From: Thermoproteota archaeon
GTDB taxonomy: Archaea > Thermoproteota > Nitrososphaeria > Nitrososphaerales > Nitrososphaeraceae
Length of the DNA stretch: 64,000 nucleotides
Reading direction: 5' to 3'
Assembly (NCBI GenBank): GCA_046724555.1
Contig: JBKOWU010000017.1
Coordinates: 229-64,228 of the forward strand
In this document: positions 1 through 64,000 of the stretch, piece by piece
Layout of the letters: every line of letters starts with the position of its first letter
How positions within the stretch are numbered: position 1 is the stretch's first letter
Notes under the pieces: generated by a model
Databases searched by the model: none
The model's input: the letters and a program-made list of their open reading frames with translations, nothing else
What the model was told of the DNA's origin: nothing
Position numbers and translations under genes: made by a program

Positions 1-227
1 TCGTCGATTTCACGGAGCAGTTGGAGGCCCTCGTGCGTGATTAGATAATGCTTAGAATCCTTAACAACGTAATTCTCCATTCTTTCTAAGTGATAGTAGA
101 TCGAACCAGTTGAAAGACCAGTAGCATTTCTTATGTCAGAGAAGCCCGCTGAACCGTTTCTTCCCGCTATTGCTCTGAGAATTTTGATCCGTGTACGCCT
201 TGCGCGTAACTGAGTCTCTCCCGTCAA
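1..227 (-). CDS. ArsR-type winged-helix transcription regulator (partial; C-terminus lies beyond the left window edge)
   Basis: Reverse translation from 227 reads (L)TGETQLRARRTRIKILRAIAGRNGSAGFSDIRNATGLSTGSIYYHLERMENYVVKDSKHYLITHEGLQLLREID. This shows the ArsR/SmtB-like pattern (ILxxI..., F(S)DI...TGLSxxSxxYHLxxL). An in-frame stop lies at 260..258, and TTG at 227..225 is the only plausible start. The frame is open at the window edge, so it is absent from the ORF track. Confidence 0.5.
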   Translation of the reverse strand, partial: MTGETQLRARRTRIKILRAIAGRNGSAGFSDIRNATGLSTGSIYYHLERMENYVVKDSKHYLITHEGLQLLREID

Positions 228-459
228 TACGTTGATTAATTTGATTTTGTCCAGTATTTAAGTTGATAGTTAAAATGTGTTTGCATTTATTTCTTAAGCT
301 TGTCAATATTTTTGGGTGTGGACAGACCTACCTAGATCGTTAAAACAATAAAAATGTGTCAGTATCCAACTATTACAATCGTGATGCCTTAGGTAACATA
401 TTGATAGTACGCAAGACTTATACACACATTCTGTTGTATTCTTAATACTTTTCGAACGT

Positions 460-596
460 GGGGTCGTAGCGAAGCCAGGCATCGCAACGGGCTCCAGATC
501 CAACGATTAGAGGCTAGTGTTAGAAGAAACCCGTGGATCAAGGGTTCAATTGACGATTGGTTTGGAACCATGTCAGAACAGATCCCTTCGGCCCCA
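460..596 (+). tRNA. trnW: tRNA-Trp (anticodon CCA) with two introns (498..528 at 37/38; 550..581 inside the T-loop)
   Basis: Hand fold. Acceptor GGGGTCG (460-466) pairs with CGGCCCC (589-595); U8 A9 are present. D arm is GCGA-AGCCAGGCA-TCGC. Anticodon stem ACGGG (487-491) pairs with CCCGT (530-534), with loop C-U-CCA-G / A split by 31 nt. Variable loop is GGATC. T stem AAGGG (540-544) pairs with CCCTT (584-588), with loop TTCAA + 32 nt + AT. Discriminator is A596 and no CCA is encoded. Spliced length is 74 nt. It is a local GC-rich island in AT-rich DNA. Confidence 0.85.
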
Positions 597-1072
597 CTTC
601 ATCTCTATATCCATCACTGCATCCCTTCCAAAGTTAACTAATGAGAATTTAACAGTACTTGCCACATTGGCCCTTCTCACGAAATTTGGATATTAGTTGA
701 AGCTTCTTCTGACGTAAGTACTTTGACCAGTCTGGGATAATTTTAAACCAGAGGTTTGCAAAAAACCCACTTCGACATTCCCTTTGAGTGATCGAAAAGT
801 GGCATTCGCCTCTTATACGTAATTTCCAGTAGTGCTCAATGCAGGTTAAATATCTTCTCTGGCTCTTTCCTTCACTCAGGTATAAACAGCCTCCAGCTGC
901 AGATTCCTTTAATTGGATTCAAACATGAAATCTTTCCTCTCACAGATCTCTAACTCCTAATTTGTGAGACCGCTTACAAAGACAATCAAGTTCTTTCTTT
1001 GCCAGGTAGGATCGTTATCCAATGCATTGAAGTGACTCTTGACGACCGCTGCTTTGATTATAAAGATATTTC

Positions 1073-1360
1073 TTACGCACTTGTTTTCATTTTTTTATAT
1101 TGATACCATACAGCAAATCTAGTTGTGCCTACTCCTATAGCAATTATGATTAGAGCACATGACAGAAATATGGGTTTAACTACAAATCGGATCGAATCTG
1201 GCGCGGTAGAATAGAATTGGCATTTTTCATATGGTCTTTGAGATCTTTGACATTCTTTTATCATAGGAAATGCCAGTAAAACTATTATAAACGTAATAAG
1301 CAAGGCCAGTCCTATTGTCGAGAAAATTGCTCCTGACTTTTCTATCTGTTTTAATTCCAA
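1073..1360 (-). CDS. small membrane protein (two hydrophobic segments), function unknown
   Basis: A 95-aa ORF with two clear hydrophobic stretches (IGLALLITFIIVLLAFPMI and IFLSCALIIIAIGVGT). No recognisable family. Confidence 0.4.
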   Translation of the reverse strand: MELKQIEKSGAIFSTIGLALLITFIIVLLAFPMIKECQRSQRPYEKCQFYSTAPDSIRFVVKPIFLSCALIIIAIGVGTTRFAVWYQYKKMKTSA

Positions 1361-1396
1361 TATCTATAATTTTGTTCCGCTTCAATTTGTTTCTTG

Positions 1397-2203
1397 TTAT
1401 ACAGATGAAATTTGACTAGTATCCAGCGTCGCAAACCGATATAGGCTGCTTTGCGATACCCTTACAAAGCGGTCATTATAGTAGTTATAATCTAGTGTAT
1501 TTCCAATATGCCTATGCCATAAATCGTGTATGAAATCCAAATATTCCTTTCTATTTTTACCCTTCATTCTCATAACTTCATGGGATAATAAATGTGATAT
1601 TTTAGTACAGTTATTATCTGCGAAAAACCTAGCGCGTTCACTTTGTGATGTATCAGCAGATGGTCTCTTCCAGTAAACCATGCCAAAATTCTCACTTGAA
1701 TATCCTTCCGTTTGACAATCCGTCCAAAAGGGGCTAAAATATGCCAAATAGAAATGATAAATTCCTTTTCCTCTTTGAGCGTGGTCTCTCAAAAGATAAT
1801 CCAGTGACATTCTATCAAATATTTTTCCAGGAATAACTGGTAAGATGTCTGCATCTACGTTAAAATCTATATGGAAATGACGTCTGATCCACCAATGATA
1901 AAACCTGGACATTGAATGGACATAATCCCAATCCTCATTTCGCCTTGTCTGCCATTCTTGATCCTTGGCCACGTAAATGAAAAATAACTTCTTATTTGAC
2001 AATTCTAAATAATTTTCATTAGAGAGCATATAATAAAAACCATCTACCGCGATCGATTTGTCTCTATTGTCTTGTACCGAGCCAATCTCAATTGCTTGCA
2101 GGTAACAACACGTAACGATCGTTTCTACGATCGATACAGGTGAATGGTTTTTCCCAAAGGTGCTATCAGCCGACAGACAAGTGGACATATACGTACATAA
2201 CAA
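1397..2203 (-). CDS. hypothetical protein (Trp/His/Tyr-rich, no family recognised)
   Basis: A 268-aa ORF, the longest frame in the region, with protein-like composition. I recognise no diagnostic motif. Confidence 0.55.
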   Translation of the reverse strand: MLCTYMSTCLSADSTFGKNHSPVSIVETIVTCCYLQAIEIGSVQDNRDKSIAVDGFYYMLSNENYLELSNKKLFFIYVAKDQEWQTRRNEDWDYVHSMSRFYHWWIRRHFHIDFNVDADILPVIPGKIFDRMSLDYLLRDHAQRGKGIYHFYLAYFSPFWTDCQTEGYSSENFGMVYWKRPSADTSQSERARFFADNNCTKISHLLSHEVMRMKGKNRKEYLDFIHDLWHRHIGNTLDYNYYNDRFVRVSQSSLYRFATLDTSQISSV

Positions 2204-2366
2204 GAGAATGCGATTGAAAAATCGGTGCTATTATATAGATCAGCCATGCTATTAATTGCTCTATTGTAGATGCTCTTATTACATTGGAAATAAATTAGGA
2301 CTATTCATATTTATATATACACTAATATCACAGATAAGTTCTTAATTCGGAAGAGATAAAATCCAG

Positions 2367-2780
2367 GTGGTGTTTTGTGTGTCATTTAGAAGGATAAGCG
2401 CTGTGGTCCTAGTTGTCTCTAACGCGAAGAGATCGATTAATTTTTATAAGAATATCCTTGGGCTACCCGTTAAAAGGCAATCTAAAGACTGGACTGAATT
2501 CTTCCATGATCGGACTGTCCTAGCTTTGCATCCAGCTAAGAAGAAAGACAAACTGAAATCCGGATCAAGCATGCTGATAGGATTTATGGTTAATGACCTT
2601 GATTCTTCTGTCAAACAGTTGAAGAAGAAGAGGGTAAAGTTCTTTAAACAGCCGAAGAATGAACCCTTTGGCAAACACACGATTATTCTCGACCCAGACG
2701 GTCATTTGATCTCGATAGCTGAGCTGAAGGAAAAATCTACAGAGGGATTTGATCTTTTGGGACTAGTTGGCGCAGAGTAA
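2367..2780 (+). CDS. VOC/glyoxalase-bleomycin resistance family protein
   Basis: Contains ...VSNAKRSINFYKNILGLPV... and ...GKHTIILDPDGHLISI..., the typical beta-alpha-beta-beta-beta glyoxalase-fold motifs. The GTG start at 2367 is uncertain. Confidence 0.75.
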   Translation: MVFCVSFRRISAVVLVVSNAKRSINFYKNILGLPVKRQSKDWTEFFHDRTVLALHPAKKKDKLKSGSSMLIGFMVNDLDSSVKQLKKKRVKFFKQPKNEPFGKHTIILDPDGHLISIAELKEKSTEGFDLLGLVGAE

Positions 2781-2919
2781 AAAAGATCTCGCGTTGGTTC
2801 AATAGCAAGGAACTATTGCATGTAGAATACTCTATGAATTATCTAAAACAAAAAATATTTCTGATTTCATGTTGTAATTTCAATTATCGCATCTCATTTT
2901 CTACCTTCAATAACCTGGA

Positions 2920-3420
2920 TTACTCGTGAATCACGAGCAGGACGCAAAGTTCAAGCTAACTTCCATCCTGCTTTAATAGGCTCGAGTATTCGTCAGCAGT
3001 CCTTTCCCTTCCAGATGCTACACACATCATATGTATATCATCAGTTTTGAAAAGTGGGCTTGATTCGGATCAGGAACTATATGCTAGGCAATAAATAACC
3101 TTGCATGTTCAGGAGAAGATGCATAAATATTAGACAGTATCCTGGCATTCTGCGTCACTCCAATCATGAAGGATCATTTTCGTTATATATGCATCTGCAA
3201 AAGGAATTTGGCTATTACTAAACATATCTCCATTGACGTAAGAATACGGCTCCTAACTTCGGTGCTAATAATTGTTCCTTGTTACTAATTACTAATCTAA
3301 TTACAGATGACAACGTCGTGCCTTTACTTGTATCAACAGTAGCAGAATCCATGCCTAATTGGAGGGCTCCCACCTGGAAGTCACTGTAGGCACTACGATA
3401 AAGCATAATTTCCCAGTCAT
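2920..3420 (-). pseudogene. decayed class-II (plant/bacterial type) O-methyltransferase remnant
   Basis: Reverse frames give YVNGDMFSNSQIPFADAYITKMILHDWSDAECQDTV* (3240..3130) and ...GRERTADEYSSLLKQDG.* (about 3012..2958). A degenerate SAM-binding stretch TVDTSKGT lies in the 62-aa ORF 3218..3406. The pieces are in different frames with internal stops, and the N-terminal third is missing. Confidence 0.7.
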
Positions 3421-3423
3421 CGT

Positions 3424-4974
3424 ATGATGATGATAATGGACATTAAAGATGATTTAGAGCGTATAGCTAAGGGAGAAATTCTATCTGACAGCTGGAGTAC
3501 AGAAATATATTCTGTTGATGCAAGCAATTACAAAATAAGACCATCATTGATAGTGTGCCCTGAAAGTGAAGATGATATACAAGAAGTGTGTCGATACTGT
3601 TTTTCGAAAAATGTACCTGTAACAGCAAGGGGAGCCGGGACCAGTCTCCTTGGCCAGTCGCTGTCTGATAGTGTGCTCATTGACTTTACGAAACATATGA
3701 ATAAGATAAGTGAAATTGCAGATGATTATGTCATAATCGAACCCGGCATAGTCAAAGGAGTTTTAGATAGAGAATTAAAAAAGAAAGGTAAATTTCTTCC
3801 CCCCGACCCTGCAAGCAGTAATTACTGCACCATAGGAGGCATGATCGCAAATAATTCAAGTGGATCTCATTGTTTGAGTTATGGTAATACAATAGATTTT
3901 CTAAAAGAAATTCGAGTTACTTATTCTGATGGTAGTTCTGGATTACTTGGAGATATAAAACGCACTGCTGTTGGAGAATTAGGCAACGACGCAAACGGGA
4001 GATTAATGAAAAGTTTGTTTGAATTGTTGTGCGATCACTCTGTCGCAATAAAAGAACATTATCCACAGGTGTCAAAGAATTCATGCGGCTACAGGCTTGA
4101 TGCACTAATCAATGACGAGTATTTTTCTCCCCAGAAAATATTTGCTGCATCTGAAGGTACTTTAGGCATTGTGACCTCTGCTAAGATGAAGATTATAGAC
4201 ATCCCAATGTATCGTCATTTGCTTGTATTAGGTTTTGAAAATTTATTATCTGCGGTGTACGTAGTCCCGCTCATTTTACAATCTAATCCTACTGCTCTTG
4301 AATTGCTTGATCACTCTGTTTTTTCCTTTCAGGAAATCACACAAGGGAGAGGGAATAATAACACGGTAACAGGTAGTATCGATTGTCTGCTATTCGTAGA
4401 ATTCGCAGGAGATGACTTGACCGACATCGAAATAAATGTCAAGTCATGCTTGAACAAATTGTCTTATAGATGTACGCTTATAGAAAGTGTAGCTGATGAA
4501 CAGAGTATTGTAAGGATATGGCAGGCAAGAAAAAATGCGTTGAATCGGATCATGAAATTAACTATTGGTAGCAGAAAACCAATTGGGCTAATAGAAGATA
4601 CAGTGGTCAGCCCTTATCTACTATATGAATATACACAATATTTACAACAAATATATACTCGTTACAAACTAGACTATGTAATCTATGGTCATGCTGGAGA
4701 CGGCAACTTGCATACAAGACCACTAATGGATGTCAATTCCAAGTCTGAGATTGAATTGTTACAAAATCTGGCCCAGGATGTTTTTAATAAAGTCGTCCGA
4801 TCTGGTGGAACTATTACAGGAGAACACGGCGACGGTCTCGCTAGAACAAGATATATCGAATATATGTATGCGGGTGAGATCGTTTCACTTTTCAAGGAAG
4901 TAAAAAAGTTATTTGATCCAAAATTTATTATGAATCCAGGTAAAAAAGTTATTCGATCCAGTTCACTGATCTGA
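3424..4974 (+). CDS. FAD-linked oxidase (GlcD / D-lactate dehydrogenase-like)
   Basis: A 516-aa ORF. The FAD_binding_4-type motif PVTARGAGTSLLGQS is present, together with the C-terminal GGTITGEHGDGLAR motif typical of GlcD/Dld-type flavoenzymes. Confidence 0.85.
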   Translation: MMMIMDIKDDLERIAKGEILSDSWSTEIYSVDASNYKIRPSLIVCPESEDDIQEVCRYCFSKNVPVTARGAGTSLLGQSLSDSVLIDFTKHMNKISEIADDYVIIEPGIVKGVLDRELKKKGKFLPPDPASSNYCTIGGMIANNSSGSHCLSYGNTIDFLKEIRVTYSDGSSGLLGDIKRTAVGELGNDANGRLMKSLFELLCDHSVAIKEHYPQVSKNSCGYRLDALINDEYFSPQKIFAASEGTLGIVTSAKMKIIDIPMYRHLLVLGFENLLSAVYVVPLILQSNPTALELLDHSVFSFQEITQGRGNNNTVTGSIDCLLFVEFAGDDLTDIEINVKSCLNKLSYRCTLIESVADEQSIVRIWQARKNALNRIMKLTIGSRKPIGLIEDTVVSPYLLYEYTQYLQQIYTRYKLDYVIYGHAGDGNLHTRPLMDVNSKSEIELLQNLAQDVFNKVVRSGGTITGEHGDGLARTRYIEYMYAGEIVSLFKEVKKLFDPKFIMNPGKKVIRSSSLI

Positions 4975-5404
4975 ATTTTGAAGTTTAGTTAAATTGCATA
5001 TTATATGCCCCTATACAATTCAGATTGCATTTACCCCCACGTGTCACATTCGAGTAACTACACTTCTAAATTAGTTTAGCTTGTATAGGCATAGCTAGTT
5101 TATGAAATAGGCTTTAAACAAGTATAAAAAAAGCAACAGCATAATGCTAAATTGCGGTATTCCTTATTTCTTCCTCACAAAAAAAGGGCAACAATATGAT
5201 CAAAACAAATAAGAATCTATCTGCGGATCTATCGATCTCAAGAATCATCTTAAAGGATTGTGAACATCATAAGCTAATTTTCAGACTCGAACTAGAATCT
5301 TTTGTTAAAGCGCATATGCGCGAAGCCCAATTCTTGACCATTTTATGTTTCAATAGATGTGGCTTGATCTTCATTTTTATTTATCATAATACATAATCTA
5401 TGGA

Positions 5405-5641
5405 ATGAAGTTAACCGGCCTTTTTGGCTTTGTTATGATGATGTGGATAATAATTTTAGTAGAATCAGCGTTCTTAGTATTTGTTGTACCTATTGTGGAT
5501 CGTATATTGCTCAGAAATGGATATGGTAGGTTAATCGTATCTTCGATTGAAGCATTAATATCTATTTCATCAGTACTCATGTTAATTTTTTTGCTAAATA
5601 AAATGAAGAACATATATATGCAAAAGAAACTTCAATTGTAA
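5405..5641 (+). CDS. small membrane protein (putative)
   Basis: A 78-aa ORF with two strongly hydrophobic helices. It competes with an antisense ORF (5398..5613) that looks less protein-like. Confidence 0.3.
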   Translation: MKLTGLFGFVMMMWIIILVESAFLVFVVPIVDRILLRNGYGRLIVSSIEALISISSVLMLIFLLNKMKNIYMQKKLQL

Positions 5642-5795
5642 AATCCAGTTAACGGTCATCTCGTTAAGTTGATGACTCAAGAGTTATCCCCTAATAGAAA
5701 GGTGCATGAGTAAATTATCGTCTTATACGCAGGTATCCAATCCTCTGTAACTTGCTATACACTCTAGCCAGGACACTTGTACTTGTTATACTAGT

Positions 5796-6605
5796 CTAGA
5801 TCTTCTGCGAGTGCCTTGTGTCTAGATTAGCTTCTGATATGTGATTCGGTGATTTGGTATATATTTTAAATTTTTTGTGAATCATTGTACCATATTGAAT
5901 CGCTTTTTTTGGCTTCATGGCAGATTCTTCTGGAATACCTATAGAAAGCGCTGTTTCTCTTAAGATGTGCTTCCGAACAAAGTCATTTGAACCAGTTATC
6001 TTCTGATCAATATCGATATTTTTAGCAAAGGCGATGAATTTTTCTGTTAGAAAAGGCTTTTTCAATTTTATTCCCATTTCACAACTTACGGTTTCTATCT
6101 CGCTCATAAGCTCTAATTCATTTATGATTTTTTCATCCACTAGTTTTGCTATATAGCGTCTTCCCCGACCATAAACCAGTCTATATTCATTGTACCCGCA
6201 AAACAACTCATCGCAACCATTTGCAGTCAAAACTTGCTGGAAGCCACTTCTATTGGCTAACTTTGCAATGTGGAAATATGCAATACAATTTTCGATATGG
6301 GACACATTCTCACAGTCTATTATATGCGTCACATGTGATAAAACTTCGTAAAATTCTTGTTCATCCAATGTGTAAATGTGATGAGGCAACCCAATTTTTG
6401 AGGCAATTACCTTTGAAAATTCTATGTCCTGAGAATTCGAAAATCCTATAGTCAATAGAGTGACTTCAAACCCGAGATCCTTACAAATTTTTGCTAGCAG
6501 TGTACTATCTAGACCGCCGGAGAAAGCAACTGCTACCGACGAATCAATATCCGTAGACTCTACCACTGCAGTAAATAAGGCATTCTTTAAAACAGATAGC
6601 AACAT
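5796..6605 (-). CDS. asparagine synthase C-terminal-domain-like PP-loop ATP pyrophosphatase
   Basis: Has the PP-loop AFSGGLDSTLLAKI near the N-terminus and ANGCDELFCGY further on, as in the AsnB synthetase domain. No glutaminase domain is present. Confidence 0.7.
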   Translation of the reverse strand: MLLSVLKNALFTAVVESTDIDSSVAVAFSGGLDSTLLAKICKDLGFEVTLLTIGFSNSQDIEFSKVIASKIGLPHHIYTLDEQEFYEVLSHVTHIIDCENVSHIENCIAYFHIAKLANRSGFQQVLTANGCDELFCGYNEYRLVYGRGRRYIAKLVDEKIINELELMSEIETVSCEMGIKLKKPFLTEKFIAFAKNIDIDQKITGSNDFVRKHILRETALSIGIPEESAMKPKKAIQYGTMIHKKFKIYTKSPNHISEANLDTRHSQKI

Positions 6606-6910
6606 TTGTCGTACACTCTGTTGTATATAAAAATGGGTAATTTTTTCATTTGTGTATGTTAAAGACTATCATCCTACAGATAAGTTCGCATGTTGAGCGT
6701 GGAGTCATTGGCTAACGATAAGGCCATGCATGCTATTCAGAGACTTTTTAGCTGACTTTCACTATATATTAAAAAACTGCATTTCACGTCGATTACTATA
6801 GTGTATATAGATTTTTAGTCTTTAAGGGTTGGCTATAAAATCGCCAATAGTATATATAGAAATGGATTATATGTAAAATCTGTTGTAATTTTTGGTGAAG
6901 AATAATTTAG

Positions 6911-7720
6911 ATGGAAAGATTTGAGCTTGATAGAGACATTAGGTATATTGATGGCCATGGCAATTTGCTGCGAAGTAGAACTGAGCATGCAGTTTCAAAA
7001 TTGCTGTCTTTTTTGGGACATGAATATGAACACGATGTAAAACTTCACCTTGGGGATGGTGATTATATCACAGTTGACTTTAAGGTTGGCGATCTATATA
7101 TAGAGATTATAGATTCTGAAGCCGACATCGATAAATTCAAAAATATACAAAGCACTGTTCCTGATCTAAAGATTATTGCATTTGGTCATTCAAGGTTTGC
7201 AGGCAGGGCTAATGAACTCGAATCATTATTCTTCTTCAATTTCGGCGACACCCAGACAGGTTCTATATTCATAGAAGATCCCTCTCTTGCTTTTGATTAT
7301 GCACATATTCTGCCTCTTGTAGAAAAATGCTCTATTCTACATGGACATACATCTACGATTATGGTTGAGATTATTGGTGAAATGAAAGATAATCTGGTTA
7401 TAGACTTTGGAGAAGCTAAGAGAATAATCAAAGACACATTGAGTACAATTGATCACAAATTCTTCATCAGCAAAAAGTACTTGAAAAAAGAAGACGATAC
7501 CCATTATTACGTGGCGTTCGAAGGGCCAAAAGGATATTTTGATCTCCAATTACCTAAGATGACGACCTTTCTTCTTAGAGGAGAAGCCACAGTGGAAACC
7601 CTATCAACTGAGATAATAAAGCTGCTTGCTCCTAAAATGCCATCGAATGTACAAGCATTAGGCGTATATGTTTACGAAGGAGTAAATAAAGGATCTCATA
7701 TCATTTCAGAAATAATATAG
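6911..7720 (+). CDS. QueD / 6-pyruvoyl-tetrahydropterin synthase-like domain fused to an N-terminal PD-(D/E)xK-like domain
   Basis: The C-terminal half has FDYAHIL...CSILHGHTSTIMVEI...VIDFGEAK...IDHKF, the PTPS/QueD signature. The N-terminal ~120 aa (RSRTEHAVSKLLSFLGHEYEHDV...ITVDFKVGDLYIEII) resembles a restriction-endonuclease-fold module. Confidence 0.65.
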   Translation: MERFELDRDIRYIDGHGNLLRSRTEHAVSKLLSFLGHEYEHDVKLHLGDGDYITVDFKVGDLYIEIIDSEADIDKFKNIQSTVPDLKIIAFGHSRFAGRANELESLFFFNFGDTQTGSIFIEDPSLAFDYAHILPLVEKCSILHGHTSTIMVEIIGEMKDNLVIDFGEAKRIIKDTLSTIDHKFFISKKYLKKEDDTHYYVAFEGPKGYFDLQLPKMTTFLLRGEATVETLSTEIIKLLAPKMPSNVQALGVYVYEGVNKGSHIISEII

Positions 7721-7742
7721 AAAGATTAGATCAGATTACATA

Positions 7743-8399
7743 ATGAGCAAATCAAAAAAAGCACTCGTCATGCTTTCTGGTGGAATAGATTCATCTACGT
7801 GCCTTTATTGGGCCAAAAGAAAATTTTCTGACGTTCTAGCCATTACATTTAATTATTATGGAAGACTTAAAAATGAAAAGAAGGCTACAGTCCAGTTAGC
7901 TAGAAGAGCAGCTGTTACAAACTTACTGGAAGTCAACCTTCCTTTTATTAAGGAATACTCCGATTTTTATAACAGCCATCCTTTACAGGACAACTTCGAT
8001 CTGAGGCTATCATCATATATTCCTGCGAGGAATATGATATTTTATTCGATATGTGCACATTATTCAGAATTTCTGGATATTAAATGGATCATAGGAGGAC
8101 ATAATAGTCAAGATGCTGAATTTTTCAAAGATGCAGCAAAAGGGTATATCAAAAAGATAAACTCTCTTTTAAAGCAAGGACGTCCGATAATTGGCAGAAA
8201 TACACCGACGATATTGCTGCCGTTGGTGAATATGGACAGGCAGAAGGTGATCAGTCTTGCGCTCAAAATAGATGTACCATTAGAATTGACATGGAGTTGT
8301 CACAATGAAGGAGAAACACACTGCGGACAATGTTATTCATGTTCTCAAAGATTTGTCGCGTTTAAGTCTTTGGGTATAAAAGATCCCGTCTTTTCTTAA
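7743..8399 (+). CDS. queC: 7-cyano-7-deazaguanine (preQ0) synthase
   Basis: Has the PP-loop LSGGIDSSTCLYWA and the C-terminal Zn cluster CHNEGETHCGQCYSCSQR. The 218-aa length is typical of QueC. Confidence 0.9.
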   Translation: MSKSKKALVMLSGGIDSSTCLYWAKRKFSDVLAITFNYYGRLKNEKKATVQLARRAAVTNLLEVNLPFIKEYSDFYNSHPLQDNFDLRLSSYIPARNMIFYSICAHYSEFLDIKWIIGGHNSQDAEFFKDAAKGYIKKINSLLKQGRPIIGRNTPTILLPLVNMDRQKVISLALKIDVPLELTWSCHNEGETHCGQCYSCSQRFVAFKSLGIKDPVFS

Positions 8400-8569
8400 A
8401 TGGGTACGGTTTCAATATTAACTATTCTATTGAAAACATGACGACGATGCTGCTATATAGCACTACTAGTATGTGCGATATCACATGGTAATTTTCTGTT
8501 ATTACTATAAAATAGCGCTATATGTCAACGTTAATAACCGTATAAATGTGCTAGTAAAGAAAACAAAAA

Positions 8570-10918
8570 ATGGAGCCTAAAATCGTAGCTAAATCTTGGG
8601 ATCATAAAATAGAAGAGATTATCTCAAAAAGATGGCAGGAGCAAGATATTTACAAATTTTCTGTAGATCATCAAGACCCGTTTGTGATTGATACTCCTCC
8701 TCCCTACCCTTCCGGAAGGCCATGGCACATAGGAGCTGCAGCTCACTATGTGCAAATAGACATGATTGCTCGAACTGCTCGGATGATGGGATACAACGTA
8801 ATGTTCCCATTGGGGATCGACAGGAATGGTTTGCCAGTTGAGATCTACACTGAAAAAAAATATAAAATTAGAATGCGCCAGACTAACAGAGATAAGTTTC
8901 TCGACCTTTGCAGAGTTGCTCTAAATGACTTGGAATCTGAGATGGTACTTATAATGAAGCGTATGGGTCTAAGTGCCAACTTTAAGGAATATTATCGTAC
9001 TGATTCAGAAGAATTTCGATCCTTAACACAGAGTACGTTTATCGAGCTATGGAACAGGAATCTAGTATATTTGGCCAATAGACCGAATAACTATTGTCCA
9101 GACTGTGGAACCACAATAGCGGATCAAGAAGTCGTGTACGATGCTATTCCAACAAAGCTAATTTATATGCACTTTAAGATCCAAGCAACGGAAAGTAGTG
9201 TAGTCGTTGCTTCAACACGACCTGAATTGCTTTTTGCATGTCAGGCCATAATAGTTAATCCAAAAGACGAACGTTACTTGAAATTGCACGGAAAATCTGC
9301 AGTAATACCTATATTTGATAGAGAGGTTAAGATTGTACCACATAACACTGCAAAACCCGAATTTGGTTCAGGCGTGGTAATGGTATGCAGCTACGGAGAC
9401 CAGAATGACGTGCATATCTTTAGAGAGCTGGGACTGAAAGAAATTATATCTATCAATGAAAGCGGAAGAACCACATCCGAAGCTGGAACCTACGCTAATT
9501 TGCGCGTAAATCAGGCAAGAACAAAAATAATTGAAGATTTAAGGAATGCCGGCATTTTGGAAAAGGAGGAAAATATAATGCATAGGACTCCATTATGTGA
9601 ACGTAGTAAAACTCCAGTAGAAATAATCCCTTTACAAGATTTTTATCTAAAACAGCTGGATTATGTTCCATGTCTGAGAGATCTGGCAAACAAAATCAAA
9701 TTCTATCCTAAAATGCATAGACAAATTCTTCTTAATTGGTTAGACTCGATAGCGATCGACTGGCCCATTTCACGAAGAAGATTTTACGGCACCGAGATAC
9801 CGATTTGGTATTGCAATAACTGCATGACTCCAAATCTTCCAGAACCTGGCAAATACTATCGTCCGTGGAAAGAGAAACCTCCCTTTGAGAGATGCAATAA
9901 ATGCGGTAAAGCCGACTTTACAGGTGAAGATAGAACATTTGATACCTGGATGGACTCTAGCATTAGTCCGCTCTTTATTACAAAGTATAGAAGTGATCAA
10001 AAGTTACACAGTTTCACATACCCAACTCAAATGAGGCCACAAGGGAAGGATATAGTAAGAACTTGGCTTCATTATACTATGCTGAGGTGTTTTCAATTAA
10101 CGGGCCAACAACCTTGGTCAAATGTCTGGATTATGGGATTTGGTATAGATGAGAAAGGAGAAAAAATGAGCAAAAGCAAAGGCAACGTGATTGACCCGTT
10201 TCCAATTATTAACCAATATGGAGCAGACACGTTCAGATTCTGGTCTGCAAGCGAAAGTAATCTAGGTTATGATTTTAGATGCTCAGAACAGAGGATTGTA
10301 AGTGCACAGAAATTTTTATCAAAACTATGGAATATAGCTAGATTTATCTCTTCATTTGATATTAGGTCTGACACTCCTAGTGATCTAGCTTCATCTGATA
10401 GATGGATTATGGCAGAACTGTCAAAACTCGTCGACGAATGCAGAATGGGATTTGATAACTTTAACTTCTTTGTACCAGCAAATGCGATCAGAGAATTTAC
10501 ATGGAATTTGTTCGCGTCACATTATATGGAAATGGTAAAATCTAGATTTTATGATAATAGTGATAAACTTGGACAGACATCTGCTGCCTTTGCATTGCAT
10601 AAATGTCTCACAACGATTTTGTTGCTATTAGCACCGATATGCCCATTTATCACAGAAGAATTATGGACTACGATATATTCTGCTAAAAGTATCCACTTAC
10701 AGCTAATGCCAAAATCACAACACGAATATCCGCAGATGACTTGCTACACAAGAACCATAGTAGACTTTAATTCTATGGTGTGGAATAAAAAGAAGGAAAC
10801 TATATCAGAGAAAACCGGAAAGCCGCTATCCCTCAAGGATTTCATAGATATATCTGTTCCAGCCGAACTAGAGCTATTTAAGAGCGACCTTGAGATGATG
10901 CATAATCTAAAAAAATAA
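8570..10918 (+). CDS. valS: valyl-tRNA synthetase
   Basis: A class I aaRS with PPPYPSGRPWHIG (HIGH-type) and KMSKSKGN. The editing-domain motifs TRPELLFACQAIIVNPKDERY and EFGSGVVMVCSYGDQND match the ValRS pattern. Confidence 0.85.
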   Translation: MEPKIVAKSWDHKIEEIISKRWQEQDIYKFSVDHQDPFVIDTPPPYPSGRPWHIGAAAHYVQIDMIARTARMMGYNVMFPLGIDRNGLPVEIYTEKKYKIRMRQTNRDKFLDLCRVALNDLESEMVLIMKRMGLSANFKEYYRTDSEEFRSLTQSTFIELWNRNLVYLANRPNNYCPDCGTTIADQEVVYDAIPTKLIYMHFKIQATESSVVVASTRPELLFACQAIIVNPKDERYLKLHGKSAVIPIFDREVKIVPHNTAKPEFGSGVVMVCSYGDQNDVHIFRELGLKEIISINESGRTTSEAGTYANLRVNQARTKIIEDLRNAGILEKEENIMHRTPLCERSKTPVEIIPLQDFYLKQLDYVPCLRDLANKIKFYPKMHRQILLNWLDSIAIDWPISRRRFYGTEIPIWYCNNCMTPNLPEPGKYYRPWKEKPPFERCNKCGKADFTGEDRTFDTWMDSSISPLFITKYRSDQKLHSFTYPTQMRPQGKDIVRTWLHYTMLRCFQLTGQQPWSNVWIMGFGIDEKGEKMSKSKGNVIDPFPIINQYGADTFRFWSASESNLGYDFRCSEQRIVSAQKFLSKLWNIARFISSFDIRSDTPSDLASSDRWIMAELSKLVDECRMGFDNFNFFVPANAIREFTWNLFASHYMEMVKSRFYDNSDKLGQTSAAFALHKCLTTILLLLAPICPFITEELWTTIYSAKSIHLQLMPKSQHEYPQMTCYTRTIVDFNSMVWNKKKETISEKTGKPLSLKDFIDISVPAELELFKSDLEMMHNLKK

Positions 10919-11038
10919 CAATTTTTCATACCCTAAATCCGAATGATAATTTACTTCACTCAATGCAAATGTTGTGGGAGACGGAATTTGCGATCGAAAA
11001 ACAAGACATAACTATTACGAACGAGATTAATGGATCCG

Positions 11039-11431
11039 CTATTGACCAGTTTCTGTATTATCATTTAAGATTTCTAGCGCGTCTTGTGCGATATCTACTA
11101 CTGTATGTGAATCAACATTAGGCTCCATAGTGACAATGACTGTATTCTTGTTCATATAAAGTGTTAATATAGAGATCTTTTCGCGTTCTACATACGCAAA
11201 TCTTGATTTACCCATTGTTCCATCAAATCTCTGTCTCATCGATTTGCGGAGGGCAGTCTGAGCAAGATACAATTCTTCATTATTCTGATCTACAATTGAA
11301 TCAATTCCGTTGCGCATTCCGCCAGCAATCAACAATCCTGAATCATCCACTACACCTGCATAACGTATATCATCATGCAAAGCAAAGATTCGCTCACATA
11401 ATCTTTGATAGTCCATGATATACACAACCAT
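11039..11431 (-). CDS. Roadblock/LC7 (MglB)-like domain protein
   Basis: A 130-aa ORF containing IRYAGVVDDSGLLIAGG, the Roadblock-type 'G..lvd.dGl.ia' motif. It is a paralogue of 21200..21622. Confidence 0.5.
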   Translation of the reverse strand: MVVYIMDYQRLCERIFALHDDIRYAGVVDDSGLLIAGGMRNGIDSIVDQNNEELYLAQTALRKSMRQRFDGTMGKSRFAYVEREKISILTLYMNKNTVIVTMEPNVDSHTVVDIAQDALEILNDNTETGQ

Positions 11432-11797
11432 TGCTATTTATTGAATGTTAGGCATTCTAACATCTTAATTGTAAATATCGAAAAAACAAGACGAAGTCAC
11501 GTTTACCAATTCTGCAATACATAAGCATTATTACTTCGACATGTATTCTACGTAGTGATATAAGTTTTTATTTCTATTTGGTACTGGAGCATATATATTG
11601 TAAAACCGACATTACGTGCAACTTATAAGATATTATTTCGTACACAATATGATCGCCATTGGATTAGCAAATGATGATGATATCACTGCTATTTTTTGTG
11701 TACTATCTAAAAAGTTGCATTTTAAAAGCGCTTCTACAGCCGAATTGCAAACCTAAAATTGGCTACCCTAACATAAATCTTATTTTGGTACGCTGAA

Positions 11798-12694
11798 TCA
11801 GAATTTAACTATTTCACGATAGGTTTCGTATCTCTTTTGAACATCTTGTTTAGTAATGCCCAGTAGCTTTTCCACACCAAAACCTTCGACTGCAAATGCA
11901 CCCATAACATTTCCGTAAATTACTGCTTCCTTCATCGTATTAATATTGACGCTATTCTTCTTTGCTATGTGTCCCATAAACCCACCAGCAAACGAATCTC
12001 CTGCTCCTGTAGGATCTACAATATCTTCCATTGGATATGCAGGAGCAGGGAACACTATATCATCACTAACCAATAGTGAACCGTGTTCTCCTTTCTTAAC
12101 TATGGTGAACCATGGCCCCCACGACATTATCAGCTTTGCACATTTAATCAAGTTAGTTGTCTTGCATAACAGTCTGGCCTCTTCATCATTAATCACAACA
12201 CCATCTACTTTACTCATCATTTTTATTATATCCTGCTTCTGGTTCAAAATCCAATATTCTATAGTATCACACACTATTAATTTAGGATTTGAAAAATGGT
12301 CTAATATCTTAATATTCTGAATAGGGTCGTTGTTAGCAAGGTATACATATTCAGAATTGATATATTGATCGGGTATTACGGGCTCGAAACCTGCTATGAC
12401 ATTTAATTCTGTCTTGTTTGCTGTTCTATGGTAAAGGTCATAATCAAATGATGAATCATAATGAAACGTCTTGCTATCTTCTCTAGTAATTACTCCTCTG
12501 GTATCCACTCGACGATCAAGAATACTCCTATATTCAACTGGAAAGTCAGAGCCTACAATTCCAACTATAGAAGTAGGAGTAAATAAACTCGAACAAAGTG
12601 ATGCATAAGTAGCCGCTCCTCCCATGATTTTTGTTTGAGTCCTAAATGGTGTACGTGTTGTGTCTAAGGCAATAGTTCCAAAAACTGTAATCAT
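11798..12694 (-). CDS. PfkB-family carbohydrate/nucleoside kinase
   Basis: Has the C-terminal PfkB signature DPTGAGDSFAGGF and an N-terminal GG (GGAATY) motif. Confidence 0.85.
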   Translation of the reverse strand: MITVFGTIALDTTRTPFRTQTKIMGGAATYASLCSSLFTPTSIVGIVGSDFPVEYRSILDRRVDTRGVITREDSKTFHYDSSFDYDLYHRTANKTELNVIAGFEPVIPDQYINSEYVYLANNDPIQNIKILDHFSNPKLIVCDTIEYWILNQKQDIIKMMSKVDGVVINDEEARLLCKTTNLIKCAKLIMSWGPWFTIVKKGEHGSLLVSDDIVFPAPAYPMEDIVDPTGAGDSFAGGFMGHIAKKNSVNINTMKEAVIYGNVMGAFAVEGFGVEKLLGITKQDVQKRYETYREIVKF

Positions 12695-12788
12695 GTCTAA
12701 AGTTCTAAGAAGATAAATAAATAAATGCTTCTCGAATTAATGATATCGGCATATTAAATAACTAGCGGAGGAAATTGCTATTGAATTA

Positions 12789-13352
12789 ATGCGCTTAGTA
12801 GTAGCAATAACAGGCGGCTCAGGTGTTATATACGGCATCAAAACACTAGAAGTCCTGCAGAATTTGAAAATAGAAACTCATTTAATTGTTAGTCGATGGG
12901 GTGAAAGAAATATTAGCATTGAAACTGATAAAACGTTTGACTACGTTAAATCGCTTGCAACAACTTATTACAACAACGATAATATGGCTGCTGCGACATC
13001 GAGCGGTTCTTTCAAATACGATGGCATGCTCATAGTTCCATGCAGCATGAAAACGCTCTCAAGCGTGGCAAATGGATATGAAGATAATCTAATATCCAGA
13101 TCTGCAGGGGTGTGCATTAAAGAATCAAGGAGGCTCGTAATTGTTCCAAGAGAGACACCTCTTTCAAAAATACATCTTGCAAATATGATAAAGCTAGCGG
13201 AAACCGGAGTAGTATTGTTGCCAGCAATGCCTGGATTTTACCATAGGCCCAAGTCAATTGACGACCTGATAACCCACATAGTAGGAAAGATTCTGGATCA
13301 ATTTGGAATTGAGCATAATATATTTAGAAGATGGGGGGGGCGGAGAGACTAG
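12789..13352 (+). CDS. ubiX: flavin prenyltransferase UbiX
   Basis: Contains VAITGGSGVIYG..., VPCSMKTLSSVANGYEDNLISR and VIVPRETPLSKIHL, which are canonical UbiX/Pad1 motifs. Length is 187 aa. Confidence 0.9.
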   Translation: MRLVVAITGGSGVIYGIKTLEVLQNLKIETHLIVSRWGERNISIETDKTFDYVKSLATTYYNNDNMAAATSSGSFKYDGMLIVPCSMKTLSSVANGYEDNLISRSAGVCIKESRRLVIVPRETPLSKIHLANMIKLAETGVVLLPAMPGFYHRPKSIDDLITHIVGKILDQFGIEHNIFRRWGGRRD

Positions 13353-13367
13353 TAGATGTCCATAGGT

Positions 13368-13955
13368 TTAGCTTGGAACTGGAAAATTATCGTCTTCCCA
13401 CAGTCGCATTCTATCCATTTTAGCCTTTCTTCTGGCCTCTTGCAGCATAGTGTATACACTTTTGTGTGACTTTCCTTTTGAAAGCATAGTAACTGCATCC
13501 GAAGCAATCTTGGTCTGGTCGGATTTTCCTATCAGTCCAACACTATGACCATATACTGAAATATAGGCACCGGTCAGATCCTCAATGGTCCTTCTGGATT
13601 TGCCCTCTTCACCTATTATTCGACCTTTAATTCTCTCCATGGAATTTGAAGACTTGCCTGCATAATCTCTTAGATCTATTAACTGAAATGTATCCTCGTC
13701 TCCGTCAATTAGCCTGTACGCGCGTCTAGGGGAAAACCCCTTGGAAATAGCTGTGATCACTTCTACCGCCTTGAAGGGCTCCATCCTTGTAGACATTGGT
13801 TCTGACTGCGAAGAAATTATTGCATCACCGGTTTTACTGTCTATCTCAATTAAGACATTACATTTGTCCTGAATTTCTCCTTTTACTTTACCATTCTTAC
13901 CAATGATTACTCCTATGCGATCTCTAGGAACCTTCACTATCTGTTGGAAACTCAC
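13368..13955 (-). CDS. KH-domain RNA-binding protein (archaeal Dim2/Pno1-like)
   Basis: Two KH motifs are present (IGVIIGKNGKVKGEI and GRIIGEEGKSRRTIE). It overlaps the RIO kinase gene by 4 bp, the conserved archaeal pairing. Confidence 0.8.
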   Translation of the reverse strand: MSFQQIVKVPRDRIGVIIGKNGKVKGEIQDKCNVLIEIDSKTGDAIISSQSEPMSTRMEPFKAVEVITAISKGFSPRRAYRLIDGDEDTFQLIDLRDYAGKSSNSMERIKGRIIGEEGKSRRTIEDLTGAYISVYGHSVGLIGKSDQTKIASDAVTMLSKGKSHKSVYTMLQEARRKAKMDRMRLWEDDNFPVPS

Positions 13956-14782
13956 TTATTCTCACCGGTAATTTTGTGAATTGCTGACTCCAAAGCTAAA
14001 ACTTTGACACCGCGTTTTGTGAAAAAGGTATTAATATTGGCAATGTCTCGTGTTAAAAATTGTCGTGAATTAGGCTGTTTAATATTTACTGACGAACCAA
14101 AATCAAACAATATAATCCTCCCTTTGGGACACTTGAATATATTATATTCGGATAAATCTGCGTGAACTAATTGAGCCTTTTGATAAAGATTTGATATCTG
14201 TCCAATAATTTCTTTATAGTCATTGTATGTGATGGAATTTGAATTAACGAGGACTGGACATGGGATCCCACTAACATCGTCACCTATAAACTCCATCACT
14301 AGAACATTTTGGCGTACTTTTAGCGGAGCTGGGACATTTACACCGTTTTCGTAAGCAGTTTGCAAATTTTTGAATTCCTTTTTGGCCCAAATGGATATTA
14401 AGTTTCGCGATCCTCTCTTGCTAGAGTAAAAACGAGGATCACCGGCTATATATTGAAGACGTTTTTTAAACTCCGCACTGACAGTAAGGTATATTTTCAC
14501 TGATAGAAAATTTTGGCGATTCTTATCTAAGGCCAGGTAGACTTTTGACTCCTTGCCTGATGCGAGCGGACCTTTGATATAACCTAAGACGTTACGGTTA
14601 ATCATTTCATTGATTACCTTAAGAGTAGGGATGTTAAATACGTCGTCAACTACCCTGTAGTCTTCGGATCTCTTTAAAAGAAACCTATTCTCATGCTCAT
14701 GTCTATATAATCTCCTGTTTACTCTGTCAGTCACTTTTCGTTGTTGAGTTGTTACATCCTTTTCTTCGATTTCTTCAAACAA
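13952..14782 (-). CDS. rio1: RIO-type serine protein kinase
   Basis: Contains SGKESKVYLA, the VLVMEFIG hinge, and the catalytic/metal loops LVHADLSEYNI and ILFDFGSSV. Confidence 0.85.
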   Translation of the reverse strand: MFEEIEEKDVTTQQRKVTDRVNRRLYRHEHENRFLLKRSEDYRVVDDVFNIPTLKVINEMINRNVLGYIKGPLASGKESKVYLALDKNRQNFLSVKIYLTVSAEFKKRLQYIAGDPRFYSSKRGSRNLISIWAKKEFKNLQTAYENGVNVPAPLKVRQNVLVMEFIGDDVSGIPCPVLVNSNSITYNDYKEIIGQISNLYQKAQLVHADLSEYNIFKCPKGRIILFDFGSSVNIKQPNSRQFLTRDIANINTFFTKRGVKVLALESAIHKITGENK

Positions 14783-14817
14783 TAGTATATGATTCAGCCC
14801 TTATGCTTTCTCCGTTA

Positions 14818-15150
14818 TTAATATTTGTGATGAAATTTGAAAATCATTAAGAATGGAACACCTGAAATTCTCCGTATGCTCCGTTCTTTTGCAAGCTTCA
14901 ACTGCACAGCTTGGCTCACAATTCTCTCTCCAACCAAATTGGCTATAGAGCAGGTTCGTAATAGTTCTTCAGCTTGGAATGCTTCAATTATTTCCTGTTG
15001 AAAATATTCCTTTGTTATATCGATTAAAAGTTCCCCTTCCTGTAATCTCGATCCTATTAATTCTATATCACATATGTTAATCATGAGTGAACCTTGGTAT
15101 TTCGTGATCCTTATGGCATATTCATCGTTATGTATTTTTTCACCAGACAA
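14818..15150 (-). CDS. DUF424-family protein (conserved archaeal partner of RIO/KH cluster)
   Basis: A 110-aa ORF. Its ELIGSRLQEGELLIDITKEYF...ANLVGERIV pattern and position upstream of rio1 match DUF424 proteins as I remember them. Confidence 0.5.
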   Translation of the reverse strand: MSGEKIHNDEYAIRITKYQGSLMINICDIELIGSRLQEGELLIDITKEYFQQEIIEAFQAEELLRTCSIANLVGERIVSQAVQLKLAKERSIRRISGVPFLMIFKFHHKY

Positions 15151-15416
15151 ATTGCGATATACATGTTAATAGCCAAAAATAATTAAGTTTATTGAATTTT
15201 TATGTTCTTCATAGCCAGGTCAATAATTAGTCTAACTGTGTTGGCATATGTAAAGAATGTAAACTAATACTGGAATACTCCGGGTGGCAATATTATTAGA
15301 AATGGTGAATAGTTGTCATAATAGTATTCTTGGCGGGATTTGGAGATAATATAATCTATATATTTTTGTTTCTTTTTTTTCTTCAAAATGAATAAGATGT
15401 GTTTGTGTGTGTCATC

Positions 15417-16019
15417 ATGGCGGCTGTATTAGCTGTCATAACAATAACGATGTCCTGTACATCCACGTTATAAATTATATCTGATGCTCAGGTAGCGGAT
15501 GCAGCGAATAATGGCATCCTGCACAAAATACAAGCAGGAGGAGGAAATTCTACTGCTCCATTGACAGTATTTGTTCCTCGGAATATGCAGATCAATGTTG
15601 GAGAAAGCATAACATGGGACAATCCTTCCACGGTAGGTGAACCACACATAGTTACCTTTGTTTTAGATAATACTACCATGACAAATATAGTTTCACCATT
15701 TTCAGTACCAAATTCTACGCAATTTATTGCCATACCTCCTAACTCTAACAATGAACCGCTCAGACCGCCGGGAGAGAACAACGTAGTAATAGCAGTCAAC
15801 TCGATGTCATTTGTTCCAACCATAACTGATTCACAGGGAGATGTAAAGGAGTATGCGCCACCAAATCCTTCCTATACCATGGCCGGAACCGAAAAATATG
15901 TCAATTCAGGTTGGCTACTGCCGAAGGGACAAGAGCAACAATTTCCTGGTTCGTCTGTCGGTCCATTTATCATTTTTTATCAATTCAATGGCTGGAATGG
16001 AACATTAGTTTTTACGTGA
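15417..16019 (+). pseudogene. cupredoxin (plastocyanin-like) protein interrupted by an in-frame TAA; C-terminal copper ligands not in frame
   Basis: ATG 15417 encodes a hydrophobic signal/anchor, MAAVLAVITITMSCTSTL, followed by TAA at 15471..15473. The same frame then continues ...VFVPRNMQINVGESITWDNPSTVGEPHIVTF, a cupredoxin beta-strand plus His ligand. The listed ORF (15561..16019, TTG start) lacks a signal peptide and lacks the Cys-His-Met ligand set. A Cys..His stretch (FVCRSIYH) appears only in another frame near 15955. Confidence 0.5.
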
Positions 16020-16505
16020 CCAATTGTATTTGAGTGTATAACTGCATCTAAATTTGGACATAGTGATCCAACTTTTAATTATAGAAATATGATTGTATAA
16101 ATATGACATTGAATAATAATACTAATGCTAATTAAATTGACAACGAGCAACAATCTCGACAGAAATAAAAAAAGAATAACCAAAAAAGGAATACTTTTTA
16201 CAGTTCTCCTTGTCGGGGGAGTGATCGGAGCAAGCTTTCTAGTGTATCTTCTTCCAGGCTGATGAGTAAACTGCTTATCTATTTAGTGTGATGCCACCAA
16301 ACTGAGTACAAACGCTGTTCTTTATTATGGTAATAGTCCACTGTGATTTCTAAGCCTGAATGTGTTGGCTCCTATTTAATTGAGTATTTAATATTATAGA
16401 AGGAGTAAAAATTATTTGTCTCCATAGAGAGTCAGATTATTGATTTCTAGACTCGAATGCAAAAATTTTTAAAAGCAATTTATCCTCTATTGTGTGTTAT
16501 AATAT

Positions 16506-16823
16506 ATGTGTGCACATCATGAAAAAGGGCAGGAACCTCATGGGTACAACAATCTTAATGGAGTCGCATTATCAATCTTAGTCATGGGTTTGTCCCTTGC
16601 TGTTGTAATTCTTCTCTGGATATGGTTTGGCCATGTAGGGCCGTCCTTTTCTGATCAAACCCTGGCTCAACAACAGAAAACTTTAAGGCAACAATACGCT
16701 TTACCTTATAAACCAATTATCACAGATCCAACATTGCTTCAAACTCCTCCTTCTCTTAGAAGCTTGTCGAATGGAACAAGTAGCAGTAACACTACTAGTA
16801 GCAGCAATAGCAGCAGTAAATAA
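16506..16823 (+). CDS. single-pass membrane protein with Ser/Thr/Asn-rich tail
   Basis: A 105-aa ORF with one hydrophobic helix (ALSILVMGLSLAVVILLWIWF) and a low-complexity tail, SNGTSSSNTTSSSNSSSK. Confidence 0.4.
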   Translation: MCAHHEKGQEPHGYNNLNGVALSILVMGLSLAVVILLWIWFGHVGPSFSDQTLAQQQKTLRQQYALPYKPIITDPTLLQTPPSLRSLSNGTSSSNTTSSSNSSSK

Positions 16824-17437
16824 TATAATAAGTTAACTTATTTCTGAGAGTGCCTTTTTTGATATAATGTACTAATCGATTATGTGTAAATGTATGGTAG
16901 GGTCAAGCTTTATGATGAACTAATCATTTGGATATGTTCATATATTTGAAAGCTATATACAGATTAATAACAATATGTCTACTAATCAACATGCTTCAAA
17001 ACTTGCAAACAAGCGATGGCAGACATACCTAAAGGAAGAAAACGAAAATAATCGAAGATTTGTATATAAGAGCAAATACCTTGTTACAATCATTCTATCG
17101 ATAATTAAATTTATACTATGGCTTTGGGCAAATATCCAGAGCAAAAGAAGACGTATTGTAGAAAAAATCTGTGTGGAATAGTTATCAAATTACGCATGTA
17201 TTTTATATTGAGCAAAACCCCGATCATCATTTCTCAAATATATTTTGAGATGTTGCAGCTCCAGACCGAGGTTATGGTTACTCATATTTTTATAAAATAT
17301 GTGGCACTGATAAAACATGCATCTTGTAATCTGAATGTGATTGTTTTATCAATTTGGTATGAATAAGAGATTTATACATTTCATAATCATTTTTTACTAT
17401 AAGAATTTTTATAGTACTTGTTTCTGATCCTACCCTA

Positions 17438-18427
17438 TTGACTAGCCTCTTGTCCGATGAAGATATTGAACCGGAGGCTGCGGAGTTAAAATTGATTAGC
17501 GATGCGCTTGCAGTAACAAATGAGAAACTTGAATTAAAGACCAGAGAGTTGAATGAGACAAATAAGGACTTATTTGAATCCCATCATAAGATTGCAGAAA
17601 TAAACAATGAACTTGCATCAGCAAACAAAAGATTGGCACTGACAAATAAAAGATTCATAGAGGTAACCAAAAAACTGACACATTCAAATAAAGAATTACG
17701 TCTAGTCAATCAAAGGACAAAAGAATATGGTAATTTAAATGCAGACTTTATTAATAAAGCAGCTCATGAAATTAGGACTCCTATACACAACATACTTGGA
17801 TATTCAGAATTATTGCTAATGGAACTTGAGAATGATAAAACAAATTCTCATCCTACCAGCAATAATCAATCTATACAGGCAATATATCGAAATGCAAACA
17901 GACTTCAGATGTTAACGGAAGGAATACTTAATATAGCTAGAATTGAGCGCAAAACATTGAAACTTAATAAAAAACAAATTAATTTGATTGCTGAAATGCA
18001 CGGCTTAATAGAGCACATTATTAGAAGCGAGATCTTTACAAATAATAAAAAAATCGAAATACTGTTTCATCCTGAAGAAGAATATATCACAATTGAAGCA
18101 GATCAGGTCTTGTTACAGGGAATTATTCAGAATTTATTGGACAGTTCTATAAAATTAGTACAAGATGATGGAACAATATCCGTTAATATCAAAAAGTCCT
18201 ATGACAAGATTGACATTAGCATAAAACTCGACATAACTGGCGTTGACCTAGAAATAATGTCAAGCCTTTTTACAAAGTTTGAGTACAAATCCTATCAGGG
18301 ATTAGGATTAAGTTTGTTTATTGCCAAAACCATTGTTGAAGCACACGGCGGTAGAATATGGGTTGACATCGCTCCCAATTCAAACACGGTATTATTTACA
18401 TTTAGTTTACCAGTAAATCATTCATGA
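17438..18427 (+). CDS. sensor histidine kinase (coiled-coil N-terminus, HisKA + HATPase_c)
   Basis: Has the H-box AAHEIRTPIHNILGYSELL and the G-box GLGLSLFIAKTIVEAHGGRIWV. The N-terminal region has heptad-like repeats. The start is TTG. Confidence 0.85.
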   Translation: MTSLLSDEDIEPEAAELKLISDALAVTNEKLELKTRELNETNKDLFESHHKIAEINNELASANKRLALTNKRFIEVTKKLTHSNKELRLVNQRTKEYGNLNADFINKAAHEIRTPIHNILGYSELLLMELENDKTNSHPTSNNQSIQAIYRNANRLQMLTEGILNIARIERKTLKLNKKQINLIAEMHGLIEHIIRSEIFTNNKKIEILFHPEEEYITIEADQVLLQGIIQNLLDSSIKLVQDDGTISVNIKKSYDKIDISIKLDITGVDLEIMSSLFTKFEYKSYQGLGLSLFIAKTIVEAHGGRIWVDIAPNSNTVLFTFSLPVNHS

Positions 18428-18768
18428 TGTCAGATCCGATCTAATCACATATTGATAAGGAAATAGTCAAATCTATGTATTTACTATGAGATTCAACATT
18501 ATAGATCTTTGGAAATACCAACTTATGTAGCGATTGACCATAACTTTTACTGCAACAACCCTGAATAGGCTATTGGCACTACACAGTGCAAGACCAATGA
18601 ACATACATCTAATAGTTCATTAAGAAACTACACAATATTTGAACAATATCAATCAAATTAATTCTTGCTATAGTAACATCACCTATTAATTTGAACAGAA
18701 TCAAAATAAAGATTGGTGTTTAACATCCTAAATATAGGACAACTAGCTACTTTCTATAGTAGCTATCT

Positions 18769-19077
18769 ATGAGCCATGCAGCGATACTCTCGATCACATC
18801 ATCGACATTTGTCTTTGGACTACTTTTATGGGGCTCGGTTTTTGCAGTTTTAGTGCAGAAGACAAGTGCAATATACGAAGACTGTGACGGTACGAGCAGC
18901 AACAACGTTAACAATATGACTTGCACAGGTTCATATCATGAATCTACCGGTATTACACTTAATGATCTGATTCAAAGAAGTACAGACCAAAGGCTCATTC
19001 ATAACGATACGATTATGAAAACTATGAACCTTTATCCACACAAGACCAATATCCCATTTCTTCTGCCATTTCCATAG
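18769..19077 (+). CDS. hypothetical secreted/membrane-anchored protein
   Basis: A 102-aa ORF with an N-terminal hydrophobic segment (ILSITSSTFVFGLLLWGSVFAVLV). No family recognised. Confidence 0.35.
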   Translation: MSHAAILSITSSTFVFGLLLWGSVFAVLVQKTSAIYEDCDGTSSNNVNNMTCTGSYHESTGITLNDLIQRSTDQRLIHNDTIMKTMNLYPHKTNIPFLLPFP

Positions 19078-19388
19078 ATATTTATAAATGTGAGAAGTAT
19101 GAACGGTGGAAGGGATCACCTTCTTGTGAATTAAATTGCATACCGCAAATATGTAGACCAGATTTTTTTAATTCGAAAATGGGGTGTGAGCTTGAAATGA
19201 AATGATACGAAGAAAATTATGCAACAGTTTGCTATGTGAATTATTGTGCTCCAACATTACAGTAAATGAATCCAATTCCGTAATGAAATATCCTGCTGGA
19301 AACCAGAATAGATATACATATGTCTAATCGTAGAGACAATATAAAAATAATAATAAGACTAAAAGACTTTTACTTTACCTCCCGTCTG

Positions 19389-20396
19389 CTATGGGGCCTT
19401 CTTCTGCTTTCCTTTCATCCCTATCTTGCCCAATTGTGCAAGCAAGGCCGATAATTGAATTTCGGGATGTGCACCTATCGACATTCGGTAGTCGTATTCC
19501 GCCATTATAGATGCAAATTCATCTAGGTTATCCAATTTCATATCAAACGATTCCTGATTGGCATATTTGAGGAAATCAGTTTCAGACATTCCATAAACAC
19601 TTGTTAGCTCCATCAATTTTATTCTAGCATCATTGAATTTCCCTGCAAGAGCTAATCTAATAATTTCTCCAACTTTAGCTTTGCCAGAAAGCCCTACTGA
19701 AGCATTCACGTTATTGACAGAAACCGATCCCATTCCTGCAGAAGCTTGAAGGACATTAATAGAATGACGTAAATCCCCAAGTGTGGAATCGTAAATTTGA
19801 GATAGTGCCCGTTCCTCATACTGCAGTCCTTCCTTTTCGCATATCATTTTTAGGTAACCGATGACATCTTGCCTTGCCAATCTTGTAAAGTGAAACACAA
19901 CGCATCTACTTTGAATTGGTTCAATGATCCTCGACAGATAATTACAGATAATTATGAATCGTGTAGTTTTCGAACTATCTTCTATTATTCTTCTCAATGC
20001 TGTTTGAGCTTCGGCAGTCATTTCATCGGCTTCGTCAAGAATAATTATTCTAAAGGGTTTATCATCCGTATTGCTAGATGCAAGTTTCATCACAGCAGCA
20101 AACTCTTTGACCCTTTCACGAACCATTTTTATTCCTCTTTCATCAGACGCATTTAATTCAAGAGTATTTCTTTGCCAATCCTGTCCTAGTAATTCCCTAG
20201 CAATGCATAGAGCTGTCGTGGTCTTACCTACTCCCGCAGATCCGGCAAACAACAGGTGTGGGATCTCTGAGGAGTTCTTTATGAGATTGCTCAAGCCGTT
20301 GACTATTTCAGCTTGATCTATGACCTGATCCAATTTTGTAGGTCTGTATTTTTCAACCCACATAAGATTTGAGAGCGCGTTGCTTTTAGTTGACAT
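19389..20396 (-). CDS. rfcS: replication factor C small subunit
   Basis: Begins with WVEKYRP and carries Walker A GSAGVGKTTTA, Walker B ILDEADEMT and the SRC motif QSRCVVFHF. Confidence 0.92.
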   Translation of the reverse strand: MSTKSNALSNLMWVEKYRPTKLDQVIDQAEIVNGLSNLIKNSSEIPHLLFAGSAGVGKTTTALCIARELLGQDWQRNTLELNASDERGIKMVRERVKEFAAVMKLASSNTDDKPFRIIILDEADEMTAEAQTALRRIIEDSSKTTRFIIICNYLSRIIEPIQSRCVVFHFTRLARQDVIGYLKMICEKEGLQYEERALSQIYDSTLGDLRHSINVLQASAGMGSVSVNNVNASVGLSGKAKVGEIIRLALAGKFNDARIKLMELTSVYGMSETDFLKYANQESFDMKLDNLDEFASIMAEYDYRMSIGAHPEIQLSALLAQLGKIGMKGKQKKAP

Positions 20397-20613
20397 AATT
20401 TTGTTACCTCGATGCAGTTTTACAATGTTATTAACCTACCTAATTAAAAGGTAAGTATCTTTTCAACAATGTAGAATTTGAGATTCATGATAATGTTCGT
20501 GTTTTGAATACATTTTGCATCACGAAGAAAGTAAAAAGATCGATAATGACTTGTCTTAACGGGGGTGCATATCGCACTCTATGAAGAGACATGTGATCGA
20601 ATCTAACAGAATT

Positions 20614-21045
20614 TCATTCTGATTCAGCAGAGAACAATCGCCTGTGTTCCTCCATCATGCATCGGTTATAGATAACATCTATACCATGTTCTTTTGCCTT
20701 AAGCTCTGCATTATCGTTGTATATGCCTGATTGCATCCAAATTACTTTGACTTTGTCTTTTTTGTTAAGTGCATCATCGATTACTGCGGGGACATCCTCC
20801 GACCTCCTGAATATATCCACAATATCTATCTTATCTGGTATATCTGCAATCTTAGAATATGATCTTCTTCCCAGCACTTCTGTAATTGTCGGATTAACAG
20901 GAATCACATTATATCCGTGTTCTATGAGATATTTAGGGACAAAGTGACCTGCCTTTTCCTCATTTTTAGACATACCAACCACGGCTATGTTTTTCATTTT
21001 ATAGATGTCCTTTAACTCAGACTCTGAATGAGAATCTTGTTTCAC
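20614..21045 (-). CDS. CoA-binding domain protein (YccU/YneT-like)
   Basis: IAVVGMSKNEEKAGHFVPKYLIEHGYNVIPVNP is typical of the small CoA-binding Rossmann proteins. Confidence 0.8.
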   Translation of the reverse strand: MKQDSHSESELKDIYKMKNIAVVGMSKNEEKAGHFVPKYLIEHGYNVIPVNPTITEVLGRRSYSKIADIPDKIDIVDIFRRSEDVPAVIDDALNKKDKVKVIWMQSGIYNDNAELKAKEHGIDVIYNRCMMEEHRRLFSAESE

Positions 21046-21199
21046 GATGAATATGACCGTGTATTCTAGACTGATCGTATATATATCATTAATCCAGAAT
21101 TTGACATATCGTACTTGAGAATTGCTACTGCTTTTCAGAATTAATATCTACTGTACTCTGTCCTATGTGTGGCTAGGTGGTGAATATTTTCAAGTGCCA

Positions 21200-21622
21200 C
21201 TAAAGGATATCGCTTATCTTCGAAATTATTTCTTCCTGTGCTATAATTTCTGAGGATGATTGGTATAATTCAAGGTATACACATAGGTACCTATCTTTTT
21301 TTTCTGTCAATGCAGTCACAGCCAGATATACAGCATTCCCGAGATCAGCAAGATCAAAAAGAAACACATTTTTATTATGGGTTGATTCGCTAGAGGACTT
21401 CATAACCTGCTGGTGATTTAATGCTGGGATCAAATAACGCAAATAAAAAAAGCCTGATTTTATAGTCAGAGTATCATTATTTCCGAAGAACTTGTACTTA
21501 TTAAATCCTCCAGCGAGCAATTTTCCATCACTATCAACGGCGCCAACAAATTTCACACTTTTATCTAAGCGGAGTGCGCTCAAGCAAATTTCCATTAGAA
21601 AGTTGTGTTCTTCTGTACTCAC
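21200..21622 (-). CDS. Roadblock/LC7-like domain protein (paralogue of 11039..11431)
   Basis: VKFVGAVDSDGKLLAGG aligns with IRYAGVVDDSGLLIAGG of the other copy, and the size is similar. Confidence 0.5.
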   Translation of the reverse strand: MSTEEHNFLMEICLSALRLDKSVKFVGAVDSDGKLLAGGFNKYKFFGNNDTLTIKSGFFYLRYLIPALNHQQVMKSSSESTHNKNVFLFDLADLGNAVYLAVTALTEKKDRYLCVYLELYQSSSEIIAQEEIISKISDIL

Positions 21623-21790
21623 TGATAAAGTAACTTGAAAGCCAAGTATATATTAAATGGCTATATTTGTACTAAGAATTGTAATAGTTTATATTCAATA
21701 ATACTATTTTTTAGTATAGGGGATTCTCCTAACTTTACTAATATTAGTACCAATATACTAGAAGTTTAATGAGATACTTTTGACCGTGTT

Positions 21791-22108
21791 CTAGTTACCG
21801 CTTGCCAAAGCATAAAAGACCACGAGATCTTCAGAATTCCTTTGGAATCGGTGCTCTGTACCTGCTGGGACATATATCGATGTTCCCTCTTTGATAGGAT
21901 AATTCTTTCCATTTAAATTGATCATGCCGTCACCTCGAATAACAAAATAAACTTCATCGACTGGGTGTGGTTCTTGCGTATCAATATCGTTGAAATGCAA
22001 CCGCAAGATGCCAGCCTGAATATGTTCAGTATTTATAAAGTCTCTGAAGTAGGCATCATCGTGGTCAAGTTCAGAAAGAATATCGTTTAGTTGCCACATG
22101 TGCTTCAT
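21791..22108 (-). CDS. cupin domain protein
   Basis: Cupin motifs are present: HPVDEVYFVIRGDG...GTSIYVPAGTEHRF. Confidence 0.75.
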   Translation of the reverse strand: MKHMWQLNDILSELDHDDAYFRDFINTEHIQAGILRLHFNDIDTQEPHPVDEVYFVIRGDGMINLNGKNYPIKEGTSIYVPAGTEHRFQRNSEDLVVFYALASGN

Positions 22109-22581
22109 AAAACTTGCAAGGCTAAGCCATTATAATTTTATATCGCTGAACATTAGCATCGCCATGGGTCAAAAAGTCCTTAAAATGTTCGCGAGACTAG
22201 TTCGATCGTCTAAAGCACATATTATTGTCTCAGTATAGCGCAGCTCGTACGATCATCATAATACTATGCAACAATGTACATAGATGATACTGTTAAGAGT
22301 GACGTTTTGCTCGCTTATAAAAGTTCACATAACTCAAGGCATAGGTTACTAAAATAAGATTTGATACAACATAAATGCAACCACACTAGAACTTCCATGA
22401 TCTTAAGACATATCTTTCTAAATTTGCTTATCCTGGTTGCTCTTTGTGAGTTGCCATCTATATACATTGTATTGTATATTTCTGTCACATGGAAGCTGAC
22501 ACTGATGATAAAGCAAAAAATCTGGGTCAGTTTAAATAAGTGTCTCCCAATATTATGTGGTTATATTATGATGGGTGCTAT

Positions 22582-22779
22582 ATGTCATATTCTTCTTTAG
22601 AACTGGTGTGGGTTATTGGATTTGCAATAAGCACAGTCTTGGCGTTTGCTATTTTGTCCTATCAACGTCATAGACAACACTCGCTAATGAAGCAAGCAGA
22701 AAGACTATACATACATAAGGAATTCATTAAGCATCAAATAGAAATTGAAAAATGGAAACGTGAAGTCTTTAGACCATGA
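22582..22779 (+). CDS. small single-pass membrane protein (putative)
   Basis: An internal ATG of ORF 22540..22779 gives MSYSSLELVWVIGFAISTVLAFAILSY plus a charged tail. Support is weak. Confidence 0.25.
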   Translation: MSYSSLELVWVIGFAISTVLAFAILSYQRHRQHSLMKQAERLYIHKEFIKHQIEIEKWKREVFRP

Positions 22780-23012
22780 TACGCAGTATATATTTTCTTT
22801 TTAAGAAAATGATTATGCTGTCTTCATATATTATTTAACCATATTAGCATTGTGAATACTAAATCAATTGAACTCAGACCTCCATTTGATGGGCTATTTT
22901 TTGATAAACTGCCGCTACAACCCTGACTAGAAAAAGCTTCTAAAGCAGTTTAATACTATGATTGTCATTATATCGCCTGCTAATATGTTCAGAGGAGGAA
23001 AAATATTCAGGT

Positions 23013-23276
23013 ATGAGTAACACTAAGAATATCTCGACTGATAAGCAATATCCAAAATTATCAAAGGCTACTTCCGGTTATTTAGAAATTGAACACTTTA
23101 AGAATGCAGACCTTCATACTGGTTACTTTTGTTACAATTGCACATATTTTATCAAACCTGATCATTGTGCGATAGTAGAGGATAGTGGACCTGATGTATA
23201 CAACAAAGAATCTGGAATTATAGCCCCGCACGGACTTTGTACGCTATGGGATCCTAATGAGGATGAGACACGTTAA
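23013..23276 (+). CDS. four-Cys HiPIP-like small protein, copy 1
   Basis: ATG 23013 follows a GAGGAGG-like purine tract. The motif is GYFCYNCTYFIKPDHCAIVE...IIAPHGLCTLW, i.e. C-x2-C ... C ... [I]-x3-G-x-C-x2-W, reminiscent of the high-potential iron-sulfur protein signature. Confidence 0.55.
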   Translation: MSNTKNISTDKQYPKLSKATSGYLEIEHFKNADLHTGYFCYNCTYFIKPDHCAIVEDSGPDVYNKESGIIAPHGLCTLWDPNEDETR

Positions 23277-23318
23277 TGTTAAAGGAATCATTTTGAGGGA
23301 GCAGTGAAATAGGAAAAT

Positions 23319-23690
23319 ATGCCTAAAATTACCGATAAGATCAAAGAAAAAGTGGGAGCAATTGATAATCTCTCAAAGTTTCAGAAATTCAACAAGCTGA
23401 AAGCATCTTATATAGAGTACGATAAATTTGCAGACTCAAACCTACACGAAGGATATTTCTGCTACAACTGCATTTACTGGATTAACGCGGGCGGTGGAAA
23501 ATGTATGCTTGTGGAGAATGATGGTCCTGATGTATTAGGAAAGGTTTCAGATGTTATTGCTCCACACGGATGTTGTGCAGGCTATGAAGCAAACTATGGT
23601 AAGCTGCATGATACTAGAAATCCAAGTGAAGCTCAAGGTATCGATGCTGAGAAAAATAAAGATAAAGTAACTACTGCAGATGTTACCTGA
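23319..23690 (+). CDS. four-Cys HiPIP-like small protein, copy 2 (tandem paralogue)
   Basis: GYFCYNCIYWINAGGGKCMLVENDGPDVLGKVSDVIAPHGCCAGY is collinear with copy 1, including the shared GPDV and IAPHG motifs. Confidence 0.55.
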   Translation: MPKITDKIKEKVGAIDNLSKFQKFNKLKASYIEYDKFADSNLHEGYFCYNCIYWINAGGGKCMLVENDGPDVLGKVSDVIAPHGCCAGYEANYGKLHDTRNPSEAQGIDAEKNKDKVTTADVT

Positions 23691-24032
23691 GGTTTTCATT
23701 CTCTTGATGTCATCTTGTGACCTGTTTATTCTGGGCTGCAGAAAGTACAAATATACAATATTATTATATTCTTAACATTAGTAACAAATGGTCATCTGCA
23801 AACTAAATATATAATATATGAACTTGTTGTTTTTTAACACCTAGTGCGAAGGATATAGTGATAGCAAATTCGAACGAAAAACTAAGCAATTGATGAACAG
23901 CATGCACATATGAGCGCTGCAGTTCTTCAGAAATTTCGTAAGAAATATCAGGAGATCGTTGAATAATTAAATTAAATTAAGATATTACTGACAGCGGAGT
24001 TGAGTAAAAGCGATTCTCTCCTATCGCTCCTA

Positions 24033-25049
24033 TTATTGTTCTCTATTGCTATATACATGATAGATATTGCCAGTTTTTTCATCCCTGTAATTCCATGAAC
24101 TAGAATTTAACTTAAGCAGCTCAAACGTAGATTTTTGTTTTTCATCGAGTATATCATAAACTGATTGACCAATGACCAAACCATTAGGTTTCGCAAGGCT
24201 AGTCATCTTTACTGCAACGTTAACAGTGTAACCTAAAATATCATGATGGGGTTCCTTTACTATTTGCTTTCCATCCAATGCGTGTATGTCCCATCCGTAT
24301 TGAATTAATGCGGTCTCGCCAACATCTATTCCAACTCGTATGCTCATTTCAGGATAATCATATTGATTTAGAATTGGATTAATACCGTTCTCAATAACCT
24401 TAATCATAGATCTAGCACAATTAATTGCATTTACGCATGGCAAATATAGCTGCTGTTTCTGTGGATTATCGTCTCTGTTTCTATCTGAATTCGTTATGAA
24501 GAACGCCAAAATCGCATCACCTATATACTTTAGGACGTATCCACCGTATAGTGCTATTACAGTTGACATTTCCTGAATAAACGTTTGAATTATAGTTATG
24601 AGTCTATCAAGAGGTAACGTCATCGATAGCTGCGTAGATCCAACTAGATCTATATGCAATATTACAAACGTGACTTTGGATCTAGAAAACTTTCGCAATA
24701 TTTTATCCGTTTCGTCCATCGAAATGTCAAACTGAACACCACCTGATTTCAGTGCTTTCCACATTCTGGTTTGCGCATTTCCGATAGCTAAGTCGATATT
24801 AACTATGGCATCAAGATAAAACGAATTGCCAATAGAAGAAACGTCGTATGATTTACTTGTATCTGCCGGTTGTTGTTCTTTATTTATTTTCTGCTCCTCC
24901 TCTGCTATTACCTTATCTATTTCTTCTACCCCGATGTCTAATTGCTGAGCGATCACATCACGATCGATTCCAGAACTGTACAGACTCAATATCGTTTGAC
25001 GCTGATAACTTGACGATGCAGTGCTGATCTTGTCTTCTTGTGCAGACAT
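24033..25049 (-). CDS. class III adenylate/guanylate cyclase domain protein with N-terminal helix-turn-helix-like segment
   Basis: The catalytic core is FVILHIDLVGSTQL ... GGYVLKYIGDAILAFF ... IRVGIDVGE. The N-terminus (LYSSGIDRDVIAQQLDIGVEEIDKVI) is HTH-like. Confidence 0.75.
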   Translation of the reverse strand: MSAQEDKISTASSSYQRQTILSLYSSGIDRDVIAQQLDIGVEEIDKVIAEEEQKINKEQQPADTSKSYDVSSIGNSFYLDAIVNIDLAIGNAQTRMWKALKSGGVQFDISMDETDKILRKFSRSKVTFVILHIDLVGSTQLSMTLPLDRLITIIQTFIQEMSTVIALYGGYVLKYIGDAILAFFITNSDRNRDDNPQKQQLYLPCVNAINCARSMIKVIENGINPILNQYDYPEMSIRVGIDVGETALIQYGWDIHALDGKQIVKEPHHDILGYTVNVAVKMTSLAKPNGLVIGQSVYDILDEKQKSTFELLKLNSSSWNYRDEKTGNIYHVYSNREQ

Positions 25050-25239
25050 AATTTCATTTCAATTCCGTAGGTTAAGGTTGGAAATACCGATATATCTGTT
25101 TTAGCTCACAGGGGATATAATAGTTGCGTGTATTCATTGTACTTATTTCTTCTGATTTAATTACTTGCTCGATTCGATAATACTTCAAAATGTAACAACA
25201 CTTTTATTCATTTCATTTCATTTATCTTCCTAGTCTATC

Positions 25240-25875
25240 ATGCCTGAGGTTAGCAAGTCATACTATACAGGCAAAGATGTTGATGTAAAAATTACGCAAA
25301 TCAATGATGCTGTATACAGGATATCAGGATTTGTAGACACTTTTGGAATAACCTTCAACCAGTTTTTGATTCATGACGAACGACCCATCCTTATTCACAC
25401 CGGCCACATTGGAATGTACAAGAAAATAGAGGAAAAAGTCAAAGAGGTCATTCCGTTGCAAAAGTTAGCATATGTAGCATTTTTGCATTTTGAGAGCGAT
25501 GAATGGGGTGGCATGGCATTTCTTGATTCTGCTGATGCAAAACTAGTATGTAGTGACTTGACTTCTAAATTAAACTTGACTGGATGGCATGACGTTCCAG
25601 TAGATCATATTTCATTTTGGGACAACGAAATCCTAAAGACTGGAAAAAGGAGATTCAAGTTTATTATGACTCCACACGTACACCATTGGGATAGCATGAT
25701 GGTTTTTGAAGAAACAAAGTCGCTCTTCCCCTCTGATTTGTTTATACAGCCAGGAGACAACAAGCCAATAACATCTGATGATCTATCAAAAGATATGATT
25801 AACCTTTATAGAGGTGCAAGGATCTTTGCGAGTGAAGAACCGGTTAGACAAACGACTAGGAGGCTAGTTAATTAG
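25240..25875 (+). CDS. metallo-beta-lactamase-fold (ODP / flavodiiron N-domain-like) protein, terminated by an in-frame TAG before the last conserved His
   Basis: Carries HTGH, FLHFESDEWGG and TPHVHHWDS motifs. After TAG 25873..25875 the same frame continues YPNMIFPMHGSCIDG... to a TAG at 26023..26025, restoring a full-length (~261 aa) domain. Confidence 0.7.
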   Translation: MPEVSKSYYTGKDVDVKITQINDAVYRISGFVDTFGITFNQFLIHDERPILIHTGHIGMYKKIEEKVKEVIPLQKLAYVAFLHFESDEWGGMAFLDSADAKLVCSDLTSKLNLTGWHDVPVDHISFWDNEILKTGKRRFKFIMTPHVHHWDSMMVFEETKSLFPSDLFIQPGDNKPITSDDLSKDMINLYRGARIFASEEPVRQTTRRLVN

Positions 25876-26144
25876 TATCCCAACATGATATTTCCGATGC
25901 ATGGTTCTTGTATTGATGGTTCGACTTTTCCAAAATATACCGATGCAATAATGAGTAACAACTTTGCATACACTGGAATGCTGTTGGGGCAAAAATTGGA
26001 AACATCATCCAATCTAGTTAGCTAGAAATGCTAAATAGTACAAATTTTTAATTATGACCATACTGTACGGAGGGCCAGTATACCATGAGAAAAGTATTAC
26101 CTAAAAAGGTCATGCTGATTGAGAAGCTTCAAGTTAGCCTCGAG

Positions 26145-26870
26145 TTAGGCATGTGTATGTCTATCCTTTCTCATAATCTCTATAACCTTTTCATCGTTGA
26201 CAGCCTCGAAATTTTGGTAGTATTCTCCTACAGAACTGAAAAATGAAGGTTTCGTAACAACTTCTATGTAATCTGCTTCCTTTCTTAGCAAATTATTTAC
26301 TGTATCTCTTGGAGCTACAGGTAGTGCAATAATTAATTTACTATTCGGAGCTATTGCCTTTCTAACTGATCTGGCAGCAGCTATCATCGTAGCACCTGAG
26401 GCTGCTCCGTCATCTACTAAAATTGTTGTTGTGGCCCACTGGCCGTCGATTTTGTTTACATACGCCTCCTGGGGTTTCTTTTGCGTGTATAGAGCATATC
26501 TACGCTCAATTTCCTGCAGCTGTCTACTTTTTTCTTTTTCAATGTAATCTTGTGGTATATCTAAATCTCTAACAGTTCTATAATCCATGTAAGTGGTGCC
26601 GTCACTCATTATCGCACCAAAAGCAGCCTCTTCGTTGTTTGGTATTGTTAATTTTCTTGGTATAACAAGATCAAAATGCGAAGCTTTGAGTTTTGTTGCT
26701 ATCACGTCTGCTAGCACAATTCCACCGCGTGGAATACCTAGGACCGATACCGCATTATTTCTCAGCCCCTCTTTAGTGATACTGTCGATCAATGCTGCAG
26801 CCAATATATTTGCAGCAGCGATTCTATCTCTAAATTTAAACTGAAGCTTTTTTTTTATTGCCTCAAACAT
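26145..26870 (-). CDS. phosphoribosyltransferase-family protein
   Basis: Has the PRPP-binding loop TILVDDGAASGATMIAAARSV and an N-terminal VLGIPRGGIVLA motif. Confidence 0.8.
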   Translation of the reverse strand: MFEAIKKKLQFKFRDRIAAANILAAALIDSITKEGLRNNAVSVLGIPRGGIVLADVIATKLKASHFDLVIPRKLTIPNNEEAAFGAIMSDGTTYMDYRTVRDLDIPQDYIEKEKSRQLQEIERRYALYTQKKPQEAYVNKIDGQWATTTILVDDGAASGATMIAAARSVRKAIAPNSKLIIALPVAPRDTVNNLLRKEADYIEVVTKPSFFSSVGEYYQNFEAVNDEKVIEIMRKDRHTHA

Positions 26871-27225
26871 ATCTAATAGTATTATATCTCATCATAAATA
26901 TATCAGATATTTTCGATGAGCTAGTTCTAGATTCAAATCCTTTGGCACGCGGTATATTAACAAAGTCAACTTAATAACCACATCGCCATTTTTGTCTGTA
27001 CTTTGTGTTAAATCTCTCATGCTAGATAATAGCCATCTTTATGAATTCTGCTTTACAGACGTGCATATAATTGAAATCCGCAGATGCCCATTAGAATTTA
27101 TGATATCATAAAAAGAACTCTTCCAGTGTCTCATATAGAAGCACTGACCAAGCCGAATTATTGATAGATCAAATAATAACAGTACTTAGCATCGTATATA
27201 ACTGCTAAGAAGAAATTGTATTATT

Positions 27226-28017
27226 GTGTATCGTAAACACATGGTTTTATTGCTGTCCGGAATCATGGCCGCTTTTGGAATAAGTGTGAGTATTATAATA
27301 ATTGCTGTGAACGGCGGTTTTTCAGGTCCTGGCCCTTCGTTATTTAATCCTCCGACTGCTTCTAATCTGTGGGCCGTAGGTGGAAATGTACGCGCAGGTA
27401 CTATGCTAAACTATTCATTGACCAGGATAGGATCGCATGACTCTCCTTGGAGCAGCCTAGGCTCAAATAGCTCACTAATAAATTCATTTGTCTCTCTGGA
27501 TTTTGCTCAGGATGAAACTAATGGCATTCTTAATAATAATGATTGGAAAGTGACGATCCACATTATTAATGAAACAAAACAGTCGCCTTCAATAAATATG
27601 CAGACAATATCTTCGAGCAGTAATATCAAGGAAGGAACCATCTTCTTATCAAAACAACAATTAACTAATGCTGCTTCCCATCCAATCAGCCAGGATTTCC
27701 TGCAATATTATGAACCAATAGAATCTTCTATACTCGAAATTAGAGATATTGCATTGCAACCAGAATATCTCGTAGTGGGAGCGCATTGGAATTCGATTAG
27801 CACAAATGTAGCAACCATTCCTGTAAAAGTAACCGCTCAAGAAAAGATCCGAACAACAGCAGGAACATTCAACACCTTTATATTATCTTATACTATTGGT
27901 TCCAAAACTAGTCGTATTTGGATAGATCAGCACGCCCCTCTTCCGATTAAAGCACAAGTCTATAATACTCAGGACCAGCTTCAATACGAGTATAATTTGA
28001 TTGGGTACAAAAAATAG
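27226..28017 (+). CDS. membrane-anchored extracellular protein, function unknown
   Basis: A 263-aa ORF (GTG start) with an N-terminal anchor, LLLSGIMAAFGISVSIIIIAV. The remainder is Ser/Asn/Thr-rich and beta-strand-like. Confidence 0.5.
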   Translation: MYRKHMVLLLSGIMAAFGISVSIIIIAVNGGFSGPGPSLFNPPTASNLWAVGGNVRAGTMLNYSLTRIGSHDSPWSSLGSNSSLINSFVSLDFAQDETNGILNNNDWKVTIHIINETKQSPSINMQTISSSSNIKEGTIFLSKQQLTNAASHPISQDFLQYYEPIESSILEIRDIALQPEYLVVGAHWNSISTNVATIPVKVTAQEKIRTTAGTFNTFILSYTIGSKTSRIWIDQHAPLPIKAQVYNTQDQLQYEYNLIGYKK

Positions 28018-28828
28018 GATTACCATCTTAATTGGGTTTGGTTACTAGTTTGAACCTTTAGATCAGTACAGCGGTTTGGCTAGAGGGCTTGAACGATTTA
28101 GCTATTTTTATCAATTTTACAAAAAATAAATTCAGATAGTGGGGAAATGCTATTGGCTCGTAGATCATGGTATACAAATGATTCCATTTTCGTACAACAC
28201 ATCTCACTAATATACTGGCTTATCTCTCAGTGAATATATCCCTGTAATCGAAAAAGTATGATGTGATTTTCGTTATTTCCAGGAATATTTTTTCAATAAT
28301 GTGACTGTAAAAACGTGATTAGCCTAATTACTCTTAATTGTGCAGAGAACAGAGAAATAGCTTCCCGCTTTTATATACGTGATTATTTTCTGCTGCAAAA
28401 AATACGTAGCTGACAGAAGAACTATGGCATAAGTACACTAGTGACATTTGAGCATTAGAGCATACTCTTAAAGCATAACTCTGAACTACTCATTTTTCTT
28501 TCTTCCTATGCCGAAACAAAATTCCAAATGCTTGCCGAAGACAGTGTAGGTTGGACTTAGCCTCCTCCTCCTGCGCCCATTCCTCCACCTGTTGATTCAA
28601 CTTCTACCGATTCTAATTCTTTATCTTCCTCTATCTTATCCTTTAATTTTTTGTTTTCTGGAGTTTCGGCTTCTACGTTACTATCTGAAGACATTATAAA
28701 TTAAGTAATACCGTATCTTCTTTAATAAGATAATGCTATATACAATCCAACCTACAAAGGCGAATAAATATTATTATATACATCAATCCAGCTTTCTTTA
28801 TTTGCATCGAGTTTTTTTCCATCCTAGG

Positions 28829-29956
28829 TTATTCTTCTTCTTTTTCTTCTTCACGAACCACCTGAGGAGAAGAGGCCTTAAACATAGCAAACACTTCGTC
28901 GCCTTGACGTATTTGTAAGTCAGCTCTGGCTTCTTCTGTAATTCTTGATGTCAGATGAAAGCTATCAGCAACCATAAATACATCTACTATGGCCGCATCG
29001 TATTTAGTAATCTTCACAACTTTTGATCTTAGAACGTTTCTCGCGCTAGTCTTGACCATCTGCTTTGAAAGGATTATATCTTCTGGCCTAATAAGTATCC
29101 CAACCTTAGAGCCAATATTGTAATTGCCTAGTGTTTCTAATAGAGTCGATCCCGCTTTGAAAGTAGTGATTCCGCCTAGTGATTTTATAACACCTCCTTC
29201 TAGATAGTTGTTGCCTTGTATACTAGTTAGAATGTTAGACAATAGCCTCGAGGTTGAATCCTTGTCGTTGGAGTCATATTGTCGCATCATCATCAAAGAT
29301 CCGAGTTTAGACGAATATTCCATGATGCCGCTTTGTAAGACACAAACTGAGTCAGCAAGCGCATACACGTCATCTTCAAAGTGAGTCACACAAATAGTTG
29401 GTGCAGATTGTCTTCTGAGAATGTGTCTCATCTCTATGCGTAGTTTTCTTTTGGTAGCTGTATCTAGATGGGCAAGGGGTTCGTCCATCAATATGATTTT
29501 AGGCTTTGTTATAAGCATTCTAGCTAATGAAACCTTCTGCATCTCGCCCCCACTCAGTCCATGGATACGTCTATGAGTTAGATGTGAGATTCCAAGATCT
29601 TCTAGCAGATTATTGATCTCAACATCATTATTGTTCCTATGTTTCAATTTCTTTTTAGTTCCGAAAATTACATTCTCATATACGTTCATGTGAGGAAATA
29701 GACTAGGATTTTGGAAAGTATAACCAATATTTCGACGTTCTACAGGTACAGAGGTCATATCTTTTCCATCAACCAGTATCGAACCACCATCGGGTTTCAA
29801 CAATCCCGAGATGAGGTTGAGAAGTGTAGTTTTGCCACTCCCTGTGGGGCCAATGATAACTAATATCTGATCATCATTTACTTTCAAATTCAAAGGTCCT
29901 AACCTAAATCCTCCCACGAATTTTTTAGTCAGGTTGACAAGTTCCAATTCTACCAC
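28829..29956 (-). CDS. ABC transporter ATPase with C-terminal TOBE/MOP-like domain (molybdate/tungstate/sulfate type)
   Basis: Has Walker A GPTGSGKTT, signature LSGGEMQKVSLAR and Walker B ILMDEPLAHLD, plus a ~130-aa C-terminal regulatory domain and an acidic tail. Confidence 0.85.
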   Translation of the reverse strand: MVELELVNLTKKFVGGFRLGPLNLKVNDDQILVIIGPTGSGKTTLLNLISGLLKPDGGSILVDGKDMTSVPVERRNIGYTFQNPSLFPHMNVYENVIFGTKKKLKHRNNNDVEINNLLEDLGISHLTHRRIHGLSGGEMQKVSLARMLITKPKIILMDEPLAHLDTATKRKLRIEMRHILRRQSAPTICVTHFEDDVYALADSVCVLQSGIMEYSSKLGSLMMMRQYDSNDKDSTSRLLSNILTSIQGNNYLEGGVIKSLGGITTFKAGSTLLETLGNYNIGSKVGILIRPEDIILSKQMVKTSARNVLRSKVVKITKYDAAIVDVFMVADSFHLTSRITEEARADLQIRQGDEVFAMFKASSPQVVREEEKEEE

Positions 29957-29966
29957 TTTGATGAAT

Positions 29967-30773
29967 TCACCACCGAAGCCTCAATAGATCTTGTCTCTGC
30001 CTTCTTCTCGTAATATAAAATACAAATACAGCTATAAGCGATAAGACAATAGCCAATATTATGTCAGGAACTGCATTTCTTAGCCCACCAATCGCATTGT
30101 CTTCAAAGATTTGAATAGATATGGTATGAGGATTATACGCCATCATCATTGTGGCTCCAAGCTCGCCTATCGCCCTGACCCATGACAATATCAATCCTAC
30201 AACAATACCTGTCTTAGCCAGGGGGACTGAAACCCTAAAGAAGGTTTCAATCCTTGTTTTACCTAATACCCGAGCTATATTTTCGTAAGACTCATCCACC
30301 GACTCAAATGCTGCCTGACTTGCAAGTATAATAAATGGGGATGCGACATAAGTTTGTGCTATTATAATGCCAAGTACAGATTGCGTGAATTCAACTGCAG
30401 GAAAAGCTTTCACTATAGGTGAATACGGTCCAAACACCCCTAAGAGAAGAGCCCCACTTGCAAGCGGAGGCAGGACTAATGGTACAATGACAATTATCCT
30501 TAAGATAAATTTGCCTGGGAAATTTTTGAATCGGGCTAAGAAGTATGACAAAGGTATTCCAAATATACAGAGCAGAAATGTAGAAGCTGTTGCAGAGAAC
30601 ACACTGAGGATAAAGGCATTGGTGAGCTGAGGTCGTAATATCGCATGTAGTAACATTGTAGGCTCTACAAATACCATCAGAGTCACAAGTGGATAAGCAA
30701 CATAAGCCAACGCTATCCCAGACAAAACAATTATAATTATATTAAATCCCTGAAGCCTCACTCTCATTATCAT
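29967..30773 (-). CDS. ABC transporter permease (ModB/WtpB/CysT-like)
   Basis: Six hydrophobic segments and the EAA-type loop ESYENIARVLGKTRIETFFRVSVPLAK. It lies 10 bp upstream of the ATPase gene. Confidence 0.85.
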   Translation of the reverse strand: MIMRVRLQGFNIIIIVLSGIALAYVAYPLVTLMVFVEPTMLLHAILRPQLTNAFILSVFSATASTFLLCIFGIPLSYFLARFKNFPGKFILRIIVIVPLVLPPLASGALLLGVFGPYSPIVKAFPAVEFTQSVLGIIIAQTYVASPFIILASQAAFESVDESYENIARVLGKTRIETFFRVSVPLAKTGIVVGLILSWVRAIGELGATMMMAYNPHTISIQIFEDNAIGGLRNAVPDIILAIVLSLIAVFVFYITRRRQRQDLLRLRW

Positions 30774-31195
30774 GGAATTGTCACTAATTAGGTTTGTATT
30801 AGCAAATTATGCTAGATTATCTCCTTTCGTTATTTTCCTAAGGTGAGGCATGGGTTTCTTACTGTGCATTTATAATTACTATATATATAGAAATGTTAAT
30901 TCACATGTGTTGTGATTGTTATTCACTACGACAAACGCAAGCATTCTAATATTTATGATAAAAAATAACAAAAATGAAAATGCCTTTACGTAATTTTAGC
31001 TTTTGAAATCTACGGAATCAATCATTCCATTGTTCATTATTTTGTGAATGTTATAAAATCAATTAGTGCTTGACAATTCTGAAGCTAACATATCATTAAG
31101 ACCTTATGATACCCTTCTCTCTTTATCTAAAGCTCATACATACACAACATATGTGATTGCGCAAAAAAATATTGTGTACGTAGCAGTAATCGATG

Positions 31196-32380
31196 CTACG
31201 TTTGTGATTTTTCCTGTAGGTGGTCTTGAAAAGGAAATGCCTTTAGTTCTTCTGGAACTAGTGGCAAAGAATGACGTGACTTTGGTAGTATCAGCATAAG
31301 TAGAGCAATAATTGTAGGTGCAAATTGCTTTACTAAGTTATTGAAGAGATTCTTTTCGGCTTCTTGGACTAGCATCTCAAGACCGTCGTTTAGTAATAAA
31401 GGCTCTTGCTGTAGTTTTTGTCCTTCTCCGTCTGCTTTTTGCTTTGTTAATGCGGGAGCTGTTTCATGCATATGAGAAGAGGAAGAGCTACCCACCACAG
31501 AACGATAAGCACTTGTATGGTTGTAATGCTCATCTAATAGTTGCTCTGAATTTTTCTCTCTAGCCAACCCGATCGAAAATCCATACTTAGCCGGATCGTT
31601 TGCTATTAATTTAATTAAGGACTGTACAGCTAGTCTTAAGAATGGTTTGTGTTCTGATAAGACACTATGCACTTTTTCTTCTGCAAACTTAGTAATATGC
31701 AAATACCCCTCATTGTTATTCTCAAAATATGTGACAAAGCCCTGCAATTTCATTCTTTTTTGATACAACTCTTTTATTTCCTCCTGCACTTTTTCCCTTT
31801 CTGCTTCAAGAGACCTAAGCGTGGTGTTCATAGACGAAATTCCATCACTCAAGCTCTGGAACGTAAATGTTGAATTCCTTATATCTCCTTGGAGCTCTGT
31901 GACTCTATTATTGGCTAATTGAAATCTACGTTCTACAGAAGGAAGGTCATCATTCGCTATTCTAACAAGCCTTTCTACATGCGGTGGCGTTATACCGGAA
32001 GCTTTCATCATCTTGTACAATTTGACGAAATATTCAATATCATCTTTAACCTCTTCATATACGCTGTGGAGTTTGTCAAGCTGTACTAATTTTAGGTATT
32101 CTGAATAAAGATCAAGTACCTCTGGCTGCCTTAGCTCCAGCTCGATCGCTACTTCTATAGGCGAGTTACCTTTTAAAAATAGACTGTAGGCTTGAGATGC
32201 TATGTGGGCCTGTTGTTTTTGATGCTCAGTTGCTTCATGACTTTGCTGCTCTCTTTGGACTATAGTCCCAATATCTCTGAAGGACATGTGTTCTTGCTTA
32301 GCTATATCACGAATAGAATAGCCTTCATTATGCAGGTTCAAAATTCGTTTTTCCTTTTGCTTTCTTGATGTTTCAAACAT
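31196..32380 (-). CDS. HTH + long coiled-coil protein, function unknown
   Basis: A 394-aa ORF with an N-terminal HTH-like ILNLHNEGYSIRDIAKQEHMSFRDIG. The central region is heptad-rich and the C-terminus has a hydrophobic segment. Confidence 0.55.
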   Translation of the reverse strand: MFETSRKQKEKRILNLHNEGYSIRDIAKQEHMSFRDIGTIVQREQQSHEATEHQKQQAHIASQAYSLFLKGNSPIEVAIELELRQPEVLDLYSEYLKLVQLDKLHSVYEEVKDDIEYFVKLYKMMKASGITPPHVERLVRIANDDLPSVERRFQLANNRVTELQGDIRNSTFTFQSLSDGISSMNTTLRSLEAEREKVQEEIKELYQKRMKLQGFVTYFENNNEGYLHITKFAEEKVHSVLSEHKPFLRLAVQSLIKLIANDPAKYGFSIGLAREKNSEQLLDEHYNHTSAYRSVVGSSSSSHMHETAPALTKQKADGEGQKLQQEPLLLNDGLEMLVQEAEKNLFNNLVKQFAPTIIALLMLILPKSRHSLPLVPEELKAFPFQDHLQEKSQT

Positions 32381-33282
32381 ATTGATCTAGTTTAATAAAA
32401 TAGAGTATAAAACAAAAATACGCCGATACCAGCTGCTGCTTCCTTGCAACCATCTGTTTTCTGCTAGATACCATTGTTTTCAGCTGCTACCAAACTAGGG
32501 TCTTATGGAAGACCAGTTAATGGGATAAATATTGCTTTGAATTTTACTTCCTAAAAATGTATTTCAGTCATATATGTTCTAGTATATATTTAAGTAGGAA
32601 TTCAAGACTATACATACGTATTATACCTTGGATCCGATAGACAGTGATACAAGAAGGAACAAATAGGTTCACCATACAATTTCAGATGGAATCTATCATC
32701 ACATGCTGCCAAGGCATCTTGGCCATAATGTCTGGGTTTTATCCTTAAAATGTGACCACAGCACTTCCACCCTATAATGAAAGCAAATGGCTATTATTTT
32801 GAGTTTAGCAAGCATGCAATGGTAGCAGAAGAAGAACAAGCAGAAGGAGAAGATGAAGACGCGCAATCTAAAGAACAGTAAAGCTATTTCACATGCTCTG
32901 TTTTTTAAATGCTTATTGGCAATGCTTCCTACCTTGACCCCGACTTGAATACTTGAATATTCATGTCATCATCATTCTCTACTACTCCTAAAGAGCAATG
33001 GTGCTTTCCTTGCAACTCTATAAAGATAAGTTGTCCAGAGCATTGTAATATGTGATAGGATAAAAGCTATAGTTATGAAAACAAATAAACCATTATCATG
33101 ATCTTTTGATCTTCATTGCTGCTGTTCTTTTAACTTAACATTTAACTTCACACGATAAGACTATGAAGAGAAAAGCTTTTTTCATCTCAGCTTGCATTAG
33201 GTGATCGACAACTTTTGTGGTAGCATAAGTCATACTACTAGAATCCAATATATACAATAAATTCTAATCCATAGCAACCCAG

Positions 33283-33639
33283 ATGATACTATTCGAACTG
33301 GCAATAACAATATTTGCTAAAGTCTTTGGTATCGTGTATAGATGGTTACATGACTATCTTGTTATATACGTTATCAATTTTGCAAAAGGGTTTGAGATGG
33401 CAATTATTGTCATAGCTGTAATATCTTTTTTATTGTTTAATCTGTTCTTAACAATAAAATATTTAAAGAAACTGCCAAAATATTACATTATAGAAATTGT
33501 AGATGTATATGGTAATAAAACTGCAGTTGAAGGATTAAGACTCCTTTTTGCAAATCAAGATGTTGCAAATAGTTACGCTTTATTTTACCAAAATATATAC
33601 AAGGATCAATATAAGTTCACAGTAATTGGTATTAAGTAA
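33283..33639 (+). CDS. small membrane protein (putative)
   Basis: A 118-aa ORF with two hydrophobic helices. No family recognised. Confidence 0.35.
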   Translation: MILFELAITIFAKVFGIVYRWLHDYLVIYVINFAKGFEMAIIVIAVISFLLFNLFLTIKYLKKLPKYYIIEIVDVYGNKTAVEGLRLLFANQDVANSYALFYQNIYKDQYKFTVIGIK

Positions 33640-33762
33640 AAGGCTGTTAATGTATATTCACGATCTAATTCGCATACCTGCGTACAGTAATAGCTCAGCC
33701 GCGGAATATCAAATTAAGGGAAATAAAAGAATTTATGCTGAATCCCTCAGCAACTATTTTCA

Positions 33763-34713
33763 TTATTCGTTGGTAATCTCAAATGAATCAATTATAGTCT
33801 GGGCTGTATGTAAATAATTAGGAAATATTTCTGGCTGTGCGATGTAGGATATGAAATACGCTTTACCTTCCACTATGGTAACTAGACTCATTGATTTGTA
33901 TTGTACATCGTCGCTGTCACCTAGTCCAGTTTCATTATTTCGAATTTGGACAATTTTGACTGCAGGGTGTCCAGAGAGAAAAAAATTGCTTGCATCAAGT
34001 TCAATGAACCTTGATCTGCTATCATTCTGCGATGATGACAACACGCTTTTGGCCAGTTCAGGAGGAGTCATCCTTGATTCAATTGGGCTAACATTTCTGG
34101 CAGAAACTATAATTCTTCCAGCCTTATCTGGCGACTCAATTACCGCGCCACTATGCGTTATGTTTCCTTCGTTTATTGACCAATCTGAAGGATACCAGAT
34201 CTTAAAATCCTTATCAGGATTAGTGTAGAGAACGAAATGTTGGGAGTAAGATATTTCAGTTAGCGACACCGGTGCAGTTTTGCCTAGTTTATTTTCTTGG
34301 CTTACTATATTAGTTACCTGAGGCACTGATAGGTAGACATGTTTGCCTGCAGCTGGGGATACATCGTAGATAGACGCAGTGCAGTGTAATGTAAAGGATT
34401 GAATGCAAGTAGTGAATTTTTGTTGGTCTCTTAACGATTGTGTTTTAAATATAAAAGGTACCGTATCAGGACTGCTTATGGCCCTGCAACCAAGATTTTC
34501 CCTGTTAGAGAATACACATACCGTGGTAATTCCAGTGGGTTCAGTCACATGAACAAATACCTGCAATCCTGAAGATGACCCTCGTGCTTCACCAATTAAA
34601 AAGATTTGACTTAACGCTATCATTAAGATAGTAATTAACAAAATGAGTACTCTTGCCTTTTTGATTAAAAAGCAGACTCTTGGAATGTATTTGCTATAGT
34701 ATTGTTTTTCCAT
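33763..34713 (-). CDS. secreted PsbP/Mog1-fold-like domain protein
   Basis: Has a signal anchor (VLILLITILMIALSQIFLI). The C-terminal domain (FKIWYPSDWSI...KAYFISYIAQPEIFPNYLHTAQTIIDSFEI) is collinear with 36699..37343. Confidence 0.55.
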   Translation of the reverse strand: MEKQYYSKYIPRVCFLIKKARVLILLITILMIALSQIFLIGEARGSSSGLQVFVHVTEPTGITTVCVFSNRENLGCRAISSPDTVPFIFKTQSLRDQQKFTTCIQSFTLHCTASIYDVSPAAGKHVYLSVPQVTNIVSQENKLGKTAPVSLTEISYSQHFVLYTNPDKDFKIWYPSDWSINEGNITHSGAVIESPDKAGRIIVSARNVSPIESRMTPPELAKSVLSSSQNDSRSRFIELDASNFFLSGHPAVKIVQIRNNETGLGDSDDVQYKSMSLVTIVEGKAYFISYIAQPEIFPNYLHTAQTIIDSFEITNE

Positions 34714-34822
34714 TACACTATTTCTTATTCGATCGTTCTGTATGCGACTTATTTATCAATTTCATTAACTACCTGAATTTCTGAAATTCCTTATATTCTT
34801 ATATCGATTTGAATAGTATGGT

Positions 34823-36028
34823 GTGGTAAGCGCAGACGAAATTAAGAAGAATATAGAACAAAACTGGATTCAATTTCTGAATGCAAACTCTGCTAAATTA
34901 TCTCTAAACACACTTCTCGGCGCTACACCGCCCTCTGTTTTTGTAGGAAGATTTGGTTATCCCAAAGTAAAGGTAGGGCCGATGTTATCACTACTACATG
35001 GTAATACCAAGATATTAGACACACCAGAAATGTGGATTGGAAAGACGTTGGGAGACATACTTAACTATCGTCTGTCTCTGATAAGAGGAGTAGTGCCAGG
35101 TGTAGATGTTAGCAAGGCATCAGGAAAATACATTGAATCTTTGCAGGAGTTATCTATGTCTAAAAAATCAGCGAACGCAGAAGCAGTATTTGAGAAAGTG
35201 CCAGTTGCGGACTGTGAACCAGGAAAAAACTATGTGGCTGACTTTAACGCCCCTTTTGGCCTAGTTGCACCTCTGAAGAGTTTCAAAACTTCCTCATCAC
35301 TTTCAGCAGATCACAGTATAGAGAATGCTTATTATGATAAGGATTTGCCAGCAACTCAAGCGATGGTTAGTCTCTACCAGCGAGGGATTGAAGTGAGCCG
35401 AATTCAGCGAGTTCTCAGCATGGGAATGCTGGGATTACAAAAAAATAGAAGGTTAGTACCCACGAGATGGAGTGTATCTGCGACAGATGATGCTATTTCC
35501 TCTGATTTAGTAAGTCAAATAGAGTTATATCCGACAACCAATTTCTTTGAGGTTTACAAATACTCGCATATAGGCAACTATTACTCTATTATATTGATTC
35601 CAGATGATGTATGGAACTTTGAAATGCATGAAGCTTGGTTCGATAACAATGGAAATCTGGGGATGGCAGCCGATTTTGAAAATGCTAAAGGCCTTGATCA
35701 TTATCCTTCTATAGCAGGGGCTTATTTTGCTGCTAGATTGGGCGTTGCAGAATATCTCTTTAATAGACGAAGAAAAGCGACGGCATTAGTTTTAAGAGAG
35801 ATTCGTCCAGAATATATTATACCGGTTGGTGTATGGCAGATAAGAGAAGGAGTTAGAGAAGCATTCAAGGGACAACGAGGCGAATTCGATAGTTTTGAAA
35901 AGGCGTTGGATTTTGCATGCATTGATTCATCTGTATCTGGTACGGAATGGATAAGAAACAGTGTGATCTATAAGAACATGACACAACAAAGGAGAATTAC
36001 GGAGTTCAGTGAGAGAGATTTGTTATAA
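34823..36028 (+). CDS. Nre-family (DUF650/DUF651) archaeal DNA-repair-associated protein
   Basis: PPSVFVGRFGYPKVKVGPM near the N-terminus and RLVPTRWSVSATDD in the middle are the motifs I associate with archaeal NreA/NreB. The start is GTG. Confidence 0.55.
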   Translation: MVSADEIKKNIEQNWIQFLNANSAKLSLNTLLGATPPSVFVGRFGYPKVKVGPMLSLLHGNTKILDTPEMWIGKTLGDILNYRLSLIRGVVPGVDVSKASGKYIESLQELSMSKKSANAEAVFEKVPVADCEPGKNYVADFNAPFGLVAPLKSFKTSSSLSADHSIENAYYDKDLPATQAMVSLYQRGIEVSRIQRVLSMGMLGLQKNRRLVPTRWSVSATDDAISSDLVSQIELYPTTNFFEVYKYSHIGNYYSIILIPDDVWNFEMHEAWFDNNGNLGMAADFENAKGLDHYPSIAGAYFAARLGVAEYLFNRRRKATALVLREIRPEYIIPVGVWQIREGVREAFKGQRGEFDSFEKALDFACIDSSVSGTEWIRNSVIYKNMTQQRRITEFSERDLL

Positions 36029-36052
36029 CCACAGTCAAAACGTTAGCCATTT

Positions 36053-36604
36053 TCATTGAGCGTTGCTTTGCATTTTATTTGAGATCGCTACCTGTATCTT
36101 GTCAGCTATTTCATTTGTAATTCTTTTTATGATTTCTGGTTCTTTAGTATTCGTTTCTTTGGATATCAGGTCGTACTCCCATTTGTTTTCTGCTCTTGTT
36201 ACAGATAGGGTTGATTCGTCTACCTTGTATGTTTTCCTTATGGCAATATGTGAAAAATTCTTTCCCTTCCTAATCGCACCATGAAAATGCAATTTGTTAC
36301 GAGGGATGCAAACAGTGTCTCCAACGTTTTCTAGAAATAATATATCATTATCTTCAATTTTAAATTCTTTTATACTATTTCCATTTATTAGGCCGACAAC
36401 ACCTCTGCCATCTGTTACTATGAGTATCTGATCAGATTCATGCGAATGCAGAGTAGTTCGAGCACCATTTTGAAATGTTACATGATACATCTCTTGCTCA
36501 GGTGAATGTTGTTCAGAGAGGACTTCTCTTATTGTAACGGTCCCAGTAAAATAAGCGTCATTAACTTTTTTCTCTTTGGCAGTATGAATGTTTTCCTTTT
36601 CCAT
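36053..36604 (-). CDS. cupin domain protein
   Basis: TLHSHESDQILIVTDGRG ... DTVCIPRNKLHFHGA are the cupin_2 motifs. Confidence 0.75.
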   Translation of the reverse strand: MEKENIHTAKEKKVNDAYFTGTVTIREVLSEQHSPEQEMYHVTFQNGARTTLHSHESDQILIVTDGRGVVGLINGNSIKEFKIEDNDILFLENVGDTVCIPRNKLHFHGAIRKGKNFSHIAIRKTYKVDESTLSVTRAENKWEYDLISKETNTKEPEIIKRITNEIADKIQVAISNKMQSNAQ

Positions 36605-36698
36605 AATGTATTATTACCTTCTATGTAATTAAATAATTATCATCATCATACTTTTGTCAATGTATTCTTTCGTTACTATTGTAATGTCCAATGCCTAA

Positions 36699-37343
36699 TT
36701 ATTTTGCCATAATCTTAAATGAATCAATCATCTTTTGTACAGTTGGCAAGTATGTTGTATAGAGAGGCTTCAGCTCTGTATAGGAAATAGAATAGGCTTT
36801 CTTGTCCTTTACTGTCCATATATTCATAGACTGAAAGTGCGCTTGCACGGCAGGATCTTGGCTGAGGAAGGTGTAGACCATCTTATACGCAGAATCACCT
36901 GCTATGCTCGAGTTAGGATTAGATTCAATAATTTGAAAGTCGGGCAAAGACCGTTTCACACTGTCAAGGAGGCCAGTTACATACTGGCTAGCGGCATCAG
37001 CAGATATATTTTGATTTAGACCCTCAACGGACATGCTAACTGTTGCAGGAAATGCGCTAGCGTTATTGTTATTGAAGGGAGATATGAAATTAACCCAAAA
37101 TCTGTTTGCACTAAGCTGTTCAGTTTTTTGCCAACTTGCAGGATATAGGATTTTTATTCCATGTGCAGGATTTTCGTATGTAATGAAATTGTTATTGTTG
37201 TTGTTATTATTAACAATTACACCATTTTTTTGGTGAGCATGGCCCTGGGCTAATGCTAATTGTACGGGGATTTGAAGAAATAGTGAAAATAGTGAAAGAA
37301 CGACTAGTGTAGTAATTATCTTCAAATCATATTTGTTGTTCAT
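36699..37343 (-). CDS. secreted PsbP/Mog1-fold-like domain protein with poly-Asn tract
   Basis: A signal peptide is followed by N9, then GIKILYPASWQK...KAYSISYTELKPLYTTYLPTVQKMIDSFKI. It is a paralogue of 33763..34713. Confidence 0.55.
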   Translation of the reverse strand: MNNKYDLKIITTLVVLSLFSLFLQIPVQLALAQGHAHQKNGVIVNNNNNNNNFITYENPAHGIKILYPASWQKTEQLSANRFWVNFISPFNNNNASAFPATVSMSVEGLNQNISADAASQYVTGLLDSVKRSLPDFQIIESNPNSSIAGDSAYKMVYTFLSQDPAVQAHFQSMNIWTVKDKKAYSISYTELKPLYTTYLPTVQKMIDSFKIMAK

Positions 37344-37827
37344 CTTGATGTCACCTTTAGCAATCTCCTATTTATTGATGCTTTATTCTAAATTTTACTC
37401 AATATCAACCTTGCCCATTCAAATATAGTCTTATCATCATTTGCTGTTTATTAGTATTAATAGAGTCAAGGCAAATATGATCAATGAGACCGCTAAATTG
37501 AATTATGCACAAAACGAGTGACGCCTGAATCTTAGCTCAATTTTTTGGCATTTATGATAAAAGCTCTGACAAAGTGACACTCAATATACCATTTAATATC
37601 CCATTACGGTATCTTCCTAGCAGTTTCGCCTAACTTTTCGATTTATGATTGCTCAATTCAACCGTATGCTGTACAATACAACATACCACAACAATTTAGG
37701 GCGAAAGGTTTGGAAAACTGCAAACGCATAGTCTAGTCTTTTATTTACTTATTTATCATTGATAAAATAAAAATATAAATAAATAAAAAATTCTTCAATT
37801 AACGACAAAAACCAACATTTTAAAAAA

Positions 37828-38127
37828 TTAAATTGGATTCATTTTATCAATAAGTCTAGCATTGACAATTTGTCCATCTCTGTCGTGTACTAACAAGTCT
37901 ACAGTATACTGGACGTTATTTTGTAGAAATGTGACTTGAACATCCCAAGCGTCTCTCTTGTCTTCGTTAGGCAATCCGCCCTGGGCTACAATTTGTCCTG
38001 TAGAATATGGCAGCATTTCCCTTATTTTAAAATCCTTTATTTCCTTTCCGTCCTTTCCATATAGTACCTCGATTGCCTTCCTAGCAAATTCTTCAACGTT
38101 ATTGCTTGTCGTATTTGATGTTGACAT
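37828..38127 (-). CDS. hypothetical small protein
   Basis: A 99-aa ORF, compositionally protein-like. No family recognised. Confidence 0.45.
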   Translation of the reverse strand: MSTSNTTSNNVEEFARKAIEVLYGKDGKEIKDFKIREMLPYSTGQIVAQGGLPNEDKRDAWDVQVTFLQNNVQYTVDLLVHDRDGQIVNARLIDKMNPI

Positions 38128-38242
38128 AATACGTCGCGTCTTATTCTGTGCTTAAGTATAAAAATATTTGTTATTGTTGTCAAAATTCGAGAGGCCGGTT
38201 GAAATATTAGTACGGTGCTCAGTCTAATAATACCAAAAAATC

Positions 38243-39952
38243 ATGGCTTCTGCGGAGCAAATACTGCGTGACGGAGCAACAAGAACACAAGGGGAGCAAG
38301 CTCGTAGATACAATTTTCTTGCAGCTAGACTAATCGCAGATCTTATCAAAAGTTCTTTTGGTCCACGTGGTTTAGAAAAAATATTTATCGACATTTTGGG
38401 AGAAGTTACCTTAACAAAGGATGGAGCAACTCTCTTGCGTAAAATAGACGTTGAACATCCTGCCGCCAAAGTAATAATAGAAGCATCAAACGCTGTAGAT
38501 AACGAAGTTGGTGATGGTACTACATCCGTAGTAATTTTGGCAGGAGCTCTTATCGAAAAAGCAGAGGAGTTGCTAGATTTGAACATTGGTCCTTCTATAA
38601 TTGCTGATGGATATCTTGAAGGTCTACAAGCGTCGCTAAGAATCCTAGACGGAATATCAAAGACAATAAAAAATACTGACAGACTAGCCATGGAAGCACT
38701 TGTAAATACTTGTCTGGAATCAAAAGCAATATCTTATATTGCGGATAAAAAAAGTTTGATTACAAGGTGTATAGTCGATGCTGTACGCCTTGTTGCAGAC
38801 TTTTCGAATAGCAAAATGGAAATTAATGATATAAAAATTGAAGAAAAAATTGGCAACACCTCTGATATGGAGCTTATTGAAGGTGTAGTTCTTGATAAGA
38901 CGATAGACAATTCTGCAATGGCCAGGGTTACCAATAATGCCAAAATACTTCTAATAAACGAAGAACTTGAACGTAAAAGGACAAAAGCAGAAGCAGAGAT
39001 CCAAATTAGTTCGCCTGACCAACTGAGTTTGTATTTTGATAATGAGTCGTTGGCTATTAGATTGAAGGTTGAGAATATTATAAATTCAGGAGCCAACGTC
39101 GTAATTTCACAACGAGGAATAGGTAATTTAGCACAATCTCATTTAACCAATGCAGGAATTGTTTCGGTCAGAAGGGTAAAAGAGATTGATATGCTATGGA
39201 TTGAAAAGTCTACTGGCGCCAAGACAATCAACGATCTGAGTAATATAGCAAAAAGCGATCTTGGATTTGCTGGTATTGTCTCAGAAAAAATTATCGGAGA
39301 TGACAAGATGGTATTTATCGAAGAATGCAAGAACCCCAAATCTGTAACGCTCTTACTTCGAGCCAATTCAAAAAGACTCTTAGACGAGTACCATCGATCT
39401 GTTTTGGATGGAATATCAGTGCTAAATGATTTTATTGCAAAGCCAACAGTTGTTGCAGGTGGTGGATCGGCCGAGGCCATTATTGCATCTAGGATGAGAC
39501 GAAATGCATATTCGATCGGCAGTAGAAAGCAAATTGTACTTCTGAAGTTTGCTGATGCTCTCGAAGAAATTCCTTTGACTATTGCAAGAAATGCAGGTAT
39601 GAATGAAATAGATACTCTTACACAACTTAGACTAAAATATGCTGATAAGGTCCCCTCTAAAAATTATAAGTTAAATTGGTATGGGGTTAACCCAATAGAA
39701 CGGAAAATAGAGGAAATGCTGTCCAATAAGATCATTGAACCATCCATTGTAAAAGAACAAGTCCTGAAGACAGCAGTAGAAGTTACCAATCTTTTGGTTC
39801 GTGTAGATGATGTTTTGATGGCAAAGCCTACTATGCAAACTCACACTCACGATGATGGTACGAGGCATTCGCATGCTGGAGGCGACAAGAAGCATGATCA
39901 TTATTTCGATAGGTTAGGAAAAAAACAACGTCCTATGCATCACTATTATTAG
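38243..39952 (+). CDS. ths: thermosome subunit (group II chaperonin) with His-rich C-terminal tail
   Basis: Contains GPRGLEKI, LTKDGATLLRKIDVEHPAAK, NEVGDGTTSVVILAG and VVAGGGSAEA. The tail THTHDDGTRHSHAGGDKKHDHY...MHHYY replaces the usual Gly/Met-rich end. Confidence 0.93.
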   Translation: MASAEQILRDGATRTQGEQARRYNFLAARLIADLIKSSFGPRGLEKIFIDILGEVTLTKDGATLLRKIDVEHPAAKVIIEASNAVDNEVGDGTTSVVILAGALIEKAEELLDLNIGPSIIADGYLEGLQASLRILDGISKTIKNTDRLAMEALVNTCLESKAISYIADKKSLITRCIVDAVRLVADFSNSKMEINDIKIEEKIGNTSDMELIEGVVLDKTIDNSAMARVTNNAKILLINEELERKRTKAEAEIQISSPDQLSLYFDNESLAIRLKVENIINSGANVVISQRGIGNLAQSHLTNAGIVSVRRVKEIDMLWIEKSTGAKTINDLSNIAKSDLGFAGIVSEKIIGDDKMVFIEECKNPKSVTLLLRANSKRLLDEYHRSVLDGISVLNDFIAKPTVVAGGGSAEAIIASRMRRNAYSIGSRKQIVLLKFADALEEIPLTIARNAGMNEIDTLTQLRLKYADKVPSKNYKLNWYGVNPIERKIEEMLSNKIIEPSIVKEQVLKTAVEVTNLLVRVDDVLMAKPTMQTHTHDDGTRHSHAGGDKKHDHYFDRLGKKQRPMHHYY

Positions 39953-40181
39953 TTATCTCAGCTTAACACTAAGCCATGATAACAATGATAGTACTACTCC
40001 ATACTGATAGTGTCACAGTCAGTATAGCTGCTATCGTAGTTATCAGCTGTTATTATGATAACTATTACTGTAGTCCAGATAGAAAAAGAAGAGGACAAGT
40101 TGCAAATGTCGTACTATGCATTTACGGTTTTACCAACTGAAGGTTTCTTCTTCGGTTGTTCTTTATCTTGTGTGTATTTTA

Positions 40182-40586
40182 TCAGCCTTGTGGTAATAAT
40201 ACGTATTTGCATGGAGGGAAAGGACAATCAATATTTATCATCTCTTTTCGCACACTGTTATTATTATTATCAATTCTTATTTCAAACGTAATCTTCTTTA
40301 GACATTCTGGTACTCCTATCATAACCTGATCGACTGAGAGGACTTTTCTAGCATTACCTTTAATGCTTTTTATTGGTTTGTTGGCACGCAACTGCTCAAC
40401 TACGTATGCCAAGTAAATCATCAGACACTCATGAATGTTAATTCTAAGATTTTTAGAAAGCCTTTGCCTAATCATTTCTATAGCTTCAAAAAATATTGAT
40501 TCATCAGATTCGTCAGCATATTCAAAATGTCTTGTAAAAGGAGGGATATCGTCCTCTCCTTTGATTAGTGCTTTAACATAGATCAT
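40182..40586 (-). CDS. urease gamma subunit (UreA)-like protein, orphan, with N- and C-terminal extensions
   Basis: QRLSKNLRINIHECLMIYLAYVVEQLRANKPIKSIKGNARKVLSVDQVMIGVPECLKKITFEIRID...INIDCP aligns by eye with the UreA consensus RRLARGLKLNYPE.VALIS..I.EGARDGK.V..LM..G..VLT.EQVMEGVPEMI..IQVEATFPDG.KLVTVH.P. Its ATG overlaps the upstream gene's TGA (ATGA at 40586..40583). Confidence 0.7.
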   Translation of the reverse strand: MIYVKALIKGEDDIPPFTRHFEYADESDESIFFEAIEMIRQRLSKNLRINIHECLMIYLAYVVEQLRANKPIKSIKGNARKVLSVDQVMIGVPECLKKITFEIRIDNNNNSVRKEMINIDCPFPPCKYVLLPQG

Positions 40587-41704
40587 TTTTGTCTTTTGGG
40601 CGGCTTGGCTTTCGGACCTTTACCAAAGTCGTAAGTATGTCCTGTTCCTCTGTAAAATTTGGGTCTTACAGGCTTGCCCTCCATTTGTCCCTTCTTTGTT
40701 AAAGACAGTCCGGCCAACAACTCAATAATGAGTCTATTAGCTAACCCTGAGGTGATTCCACCGTTGTAAGAATTTTGATCGCTAACATCGTAGTTCGGTG
40801 CAACTTCGACAAGATCGAAAGCAAATCTATCAGGATCGAATGATGTAGACAGCAGTCGCATTAATTTCATTCCTTCTCTAGAAGTTAATCCATTTGGCTC
40901 CGGCTCACCTGTACCAGGGGCATATGCAGGATCAAAGGTGTCTATATCCCAACTTATATAAACTGCATCCACATTGTCATTTGCCCGGTCCGCAGCTTCC
41001 TTTGCAATTTGGTCAATTCCTAATTCCTCTACGTCAAGCATAGTGAACCACTGGAAGTCCTGATCTGCCATCCATTTGTACAAATCTGGACCCGGCCAAT
41101 AGCCACGTGGGCCAATGAGTGTATAATTTTTGCCCTTAAGACAACCCAACTCCATAATCCTTCGAATATGAGCACCATGATCGTATTTGAAACCACACAA
41201 TCCTTGCGGAGCACAATCGGCATGAGTGTCAATATGTATCATCCCAATATTCTTATACTTTTTAGCAAATGCTCTAACATTTGCGAATGTAATAGAATGA
41301 TCGCCGCCAAGCATAACTGGAATGCCGTCAATATCAAGCACCTCTTTTACTTTTTTTGTCATTCTGGTGTGGGATTCTATAACATCACCCGGAGATACGA
41401 CTACATCTCCATAATCAACGGTCCGAAAAACTCCGAACGGATCCACACCGGTTTCAATATTAAAGTGCTCATAGGGTGGAGAGGGCACCGTTGATGCTGC
41501 TCTTATTGCTCTTGGCCCATATCTTGCTCCGGGACGAATAGTAGTACCAAAGTCAAATGGCTCGCCAATTACAGCCACGTCTGGTTTAACTCTCTTTAAT
41601 TCTTCAACGGTTCTAAGCCATGGTAATTTAAGAAATGTTGGTATGCCTACGAAAATCGGTTCGTCGTTGCTTTTATAAGAATCACCATAAAATTCCATTC
41701 CCAT
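40583..41704 (-). CDS. arginase-family ureohydrolase (agmatinase / guanidino-acid hydrolase-like)
   Basis: The metal-ligand motifs are intact: GGDHSIT, HIDTHADC, SWDIDTFDP and DLVEVAPNYD. A basic C-terminal extension follows (GKGPKAKPPKRQK). Confidence 0.88.
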   Translation of the reverse strand: MGMEFYGDSYKSNDEPIFVGIPTFLKLPWLRTVEELKRVKPDVAVIGEPFDFGTTIRPGARYGPRAIRAASTVPSPPYEHFNIETGVDPFGVFRTVDYGDVVVSPGDVIESHTRMTKKVKEVLDIDGIPVMLGGDHSITFANVRAFAKKYKNIGMIHIDTHADCAPQGLCGFKYDHGAHIRRIMELGCLKGKNYTLIGPRGYWPGPDLYKWMADQDFQWFTMLDVEELGIDQIAKEAADRANDNVDAVYISWDIDTFDPAYAPGTGEPEPNGLTSREGMKLMRLLSTSFDPDRFAFDLVEVAPNYDVSDQNSYNGGITSGLANRLIIELLAGLSLTKKGQMEGKPVRPKFYRGTGHTYDFGKGPKAKPPKRQK

Positions 41705-41754
41705 AGTATATCTACTCTAATTAAAGATAACACGTGTTTCTTAAATATTGCTAG

Positions 41755-41768
41755 GTAATTTACGTTTT
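41755..41768 (+). promoter_or_regulatory. copy 1 of 14-nt motif GTAATTTACGTTTT in divergent promoter region
   Basis: Read directly from the sequence. It lies ~50 bp upstream of the ureohydrolase start codon. Confidence 0.45.
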
Positions 41769-41827
41769 CTAGGAAGCAAATTTGGTGTATTATTTCCTCG
41801 TAAACACATTGTAAAAATCTGATTAAG

Positions 41828-41841
41828 GTAATTTACATTTT
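41828..41841 (+). promoter_or_regulatory. copy 2 of motif (GTAATTTACATTTT)
   Basis: Read directly. Same orientation, 73 bp from copy 1, also preceded by G (GGTAATTTAC). Confidence 0.45.
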
Positions 41842-42033
41842 GTTGTATAGAATTGGTAGATAAAAAAATTGCAATAAAATGAATTGCTATGTACTAACTC
41901 CTAGAGTTTTTCTTTTCAAAATTCCAATTGTAACCTGGGATTATCTGGATACGAGAGTCCATAAGGTAATCATTATTTTTGGAGCTTGAATGAACATGTG
42001 TAAACTACGCATACTTTTTTTACCTTTCAATAC

Positions 42034-42047
42034 GTAATTTACATTTT
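42034..42047 (+). promoter_or_regulatory. copy 3 of motif (GTAATTTACATTTT)
   Basis: Read directly. It lies ~45 bp upstream of the symporter TTG start, just 5' of an AATATATATA TATA-like tract (42073..42082). Confidence 0.45.
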
Positions 42048-42091
42048 CTATCTTAAACCTTAATAATTAGCCAATATATATACACGCGACA

Positions 42092-43612
42092 TTGGCTGGG
42101 CTAGATGGCTATGGGATAGCCGTTATTGCATTTTTAGCACTTTCGCTTATTGTAGGAACGTTAACATCTAGACTAGTGAAAAAAAGTAGCAAAAGATACA
42201 TGATAGCAGGAAAGAGTCTTCCACTTTTCTTTGTTGGAACTATGCTAGCAGCTCAGTCAATTGACGGAAATTCATCCTTAGGCAATGTCTCGCTTGTTTA
42301 TCAGTTTGGTTTTTGGGCGGGGGCAGCAATTCCTATTGGACTAGGGATATGTCTCGTACTTACAGGTACTATCTATGCAAACAAATTAAACAAAATGGCT
42401 ATGCTTACGTTACCAGACTTTTATTATAGAAGATATGGAAATGGTGCGGAAGGTATTTCGGCGGTCCTGATGATGATAAGTTTTATTGTCCTCGTTGCAG
42501 GGAACTTTGCTGCATCAGGTTTTATTCTCTCATCCGTTTTTCATATTGATTTTATCTGGGCAATGCTTATAGCGGCTATAGTTGTATTAATTTACACATA
42601 CGCAGGAGGTCTTTTCTCCTCTGCATACACTGATATCTTCCAGATCTATCTTGCAATTGGTGCGTTTTGGGCTGCCTTTATTTTCTTTGCAGGTGGTTTC
42701 TCTGGTGTTAATTTTGGCACGATACTTGGAAGTGCTCCTCCAGGATATTTGGATCTATCTGGTTTGACTAACATTGGGAATGGGGCACTCACTAATTGGG
42801 CGTCAATAATGGCATTGGGGTTAGGAGATATTGTCGCATTGGATTTTATGGAACGAGTCTTTGCTGCAAAAGATGGAAAGACTGCAAAGCGAGGTGCATT
42901 AATGGGTGCTGGTTTAACATTTCTAACTGTAATCCCAACGAGTATGATGGGAATAGTCGCGTTATATCTGTTGCCTAAATTAGCCGATCCCTTTACAGCG
43001 TACCCAGACCTGGCCATTAATCACGTGCCTTTTCCTATCGGTGCAGCCTTGCTGATGGGGGTCCTCGGCGCTTCCATGTCCACAGCAAATGGAGGTCTGC
43101 TTGCCATATCCAGTGTAATGTCGAGGAATGTAATACAACGAGACATACTCCGGAGAATGCTAAAAAAACCCGGGCTAGACGACAGGAGGTTGCTGCTTAC
43201 AACTCGTCTGTTCTCTATACCTATGATGATAGCAGCTTTTGTTCTGGGTTATATTATACCTCAACCTGGCGTTTACCTCATTTTAGCTTTTGATATTGTG
43301 TTTGCCGGTGCCTGGGCCCCTTTAACCTTAGGTTTGTTCTGGAAGAAGGCAAACATGCCTGCTGCGCTGGCATCGCTGATAGTCGGATCAGCTATAAGAC
43401 TACTCATGTTCTTTATCATACCTTCAGGGCTAGCGGGGTTGGATACAATGATACCGCCAGTAATATCTACTGCACTGTTTATAGGGGTAGCACTTGCGAC
43501 TCAAAATAAATATCCTGGTAGGCCAGGTGTAATTAATTACGTCCCTCCAGAAGAAGATGTAATCAGAGGACAAGACCTTAAAGGATATGCAGATAATAGA
43601 GCATATAAATAG
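42092..43612 (+). CDS. sodium:solute symporter (SSS) family transporter
   Basis: A 506-aa ORF with ~13 hydrophobic segments. N-terminal YMIAGKSLPLFFVGTMLAAQSIDGNSSLG and mid-protein motifs are typical of SSS (PutP/PanF/DUR3 superfamily). The start is TTG. Confidence 0.85.
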   Translation: MAGLDGYGIAVIAFLALSLIVGTLTSRLVKKSSKRYMIAGKSLPLFFVGTMLAAQSIDGNSSLGNVSLVYQFGFWAGAAIPIGLGICLVLTGTIYANKLNKMAMLTLPDFYYRRYGNGAEGISAVLMMISFIVLVAGNFAASGFILSSVFHIDFIWAMLIAAIVVLIYTYAGGLFSSAYTDIFQIYLAIGAFWAAFIFFAGGFSGVNFGTILGSAPPGYLDLSGLTNIGNGALTNWASIMALGLGDIVALDFMERVFAAKDGKTAKRGALMGAGLTFLTVIPTSMMGIVALYLLPKLADPFTAYPDLAINHVPFPIGAALLMGVLGASMSTANGGLLAISSVMSRNVIQRDILRRMLKKPGLDDRRLLLTTRLFSIPMMIAAFVLGYIIPQPGVYLILAFDIVFAGAWAPLTLGLFWKKANMPAALASLIVGSAIRLLMFFIIPSGLAGLDTMIPPVISTALFIGVALATQNKYPGRPGVINYVPPEEDVIRGQDLKGYADNRAYK

Positions 43613-43723
43613 TAAGTTAATGAAGATCTCATCTTGCATTTAAAAAAACTAAATAACAATACTCGTAACGACAAACTCTATGCCAACTAGGGGGTATTCT
43701 ACGATTGGCCTTTCTTACAAGCC

Positions 43724-43900
43724 ATGAATGAGATAAAGCGTGGTTATTACGAAGTTGGAATATATAATGTAAAGTTAGACTTTTCAGGACAATATACATC
43801 ATTGACTCCGAGATCAGACGTAAAGACATGGCTAGAGGATAATCATAAGAAATTGGCAGGTGAATATGAGGGAAAATATAAAATAAGAAGTTTCGCGTAG
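43724..43900 (+). CDS. 58-aa hypothetical protein (below ORF-track cutoff)
   Basis: ATG..TAG frame MNEIKRGYYEVGIYNVKLDFSGQYTSLTPRSDVKTWLEDNHKKLAGEYEGKYKIRSFA. It looks more protein-like than the listed antisense ORF 43629..43829. Confidence 0.3.
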   Translation: MNEIKRGYYEVGIYNVKLDFSGQYTSLTPRSDVKTWLEDNHKKLAGEYEGKYKIRSFA

Positions 43901-44230
43901 TTTGCGTGAGTATTCATGCTCAATATGTTTGAATCCAAGCCTGCTACTCGAAATTATGTTATCCAACTAAAAGAATCTGATTTCCATTGGCTTGAAGATG
44001 AGTATAAAAAGAGGAAACAACAATAGAAGGGACTTAATTATGTTTGTTAGTTCAAACAATTCGCCAGTATTTTTTGAAAAGAGTTATTAGAAAGGATTAA
44101 TACAGCAAAAAAAATTCTGACTTTGTAGCGTTATTGATGCTTGTTATTACTCAAAATGAAATATCAAAAATATCTTTGTATTATACATCTGATTAGTATG
44201 CTATATATGTTTGATATCAATAAGAGTATT

Positions 44231-44722
44231 TTAACGCATTACTAGAACAGGGCATTTGGAATTCTTAACTACTCCGTCGGCTACACTCCCACCAATTATC
44301 AAGTATTTTTTAGATAAATCTCCTCCACCGATGACAATAATATCAACATCGTTTTTGTTAGCATATTGAGTTATATCTTTGACCACCGACCTCCCATGTG
44401 AATATATTATCTCACCTTTCATATTTACGCCTCTTTTCTTGGCTTCTTCTTCCACTGGTCTCATTACTTGTTCCGCGGAATCCTTCTTTGTTTTTCTGAA
44501 TCCTTCAACCATCTTCACATCTCCATATTTTGCCCGTAGAGCTATAGCACCTCCTCCTTTTACATCCTCCACAATATGGAGTACAACTAATTCCTTAGCG
44601 TTCTCTATCTCTGCAAGATGTATAGCGTAATTGGCTGCTTTCCTAGATAGTGAAGTCGTATCAATAGGAACAAGTATCTTGTCAATAGACAGAAGTGTTG
44701 TATTATTGCCGTTCTTGTTCAT
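44231..44722 (-). CDS. universal stress protein (UspA family)
   Basis: KILVPIDTTSLSRKAANYAIHLA ... DIIVIGGGDLSKKYLIIGGSVADGVVKNSKCPVLVM. Confidence 0.85.
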   Translation of the reverse strand: MNKNGNNTTLLSIDKILVPIDTTSLSRKAANYAIHLAEIENAKELVVLHIVEDVKGGGAIALRAKYGDVKMVEGFRKTKKDSAEQVMRPVEEEAKKRGVNMKGEIIYSHGRSVVKDITQYANKNDVDIIVIGGGDLSKKYLIIGGSVADGVVKNSKCPVLVMR

Positions 44723-44979
44723 TTATGTATGTTCCTGTATAATAACCCAAGTTTATAAAAAGTTTCATGCTTTCAAAAACGCACACATATTCATAATATC
44801 GAAATATGCAGGCTATCAGTTATATTCTCACTCTGCTCAGAATAACTATTGAAAGATACTACTTTAAGGATTATTGGGTAGTCATATATGTTGAATCTAT
44901 CCTATCCACTTTGCTTATGAGCATAATTCCGTGCTGGACAAGTTAAGAAAAATCTGCTCATGAGTATTATTCGTTCATT

Positions 44980-45357
44980 TTAGTCGACGACCTGTATATG
45001 TCTACCGCCGACTTGATCGACCATGTAGAATTCATTATCTATTTGAATAATGTCTCCCACATCTATCTTCTGATGGCTCCTTTTATGTCTCAAAGGAATG
45101 CCAAACGGATTTTCTTCATTTCTAAATTTTAGCCATATTCTTCCTACGTTTAATATGTTCTTAAACTCAGATTCCCACACTAATTGATACATTGTAAACA
45201 TCGCCTGTCTGCTTATTTTATTATATCTTAAAATGCTTAGTTTGGCATCAACAGGTTCACTACAGAAATATACTCTTACCCGCATGGGTTTCCACACACG
45301 AGTTTTATAATGAGATAGCCCAAAGATTAATTCTTCGATATGTTGTAACAATCCCAC
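44980..45357 (-). CDS. hypothetical protein
   Basis: A 125-aa ORF with a GTG start. No family recognised. A 49-codon ATG frame overlaps its 5' end in another frame, so the 5' end is uncertain. Confidence 0.4.
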   Translation of the reverse strand: MGLLQHIEELIFGLSHYKTRVWKPMRVRVYFCSEPVDAKLSILRYNKISRQAMFTMYQLVWESEFKNILNVGRIWLKFRNEENPFGIPLRHKRSHQKIDVGDIIQIDNEFYMVDQVGGRHIQVVD

Positions 45358-45650
45358 ATTTGGTTGTGTATATACTGTTGCTGGTGTAGATCAATTCCTT
45401 CTCGCGTTCCAAGATCCATTTGATTTAAGAGCATTAGAGCTATTTGTTGCTCGTTAAAATAAGATGTTCTTTTCATTTTTTATTGAGCTCGGTGATACAG
45501 CAATAGAGACCGGTAATAATTTGTCTATACTTAAATTATTGAGGATTTTCTGGCATCTTAATCTTATTATCTGCGAACACGAACGTTTTCGTTCTATGTC
45601 TTAGTACTATTGTTGTGTTAGCTATTGAATGATTCCCATTCTTGATCGAA

Positions 45651-46592
45651 TCAGCCGTACATTATACCTTGCCTAACGTGCGTTTCCCCCTGCGCTTGCT
45701 GTTGTTGTTGTTGCTGCTGCTGATATTGCTGCGCTTGCTGTTCGCGTATTGATCGCATTATTTCTTCCATCCTACGTTTTACGTTCGCTCCTTGTTCTCT
45801 AAGTTGTTGGGTATCTATTTTCAAAGTTTGATCATTTGTTGTCTTAGCAACTGATTCTAATAGAATTGCAGCTCCTTCTGGATCGGGTATCCCACTGCTT
45901 GCAAGTACAAGCAGAGCCTTACATGCAATACCATTCGATAGACAGGCAGATAGCAATCCTCCAGCTATTCCTCCGATAAATGCAGTATTAGCATAAAACG
46001 GTCCGCTATCTGCTCCTTCTTGTTGATTTTTATTAGCAATATTAATGCTGCCGTCATCATGAAGCAGATTAGCGGCATCTGCTGATTTGCCATCGCTTGA
46101 CAATATCATAGGCGTTCTTTTTGAATCAGGCAAACCTTCTACTGCGATACCGTCTAGTACCACAACCTCCTTTACTCTGTTATCCAAGCCCCACTTCATG
46201 ACTGTGTTTAGAACAGAGTACATTCCTTGAATCATGATAGGAGCTTCGCAAACTAATACACAAACATTTCCTTCCTTATTTGAATACAAACGAAACGGAT
46301 GCCTGAGTTTTCCTCCAACATAAATGACACCCGGTGCTATATGCTCTGATTCGACACAGGCTATCTGATACATATCCAACTTGTCTATGATATAGCTTGT
46401 GCTTATTGATCCTACCAAGCCCGGGCCCGGAAAACCAGCAATTAGAATAGGGGCATTCAACTTCTTGTTCCTTTGTATGACTTTAGATAATGGCTTTACC
46501 CTAGTTTTGCTTTCAAAGATGCGATCGTTGTCTATATCCCTATGAGCTGTAGCAATTGTTTTTCCTGCGATTCTAGTTATTTGTCTTGCCAA
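45651..46592 (-). CDS. PAC2-family (proteasome assembly chaperone-like) protein with poly-Gln tail
   Basis: PILIAGFPGPGLVGSISTSYIIDKL near the N-terminus is typical of archaeal PAC2 proteins. The C-terminus has QQAQQYQQQQQQQQQAQ. Confidence 0.7.
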   Translation of the reverse strand: MARQITRIAGKTIATAHRDIDNDRIFESKTRVKPLSKVIQRNKKLNAPILIAGFPGPGLVGSISTSYIIDKLDMYQIACVESEHIAPGVIYVGGKLRHPFRLYSNKEGNVCVLVCEAPIMIQGMYSVLNTVMKWGLDNRVKEVVVLDGIAVEGLPDSKRTPMILSSDGKSADAANLLHDDGSINIANKNQQEGADSGPFYANTAFIGGIAGGLLSACLSNGIACKALLVLASSGIPDPEGAAILLESVAKTTNDQTLKIDTQQLREQGANVKRRMEEIMRSIREQQAQQYQQQQQQQQQAQGETHVRQGIMYG

Positions 46593-47023
46593 TACTGAAA
46601 TTTATTGTGATTAATAACATAAAGACCTTGCCATTAGTCATGGTGTATCGTTTTATTATTATTAATTATCATCCTCGTCATTATTATCATTGTAATCATA
46701 AGCTATAGTATCAAAGTTTCTTGTCTGCTAGCATATCTGCAGAATAATATAAGATTGGCTATAGATATCTATGGTGTTAATATTTTAGCTATCCATTTGT
46801 TTGAGCATCTGTGCATATAAGTATGATATAGCTAGCTTAACGTACTAATAATACTCTGTATGGGACAATATTATTGTATAGTGTTTTGTATTATGTATTC
46901 TGATCGGTTTCATCCTCCTCATAGTCGTCATCATCTTCCTCTAACTTTGGATACCATTAGAATTTAGTTTGCTTTGATGACTCCAGTTTCTTTTTACTAG
47001 GTTACAGTAGATGATCCCATCTT

Positions 47024-47239
47024 CTACTGAGGCGAATTGCTATCGCCATTACAAGGACTCTTGGCTCCTATCTGACAAATTCCCATTTGTTTGACATTAG
47101 TCTCGTTACCAGTGCTGTTAGTATCAGACGAAGAATTAGAAGGTGATGGTTGTGCGTTAGCTTGCATTGCAGATATCGTTAATGAAACTACGCTTAGCGC
47201 GATAGCCGAAATCAAAAACACGAATAGCGTTCCCATCAT
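47024..47239 (-). CDS. small secreted Ser/Asn-rich protein (putative)
   Basis: Has the signal peptide MMGTLFVFLISAIALSVVSLTISAMQANA and a short Cys-containing tail. Confidence 0.4.
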   Translation of the reverse strand: MMGTLFVFLISAIALSVVSLTISAMQANAQPSPSNSSSDTNSTGNETNVKQMGICQIGAKSPCNGDSNSPQ

Positions 47240-47656
47240 TTGTTATATGGGCTTGTGGGCAATAAACAGTTCAAACGATTCATAGCGAAATTTTGTACTA
47301 ACTATCTGCTATCACATTAGTTATAGTAGAAGATGATGACCTATACATATTCCAGAACACACGAGGCATTTCGATATTTGTCATCGCAAAAATCAAAAAT
47401 CCTTGGCCCCATTGGGATAGCCCAGGCCATCTGATGTTACCAGACTATCTTTGAAGTTTTATCACTTTAGAGCTAACTGATCAAGGTCAATTAATCCGTA
47501 CGCTTAGTTATAGAATCTATGGAACTAATTTCTGAATTCCTGTGGTTACTGACCAGACCTAAAGTTGCAACCAATTGCAGCCATCTCCTCCCATCGTATG
47601 GTAAAACAACTTTTTAATATTAGAATAATTTCACCAAAGTGACTAGTTGATCTAAA

Positions 47657-48145
47657 ATGACTTATGAAAAAAATGCAAAAGCAAAATTTTCCAAGATACT
47701 TGTTGCAATAGATGGTTCTGAGCATTCAATGAAAGCTGCAGAATATGCTATTGATCTTGCAAGAGATAACAAGGCACAACTAATCGCATTGACTGTACTT
47801 GATATAACTAAGATTGGATATGCGGCTTCTGCTTTTATCGCATCACCTATGCATGGTTTAGATGAATTGGAACAAAAGAGAAGAGAAGCTCAAGAATGGT
47901 TAGACAAAGTTGGCAAACTCGCGTCATCACATCAAAAAGCTAATGATGACGATATTCAGTTCAAATCTCAAATTGAAGAATCAATGTCGGTAGCAGGTAC
48001 TATAGTAGAGTTTGCAGAGAATCAAAATATAGATCTAATTGTAGTTGGTAGCAGAGGTAGATCCGGCTTTACAAAATTATTGCTTGGGAGCGTTGCTTCT
48101 AGGATAGTAACTTATGCATCATGTCCTGTTTTGGTAGCAAAGTGA
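47657..48145 (+). CDS. universal stress protein (UspA family)
   Basis: KILVAIDGSEHSMKAAEYAIDLA ... DLIVVGSRGRSGFTKLLLGSVASRIVTYASCPVLV. Confidence 0.88.
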   Translation: MTYEKNAKAKFSKILVAIDGSEHSMKAAEYAIDLARDNKAQLIALTVLDITKIGYAASAFIASPMHGLDELEQKRREAQEWLDKVGKLASSHQKANDDDIQFKSQIEESMSVAGTIVEFAENQNIDLIVVGSRGRSGFTKLLLGSVASRIVTYASCPVLVAK

Positions 48146-48170
48146 AAAGATAGATGAAATAATACAATAT

Positions 48171-48347
48171 ATGCATATACATATCAATCTAGATACTGTA
48201 GACACGTTTGACAAGTTAGTCACTGCACTAAGAACTGCTGTGGATAATGACGGGATGTTAGATAAAGAGTCCACATCCTACAATGATATATTTGATGCGT
48301 TCAGATTAGCTTTGAAGTTTTATAGTTTCAGAGATAGCAGTCTATAA
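48171..48347 (+). CDS. 58-aa hypothetical protein (below ORF-track cutoff)
   Basis: ATG..TAA frame MHIHINLDTVDTFDKLVTALRTAVDNDGMLDKE..., starting 23 bp after the usp stop. Support is weak. Confidence 0.25.
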   Translation: MHIHINLDTVDTFDKLVTALRTAVDNDGMLDKESTSYNDIFDAFRLALKFYSFRDSSL

Positions 48348-48376
48348 AGGCTCTTATTGTTAGAATACTCATCTAT

Positions 48377-49447
48377 TTAGGATGCTCTAACCATAGTTAC
48401 CAGGCTTCTTATATCGGTAGGAATTTTGTCTACGTTTCCTTGTGCAATAGGTTTGATGTAATTTAGCCCTTGGCTTTGTAGTATATGTTGACCATCACTT
48501 GATAGCAAGTATGTTACAAAAGATACAGCATCAGCTAACTTGTTAACAGTAGCTTCGGGTATAGTAACTGAAAAATATATAGGTTCGCCATATATCGTCT
48601 TGCCTGTGTTTGTAGTATATGAGGCCTTTCTATAAATGTCAGAAAAAGCTGGATCTCTTAGGTTAATTTGAGAAGGTAGTCTGATATATGGTAGACCTTT
48701 GGCTATGGCTTCGTGTTTGTAAGCAGCTATTGCATCTAATTGACCGGTCTCCAAAGTAGTTGCAAGAGTTTCTTCTGGGAATATTTGTCTAGGGTTCCTA
48801 TCTTGTCCTAAAATACTTTGCTTGATATTCTTGTCATTATAATATGTATTGGCTAGTTTGGCAGCAATAACCATATAGTATCCTTTTGGATCTAGTTCTG
48901 GATCAGTTCTTCCGAACTTAAAACCTGGCTGTGATAAAGCTCGATACCATGGTATCAGTCCTTTCTTTGCCTTATCTAAGTCAAGATGGAAATGGCTAGT
49001 AGGCGAATACGCAATTACCATTTCAGCTGATGCGAACTTGACTAACCATTGTGCAAGAGGTTGATTGAGCTGTTGGTTACCTATACCACCATCAGCATTA
49101 TTATTATTATTATTCATCATCAACTTCATAATTGGAATGGTTCCTGCGCTAACGAAAACATCCGGTCTTCTTTGACCATCTAGGATCATATTGGCAATTT
49201 GAACAGATCCTCTTCCTTCGCCACTATATGTATAACCTGTTTTCTTTTCATACGATGGCCCTAAACCTAAAGTTTGTTCAAATGTCTTTATAAGAGAAGC
49301 AGCATACATCACAAAGACTTTTCCTTTAGTTTGTTGGGTTTGCTGCGCATTTGAAACTATGACGATGCTATGTGCGGTTGTAGAGAACACAATAGTAAAA
49401 GTCAGGACTGCTAAAAGATTGAATTTAATAGGAGTTTGAATTTGCAA
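48377..49447 (-). CDS. periplasmic-type solute-binding protein, molybdate/tungstate (WtpA/ModA)-like
   Basis: A signal anchor is followed by KVFVMYAASLIKTFEQ...GEGRGSVQIANMILDGQRRPDVFVSAG, the pattern of oxyanion-binding SBPs. It contains an N6 insertion. Confidence 0.7.
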   Translation of the reverse strand: MQIQTPIKFNLLAVLTFTIVFSTTAHSIVIVSNAQQTQQTKGKVFVMYAASLIKTFEQTLGLGPSYEKKTGYTYSGEGRGSVQIANMILDGQRRPDVFVSAGTIPIMKLMMNNNNNNADGGIGNQQLNQPLAQWLVKFASAEMVIAYSPTSHFHLDLDKAKKGLIPWYRALSQPGFKFGRTDPELDPKGYYMVIAAKLANTYYNDKNIKQSILGQDRNPRQIFPEETLATTLETGQLDAIAAYKHEAIAKGLPYIRLPSQINLRDPAFSDIYRKASYTTNTGKTIYGEPIYFSVTIPEATVNKLADAVSFVTYLLSSDGQHILQSQGLNYIKPIAQGNVDKIPTDIRSLVTMVRAS

Positions 49448-49659
49448 AACCAGTCTTAGACATTCTATCCAAATTTATAAGCATGATGGATATTAGAAAG
49501 ACAAAGCGGCCAATTTCATACTACGATATATTCTACGATTTTAGTCTAGTCTTGCTTTGAAATTCTATCATTTTGAAGAGAGAAACGATTAGCGGTAACA
49601 ATCATGCATTCAACAAAGGTCTAGTTATTCTGTATAGTCCTGTGTATTTGTTTTGTTTC

Positions 49660-49923
49660 CTATTCCGGGAGTACTTGATGGACAAATGATATTGCGATTG
49701 ATCCTTCGCCCATCGCGGAAGCAACACGCTTGATGCTACCGCTACCCACATCGCCCACCGCAAGAAGGCCTGGTAAACTCGTTTCGAGCAAATGCGGCTG
49801 ACGAGGATATGCGTACAAAGCAGAATAAGATGAAGATAGTGCTAAGAAAGAAGTGCTGTATGTTAGGTAATCTGTTGCTAAAACTGTCGAGTAATAGCAA
49901 TGAAGGTGACAAAGAGGAATCAA
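49660..49923 (-). pseudogene. C-terminal relic of a thioredoxin-reductase-like FAD/NAD(P) disulfide oxidoreductase
   Basis: Only the last ~45 codons look genuine: ETSLPGLLAVGDVGSGSIKRVASAMGEGSIAISFVHQVL, the (G)xFAAGDV...A.G.G..AA C-terminal FAD motif. The upstream part of the ORF is low-complexity and no N-terminal GxGxxG region is found nearby. Confidence 0.6.
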
Positions 49924-50623
49924 AGATATGTATTACAAACCAAGCTTTCTAATTTGGTGTATGCAATATTATCAAGATGTAACTATATGGTGATATTGAG
50001 ATTATTAGAAAACAACAGCAATTTCCCATATGTACATAGTTATCTATAATATTCTAGATTCTAATGATTGTGAATATTTGAACAAATGGGCGCTAAGCTT
50101 ATACATTACAATATATGGGTCTTTCACATATGCCATAAATACGGCATCATAGATATCAAGAGCAACATTACAAGAAACATTTTCCTGAATCTGCATTGAT
50201 GACTGCGGCTCACATTTTAGCAGGTCTTACTAAAGAAGCTAAAACTCACGAGGAGATAGCAAGGGAGCATTTTGATAATAATTTGGAATTAGTAAATGTT
50301 TGGAAAGATTAGATGGCTGCAATAAATTGGATTTACAAGGATGCAAACAATAACAACAAATGGATAACAATAAATTATGGAAAAAAATGGGTAGAGAAAA
50401 TACAACATAAATTCTCTGAAGATAGAAGAACCTATCGTGTTTGATGACTAACGTATTCGCGACTGAACGAATTTTTTCTTCATAGAAGAAGTTGCATAGT
50501 GTATATAATGTAGCACGCTTATCAGCTAATCCACTATAACACGTATATATGATAGAATGTTCATCTAGCTAATGCTTCGAGAAAAAAGTACTAGTATTTT
50601 ATACAGAATAGTAGAGGTAGCAA

Positions 50624-50869
50624 ATGAACCTTCAAGGTCTTAATGAAACTCAGACAGATTTAGACTACGATAAGAAAACAAAAATTTTCAAACAAATAAA
50701 TTTCATGTTATGTGAGTCGTGTTTCTGGTGTGCTTCGTCATTATCGTCCTCATCACCACTATATGATTTATCGAATGATGACACAGTTTCTAAATGCCCG
50801 GTTTGCAACGAATATTCATTAAAACTTATTCCTATTTACAACAAAAGTTTACTTCAAAGGTCTGGTTAG
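50624..50869 (+). CDS. small zinc-ribbon-like protein (putative)
   Basis: An 81-aa ORF with CESCFWC ... CPVCNE, i.e. two CxxC-type pairs. Confidence 0.4.
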   Translation: MNLQGLNETQTDLDYDKKTKIFKQINFMLCESCFWCASSLSSSSPLYDLSNDDTVSKCPVCNEYSLKLIPIYNKSLLQRSG

Positions 50870-51062
50870 GGTCAAAATATGGAAGTAATTGTTTATGGAG
50901 AAGAAGAAATAACAACAAAGTTTGCTGCCTTTAGTGGCATTCATATCTAATGTATTGACTTGGAAGTAACTCTGGTTGAGAAACTCATTTTTATGTGTCT
51001 GGAGATTTGCAGTCATTGTTAGAGAATCATTTGGTTTTTCTTTAGCAAAGGAGTGCTATTCA

Positions 51063-51242
51063 ATGAAACTGGATTTGCTTACAGATGCTACGGGAGCCAA
51101 GGACATAGAGATGTCATTGACTAATAGCAATGAAAATGACAGAGGAGAATCAAATGACCCTGACTATGATGAGGACGAAGATCAGCTAGAAGAAGAGCAG
51201 GAAGAGCAAATAGGGGAAATAGCAACAAATCACGTCTTCTGA
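51063..51242 (+). CDS. small highly acidic protein (putative)
   Basis: ATG 51063 follows AAGGAG. The product is MKLDLLTDATG...DPDYDEDEDQLEEEQEEQ. The listed ORF starts earlier, at 50976, with a non-ATG codon. Confidence 0.3.
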   Translation: MKLDLLTDATGAKDIEMSLTNSNENDRGESNDPDYDEDEDQLEEEQEEQIGEIATNHVF

Positions 51243-51431
51243 ACTAATTTACTAGTTGTGCTATTTCTGTAACAAACTCTCCTACCTTAAAGAATGCTTT
51301 TTCTACCTTTTCATTGTTATGTATGTTATCTTTGATTTCGTTTTTCAGATGCTAAGATGGATCACTCTGCTTAAGGTTCCAAAAAATATGATTAGCACGT
51401 TGTTATAGCGAATGCTATGCTCATGTATATA

Positions 51432-51923
51432 TTATACTAGTGTATGATCCACGTCATCATAGTTGAGTTGGTTATTGGTAAGCCAGCTCTGAAATTTATC
51501 ATCGATGAATTTGTGAAATTGCCAGAAGCGTTTCATATAGATATTCTTTTTTGGATCTGAAAAATTTCGGCCGTATTTACGAGTATTCCTATGTATAAGG
51601 TTATGCCACCCTTCAAGAGCGTTCGAAAACTCTACTGACTTGAGGATGGAATCTATGACTGGTCTATAAGGTGGAGAAGTATTGGTCATAGGGCCAGCAG
51701 TCAAAGAGGTATCAAACCTTGGGATGTAGACTGTAAGCACTTCATGATGGAATGAGATAAAGCCAATTGGAGAGCCTCCAAAAGTGCCAGAACCAGTCAT
51801 CATTTCATCCATATGCCATTTTGAATGTATAGTTGCAAATCTGTCCAAGAATTTAGTTTTCGTTCCATCAGATATTAGCTGCAACCGTTCTCTCAAATCA
51901 GTTACTACAGGTTCAATAACCAA
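51432..51923 (-). CDS. compact tyrosinase-like (type-3 copper) domain protein
   Basis: A CuA-like segment (IHSKWH ... GFISFHHEVL) and a CuB-like segment (EGWHNLIHRN ... DP...FWQFHKFIDDKFQSW) give six candidate His ligands in 163 aa. The start is TTG and is uncertain. Confidence 0.55.
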   Translation of the reverse strand: MVIEPVVTDLRERLQLISDGTKTKFLDRFATIHSKWHMDEMMTGSGTFGGSPIGFISFHHEVLTVYIPRFDTSLTAGPMTNTSPPYRPVIDSILKSVEFSNALEGWHNLIHRNTRKYGRNFSDPKKNIYMKRFWQFHKFIDDKFQSWLTNNQLNYDDVDHTLV

Positions 51924-52052
51924 TGTGTAGGAAAACTAGACGGATATTATTAAATTTTTATAGGCTTGAGAGAATATACTGATATTCTCCACAATATAGT
52001 GACATGTTTAATGCAAAAATACTTAATACTCTGCTTAATGAGCGGTAGTATA

Positions 52053-53303
52053 CTAGGTTAGATGATATTTTGCTCCATAGGCATGAAGAGCTTTCTTGAA
52101 TGCATCAATAGGAGGTCTTACTAATCCTGCGCCTATCATACCAATACCTGGTTCCTTGTGTGCAATTGCAGTATCAATAACAGGCAATATCCCTGTCTTC
52201 AATACCTTTCGAAGATCAATCCCAGTGCCTGTTCCCTCAAAATCAAGGATCGGAAGAGAAAACATATCATTTAGTATCATTGTAATCTCCCGCATTTGCT
52301 TGGTATATTTTATAGCATCTTCAGCTGATCCACCAATCAACGATAAAATTGCAGGAGAGTCTGCAAGAGCAAAGCCTCCTATTCCGGCTGTCTCTGTTAT
52401 GGCACTGTCACCCATATCCAGATTTGCATCATCAGATCCATAACCCGGGAAATATACCCCATCAATGATGCTGGCCGGCCCCACGAACCACTTATTACCT
52501 AATGCGCTGACCTTTATCCCAAAATCAGTCCCATTTCTGGCCATGGCAGTAACAAGTGTGCTGTATTCAATTTCACTTGCCGCATTCATAGTTGCTTTGC
52601 AAGCAGCCATACTCATGCATAAAAAGAATATCTCATTTTCAGAAAAGTATTTTGCAATCTTTACTAAATTATCCCTATCTTCAACTTCTATAAGATATGG
52701 CATTACTACACTGGCGAACAATAACGTCCCAGCAGCAGGTCTATTATGTAATTCATCCCCCATGTGCAAAGCCTTTGCCATTATACTCTTTAAATCCAAT
52801 CCTTTGCTCTTCCTAATTGCTTTTCCCAAACCAGGCGCCAATGTTTCTGACCAAAACTTCAAGGTTTCTACTGCATCCATATCAAAACGTCCAAACTGAA
52901 CCCTGTCCTCCACAAAACGGCCATAACATATGTTTCCATACGTATCATTTTTTACAACTAATACAGGCATTGATGGTGAGATAACGCCAGCCATAGGACC
53001 GACAGCATCATGATCGTGATTCGGAGAAAATTCAATTTCTTCATATTCAATCATCTTCACGGCTTGAGTCCAATTTTCGGCTAACTCTTCATAAATCATG
53101 GTACCTATTATAGCACCTTTCATAGGACCACACATTCTCTTCCATTCAATCGGAGGGCCAGCATGAAATATCGAATTCTTTTTCATATTGGGCAAGACAT
53201 CGATAGCTGGTTTTATATCAAGCAACAGCGGCCGCGATTTAAGAATCTTTTCTGTTGCTATTTTATTTGCTTCTTCTATCTTATTTTTTATAGGTTTATC
53301 CAT
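52053..53303 (-). CDS. ylbE: DUF1116 protein (E. coli YlbE/AllG-like)
   Basis: FHAGPPIEWKRMCGPMKGA, HDAVGPMAGVISPSMPVLVVKN, MGDELHNR, VTAMARNGTDFGIKVS, DMGDSAITETAGIGG and IAHKEPGIGMIGAG are collinear with the YlbE sequence as I recall it. Confidence 0.85.
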   Translation of the reverse strand: MDKPIKNKIEEANKIATEKILKSRPLLLDIKPAIDVLPNMKKNSIFHAGPPIEWKRMCGPMKGAIIGTMIYEELAENWTQAVKMIEYEEIEFSPNHDHDAVGPMAGVISPSMPVLVVKNDTYGNICYGRFVEDRVQFGRFDMDAVETLKFWSETLAPGLGKAIRKSKGLDLKSIMAKALHMGDELHNRPAAGTLLFASVVMPYLIEVEDRDNLVKIAKYFSENEIFFLCMSMAACKATMNAASEIEYSTLVTAMARNGTDFGIKVSALGNKWFVGPASIIDGVYFPGYGSDDANLDMGDSAITETAGIGGFALADSPAILSLIGGSAEDAIKYTKQMREITMILNDMFSLPILDFEGTGTGIDLRKVLKTGILPVIDTAIAHKEPGIGMIGAGLVRPPIDAFKKALHAYGAKYHLT

Positions 53304-53353
53304 TTTGATTTATCCCAATTTCCATTTTTTGGTTTAAGCAAGACAATGAAAAT

Positions 53354-54295
53354 TCATGGTACGATATGAGTTCCGGTGGTACCGTTTAACGACTCTGAAA
53401 GCCTTTTCAGATTACCAATTATAGCCTCTTCCCCGCCATTTTCTATAAATTTTATAGAAGCCCGTACTTTTGGACCCATACCACCTTCTTCTAAATCTGC
53501 TATCTTAAGTTTATTAATTTCATTAAGTCTTATCTTTGAAACAAGCTGTTGGTTACTCTTACCATAATTCTCGTACAGACCATCTACATCTGTTAAAAGT
53601 ACCAACTTTGTCGCACCAATAAGTGTTGCCAATCTTTCACTTGCAAGGTCTTTATCTATCACTGCATCTACGCCAATAAGAGTATCGTTCTTCTGTATCA
53701 CTGGTATGCCTCCGCCACCACATGCAATCACTAGGAATCCCGCATCGACCATTGTACGAATTGCATGTGATTCAATTATGTGAAGCGGCTTTGGAGATGG
53801 TACTACTCGCCTGTATCCTCTACCCGTATACTCCTTTATTGTCCAGTCAGGTCGTTCAGCCATAATCGAGGCAACTTGATCATCATTGAAGAACGGACCG
53901 ATAGGCTTAGTTGGATTTTGAAAAGCGGGATCATTCTTATCAACCTTGACTCTAGTTATTAGAGTAATGACTTCCTTATCCATTCCTCTGGTATTCAGTA
54001 TATTTTTTAATGATTGTTGGATCATGTAGCCTATCCAGCCCTGGGTTTGTGCCCCACATGCATCGATCGGAAAAGGAGGTGCATACTTCTTGGCGATTTC
54101 ATTTTTCAAAAGAATATATCCTACTTGAGGTCCGTTCCCATGAGTTACCACTACTCTGTAGCCTTGAATTAGATCCGCTATTTTACTTGCAGCAGGTTGG
54201 AAATTTGCATCCTGCTCTTCAAAGCTTCCACTTTGTCCACTTTGAAGTAACGCATTTCCTCCCAATGCAATAACTAAAGGATCGGGAGAGATCAA
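53354..54295 (-). CDS. arcC: carbamate kinase
   Basis: VIALGGNAL, VVVTHGNGPQVG, RRVVPSPKP, ACGGGGIPV and DKDLASE... are canonical carbamate kinase motifs. The start is TTG. Confidence 0.9.
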   Translation of the reverse strand: MISPDPLVIALGGNALLQSGQSGSFEEQDANFQPAASKIADLIQGYRVVVTHGNGPQVGYILLKNEIAKKYAPPFPIDACGAQTQGWIGYMIQQSLKNILNTRGMDKEVITLITRVKVDKNDPAFQNPTKPIGPFFNDDQVASIMAERPDWTIKEYTGRGYRRVVPSPKPLHIIESHAIRTMVDAGFLVIACGGGGIPVIQKNDTLIGVDAVIDKDLASERLATLIGATKLVLLTDVDGLYENYGKSNQQLVSKIRLNEINKLKIADLEEGGMGPKVRASIKFIENGGEEAIIGNLKRLSESLNGTTGTHIVP

Positions 54296-54424
54296 GAAGG
54301 ATATTTGTTTGCTCGCTTATTTAACAGTATTTAATAACTCTACCGAAAATTTTCATTTATCATAATGTTAAAAAATTATTATTTATATACATGTAATTCT
54401 TCTATAAAAGTATCACAAAAATCA

Positions 54425-55426
54425 TCATATTGTCACTTTAGTTTCCCTTTTACGTGGAAATATGCTAAGAAGTTCTGTGTGGAATTCTCGATCAATAAAT
54501 GTATACAATGCAGCAGTCATGCCTATACCAATATCAGATCCTGATGTATGTCCTCTATAACTGATTTGACGTAATAAAGAGATATACTTCTCTGGATCTC
54601 CAGTAAATATAGAATTTATCATTTCCTGAATTTGCTCATCTACAATACATTTTTCATAATACTCTATGAATTTAGAGCTCATCCATGTTGTGCTGCGGGA
54701 CAGCTTCTTACTATGCAATATTACGGGGGCAGTATGTAAAAAATCAGATAAATTGTTAAATAGTACACAATAACCAGATATAAAATCGTCACCAGAGGGA
54801 GTATATCCTGGTCCTCTCCCACAGAGTTCAAGCAATCTATTTGATATTATCTCGACAAACTTTTTACTATCTTCAATAGATGTACAATGTTGTAATTGCA
54901 CTAAGGTTTTGGATAATAATCCAGTAGTGGTAAAATCAGGATCTAACAAGCAACCTCTTCTAGCTGTTTTCAACAGTGTATCGAATATCTTATCACTAAC
55001 ATTAACATTAACAAATCTTTTCAGTAGCTCATAACAAGGTCTTTCAAAATTATTCTTGTAAATTGTAGATTTGTTGATGTTTATAAGAATAGCCGTCCCT
55101 ATCGATAACGTTTCATTATCTTGTTTCCTTAACTTGGATCCGTAAGACACAATTTGTCTGAATCCACTGGATATGTTAGACACTGGAAATACATTCATAC
55201 TAATAGGTGATCGAATTTTTCCTAATGTAATAACCAAAAGTTCATCGTTAATCATTTTGATATTCATATTAGTATCAAAAACACTGATGACCTTGCCGAG
55301 ACATTTGTGTGCTGCAGCTATAGATATTTGTGGTAAATATCGGCATCCTATCCAGCGACAATCAAGTAAGCATTTATTTTTTTCATGTGAAATCCAGTCA
55401 TCGTTCCCCATAAACGCATTTTTCAA
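54425..55426 (-). CDS. ylbF: DUF2877 protein (E. coli YlbF/AllH-like)
   Basis: CGRGPGYTPSGDDFISGY and the C-terminal HTSGSDIGIGM match the DUF2877 signature (G.GPGLTP.GDDfl.G). It lies within the fdrA/DUF1116 operon. Confidence 0.7.
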   Translation of the reverse strand: MKNAFMGNDDWISHEKNKCLLDCRWIGCRYLPQISIAAAHKCLGKVISVFDTNMNIKMINDELLVITLGKIRSPISMNVFPVSNISSGFRQIVSYGSKLRKQDNETLSIGTAILININKSTIYKNNFERPCYELLKRFVNVNVSDKIFDTLLKTARRGCLLDPDFTTTGLLSKTLVQLQHCTSIEDSKKFVEIISNRLLELCGRGPGYTPSGDDFISGYCVLFNNLSDFLHTAPVILHSKKLSRSTTWMSSKFIEYYEKCIVDEQIQEMINSIFTGDPEKYISLLRQISYRGHTSGSDIGIGMTAALYTFIDREFHTELLSIFPRKRETKVTI

Positions 55427-55432
55427 TTTTAC

Positions 55433-55603
55433 CTAGAGTATTTTGGAGAGAATGTCCTCGGTCTCCTTATCGAGTTTTGTAGCTGGTTTCCAATCAACTT
55501 GAACTACAGTTACACTTTGATCTTGCAGAGAATGAAAGAAGATGTCAAGACCAAGATTTATGACAGTCAGTTTCGAATTAAATAAATCGTGTTTAACCAA
55601 CAA
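55433..55603 (-). CDS. unlisted 56-codon ORF wedged between fdrA and the DUF2877 gene
   Basis: The frame reads (L)LVKHDLFNSKLTVINLGLDIFFHSLQDQSVTVVQVDWKPATKLDKETEDILSKIL*. TTG starts at 55603 and 55600 overlap the fdrA stop (55595..55593), and its TAG (55435..55433) lies 6 nt before the DUF2877 ATG. It resembles the N-terminal extension of longer DUF1116 proteins; that comparison is from memory and unverified. Confidence 0.5.
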   Translation of the reverse strand: MLVKHDLFNSKLTVINLGLDIFFHSLQDQSVTVVQVDWKPATKLDKETEDILSKIL

Positions 55604-57239
55604 TGCCACCTAAGTCAATGTATTTAGCATAAATCTGTTCTAAATCTATCTTGCCTCTGGAAGCTATTGTTGCAGATGCAATTGTTGCGAAAGCGTTACT
55701 TGGCATGACAATTACACCCGACCTTTTGAGCAGCTGTACACTAGACTCATAATTTTGGGGATCTTTTTTAGTGCCGCATATATGAGCCATTATGCTGAGG
55801 TACCTGCCTTCCCTCTCTGCATATTTTTTTGCATCCTTGATTTCGTTTATAATTGCCCCAACAGGATCAGGGTTCGATCCGTAGCCCAAGACAAAATCCA
55901 ATAATATTACTGCTACTTTTGAGTCTACAGATTCATCGATTAATCTTAGTTTTCTTATAGTTGGATCTATCATAGGATGCGCCCTTCCTTCGGTAAATTC
56001 CTCCTCTCCTAAATCAATAACAGAATTCATCTGACTTTTTGAAGTATCAAATAAAGCTTGCGAACCACCAATAGGAACATTCGAGTAGATATGTTTTAAA
56101 GGGATTCCATTTAAAATCATCTGAGCTTCATAGGTAAAAGTGCCTCCTGTAAGAAGTGCTCTTACATATTTCTGATTCTTTTGCAATTTTAGCCATTCCT
56201 TTTCCAATCTCTTACGCAAAGTCTTTGAGGGAATGTAAATTGCCTCTATTGCTTTTTTGAAATTGTTTTCACCCAACTGCTTTGCAACAGCTAATACAGA
56301 AGACGTCAGGGTGTTTACTTCAGTTACCTTCCGTTTTTTAACATGATAGTTGGTCATTTCTGTTGTGCCCATAAAAGTTAGAACATAATCTTTATTCCCC
56401 TTGTTTACGATGTAGCTAGTAATTTTTTCTTTTACCTGAGAAGAAGGCGGCTTCGATACTATATCAATTATTTCGATATCCTCGCAAGCCTCCAATGCTT
56501 TTATTGATTCTATGATCATTATTCCTCCTATCTCGTCCTTGGGATCATTTCCCCCAACCCCCAATCCATGTTTAATACCAATTTCGCATTGATCTAGTAG
56601 CGTGGAGACTTCTTGTAATCCGGTGCCGGCTGCTGCGACAATTCCAACAGGCCCATTTCTTATTATATTTGAAAAACCTATACCTTTGCCGTTAATGATA
56701 GACGTTCCGGATCCTGGGCCTAAAACTAAAATGCCATTATTGGAAGCATATTTCTTTATTGCCAGCTCGTCTGATATAGATACATGGTCGCTGAATATGT
56801 GTTGATGGATGCCAGCATCGATTAACCTTAAGGAAAGATCCTTTACATATTCACCAGGAATAGAGATTAGAGCTAAATTAGCATTAGGCATAGATGTTAA
56901 TGCAGAATCTAGATCCAAAATTTGACCACTTTGGTCTGGGCCATGTATTCTGTCAGTTCCTTCAAGTAAATTGTCAAGCCTTGTCAAGACCGACTCTAAT
57001 GATCTTTTATCCTGCGCCTTGATAGCTATTATTGAATCAGATTCCTTTGCATGTTTAATTTTATCTTCAGGAAAGCCAAGTTTGACTAGGATTTGCTTAT
57101 TCGTCCTCGTACCCATTATGACAGCTGCCTCTTGTATTCCAGGTTGGCGTTTAATATTGCTAGATATTTTCATTAGCTGAAGCGAATCTCTGTAAAAATT
57201 CTGCTTAATTTTCACATGATAGAGAACTTCAGATCGCAA
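55593..57239 (-). CDS. fdrA: FdrA-like acyl-CoA synthetase/succinyl-CoA-ligase-fold protein (E. coli FdrA/AllF-like)
   Basis: HVKIKQNFYRDSLQLMKIS...AAVIMGT aligns with the FdrA N-terminus, and the SCS-alpha-like core is GPVGIVAAAGTGLQEVSTLL...GLGVGGND. I place the start at TTG 57239 (548 aa). The listed ORF runs to 57413, but that extra N-terminus is hydrophobic junk in AT-rich promoter DNA. Confidence 0.85.
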   Translation of the reverse strand: MRSEVLYHVKIKQNFYRDSLQLMKISSNIKRQPGIQEAAVIMGTRTNKQILVKLGFPEDKIKHAKESDSIIAIKAQDKRSLESVLTRLDNLLEGTDRIHGPDQSGQILDLDSALTSMPNANLALISIPGEYVKDLSLRLIDAGIHQHIFSDHVSISDELAIKKYASNNGILVLGPGSGTSIINGKGIGFSNIIRNGPVGIVAAAGTGLQEVSTLLDQCEIGIKHGLGVGGNDPKDEIGGIMIIESIKALEACEDIEIIDIVSKPPSSQVKEKITSYIVNKGNKDYVLTFMGTTEMTNYHVKKRKVTEVNTLTSSVLAVAKQLGENNFKKAIEAIYIPSKTLRKRLEKEWLKLQKNQKYVRALLTGGTFTYEAQMILNGIPLKHIYSNVPIGGSQALFDTSKSQMNSVIDLGEEEFTEGRAHPMIDPTIRKLRLIDESVDSKVAVILLDFVLGYGSNPDPVGAIINEIKDAKKYAEREGRYLSIMAHICGTKKDPQNYESSVQLLKRSGVIVMPSNAFATIASATIASRGKIDLEQIYAKYIDLGGIVG

Positions 57240-57610
57240 GCTATATTCCAGCAGTATTTTACATAAATTAATATATAAGCTTAAAAAAGATAACAATTTA
57301 AAGGCATAAAACAAAATCTGGAGCATTAACTCGTGATTTTTTATTGATGGCATACCGTCTTTCAGCAAAAACAATGTATCTTGTGATATAATCTCCTTTG
57401 TATTCATTAACAAATTTATGCACCAAATAACATTGAAAAATAAAAAAATTTAATAGAGTATAAAAATATAACATCTATTGAACACCTTCTAACATAAGGA
57501 TGACCAGATAAGACCGACATATGTGACGCAAAATTATTTTTTTATGATATAACATATTTTTGAGGAAAATTTCAAACAAACTATAATAGGACGCATAAGA
57601 TCAATGCTGT

Positions 57611-58657
57611 ATGCACTTAAAAGAAAGTGTAGACTTACGTATTTGTCTCTTCTCCGTCATAGCAACAGCCTTAATTCTAGGACTCAGCAACGCATTTCAA
57701 TTGTCACCCAATACTCATGCACAACCAGCACCACTAAAGGTAGCATTTGTGACTGATGGCAAATTCAGTGATGGAGGATGGGGGGCGGCTGGTTTTAACG
57801 GTATGCAAGCACTAGTAAAAAAATACCATATAGATCTTAAAACAGCAGATGGCGTGGCAATACCCGATACTGAAAATACGCTAAGAGGATATGGTGATAC
57901 TGGCTTTAATTTAATTATTGCTCAAGGTTTTCAATGGGGAGATCCTGCAATTAAAGTTGCACCGGATTATCCAGATGCAAAATTTGTAATTATGACTGGA
58001 CTTGTTAAAGCTACTAATGTAGCTTCAATATTTCCAATGCAGCAAGAAGGATCATTTCTCTTAGGATCGCTTGCCGCAATGATGTCTAAAACAGGGACAA
58101 TAGGTTTTGTTGGCGGACAGGAGTATCCCAACGTTGTTAATATTGTTGAGGGCTACAAGCAAGGTGCAAAATACATAAATCCAAAGATAAAAATACTTAC
58201 TTCGTACGTTGGCGAGTGGAATAATCCTGCAAAGGGTAAAGAAACAGCACTCGCTCAAATAAATTCTGGTTCGGATTTCCTGCTTCACGTTGCAGATACC
58301 TCTGGACATGGTGTCATTGACGCGGCAAAAGACAAGGGTATTTATGCATTTGGTGCTGTATCAGACCAAAATAGATTGGCGCCAAATGCAGTGCTTACTT
58401 CTTTTGTATTAGACATGGATAAGGCGTATGATCAAGCTTATACACAAGCTAAAAATGGTCAATTCAAAGGAGAAATATCCAAGCCGGGATTAGAACCATC
58501 CAAGGGTGCTCCTGGTGATGGCATAGTGTATTTAGCACCATTTCATGATTTGGATAGTAAAGTGCCTCAGAATGTAAAAACTAAATTAACTCAATTGACT
58601 CAGGATATTATCAATAAAAAGATTACAGTTCCAGAAAGAACTACGGCCACTCCTTGA
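57611..58657 (+). CDS. BMP-family (PnrA/Med-like) ABC substrate-binding lipoprotein
   Basis: A signal anchor is followed by KVAFVTDGKFSDGGWGAAGFNG ... IGFVGGQEYPNVVNIVEGYKQGAKYINP ... GAVSDQ, typical of basic-membrane-protein nucleoside/purine binders. Confidence 0.88.
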   Translation: MHLKESVDLRICLFSVIATALILGLSNAFQLSPNTHAQPAPLKVAFVTDGKFSDGGWGAAGFNGMQALVKKYHIDLKTADGVAIPDTENTLRGYGDTGFNLIIAQGFQWGDPAIKVAPDYPDAKFVIMTGLVKATNVASIFPMQQEGSFLLGSLAAMMSKTGTIGFVGGQEYPNVVNIVEGYKQGAKYINPKIKILTSYVGEWNNPAKGKETALAQINSGSDFLLHVADTSGHGVIDAAKDKGIYAFGAVSDQNRLAPNAVLTSFVLDMDKAYDQAYTQAKNGQFKGEISKPGLEPSKGAPGDGIVYLAPFHDLDSKVPQNVKTKLTQLTQDIINKKITVPERTTATP

Positions 58658-58676
58658 TTTTTTTGATCCATACGAA

Positions 58677-60326
58677 ATGAATCATGAAACATCGGCGATT
58701 TCAAACATAACAACGAAATATTTTAGAAAATTCAAGAGGGATAATGCTCTTGAGCAAGTAGATCATCAGACGGGTACTCCGTCAAGCATTGAGCATGATG
58801 GAGATCGGCTTGTCATTATGAAAGGAATTAGCTGTAGGTTTGGTGAGTTGATGGCAAATGACAACGTCAACTTTGATTTGATGAAAGGCGAGATTCATGC
58901 ACTTCTTGGTGAAAATGGAGCCGGAAAAACAACATTAATGAGCATATTATATGGCATGTATCAACCAACCTCAGGAAATATTTACGTGAGGGGAAATCGT
59001 GTTGCAATTAAGTCGCCTTTACATGCTATTGATCTTGGGATTTCAATGGTACATCAACACTTCTTATTGACTCCGCCTCATACCGTTACTGAAAATATAA
59101 TTGTGGGGTTAAAAACGAATAGAAGGATTTTCTTAGATACACAAAACGCTGAGAAAAAGATTCTATCACTATCCAATAAATATGGGCTTGAGGTAAATCC
59201 TAATGCAATTGTTGGCAATTTATCTGTAGGTGAGCAGCAACGTGTCGAAATAATAAAAGCTCTCTACAGAGATGTAGATGTACTAATTCTTGATGAGCCG
59301 ACTGGAATGCTTACGCCTAAGGAGGAAGAAGCATTATTTGTAGTGTTAAAATCGATGGTAAAGCAAGGCTTGTCTATTATATTTATAACTCATAAGCTAA
59401 GAGAAGTGATGGAAGTAAGTGACAGAGTTACCGTCTTAAGGAACGGTAAAGTTATTGGCACAGTTAAAACAACTGATACTAGTGAGACAGAACTGGCAAG
59501 AATGATGATAGGAAGATCGTTTGTTAACCAGACCAGTATAGAAAGTTCAGCAAATAACCAATCTGATACAATTCTCGAGTTAAAGAATGTGTATGCGGCA
59601 AATAATTCAAATGTATTATTTATTAAAGACCTTTCTCTTGAGTTGCATAAAGGAGAAATTTTAGGTATAGCAGGAGTAGATGGCAACGGTCAAAGTGAAC
59701 TTGCTGAATTGATATCAGGTTTGAGGAAAATGCGCAGCGGACAAATTATCATGGATTCCAAACCTATTGAAAACATCTCTCCAAAACATATTCGAGAATG
59801 GGGTCTAGCTTATGTGCCTGAAGATCGCCTTCACACTGGGCTAATTTTGGAATACACTATTGCAGAAAATTTGGTTCTTGATAGATGGTACGCTGAACCT
59901 TATTCGGGGAAATTATTCTTGAAGAAGCATGAAATGAAAGAATTCGCAGAAAAGATGATCTCCGATTTTGATATAAAAATAACTGGATTAAGCGCTTCGG
60001 TCAGATCAATGTCTGGGGGCAATTTACAAAAAATTGTTCTTGCAAGAGAGCTGTCAAGAAATCCTAAAGTCCTGGTTGTCCACAATCCAACTAGAGGCTT
60101 AGATATAGGTGCTACAGAATATGTTCATAGACAGTTAATTAAACAAAGGGACAATGGAGTAGGGGTCTTGTTGTTGTCGCTCGATCTAGATGAAATCCTC
60201 TCTATTAGTGACAGAATAGGAGTAATATATGAAGGTAAAATAGTTACAATTGTCGAAAGAGAAAAAGCTGATGTCGATCAGTTGGGTCTTTTAATGGGCG
60301 GTAAAGTAGCAGAGTCCAATTTATGA
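58677..60326 (+). CDS. ABC transporter ATPase, duplicated ATP-binding cassette (CUT2/nucleoside type)
   Basis: Cassette 1 has GENGAGKTT, LSVGEQQRVEI and LILDEPT. Cassette 2 has GVDGNGQSEL, MSGGNLQKIVLAR and a degenerate Walker B. The N-terminal ~45 aa may not be translated. Confidence 0.9.
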   Translation: MNHETSAISNITTKYFRKFKRDNALEQVDHQTGTPSSIEHDGDRLVIMKGISCRFGELMANDNVNFDLMKGEIHALLGENGAGKTTLMSILYGMYQPTSGNIYVRGNRVAIKSPLHAIDLGISMVHQHFLLTPPHTVTENIIVGLKTNRRIFLDTQNAEKKILSLSNKYGLEVNPNAIVGNLSVGEQQRVEIIKALYRDVDVLILDEPTGMLTPKEEEALFVVLKSMVKQGLSIIFITHKLREVMEVSDRVTVLRNGKVIGTVKTTDTSETELARMMIGRSFVNQTSIESSANNQSDTILELKNVYAANNSNVLFIKDLSLELHKGEILGIAGVDGNGQSELAELISGLRKMRSGQIIMDSKPIENISPKHIREWGLAYVPEDRLHTGLILEYTIAENLVLDRWYAEPYSGKLFLKKHEMKEFAEKMISDFDIKITGLSASVRSMSGGNLQKIVLARELSRNPKVLVVHNPTRGLDIGATEYVHRQLIKQRDNGVGVLLLSLDLDEILSISDRIGVIYEGKIVTIVEREKADVDQLGLLMGGKVAESNL

Positions 60327-61399
60327 GAGGATCAAACAGTTTAAAAATGAAAGTCGAATTGCAAAAAAAACGACCGAAACTCTTGTCCTTTGCCCCATAC
60401 ATGTCCGCTGGTTTCGCTTTTCTGATAGGTGCAGTAATACTTTCTTTTTCTGGTATTGATCCAATAGTTGCTTACGGCGTCATGCTAAAAGGAGCTTTTG
60501 GAAACATGCGGGGCATAGCGGACACACTTGTCAAAACTACCCCGTTACTTCTAACAGGATTAGGAGTAGCATTAGCATTTAAGTGTAGAATATGGAATAT
60601 AGGTGCAGAAGGACAGCTCTACATGGGTGCACTGGGCGCTGCTTTAGCAGGTATCTCAGCGATCGGTGCAGTGCCAATAGTAGGCGTTACTGTTGCTTTA
60701 ATTATTGGATTTATTTTCGGAGCTTCTATTGGATTGGTACCGGCTTTACTTAAAGTCAAGCTTGGAGTCAACGAAATAATTGTTACTGTTTTATTGAACT
60801 TTATTGTGCTTCTCTTTATTACCTATTTATTACATGGGCCTATAAAAGCTCCTGGCTTTAACCCATACAGTCCTGAAATTTTTCCTCAGTCACAGCTGCC
60901 TATTATACTACCTCATACTCGTCTGCATGCGGGGATAATCATTGCCGCATTAGCGACCATCGCAACGCACTTACTGTTATCTAAAACCAAAATTGGCTTT
61001 GAGATTAAGAGTGTTGGCGCAAATATCAAGGCTGCTAGATATGCTGGCATGAATGTTTCTAAGAGTATACTGGTAGTTATGGGAATTAGCGGCGGGCTTG
61101 CTGGACTAGCCGGTGCAGTCCTAGTAACAGGTGTACAGCGCTATTTAATCGAAGGAATTTCTCCAGGATATGGTTTTATAGCAGTAATAGTAGCGTTGCT
61201 GGGTAGACAACATCCTATAGGCGTAGCAATAGTGGCATTTTTCTTCGCTGCTCTTATTTCGGGATCTGAGGTAATGTATAGAACATTGGGTATACCCAGC
61301 TCTTTTGCTACGACACTCCAGGCATTAGTGCTGATTTTTGTTCTCATAGGCGAATTATTTACTCGTCTTCCAGTTACAAAAAGGGGAGGCGTCATATAA
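60323..61399 (+). CDS. ABC transporter permease (BMP/CUT2 system, first subunit)
   Basis: A 358-aa polytopic protein. Its start overlaps the ATPase stop by 4 bp (ATGA). Confidence 0.88.
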   Translation: MRGSNSLKMKVELQKKRPKLLSFAPYMSAGFAFLIGAVILSFSGIDPIVAYGVMLKGAFGNMRGIADTLVKTTPLLLTGLGVALAFKCRIWNIGAEGQLYMGALGAALAGISAIGAVPIVGVTVALIIGFIFGASIGLVPALLKVKLGVNEIIVTVLLNFIVLLFITYLLHGPIKAPGFNPYSPEIFPQSQLPIILPHTRLHAGIIIAALATIATHLLLSKTKIGFEIKSVGANIKAARYAGMNVSKSILVVMGISGGLAGLAGAVLVTGVQRYLIEGISPGYGFIAVIVALLGRQHPIGVAIVAFFFAALISGSEVMYRTLGIPSSFATTLQALVLIFVLIGELFTRLPVTKRGGVI

Positions 61400-61401
61400 A
61401 G

Positions 61402-62334
61402 CTGGTAGAATCTGATTTTATAATAGGTATAGTAGTATCGGGAATTCGTCTGAGTACACCTGTCATTTTTGCGGCCCTTGGAGAAACAATAGCTGAACGC
61501 GCAGGAGTATTAAATCTAGGGTTAGAAGGAATGATGTTGATGGGAGCATTTGGTGGTTTTATTGGAACTTATTTTACGGGAAATGTGTTTGTGGGTTTAT
61601 TATTGGCAATTTTCGGTCCGGCCTTAATGGCTATCTTAATGGCATTCATGAGTGTAACTCTACGAACTAATCAACTAGTCGCAGGATTGGCAATATGGCT
61701 CTTGGGTGTCGGATTAACAGCTTTGCTATTTAGATTAGCATTTGGAGTTGTAACAATAGCACCTAAAATAAATCAGGTTCCTGGCATAGACATTCCATTT
61801 CTAAGTCACATACCGATAATTGGCTCAGCAATATTTCGATACGATCCTTTTGTTTATTTGGCATTTTTACTAGTCCCGCTTATTCATATTTTTCTATTTA
61901 AGACAAGTCTAGGTTTGAGAATTAGAACTGTAGGAGAAAACCCCAGGCAAGCAGATGCATTAGGAGTAAACGTTTACAAAATACGTTATTTTGCAGTTAT
62001 GATAGGAGGCGTGCTTGCTGGTTTAGCCGGGTCGTACTTTGCTCTGGTCACAACAGGTTACTTTTTAGAAAATATTACTGCAGGTCAGGGATGGATTGCA
62101 CTTGCTGTAGTCATATTTGGTAGATGGAAACCGTTCTATGTATTATTGGGAGGTTTAACATTTGGATTCGTGGATGCCTTCCAATTAGGCCTGCAAGCTG
62201 TAGGAACTGCAGTCCCATCCCAATTTCTATTAATGCTTCCATATTTGATACCAATTGCAATATTGGCAGGAATGTATAAGAAAACTGCTGCACCAGCCGC
62301 ATTGGCTATACCATATAAAAGAGGAGAAAGATAA
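61402..62334 (+). CDS. ABC transporter permease (second subunit); start codon unresolved
   Basis: The conserved N-terminus (...GIRLSTPVIFAALGETIAERAGVLNLGLEGMMLMGAF) lies upstream of the first ATG (61531). Between the upstream stop (61276..61278) and 61531 the frame has no ATG/GTG/TTG, only ATA 61396 and CTG 61402. Confidence 0.8.
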   Translation: MVESDFIIGIVVSGIRLSTPVIFAALGETIAERAGVLNLGLEGMMLMGAFGGFIGTYFTGNVFVGLLLAIFGPALMAILMAFMSVTLRTNQLVAGLAIWLLGVGLTALLFRLAFGVVTIAPKINQVPGIDIPFLSHIPIIGSAIFRYDPFVYLAFLLVPLIHIFLFKTSLGLRIRTVGENPRQADALGVNVYKIRYFAVMIGGVLAGLAGSYFALVTTGYFLENITAGQGWIALAVVIFGRWKPFYVLLGGLTFGFVDAFQLGLQAVGTAVPSQFLLMLPYLIPIAILAGMYKKTAAPAALAIPYKRGER

Positions 62335-62488
62335 ATCTATTATATGACGAGCACAGAGGTCACTTATGTAATACGATTTATCCATGTAGAGCGTAATGAC
62401 AATAATAGAAGACTTCACTGATGATAACATTACTATGGATTATAAATCCTCTTATATATCCAGATACTGATATTTTATTATAAATTCG

Positions 62489-64000
62489 TTGACCATCGAT
62501 ACCCATGAGACTCATAGTGATGAAAAGACCGATGTATTGTATGGTATAGATAATGCTATTAATTTACTAATTAGTATTGTTTCTGGTGCAAAGACTATCT
62601 TATATGCTTGTATAGATTCTTCAGCCTCACAAGTAGACATGGGCAAGGTTGAGTTAATAAGAAAGACGATCCTGGATGCAAAAAATAGAGGAGTAAAGCT
62701 AAGATATGTTACAGAAATTACGAAGGATAACATACAATACTGGAAAGACTTAATGAAAATAATTGATGAACTTCGACATTTAGAAGGAGTTAAAGGCAAT
62801 TTTGCAACAAATGGAACTCAATATATAGATATTGCACTCCTACAACAGGCCAAGCCAGTAGTACAGATTATCTACAGTAATGTAAAAGCAGTAGTAGATC
62901 AGAATCTATATCTATTTGGAACTCTATGGGATAAAGCAACTCCAGCTGAACAGAAAATCAGAGAAATAGAAGAAGGAGTAAAGCAAGAATATTTTAAAGT
63001 TATTACTGATCACGAACAAGTGAGTAAGATCCTTGTTGAATTAGCCAAATCTGTAAAGCAAGAGGCGTTACTTGTTCTTCCAAACGACAGATCGATGGTG
63101 AGGTTAGACAGATTAGGAGTTATTGACTACACTATAAATGCATCACAAACAAATAGTGCAGATATAAGGATCATATGTCCACTATCTGAACTAAATTCCA
63201 GGGTTGTTAAAAAAATATTTGACAAAGCGCCTAACATCAAAATTCTTAATGGCATCAATTCTCCATATGGTATCTATATAGTTGATGGTCAAAAGTTTCT
63301 AAGAGTAGAGATGAGAGTAGCAGAGGCTGAAATTTTTTCAGAAGCGATTGGCTTAGCCTTTTACTCTAATAGCATACAAAGTACGGAATCATTTAAATCG
63401 ATATTTGAATTGCTTTGGAATGAGCGCACACTAAACGAAGAATTACGTAGAGCAGAGAAAATGCAAAAAGAGTTTATTAATATAGCAAGCCATGAAATAA
63501 AAACACCTACCCAAGCAATTTTGGGATATTCTGCGCTATTACAAAAGCATCCTGATAAAACAGAGCAAATATCAAAAGCACTATGCAGAAATGCTAAAAG
63601 ATTACAAAAGCTCACAGATGACATTTTAGACGTGTCACGAATTGAAAGTCAAGCGTTGAAACTAAACAAAGAACAATTTAATCTAAATGATGTAATCTCT
63701 CACATTGTAGAGGATTTTAGAAGTAATATAGAGGAGAAAGAATCTGGCAATATTGAATTAATTTATGAAGCCATCAAAAACAACAACGACCATTATAACG
63801 ATCTTTTGGTAGAGGCAGATAAAGCAAGAATAACACAGGTAATATCCAATCTATTAAGTAATGCTATTAAACATACTAAAGAAAGAGGGGGCGTGATATC
63901 TGTTGCTGCGGCAGTACAACAACCGATGGAAAATAATAGCGATAATGAAGTTATTGTTGTCAGTATAAAGGATACAGGCGAGGGTATAGATGCTGATATC
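62489..64000 (+). CDS. sensor histidine kinase with ~300-aa uncharacterised N-terminal domain (partial; runs off the right edge)
   Basis: The frame is open from TTG 62489 to the window end (504 codons). It has the H-box ASHEIKTPTQAILGYSALL, N-box-like ITQVISNLLSNAIKHT and ...KDTGEGIDADI. It is not in the ORF track because no stop falls within the window. Confidence 0.8.
   Translation, partial: MTIDTHETHSDEKTDVLYGIDNAINLLISIVSGAKTILYACIDSSASQVDMGKVELIRKTILDAKNRGVKLRYVTEITKDNIQYWKDLMKIIDELRHLEGVKGNFATNGTQYIDIALLQQAKPVVQIIYSNVKAVVDQNLYLFGTLWDKATPAEQKIREIEEGVKQEYFKVITDHEQVSKILVELAKSVKQEALLVLPNDRSMVRLDRLGVIDYTINASQTNSADIRIICPLSELNSRVVKKIFDKAPNIKILNGINSPYGIYIVDGQKFLRVEMRVAEAEIFSEAIGLAFYSNSIQSTESFKSIFELLWNERTLNEELRRAEKMQKEFINIASHEIKTPTQAILGYSALLQKHPDKTEQISKALCRNAKRLQKLTDDILDVSRIESQALKLNKEQFNLNDVISHIVEDFRSNIEEKESGNIELIYEAIKNNNDHYNDLLVEADKARITQVISNLLSNAIKHTKERGGVISVAAAVQQPMENNSDNEVIVVSIKDTGEGIDADI

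Follow-up and report, generated by a model that had tools for sequence, protein, structure and literature searches.

A urease-gamma-like protein translationally coupled to an arginase-family ureohydrolase in ammonia-oxidising archaea

Introduction

What might a urease-gamma-like protein do when its gene is joined to that of an arginase-family ureohydrolase and no urease is encoded alongside? UreA, the gamma subunit, is regarded as a structural subunit of urease only, where it spans pairs of catalytic subunits. Here, we analysed a gene pair that consists of a ureohydrolase (ARG) and a UreA-like protein (UreAL) and lies divergently from the gene of a sodium:solute symporter (SSS) family carrier. 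All three genes are found within a stretch of 64 kb of archaeal DNA, hereafter the window (Table 1). An initial annotation had read them as a module that turns guanidino compounds into urea and thereby feeds nitrification, and had proposed to survey the co-occurrence of the pair. The literature that we searched contained no description of a UreA-like partner of an arginase-family enzyme.

Table 1. Features of the ARG-UreAL locus and its surroundings (positions within the window).
Feature	Positions	Strand	Details
UreAL, urease-gamma-like protein	40182..40586	-	134 aa; Pfam PF00547
ARG, arginase-family ureohydrolase	40583..41704	-	373 aa; Pfam PF00491
ATGA overlap of ARG stop and UreAL start	40583..40586	-	translational coupling; read directly
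Divergent intergenic region, ARG to SSS	41705..42091		387 bp; three GTAAATTAC copies
SSS carrier, sodium:solute symporter family	42092..43612	+	506 aa; Pfam PF00474
Remnant of a conserved 173-188-aa protein found downstream of SSS in relatives	43691..44116	+	tblastn

Results

The locus and its carrier

At the ARG/UreAL junction, the final codons of ARG (CAA AAA TGA) are overlapped by the ATG of UreAL (aaATGAtc), as the initial annotation had described. It had also stated that ureB, ureC and the accessory genes are missing, and tblastn searches employing ureA-G and ureD as queries indeed found no match anywhere in the window. Behind the SSS gene, the window contains a broken homologue of the protein found there in relatives (45% identity over 142 aa), with only ORFs of 58 and 36 aa at this site.

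The SSS protein matches the Pfam SSF family over the complete profile (positions 1-406 of 406, E 1.1e-29) and scores below the equivalog cut-offs of PutP, PanF and others. The linkage of ARG and SSS is not restricted to the window, as an SSS homologue of 70-94% identity is found near ARG in most loci of ammonia-oxidising archaea (AOA), and an SSF gene also adjoins the ARG homologue of Haloquadratum. Clustering of SSS and agmatinase genes has been noted before (PMC11131427). Carriers of this type are named SSS/DUR3-like urea transporters in the AOA literature. Three of the four GTAAATTAC matches in the window fall into the intergenic region between ARG and SSS (41755-41763, 41828-41836 and 42034-42042), with 0.8 matches expected per 64 kb. 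The two copies nearest to ARG lie within blocks that are invariant across four relatives. The GTAAATTAC copies are candidate operator or promoter elements.

ARG resembles guanidinobutyrases and guanidinases

ARG displays the motifs GGDHS, HIDTHAD, SWDIDTFDP and LVEVAP and matches the Pfam Arginase family with an E-value of 7.7e-79, confirming the ureohydrolase with canonical metal-binding motifs that had been recognised by eye. All aligned homologues share the six metal ligands (i.e., H136, D159, H161, D163, D253 and D255), and given this full set ARG is predicted to be active. A search of the PDB yielded 3nio, 9fek, 7esr, 1gq6 and 3nip as best matches at E about 1e-49, with guanidinobutyrase (GbuA) as the top solved match and weaker scores for agmatinases; nickel enzymes are among these nearest solved relatives. 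Moreover, ARG stays below the cut-offs of both agmatinase models (TIGR01230, 154.4 vs 174.3; PRK02190, 200.4 vs 302). Judged by its sequence, ARG is thus a member of the guanidinobutyrase/guanidine-hydrolase branch and nearer to these enzymes than to SpeB. AOA papers label the gene agmatinase or SpeB (PMC11131427, PMC6790972, PMC10753782), and some sources annotate it as guanidinobutyrase.

The substrate pocket of the guanidinase from N. inopinata contains Thr105, His222, Trp313 and Glu344 (PMC11410670). ARG possesses the Thr, His and Glu of this set but lacks the Trp, which aligns with Glu267 in the motif GTGEPEP. Glu at this position is specific to the ARG subfamily: guanidinase has Trp there, and both guanidinobutyrase and the adjoining, more remote tier of homologues have Thr. 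The subfamily is marked by GTG-E-PEP and by two inserts, i.e., the STVPSPPYEHFNIETG insert and YDVSDxxSYNGG. ARG ends in a basic, AOA-specific C-terminal tail, and His-rich tails are present in some lineages. Between the AOA orders, ARG proteins are 82-99% identical. A gene for deoxyhypusine synthase lies a few kb from the pair in many loci, and bacterial members of the subfamily are encoded at the end of ureABCEFGD, beside ABC importers.

UreAL is a diverged homologue of UreA

The likeness of the 134-aa protein to urease gamma, proposed from an alignment by eye, withstood profile and structure searches. UreAL scores 38.9 bits (E 1.1e-9) against Pfam Urease_gamma, where the gathering cut-off is 23.9 bits, and its residues 26-107 align to positions 7-88 of the 99 in the profile. 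A profile of the UreAL family retrieved UreA of K. aerogenes (1a5k) from the PDB at E 2e-12. The AlphaFold2 (AF2) model of UreAL (pLDDT 87.7, pTM 0.83) matched only urease gamma chains in a Foldseek search of the PDB, with a probability of 1.0 and a target-normalised TM-score of 0.76-0.79 for separate gamma chains; the top 18 matches were all ureases. Judging from these profiles and the model, UreAL is a true but strongly diverged homologue of UreA.

Both proteins are small and non-catalytic. The homology spans the whole 100 aa of UreA and includes its fold of four helices and a β-hairpin as well as the motifs LxxNxxE and VMxGV. However, UreAL is just 20-25% identical to genuine UreA and stays below both NCBIfam UreA equivalog cut-offs (PRK13241, 40.1 vs 123; TIGR00193, 36.7 vs 82.3). 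It also extends the UreA fold by a C-terminal tail of ~10 aa and an N-terminal β-hairpin of 19 aa, which bears the invariant tip KGE-x-D and packs onto the fold in the AF2 model. No conserved His or Cys was found in the alignment of the UreAL family. This family comprises 514 clusters at 90% identity; PF00547 is pre-listed for nearly all of its members, and they are annotated as 'urease subunit gamma' everywhere.

The pairing is conserved across two orders

The survey showed that the pairing is not unique to this genome. In 46/46 related loci bearing UreAL, its gene lies directly downstream of an arginase-family gene or the remnant of one, and not ahead of ureB as ureA does. These loci belong to Nitrososphaerales and Nitrosopumilales and comprise L001-L039, which were recovered through UreAL and include 33 GTDB species representatives, and L046-L052. 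As each related locus examined shows this arrangement, it is far above chance. Of 38 measured junctions, 37 are either overlaps of 4 nt (ATGA or TTGA) or directly abutting (0 nt, TAAATG), again in both orders. The ARG-UreAL pairing is one of deep conservation, and its translational coupling extends over both archaeal orders.

The two genes differ in evolutionary rate. A dN/dS of about 0.02 indicates extreme purifying selection on ARG and one of about 0.29 moderate purifying selection on UreAL, which evolves ~10x faster in close pairs. In L038, the loss of ARG by deletion goes along with a frameshift in UreAL, with NicO intact. A marine lineage that clusters with Tara sequences (L044 and L045) carries ARG and a NicO-like gene, and urease in L045, without UreAL. 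Since this lineage keeps enzyme, transporter and urease in its absence, UreAL is dispensable there and not universally required. At 13 positions of the ARG alignment (ten substitutions plus three columns with indels, among them W29, R31, Y78, Y358 and F360), proteins with UreAL are invariant and those without it differ. These positions are candidate contacts; as the proteins without UreAL form a single clade, they are inseparable from phylogeny.

Operon contexts point to a probable origin within a urease cluster

Nitrosopumilaceae encode a co-directional unit of ARG, UreAL and, as third gene, a NicO-like transporter, with or without an adjoining urease cluster. The pair is kept without a urease cluster between NicO and RNaseH in L021, L026, L028-L030, L034 and L046-L049, and in Nitrososphaeraceae it is intact though separated from urease. 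Wherever urease is present in a locus, a separate genuine ureA accompanies and precedes ureB or ureBC, so that UreAL coexists with a normal ureA.

One lineage (L050/L051) encodes UreAL within its urease operon, in the order ARG-UreAL-NicO-ureABCEFGD. Its UreAL is an intermediate form, 41% identical to the UreA of its own operon and 28% identical to the UreAL of the window. This lineage suggests that UreAL originated by duplication of ureA. Most likely, the duplication would have occurred inside an ancestral cluster of ureohydrolase, nickel transporter and ureABC, and UreAL would since have been tied to the arginase-family gene and not to urease.

The NicO-like protein of L020 matches the Pfam NicO family over nearly its full length but below the cut-off (21.4 vs 27.7 bits), the match in L052 is listed as faint, and the homologue in L044 gave no Pfam NicO match. 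LLHAFEPDH and a His-rich loop are readable in these proteins, HX4DH being the mark of NiCoT/NicO transporters. Judging from this neighbour, the His-rich tails and its nickel-enzyme relatives, ARG probably uses nickel. Neither the nickel aspect nor the origin within an operon featured in the initial annotation.

Discussion

Our preferred reading is that UreAL derives from UreA and acts as an accessory subunit of a guanidino-compound hydrolase, which is probably nickel-dependent; we hold this reading tentatively, at slightly less than even confidence. UreAL would be a non-catalytic protein, produced in step with the ureohydrolase through the start/stop coupling, and would bind its trimer or hexamer by analogy to UreA bridging the catalytic subunits of urease. 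Further candidate contacts are the N-terminal hairpin of UreAL, whose acidic tip is invariant, and the basic tail of ARG. The divergent SSS carrier would import a guanidino compound, which ARG would cleave to urea and an amine; the urea would pass on to ammonia where urease exists. An AF2 prediction of ARG and UreAL as a fused chain (unpaired alignment) showed no confident docking, with a pTM of 0.68 that is about the value of an undocked small domain and with low confidence for the tail and the UreAL C-terminus. Against an accessory subunit we further count the faster evolution of UreAL, its lack of conserved His and Cys and the UreAL-free marine lineage, while the extreme conservation of ARG and the nearby deoxyhypusine synthase also fit a housekeeping, agmatinase-type role.

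The initial interpretation is partly supported. Two outcomes that would have spoken against it, the lack of a significant profile match to urease gamma and a pairing confined to this genome, did not occur. Its proposed module agrees with the SSS linkage in most loci, but feeding nitrification via urea cannot be the only role of the pair, as the pair, usually with the NicO-like gene, is kept at Nitrosopumilaceae loci that have no urease cluster at this site.

Among known ureohydrolase systems, the metformin hydrolase MfmAB (PDB 8snf, 8ryi), which is among the PDB matches of ARG, likewise combines a ureohydrolase with a second, non-catalytic subunit. MfmAB is nickel-dependent. However, its partner subunit has an arginase fold, whereas UreAL has that of urease gamma. 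GbuA and GpuA (PDB 3nio, 3nip) both release urea from guanidino acids and have, to our knowledge, no partner protein; the ARG subfamily of AOA, haloarchaea and bacteria differs from them by its two extra inserts and by Glu for Thr after GTG. SpeB shares the superfamily with ARG and also releases urea, but solved agmatinases match ARG less well than guanidinobutyrase and guanidinase do. The guanidinases (GdmH and the comammox enzyme; PDB 7esr, 7oi1, 9fek) are among the best solved relatives of ARG, have metal ligands identical to those of ARG and share its conserved pocket Thr, His and Glu, and nickel supply genes are found near ARG in other lineages. Unlike ARG, they carry the signature Trp, and their known helpers are HypA/HypB-like, vs the UreA-like protein encoded at ARG. 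AOA have been reported to be without guanidine genes (PMC11410670).

Alternatively, UreAL might act as a bridge that sits on urease, or replaces UreA in some protomers, and docks the ureohydrolase through its hairpin and tail to form a urea-channelling metabolon. We consider this unlikely. Such a bridge is favoured by the position of the pair, which in L050/L051 and many Nitrosopumilaceae loci is inside or next to the urease cluster, by the alignment of UreAL along full UreA with both motifs kept, and by the urease operons that hold bacterial ARG-subfamily members. Retention of the pair at ten loci without a urease cluster, the lack of urease in the window and the presence of urease and enzyme without UreAL in L045 argue against it, as does the genuine ureA that always accompanies ureBC.

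It is likewise improbable that UreAL helps a nickel ureohydrolase to mature or to acquire its metal, i.e., as an assembly chaperone or nickel-supply adaptor and not as a stable subunit. The co-directional ARG-UreAL-NicO-like unit and the His-rich ARG tails would fit this role, but UreAL offers no conserved His or Cys, we know of no metal role for UreA, and the NicO match is under the Pfam cut-off. Related guanidinases are nickel enzymes; in Synechocystis they depend on helpers, and for comammox no helper is known (PMC11410670). In addition, UreD touches urease at its alpha and beta parts and not at the gamma domain (PMC10121161), so that a mimic of UreA would not recruit UreDFG.

Still less probable, in our view, is that UreAL serves as an alternative second gamma subunit of urease and that its place behind ARG reflects the ancestral operon, without any functional link to the enzyme. 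UreAL does pass the Urease_gamma threshold and is annotated accordingly, and the intermediate form of L050 lies two genes upstream of ureA. However, its scores are far under the UreA equivalog cut-offs, it has gained a hairpin that packs on the fold in the model, and in Nitrososphaeraceae it travels with ARG and not with ureABC; the coupling to ARG across orders and the retention at urease-less sites also speak against this role.

Finally, we regard it as very improbable that ARG is an ordinary housekeeping agmatinase of the polyamine or hypusine route, as annotated in AOA papers, and UreAL a tolerated relic of little function: the strong conservation of ARG and the nearby deoxyhypusine synthase fit an essential role, but ARG is below the agmatinase equivalog cut-offs and resembles solved agmatinases less than guanidinobutyrase and guanidinase, most AOA are reported with 2-3 copies of speB (PMC10753782), and the dN/dS of UreAL, its intact frame and the start/stop coupling in two orders are not expected of a relic.

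Returning to the accessory subunit, the capture of a UreA paralogue by an unrelated hydrolase would clearly exemplify subunit exaptation and, if the two-protein reading is true, would be the first case of a structural subunit of urease being used elsewhere. It would also make hundreds of archaeal 'urease subunit gamma' annotations misleading. That the SSS and NicO-like genes stay with the pair even at sites lacking the urease cluster calls into question whether they should routinely be assigned to urea uptake and urease maturation, respectively. ARG is among the most conserved proteins of these loci, occurs in soil, freshwater and marine ammonia oxidisers, and has been filed as 'agmatinase' without a test. 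The range of organic nitrogen compounds open to AOA is under active study, and recent work has shown that comammox can use guanidine. In its fullest form, our proposal would give AOA a dedicated nickel-dependent two-protein ureohydrolase in which a UreA descendant serves as staple or bridge. The 'urea-type' SSS carrier would feed this enzyme with a guanidino compound, so far not considered for AOA, as a source of nitrogen or energy, with urea going to urease where present; taken as a whole, this is rather doubtful. The locus nevertheless supplies a defined enzyme together with candidates for its importer and its nickel supply, and may thus point to an unrecognised nitrogen substrate for ammonia-oxidising archaea.

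The ARG/UreAL pair and its surroundings

The initial annotation had described three open reading frames at this locus, namely an arginase-family ureohydrolase (ARG), a urease-gamma-like protein encoded directly behind it (UreAL) and a divergent carrier of the sodium:solute symporter family (SSS; Pfam SSF), and all three were found exactly as described. Direct reading of the sequence gives the ARG/UreAL junction as CAA AAA TGA, with the UreAL ATG overlapping the ARG stop codon. The window has a GC content of about 37%, and its closest relatives are Nitrososphaeraceae MAGs. ARG is a full-length match to the Pfam arginase family (E = 7.7e-79), and six of its residues are invariant among the aligned homologues (H136, D159, H161, D163, D253 and D255).

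The kinship of the 134-aa product with urease gamma subunits, seen there by eye, held up in a profile search, in which UreAL matched Pfam Urease_gamma with 38.9 bits, above the gathering score of 23.9. Its score is far under the NCBIfam UreA equivalog cut-offs. Moreover, a profile of the UreAL family matched K. aerogenes UreA in the PDB (E = 2e-12), and the AF2 model of UreAL (pLDDT 87.7, pTM 0.83) retrieved from the PDB only urease gamma chains or domains. UreAL and genuine urease gamma subunits (UreA) align end to end; UreAL has 19 additional N-terminal residues, modelled as a β-hairpin with an invariant K-G-E-x-D tip, and is about 10 residues longer at the C-terminus. Its residues 107-110 form an Asn run whose length varies between relatives. 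Elsewhere in the window, a PsbP-like protein contains a poly-Asn run and a PAC2-family protein a poly-Gln run.

The window had been reported to lack ureB, ureC and accessory genes, and our search for ureA-G and ureD homologues detected none anywhere in the 64 kb. An Rfam scan of 39900-44300 returned no riboswitch and only a sub-threshold snoRNA match. A sigma-70 and terminator scan gave nothing notable, these models not being meaningful for an archaeon. The 387-bp region between ARG and SSS holds three of the four copies of the 9-mer GTAAATTAC in the whole window (0.8 expected). Of these, the two copies upstream of ARG sit inside blocks invariant across four relatives, and GTAAATTAC is a candidate operator common to the two divergent genes. 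Relatives encode a conserved 173-188-aa protein of unknown function 3' of SSS, and Nitrosopumilaceae have it in this neighbourhood too; in the window it is split into ORFs of 58 and 36 aa, probably as a pseudogene or through a sequencing frameshift. On the other side, the adjoining thermosome gene is kept in both orders; its product ends in a His-rich tail, THTHDDGTRHSHAGGDKKHDH, a feature seen as well in certain ARG proteins at other loci.

Features of the window and of related loci (L numbers)
Sequence	Feature	Coordinates	Strand	Description
Window	PsbP-like protein	36699-37343	-	
Window	Thermosome subunit	38243-39952	+	
Window	UreAL	40182-40586	-	134 aa, urease-gamma-like
Window	ARG	40583-41704	-	373 aa, arginase-family
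Window	Intergenic region	41705-42091		ARG/SSS
Window	GTAAATTAC copy	41755-41763		
Window	GTAAATTAC copy	41828-41836		
Window	GTAAATTAC copy	42034-42042		
Window	SSS carrier	42092-43612	+	divergent from ARG
Window	Broken ORF	43691-44116	+	
Window	PAC2-family protein	45651-46592	-	
L019	ARG, UreAL	4889-6378		Nitrosotenuis MAG
L038	ARG/UreAL fusion	5902-6374		
L043	ARG-subfamily context	3598-7077		
L044	ARG, NicO-like	6001-7917		marine lineage
L045	ARG context	8001-9899		marine lineage
L050	ARG/urease string	6562-14293		
L051	ARG/urease string	3761-11492		

Conservation and evolutionary rates of the pair

The pairing, whose conservation had been raised as a question, proved to be deeply conserved beyond this genome. 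In near relatives, the same arginase gene is followed by one encoding a protein 60-99% identical to UreAL. A pattern scan, with each GTDB species represented by one genome, was positive for UreAL in 33 species spanning Nitrososphaeraceae, Nitrososphaera, Nitrosarchaeum, Nitrosotenuis, Cenarchaeum and other Nitrosopumilaceae, and tblastn placed ARG immediately 5' of UreAL in every scanned locus whose contig extends that far. Searching with ARG first added seven loci of identical arrangement. The distance from ARG stop to UreAL start is -4 or 0 nt in 37 of 38 loci, the junction being a -4 nt ATGA in Nitrososphaeraceae, a -4 nt TTGA in Nitrosopumilaceae and a 0 nt TAAATG in Nitrososphaera. The UreAL family comprises 514 clusters at 90% identity. 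In an exhaustive search of representatives, UreAL matches covering the N-terminal extension scored above all ordinary UreA-type ones (starting near target residue 6), which appeared only from E of about 1e-6 towards weaker scores.

L038 retains the first 44 codons of ARG fused in frame onto UreAL near residue 15; UreAL is frameshift-split after the fusion point, and a downstream gene for a putative nickel transporter (NicO-like) is intact. Either ARG and UreAL may have genuinely decayed together here, or the MAG may be misassembled. The L019 ARG is 92.7% identical to that of the window, compared with about 82% in other Nitrosopumilaceae, while its C-terminal end and the L019 UreAL are of the Nitrosopumilaceae type, which suggests within-gene recombination or transfer, or a chimeric bin.

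Between the window and loci of the other order, identity amounts to 82-99% for ARG, 70-78% for SSS and 28-71% for UreAL. The thermosome (50-57%) is a weak yardstick because of paralogy, and we therefore judged conservation by dN/dS. In the 94 pairs whose dS was unsaturated, its median was 0.023 for ARG and 0.29 for UreAL; the latter value indicates that UreAL is a real gene under selection, evolving about ten times as fast as ARG.

ARG represents a subfamily with a predicted catabolic role

With E values of about 1e-43 to 1e-49, the best solved relatives of ARG by sequence are a guanidinobutyrase, two guanidine hydrolases, a proclavaminate amidinohydrolase and a guanidinopropionase. Agmatinases of known structure match less well, and ARG falls below both curated agmatinase cut-offs. 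Papers on ammonia-oxidising archaea (AOA) name the gene agmatinase or SpeB (PMC11131427, PMC6790972, PMC10753782), with two to three speB copies per genome (PMC10753782). One alternative accordingly treats ARG as a housekeeping agmatinase with UreAL as a relic neighbour; the extreme conservation of ARG and a deoxyhypusine synthase gene nearby fit it, and it is weakened by the agmatinase-model scores and by the selection acting on UreAL.

Three of four guanidinase signature residues (PMC11410670) are found in ARG, but the guanidinase Trp is replaced by Glu267 within GTGEPEP, and we rejected a guanidinase assignment on this difference. A comammox study did not find guanidine-degradation genes in AOA (PMC11410670). 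Glu267, the STVPSPPYEHFNIETG insert and a YDVSDxxSYNGG insert mark a subfamily shared with haloarchaeal and other non-AOA proteins at 52-62% identity. The basic C-terminal tail is AOA-specific, with a His-rich extension in several lineages. The AF2 model of ARG has its lowest confidence in the subfamily inserts 51-80 (pLDDT <65) and 308-315 (<50), which may become ordered only in an oligomer or with a partner.

A Haloquadratum member of the subfamily adjoins an SSF carrier. Two further members, at L041 and L043 (taken to be bacterial, judged by gene context), are linked to urease: one immediately follows ureABCEFGD, the other lies several genes 3' of ureGDEF, and both have ABC importer genes alongside. 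Together, the SSF, urease and ABC-importer contexts argue that the enzyme would serve catabolism, releasing urea from a guanidino compound that the cell takes up. At L043, the gene lies between urease accessory genes and the ABC importer and follows genes for nitrile hydratase subunits and for an isochorismatase-family protein, a hint that a compound rich in nitrogen may be processed in several steps.

The pair persists with and without an adjacent urease cluster

In Nitrosopumilaceae, ARG, UreAL and a NicO-like membrane protein form a co-directional unit, with SSS and TPR genes upstream. The NicO-like protein has a HAFEPDH motif, a His-rich loop and a full-length but sub-threshold Pfam NicO match. 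Across L018-L049, the urease cluster appears as a presence/absence polymorphism at one site between NicO-like and RNaseH/ACS: ureDGFE/ureABC lies downstream in L018-L020, L022, L023, L031, L032 and L037, and RNaseH-ACS-HpaB follows, urease genes being absent there, in L026, L028-L030, L034, L038, L046, L048 and L049. SSS, ARG and UreAL are kept in both states, as is NicO-like except in L021 and L047, which lack urease genes at the site and have lost NicO-like as well. The pair and SSS have relocated away from urease and NicO in Nitrososphaeraceae, the window included, yet remain together.

L050 and L051 each carry one co-directional string, ARG-UreAL-NicO-like-ureA-ureB-ureC-ureE-ureF-ureG-ureD. 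Their ARG has a His-rich C-terminal tail, and their UreAL, at only 110 aa, is missing the hairpin and is 41% identical to the UreA of the same operon and 28% to window UreAL. It looks like an evolutionary intermediate, which would point to an origin of UreAL by ureA duplication in such a cluster. UreAL is absent from a marine lineage whose protein cluster includes Tara Oceans sequences. Here L044 has a NicO-like gene directly 3' of ARG, so called from its L020 homologue and motifs, with no NicO match in Pfam or NCBIfam, and L045 reads ARG-NicO-like-Usp-ureCBA/ureEFGD.

These arrangements bear on the idea that UreAL connects ARG with urease or serves urease as a second kind of gamma subunit. 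It loses ground since loci without a urease cluster at the site keep the pair, since the pair is far from urease in the window, and since L045 combines ARG and urease in the absence of UreAL.

UreAL as a putative accessory subunit of ARG

UreAL is strictly adjacent to ARG, is coupled to it through the conserved start/stop junction, moves with it and not with ureABC, persists without adjacent urease and possibly decayed jointly with it at L038. This is the pattern expected of a protein acting on or with the ureohydrolase. In urease, UreA is not known to take part in catalysis or to have a metal role, and it spans adjacent catalytic subunits of the trimer; enzymes of the arginase family form trimers or hexamers. 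Most simply, UreAL would therefore be an accessory subunit binding the ARG oligomer. Thirteen ARG alignment positions (10 substitutions and 3 indel columns), including W29, R31, Y78 and the tail residues Y358 and F360, are invariant where UreAL is present and different in the UreAL-less clade; they are leads for a putative contact surface but are confounded with phylogeny. A fused-chain ARG+UreAL AF2 prediction, run as a single chain outside any oligomer and with unpaired homologue rows, gave a pTM of 0.68 and no confident docking.

Nickel dependence of ARG is plausible, given NicO-like in the unit without urease, the His-rich tails and the nickel enzymes among the nearest solved relatives. 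A role of UreAL as a nickel-loading helper is disfavoured, as conserved His or Cys residues are absent from it and UreD, which it might recruit, makes its contacts with urease through the alpha and beta parts instead of gamma (PMC10121161).

Databases name UreAL proteins 'urease subunit gamma', and the literature searched makes no mention of a urease-gamma-like protein beside the archaeal 'agmatinase', only the clustering of the latter with SSS having been remarked (PMC11131427). The locus would combine a member of the UreA family that has gained a new partner with an as yet uncharacterised subfamily of ureohydrolases. Furthermore, the retention of SSS and NicO-like genes without adjacent urease calls into question whether these transporters serve urease alone.

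What the first reader, a model, noticed from the sequence alone, without database searches (positions are those of the whole stretch)
52053..62334. allFGH-like (FdrA / DUF1116 / DUF2877) + carbamate kinase operon divergently paired with a BMP-type ABC importer in an ammonia-oxidiser-like archaeon
Seen in the sequence: on the minus strand the order is fdrA-like, a mini-ORF, DUF2877, carbamate kinase, DUF1116. Gene junctions are tight: an overlap, then 6 nt, 128 nt and 50 nt. A ~370-bp AT-rich divergent promoter region separates this operon from a complete BMP-family ABC importer (binding protein, double-cassette ATPase, two permeases). A sensor kinase follows the importer. Established knowledge: in E. 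coli the fdrA-ylbE-ylbF trio of the allantoin regulon has been assigned to oxamate carbamoyltransferase. That enzyme converts oxalurate to oxamate plus carbamoyl phosphate. The adjacent carbamate kinase then turns carbamoyl phosphate into ATP, NH3 and CO2. BMP-family binding proteins typically bind purine nucleosides or nucleobases. Inference: this locus could let a chemolithoautotrophic ammonia oxidiser import a purine- or ureide-type compound. It would then harvest both substrate-level ATP and free ammonia, which is its respiratory substrate. I am not aware of that coupling being described for Nitrososphaeria. Caveats: no allantoinase, allantoate amidohydrolase or ureidoglycolate dehydrogenase is present in this window. 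Gene order also differs from E. coli, so the true substrate may be another carbamoylated compound.
Basis: partly seen in the sequence, partly recalled or inferred. Interest (0 to 1): 0.78.

Follow-up and report, generated by a model that had tools for sequence, protein, structure and literature searches.

The report
Archaeal ureide-to-ammonia-plus-ATP gene cluster
A soil archaeon of the ammonia-oxidiser family carries a real importer-plus-enzyme gene cluster that probably splits a urea-like compound into ammonia and ATP, but the same cluster was already described in these archaea in 2025 and its substrate is still untested.

Summary
The minus strand carries AllF/FdrA, a 58-aa ORF, AllH/DUF2877, carbamate kinase and AllG/DUF1116. 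A 371-bp, 26% GC spacer separates them from a divergent Bmp-type ABC importer, which is followed by a sensor kinase cut by the window end. HMMs confirm every family. Flanking genes and codon usage are archaeal (Nitrososphaeraceae), so this is not contamination.

The functional reading is reasonable but unproven: a ureide is phosphorolysed to carbamoyl phosphate, which yields ATP, NH3 and CO2. The claim that this is undescribed is out of date. An mSystems 2025 paper (PMC12625717) reports allFGH-allK next to bmpA-nupABC in ammonia-oxidising archaea, including cultured Nitrososphaera viennensis. NCBI already names the N. viennensis protein an AllH-family subunit.

Added here:
- The mini-ORF is a genuine gene, not a frameshift. 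It is the roughly 45-residue C-terminal module of E. coli AllF. It stands alone in 14 of 14 archaeal loci, is fused to the AllG N-terminus in 26 bacterial loci, and sits in AllF-mini-AllG fusions in two.
- The binding protein's closest solved relative is the guanine/hydroxyatrazine binder AtzT. The aromatic sandwich is kept but the hydrogen-bonding residues differ.
- No allantoin-pathway, urease or amo gene lies in the window.

Verdict: a new member of a known kind, of modest interest.

The parts
52053..53303 (-). AllG (DUF1116/YlbE-type) subunit, 416 aa
   Evidence: Pfam PF06545 AllG, E 8.5e-78. 41% identical to E. coli YlbE/AllG over 409 aa. Matches PDB 3clq at 2.9e-121. 69% identical to the N. 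viennensis 'YlbE family protein'.
53354..54295 (-). Carbamate kinase (allK/arcC type), 313 aa
   Evidence: TIGR00746 arcC equivalog, 397.7 bits, above the curated cut-off of 358.25. 42% identical to E. coli YbcF/AllK.
54425..55426 (-). AllH (DUF2877/YlbF-type) subunit, about 330 aa; exact start uncertain
   Evidence: Pfam PF11392 AllH, 69.3 bits against a cut-off of 25. 24% identical to E. coli YlbF over the C-terminal 130 aa only. Invariant GPGxTPxGDD and RGHTSGxD motifs in 46 homologues. The AlphaFold2 model has pLDDT 88.7 and no PDB fold match.
55433..55609 (-). 58-aa mini-gene: the detached C-terminal module of AllF
   Evidence: Matches FdrA profile positions 506-553 of 555 and E. coli FdrA 511-554. 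It is a separate ORF after the AllF stop in 14 of 14 archaeal loci, in differing relative frames. It is fused to the AllG N-terminus in 26 bacterial loci, stands alone in 15, and is part of an AllF-mini-AllG fusion in 2. A search of 1.84 billion cluster representatives gave 86 hits at E <= 1e-3, mostly 51-75 aa proteins. It is annotated as NVIE_015950 in N. viennensis. No Pfam family covers it.
55593..57239 (-). AllF (FdrA-type) subunit, 548 aa from TTG 57239 (the mechanical ORF extends to 57413)
   Evidence: NCBIfam NF004760 FdrA, E 1.2e-113, 380 bits; this is below the curated cut-off of 433. 31% identical to E. coli FdrA from its residue 1. Pfam CoA_binding and Ligase_CoA, plus a precomputed HMA_AllF_N hit on the same protein in L001. 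The succinyl-CoA synthetase alpha phospho-histidine loop is absent; a conserved GRxHPMIDP motif is present.
57240..57610 (.). Divergent intergenic region, 371 bp, 26% GC, with candidate archaeal TATA-like boxes near each gene start
   Evidence: Composition. Alignment with L011 and L012 shows conserved blocks: TTATATATT about 35 nt upstream of the AllF TTG, and CTATAATAGG about 26 nt upstream of the Bmp ATG. Promoter function is inferred, not shown.
57611..58657 (+). Bmp/PnrA-family substrate-binding protein with a hydrophobic N-terminal anchor, 348 aa
   Evidence: Pfam PF02608 Bmp, 214 bits. The best solved relative is AtzT 6pi5 (1.1e-37), while PnrA/TmpC 2fqw scores only 7e-20. The AtzT stacking residues Tyr45 and Trp194 align with Trp and Trp. 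The hydrogen-bonding residues Ser97, Glu165, Asn218 and Asn220 align with Gly, Asn, Asp and Ser.
58677..60326 (+). ABC ATPase with two cassettes, 549 aa
   Evidence: Two ABC_tran domains. The closest NCBIfam models (B6, sugar-type and related ATPases) all score below their cut-offs.
60323..61399 (+). Permease 1 (BPD_transp_2), 358 aa
   Evidence: Pfam PF02653, E 2e-43.
61402..62334 (+). Permease 2 (BPD_transp_2), about 310 aa, with a probable CTG start
   Evidence: Pfam PF02653. The NCBIfam match from the ATG at 61531 begins at profile position 47. The upstream frame is open and conserved. The window, L011 and L012 read AAG-CTG-GTA where other relatives read AAA-TTG-GTA.
62489..64000 (+). Sensor histidine kinase, cut by the window end; any link to the cluster is unproven
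   Evidence: HisKA (E 4e-15) and a partial HATPase_c domain. A HisKA kinase also lies next to AllG in L008 and L009.

Best explanation
This is a native Nitrososphaeraceae catabolic module for scavenging an organic-nitrogen compound.

Proposed mechanism, all of it inferred:
1. A binding-protein-dependent ABC importer takes up a small planar nitrogen-rich compound, a ureide or nucleobase-like molecule.
2. In the cytoplasm, a carbamoyltransferase built from AllF, the 58-aa module protein, AllH and AllG cleaves an N-carbamoyl amide with phosphate. By homology with E. coli AllFGH the amide is oxalurate, giving oxamate plus carbamoyl phosphate.
3. Carbamate kinase then converts carbamoyl phosphate plus ADP into ATP, CO2 and NH3.
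4. The NH3 can be assimilated, or oxidised if the organism is an ammonia oxidiser.

Shown here: the gene families, their conserved arrangement, and that the mini-ORF is a real fourth gene.

Inferred: the enzyme activity, its direction, the substrate, and the link between the importer's ligand and the enzyme.
For: - Family HMMs: AllG 261 bits, AllH 69 bits, carbamate kinase above its equivalog cut-off, FdrA E 1e-113.
- Identity to the biochemically characterised E. coli AllF, AllG, AllH and AllK is 31, 41, 24 and 42%. The E. coli activity is taken from PMC11326118.
- The order Perm2-Perm1-ABC-Bmp, then divergently AllF-mini-AllH-CK-AllG, is conserved in L005, L011, L012, L014, L017, L020, L021, L028, L029 and L084.
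- Bmp importers also sit beside AllF and AllG in several bacteria: L033, L034, L040, L062 and L086. In L033 the set also includes an amidohydrolase and a xanthine-dehydrogenase-like subunit.
- Fusions of the mini module to AllF, to AllG or to both argue for a physical AllF-AllG complex.
- In Nitrososphaera species the carbamate kinase carries an inserted Bmp domain. Its pocket-aligned residues equal those of the window's binding protein, which ties the transporter's ligand to the kinase.
- The same hypothesis is published for ammonia-oxidising archaea.
Against: - No enzyme that would make oxalurate (allB/C/D/E/A) is in the window. According to PMC12625717, none is found in ammonia-oxidising archaeal genomes either.
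- AllF scores 380 bits, below the NCBIfam FdrA cut-off of 433.
- Archaeal AllG is closer to uncharacterised enzymes of anaerobic bacteria (about 50% identity) than to E. coli AllG (41%).
- No Bmp-family protein is known to bind oxalurate. The pocket differs from AtzT in all four hydrogen-bonding side chains.
- L008, L009 and L026 have AllG alone beside the transporter and a BiuH-like hydrolase.
- The N. viennensis orthologues are only weakly transcribed in ammonia-grown cultures. That fits an uninduced operon but is not positive evidence.
- No gene at the locus accounts for the fate of oxamate.
Confidence: 0.5

Rival explanations
1. The machinery is the same, but the substrate is a different N-carbamoyl compound. 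Candidates are biuret- or triuret-derived compounds such as allophanate or carboxybiuret, or a ring-opened heterocycle. That compound would be imported by the AtzT-like binding protein and phosphorolysed to carbamoyl phosphate.
For: - A BiuH-like isochorismatase (NCBIfam BiuH, 278 bits) lies next to the same transporter in L008, L009, L014, L020, L021 and L026.
- The 2025 paper finds allFGHK collocated with biuH in archaeal ammonia oxidisers and with triuret/biuret genes (trtA, biuH) in comammox bacteria.
- The closest solved binding protein binds guanine, ammeline and hydroxyatrazine.
- No source of oxalurate is encoded.
- Archaeal AllG is only 41% identical to the one characterised enzyme.
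Against: - The window itself has no biuH.
- The only biochemistry available for this enzyme family is on oxalurate/oxamate.
- No alternative substrate has been tested on any member.
Confidence: 0.3
2. The Bmp importer is an ordinary nucleoside or nucleobase salvage transporter. Its position next to the AllF-AllG operon has no functional meaning.
For: The Pfam family is named for the purine-nucleoside receptor PnrA, and most characterised members bind nucleosides.
Against: - The divergent pairing is conserved across many archaeal species and recurs in unrelated bacteria.
- A copy of this binding domain, with the same pocket-aligned residues, is inserted into the carbamate kinase of Nitrososphaera.
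- PnrA itself is a distant hit (7e-20), compared with AtzT at 1e-37.
Confidence: 0.1
3. The cluster works anabolically. Carbamate kinase makes carbamoyl phosphate from NH3, CO2 and ATP, and the AllFGH-like enzyme uses it to carbamoylate an amide or amine.
For: The E. coli enzyme was assayed in the synthetic direction, carbamoyl phosphate plus oxamate to oxalurate. That some archaea use carbamate-kinase-like enzymes anabolically comes from my own knowledge and was not tested here.
Against: - The partner is an uptake system that depends on a binding protein.
- In E. coli the physiological role is catabolic.
- The bacterial contexts are catabolic, with an amidohydrolase and a xanthine-dehydrogenase-like subunit.
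Confidence: 0.05
4. The locus is decaying: AllF is frameshifted and permease 2 has lost its start codon.
For: The mini-ORF overlaps the AllF stop in another frame. No ATG, GTG or TTG precedes the conserved N-terminus of permease 2.
Against: - The split is present in all 14 archaeal loci, with different relative frames and spacers, and in many bacteria. It is a called gene in the complete genome of N. viennensis.
- The CTG codon and the full-length permease sequence are conserved at 92-93% protein identity in L011 and L012.
Confidence: 0.03

Closest known systems
allFGH-allK / bmpA-nupABC (with or without biuH) clusters of ammonia-oxidising archaea and comammox Nitrospira (PMC12625717, mSystems 2025). 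In N. viennensis EN76 the locus is NVIE_015910-015980.
   Same: Same gene set, same divergent layout and same order, AllF-mini-AllH-CK-AllG. AllG is 69% and the binding protein 66% identical to the N. viennensis proteins. The proposed function is the same.
   Different: - The window has no adjacent BiuH-like hydrolase.
- Its carbamate kinase is a plain 313-aa enzyme, whereas N. viennensis has a 636-aa kinase with an inserted Bmp domain.
- In the passages of that paper that I read, the enzyme is treated as three genes and the small fourth ORF is not mentioned.
E. coli allFGHK operon: oxamic transcarbamylase AllF-AllG-AllH plus catabolic carbamate kinase AllK (PMC11326118, PMC9843812)
   Same: The four protein families are homologous (31, 41, 24 and 42% identity) and all lie in one operon.
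   Different: - Gene order is F-G-H-K in E. coli and F-mini-H-K-G here.
- In E. coli the 45-residue module is the C-terminus of AllF; here it is a separate gene.
- E. coli has the upstream allantoin genes allB/C/D/E next door; the window has none.
- E. coli has no Bmp importer at the locus.
AllH-AllF-(mini)-AllG clusters of anaerobic bacteria (Spirochaetota, Caldisericales, Deltaproteobacteria, Clostridia)
   Same: These are the closest non-archaeal AllG relatives, at about 50% identity. The mini module is often a stand-alone ORF of about 58 aa, and several loci carry a Bmp ABC importer.
   Different: - Gene order differs, and carbamate kinase is distant or absent from the locus.
- The mini module is often fused to AllG.
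- Some loci add ring-opening and oxidising enzymes: a cyclase, an amidohydrolase and a xanthine-dehydrogenase-like subunit in L033.
AtzT, the periplasmic binding protein of the Pseudomonas sp. ADP atrazine cluster (PDB 6pi5; PMC6834077)
   Same: It is the best solved relative of the window's binding protein (1.1e-37). The two aromatic residues that sandwich the planar ligand are conserved as Trp and Trp.
   Different: All four hydrogen-bonding side chains differ: Ser97, Glu165, Asn218 and Asn220 align with Gly, Asn, Asp and Ser. Guanine or hydroxyatrazine specificity therefore cannot be transferred.
Carbamate-kinase-coupled phosphorolytic pathways (arginine deiminase and agmatine deiminase pathways); the comparison comes from my own knowledge
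   Same: The logic is the same: a ureido compound is phosphorolysed to carbamoyl phosphate, which carbamate kinase turns into ATP, NH3 and CO2.
   Different: The transferase here is the unrelated multi-subunit AllFGH type, not an ornithine- or aspartate-transcarbamylase-fold enzyme.

Membership tests
AllFGH oxamate carbamoyltransferase (oxamic transcarbamylase) | AllG subunit (DUF1116, PF06545) | tested here: met
   261 bits against a cut-off of 27. 41% identical to E. coli AllG over 409 of 416 residues.
AllFGH oxamate carbamoyltransferase (oxamic transcarbamylase) | AllH subunit (DUF2877, PF11392) | tested here: met
   69.3 bits against a cut-off of 25. Only the C-terminal half aligns with E. 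coli AllH, at 24% identity.
AllFGH oxamate carbamoyltransferase (oxamic transcarbamylase) | AllF subunit with the FdrA domain order (N-terminal HMA-like, CoA-binding, CoA-ligase) | tested here: met
   31% identical to E. coli FdrA from residue 1 to 492. Pfam CoA_binding and Ligase_CoA, plus a precomputed HMA_AllF_N hit.
AllFGH oxamate carbamoyltransferase (oxamic transcarbamylase) | AllF reaches the curated NCBIfam FdrA (NF004760) cut-off as one polypeptide that includes the C-terminal module | tested here: not met
   380.5 bits against a cut-off of 433, with the match ending at profile position 497 of 555. The missing module is encoded by the separate 58-aa gene, which scores 24 bits. N. viennensis AllF behaves the same way at 373.7 bits.
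AllFGH oxamate carbamoyltransferase (oxamic transcarbamylase) | The three subunit genes are clustered with a carbamate kinase gene | tested here: met
   All lie within 52053..57239 on one strand.
AllFGH oxamate carbamoyltransferase (oxamic transcarbamylase) | Genomic context of allantoin or ureidoglycolate catabolism (allB/C/D/E) | tested here: not met
   tblastn with the E. coli AllA, AllB, AllC, AllD and AllE proteins finds nothing in the window at E <= 1e-4.
AllFGH oxamate carbamoyltransferase (oxamic transcarbamylase) | Catalyses oxalurate + phosphate <-> oxamate + carbamoyl phosphate | not testable with these tools
   This needs an enzyme assay. Only the E. coli enzyme has been assayed.
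Carbamate kinase (TIGR00746 arcC) | Score above the equivalog cut-off over the full length | tested here: met
   397.7 bits against 358.25, covering residues 7-312 of 313.
Bmp/PnrA-type ABC importer | Bmp binding protein, a two-cassette ATPase and two BPD_transp_2 permeases in one operon | tested here: met
   Permease 2 needs a non-canonical CTG start.
Bmp/PnrA-type ABC importer | Purine-nucleoside specificity | tested here: inconclusive
   The closest solved relative is the nucleobase/triazine binder AtzT. The aromatic sandwich is conserved and the polar contacts are not. No ligand data exist.
NCBIfam 'putative B6 ABC transporter' equivalogs | Scores above the curated cut-offs | tested here: not met
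   Binding protein 111.6 against 400. ATPase 495.7 against 670. Permeases 198.5 against 400 and 200.3 against 465.

The most novel reading that the evidence does not exclude
In Nitrososphaeraceae the enzyme is a four-subunit machine made of AllF, the 58-aa tether protein, AllH and AllG. Its true substrate is not oxalurate. It is the planar ureide or heterocycle-derived compound taken up by the AtzT-like importer, possibly from the biuret/triuret/allophanate family. Phosphorolysis of that compound would give these chemolithoautotrophs substrate-level ATP as well as NH3 for respiration. In Nitrososphaera the carbamate kinase would sense the same ligand directly through its inserted binding domain.
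Probability: 0.2. Interest if true: 0.65.

Novelty: new member of a known kind. Interest (0 to 1): 0.3.

Why it matters
If the pathway works as proposed, soil ammonia-oxidising archaea could feed on ureides released by plants and other microbes. Each molecule would yield both their respiratory substrate and one ATP by substrate-level phosphorylation. That would widen the set of compounds that drive nitrification.

That idea is already in the literature (2025), so this window mainly adds one more lineage that carries the cluster. The practical additions are threefold:
- The small ORF should be co-expressed as a fourth component in any reconstitution.
- The mini-module fusions predict an AllF-AllG contact.
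- The binding-protein pocket is neither AtzT-like nor PnrA-like in its polar residues, so ligand screening should not be limited to purine nucleosides.

Tried and rejected
- Rfam at gathering thresholds and ARAGORN found no RNA genes in the window.
- A frameshift or sequencing error as the cause of the AllF/mini split was rejected. The split occurs in all 14 archaeal loci, in relative frames 0, 1 and 2, and in complete N. viennensis genomes.
- Contamination was rejected on codon usage and archaeal flanking genes.
- Pfam at E <= 10 has no family for the mini module. NCBIfam has no model that hits AllG or AllH.
- A Foldseek search of the PDB with a confident AllH model gave no match at E <= 0.001; the best was E 0.026 with TM-score 0.12. 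The AllH fold therefore says nothing about mechanism.
- An AllF mechanism like succinyl-CoA synthetase was checked. The phospho-histidine loop of SucD has no counterpart in E. coli or N. viennensis AllF. This comes from a five-sequence alignment only.
- P0305, a 383-aa hit in the mini-module search, is an unrelated tandem-repeat protein and a false positive.
- My first guess at the kinase reading frame was wrong and was corrected.
- The sigma-70 promoter scanner was not used because the organism is an archaeon.
- The window's whole genome could not be searched for amo, urease or allD.

Full report
OBSERVATION

On the minus strand they are:
- AllG/DUF1116, 52053..53303.
- Carbamate kinase, 53354..54295.
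- AllH/DUF2877, 54425..55426.
- A 58-aa ORF, 55433..55609.
- An FdrA/AllF-type gene. Its mechanical ORF reaches 57413. Its homology with E. coli FdrA residue 1 and with the 547-aa N. viennensis protein begins at TTG 57239.

The junctions are a 17-nt overlap, then 6, 129 and 50 nt. The spacer to the divergent Bmp gene (57240..57610) is 371 bp at 26% GC, against 37% for the window.

On the plus strand lie a Bmp binding protein, a two-cassette ATPase and two BPD_transp_2 permeases. A HisKA/HATPase_c kinase follows and runs off the window end.

Profile searches confirm each family:
- AllG, 261 bits (cut-off 27).
- AllH, 69 bits (cut-off 25).
- Carbamate kinase TIGR00746, 397.7 bits (cut-off 358.25).
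- FdrA NF004760, E 1e-113. At 380 bits this is below that model's cut-off of 433.

IS THE BLOCK NATIVE, AND WHOSE IS IT?

The rest of the window encodes a thermosome, Nre, replication factor C, PAC2, a RIO kinase and other archaeal proteins. GC, GC3 and codon usage of the nine block genes match the other genes. The correlation is r = 0.94, against a half-versus-half baseline of 0.92.

The same AllG protein, with identical flanking proteins, is encoded on a 72-kb contig of NCBI assembly GCA_046731815.1 and on JGI metagenome contigs. The best named relatives of AllG and of the valyl-tRNA synthetase are all uncultured 'Nitrososphaeraceae archaeon' genomes. One neighbouring arginase-family protein falls in a 90% identity cluster with Candidatus Nitrosocosmicus proteins.

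The window holds no amo or urease gene. 'Ammonia oxidiser' is therefore an inference from family-level taxonomy. The 2025 paper also reports the same cluster in a Nitrososphaerales genome that lacks amo.

THE MINI-ORF

This is the main thing the tools add. The 58-aa product matches positions 506-553 of the 555-position FdrA profile and E. coli FdrA residues 511-554. It looks like a +1 frameshift of AllF, but it is not an error.
- In N. viennensis complete genomes it is a separately called 59-aa gene, 6 nt after the AllF stop. It is annotated there as NVIE_015950.
- In all 14 archaeal loci where the region is present, it is an ORF of its own after the AllF stop, in relative frames 0, 1 or 2.
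- In the bacterial loci recovered with AllG, the module is fused to the AllG N-terminus in 26, stands alone at about 58 aa in 15, and sits inside a single AllF-mini-AllG polypeptide in 2. In E. coli it is the AllF C-terminus.
- A single-sequence search of 1.84 billion cluster representatives returned 86 hits at E <= 1e-3. Most are 51-75 aa proteins, and one is a 564-aa AllF with the module at its C-terminus.
- No Pfam family covers it.

A module that moves between the end of one subunit and the start of another is classic fusion evidence. It suggests that AllF and AllG contact each other through it. In archaea it should be treated as a fourth gene of the system.

CONSERVATION OF THE LAYOUT

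The single genome-collection scan, with AllG as query, gave about 24 Nitrososphaeraceae/Nitrososphaerales loci at 66-89% identity. Bacteria followed at about 50% identity: Spirochaetota, Caldisericales, Deltaproteobacteria, Clostridia and others.

tblastn mapping shows the same arrangement in L005, L011, L012, L014, L017, L020, L021, L028, L029 and L084. The order is Perm2-Perm1-ABC-Bmp, then divergently AllF-mini-AllH-CK-AllG. L019 and L023 show the same operon but are cut within Bmp. A BiuH-like isochorismatase often lies beyond the permeases. The window has none.

Several bacterial loci also place a Bmp importer beside AllF and AllG. In L033 the set continues with a cyclase, an amidohydrolase and a xanthine-dehydrogenase-like molybdenum subunit. 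That is a heterocycle-catabolic context.

WHAT IT PROBABLY DOES

E. coli AllF-AllG-AllH is the only characterised member of the family. The purified complex interconverts oxamate plus carbamoyl phosphate with oxalurate. AllK is the catabolic carbamate kinase (PMC11326118).

By homology (31, 41, 24 and 42% identity) and by the presence of a bona fide carbamate kinase, the most likely chemistry here has two steps. An N-carbamoyl amide is phosphorolysed to carbamoyl phosphate. Carbamate kinase then makes ATP, NH3 and CO2. Which amide is cleaved is open.

Arguments against oxalurate specifically:
- No oxalurate-forming enzyme is in the window, nor, per the 2025 paper, in ammonia-oxidising archaeal genomes.
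- Archaeal AllG is closer to uncharacterised bacterial enzymes than to the E. coli one.
- The cluster keeps company with biuret/triuret genes in relatives.

The binding protein's best solved relative is AtzT (1e-37). PnrA scores only 7e-20. AtzT binds guanine, ammeline and 2-hydroxyatrazine between Tyr45 and Trp194 (PMC6834077). In the window protein both stacking positions are Trp. The four hydrogen-bonding side chains are replaced: Ser97, Glu165, Asn218 and Asn220 align with Gly, Asn, Asp and Ser. A planar ligand is plausible, but its identity cannot be read off.

Supporting a real link between importer and enzyme, the carbamate kinase of N. viennensis and two other Nitrososphaera genomes has a complete, circularly permuted Bmp domain inserted after residue ~139. 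Its pocket-aligned residues are identical to those of the window's binding protein.

Two mechanistic side checks gave limited results:
- AllF lacks a counterpart of the phospho-histidine loop of succinyl-CoA synthetase alpha and has a conserved GRxHPMIDP motif.
- AllH gives a confident model (pLDDT 88.7) with no fold match in the PDB. It carries invariant GPGxTPxGDD and RGHTSGxD motifs.

WHAT IS ALREADY KNOWN

'Floodplain nitrifiers harbor the genetic potential for utilizing a wide range of organic nitrogen compounds' (mSystems, Oct 2025, PMC12625717) reports the following:
- allFGH and allK are present in ammonia-oxidising archaeal genomes.
- They are collocated with bmpA-nupABC and often with biuH.
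- The cluster is present in cultured N. viennensis and in comammox Nitrospira.
- The paper proposes oxalurate degradation to ammonia.
- It notes that the upstream purine genes are absent.

NCBI already names the N. viennensis protein 'oxamate carbamoyltransferase subunit AllH family protein'. The N. viennensis annotation used in Reyes et al. [quoted passage not shown]

In that data set the cluster's expression values are about 3.3-6.4, while the neighbouring cofH genes are at 8.3-8.6. The file's legend ties these values to an RPKM colour scale of 0-15; I read them as log2 values. Low expression in ammonia-grown cells fits an uninduced catabolic operon but proves nothing.

In the library searched, no paper tests any of these compounds on an ammonia-oxidising archaeon.

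VERDICT

The locus is a new member of a kind described in 2025, and its function remains untested.

The modest new points are the status of the 58-aa gene, the fusion evidence for an AllF-AllG contact, the pocket comparison with AtzT, and the probable CTG start of permease 2.

Interest is 0.3.

Noticed in passing
window 61399..61531: Permease 2 has 44 conserved N-terminal residues upstream of its first ATG, with no ATG, GTG or TTG in that stretch. The window, L011 and L012 read AAG-CTG-GTA where L008, L026 and L028 read AAA-TTG-GTA. A CTG start, conserved in three related species, is likely.
   Followed up: partly
L005:7985-9895 (N. viennensis NVIE_015970); also L017, L018: The carbamate kinase is 636 aa. 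A complete, circularly permuted Bmp binding domain (C-lobe, then N-lobe) is inserted after kinase residue ~139. It is 65% identical to the window's binding protein, with the same pocket-aligned residues. The genome annotation already calls it a 'BmpA-like periplasmic binding domain'.
   Followed up: partly
L008:4009-11302, L009, L026: In these Nitrososphaeraceae loci AllG stands alone beside the Bmp importer and a BiuH-like isochorismatase, with no AllF, AllH or carbamate kinase nearby. Either the partners are elsewhere in the genome or AllG has a role of its own.
   Followed up: no
L072, L077 (bacterial loci): AllF, the mini module and AllG are in one continuous reading frame, that is, a triple fusion.
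   Followed up: partly
window 40583..41704 (-) and 42092..43612 (+): An arginase-family ureohydrolase is divergently paired with a sodium:solute symporter. Sources call the ureohydrolase agmatinase or guanidinobutyrase, and it scores below the NCBIfam agmatinase cut-offs. This may be a second organic-nitrogen scavenging module.
   Followed up: partly
window 54425..55426: AllH gives a confident AlphaFold2 model: an N-terminal beta domain and a C-terminal helical bundle. No solved structure has a similar fold (best Foldseek E 0.026). The copies in L001 and L003 differ from the window by an indel near the N-terminus, so the true start is uncertain.
   Followed up: partly
L033:7266-20971 (deltaproteobacterial genome): The gene order is AllH-AllF-mini-AllG, followed by a PF04199 cyclase, an Amidohydro_3 enzyme, a Bmp ABC importer and a xanthine-dehydrogenase-like molybdenum subunit. 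This looks like a fuller heterocycle degradation cluster.
   Followed up: partly
window 33763..34713, 36053..36604, 36699..37343: Two PsbP-like proteins and a cupin lie close together in this archaeal window. One of the PsbP matches is below the Pfam cut-offs.
   Followed up: no
window 48377..49447 and 28829..30773: A WtpA-like tungstate/molybdate binding protein (below cut-off) sits alone. A TOBE-domain ABC ATPase and a permease lie 18 kb away.
   Followed up: no
window 51432..51923: A 163-aa ORF immediately downstream of AllG has no Pfam or NCBIfam match. Among the loci examined it was found only in contigs L001-L004, where its protein sequence is identical to the window's.
   Followed up: no
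window 58677..58810: The ABC ATPase has an N-terminal extension of about 40-45 residues compared with the N. viennensis orthologue. The extension is conserved in L011, so the true start codon is uncertain.
   Followed up: no
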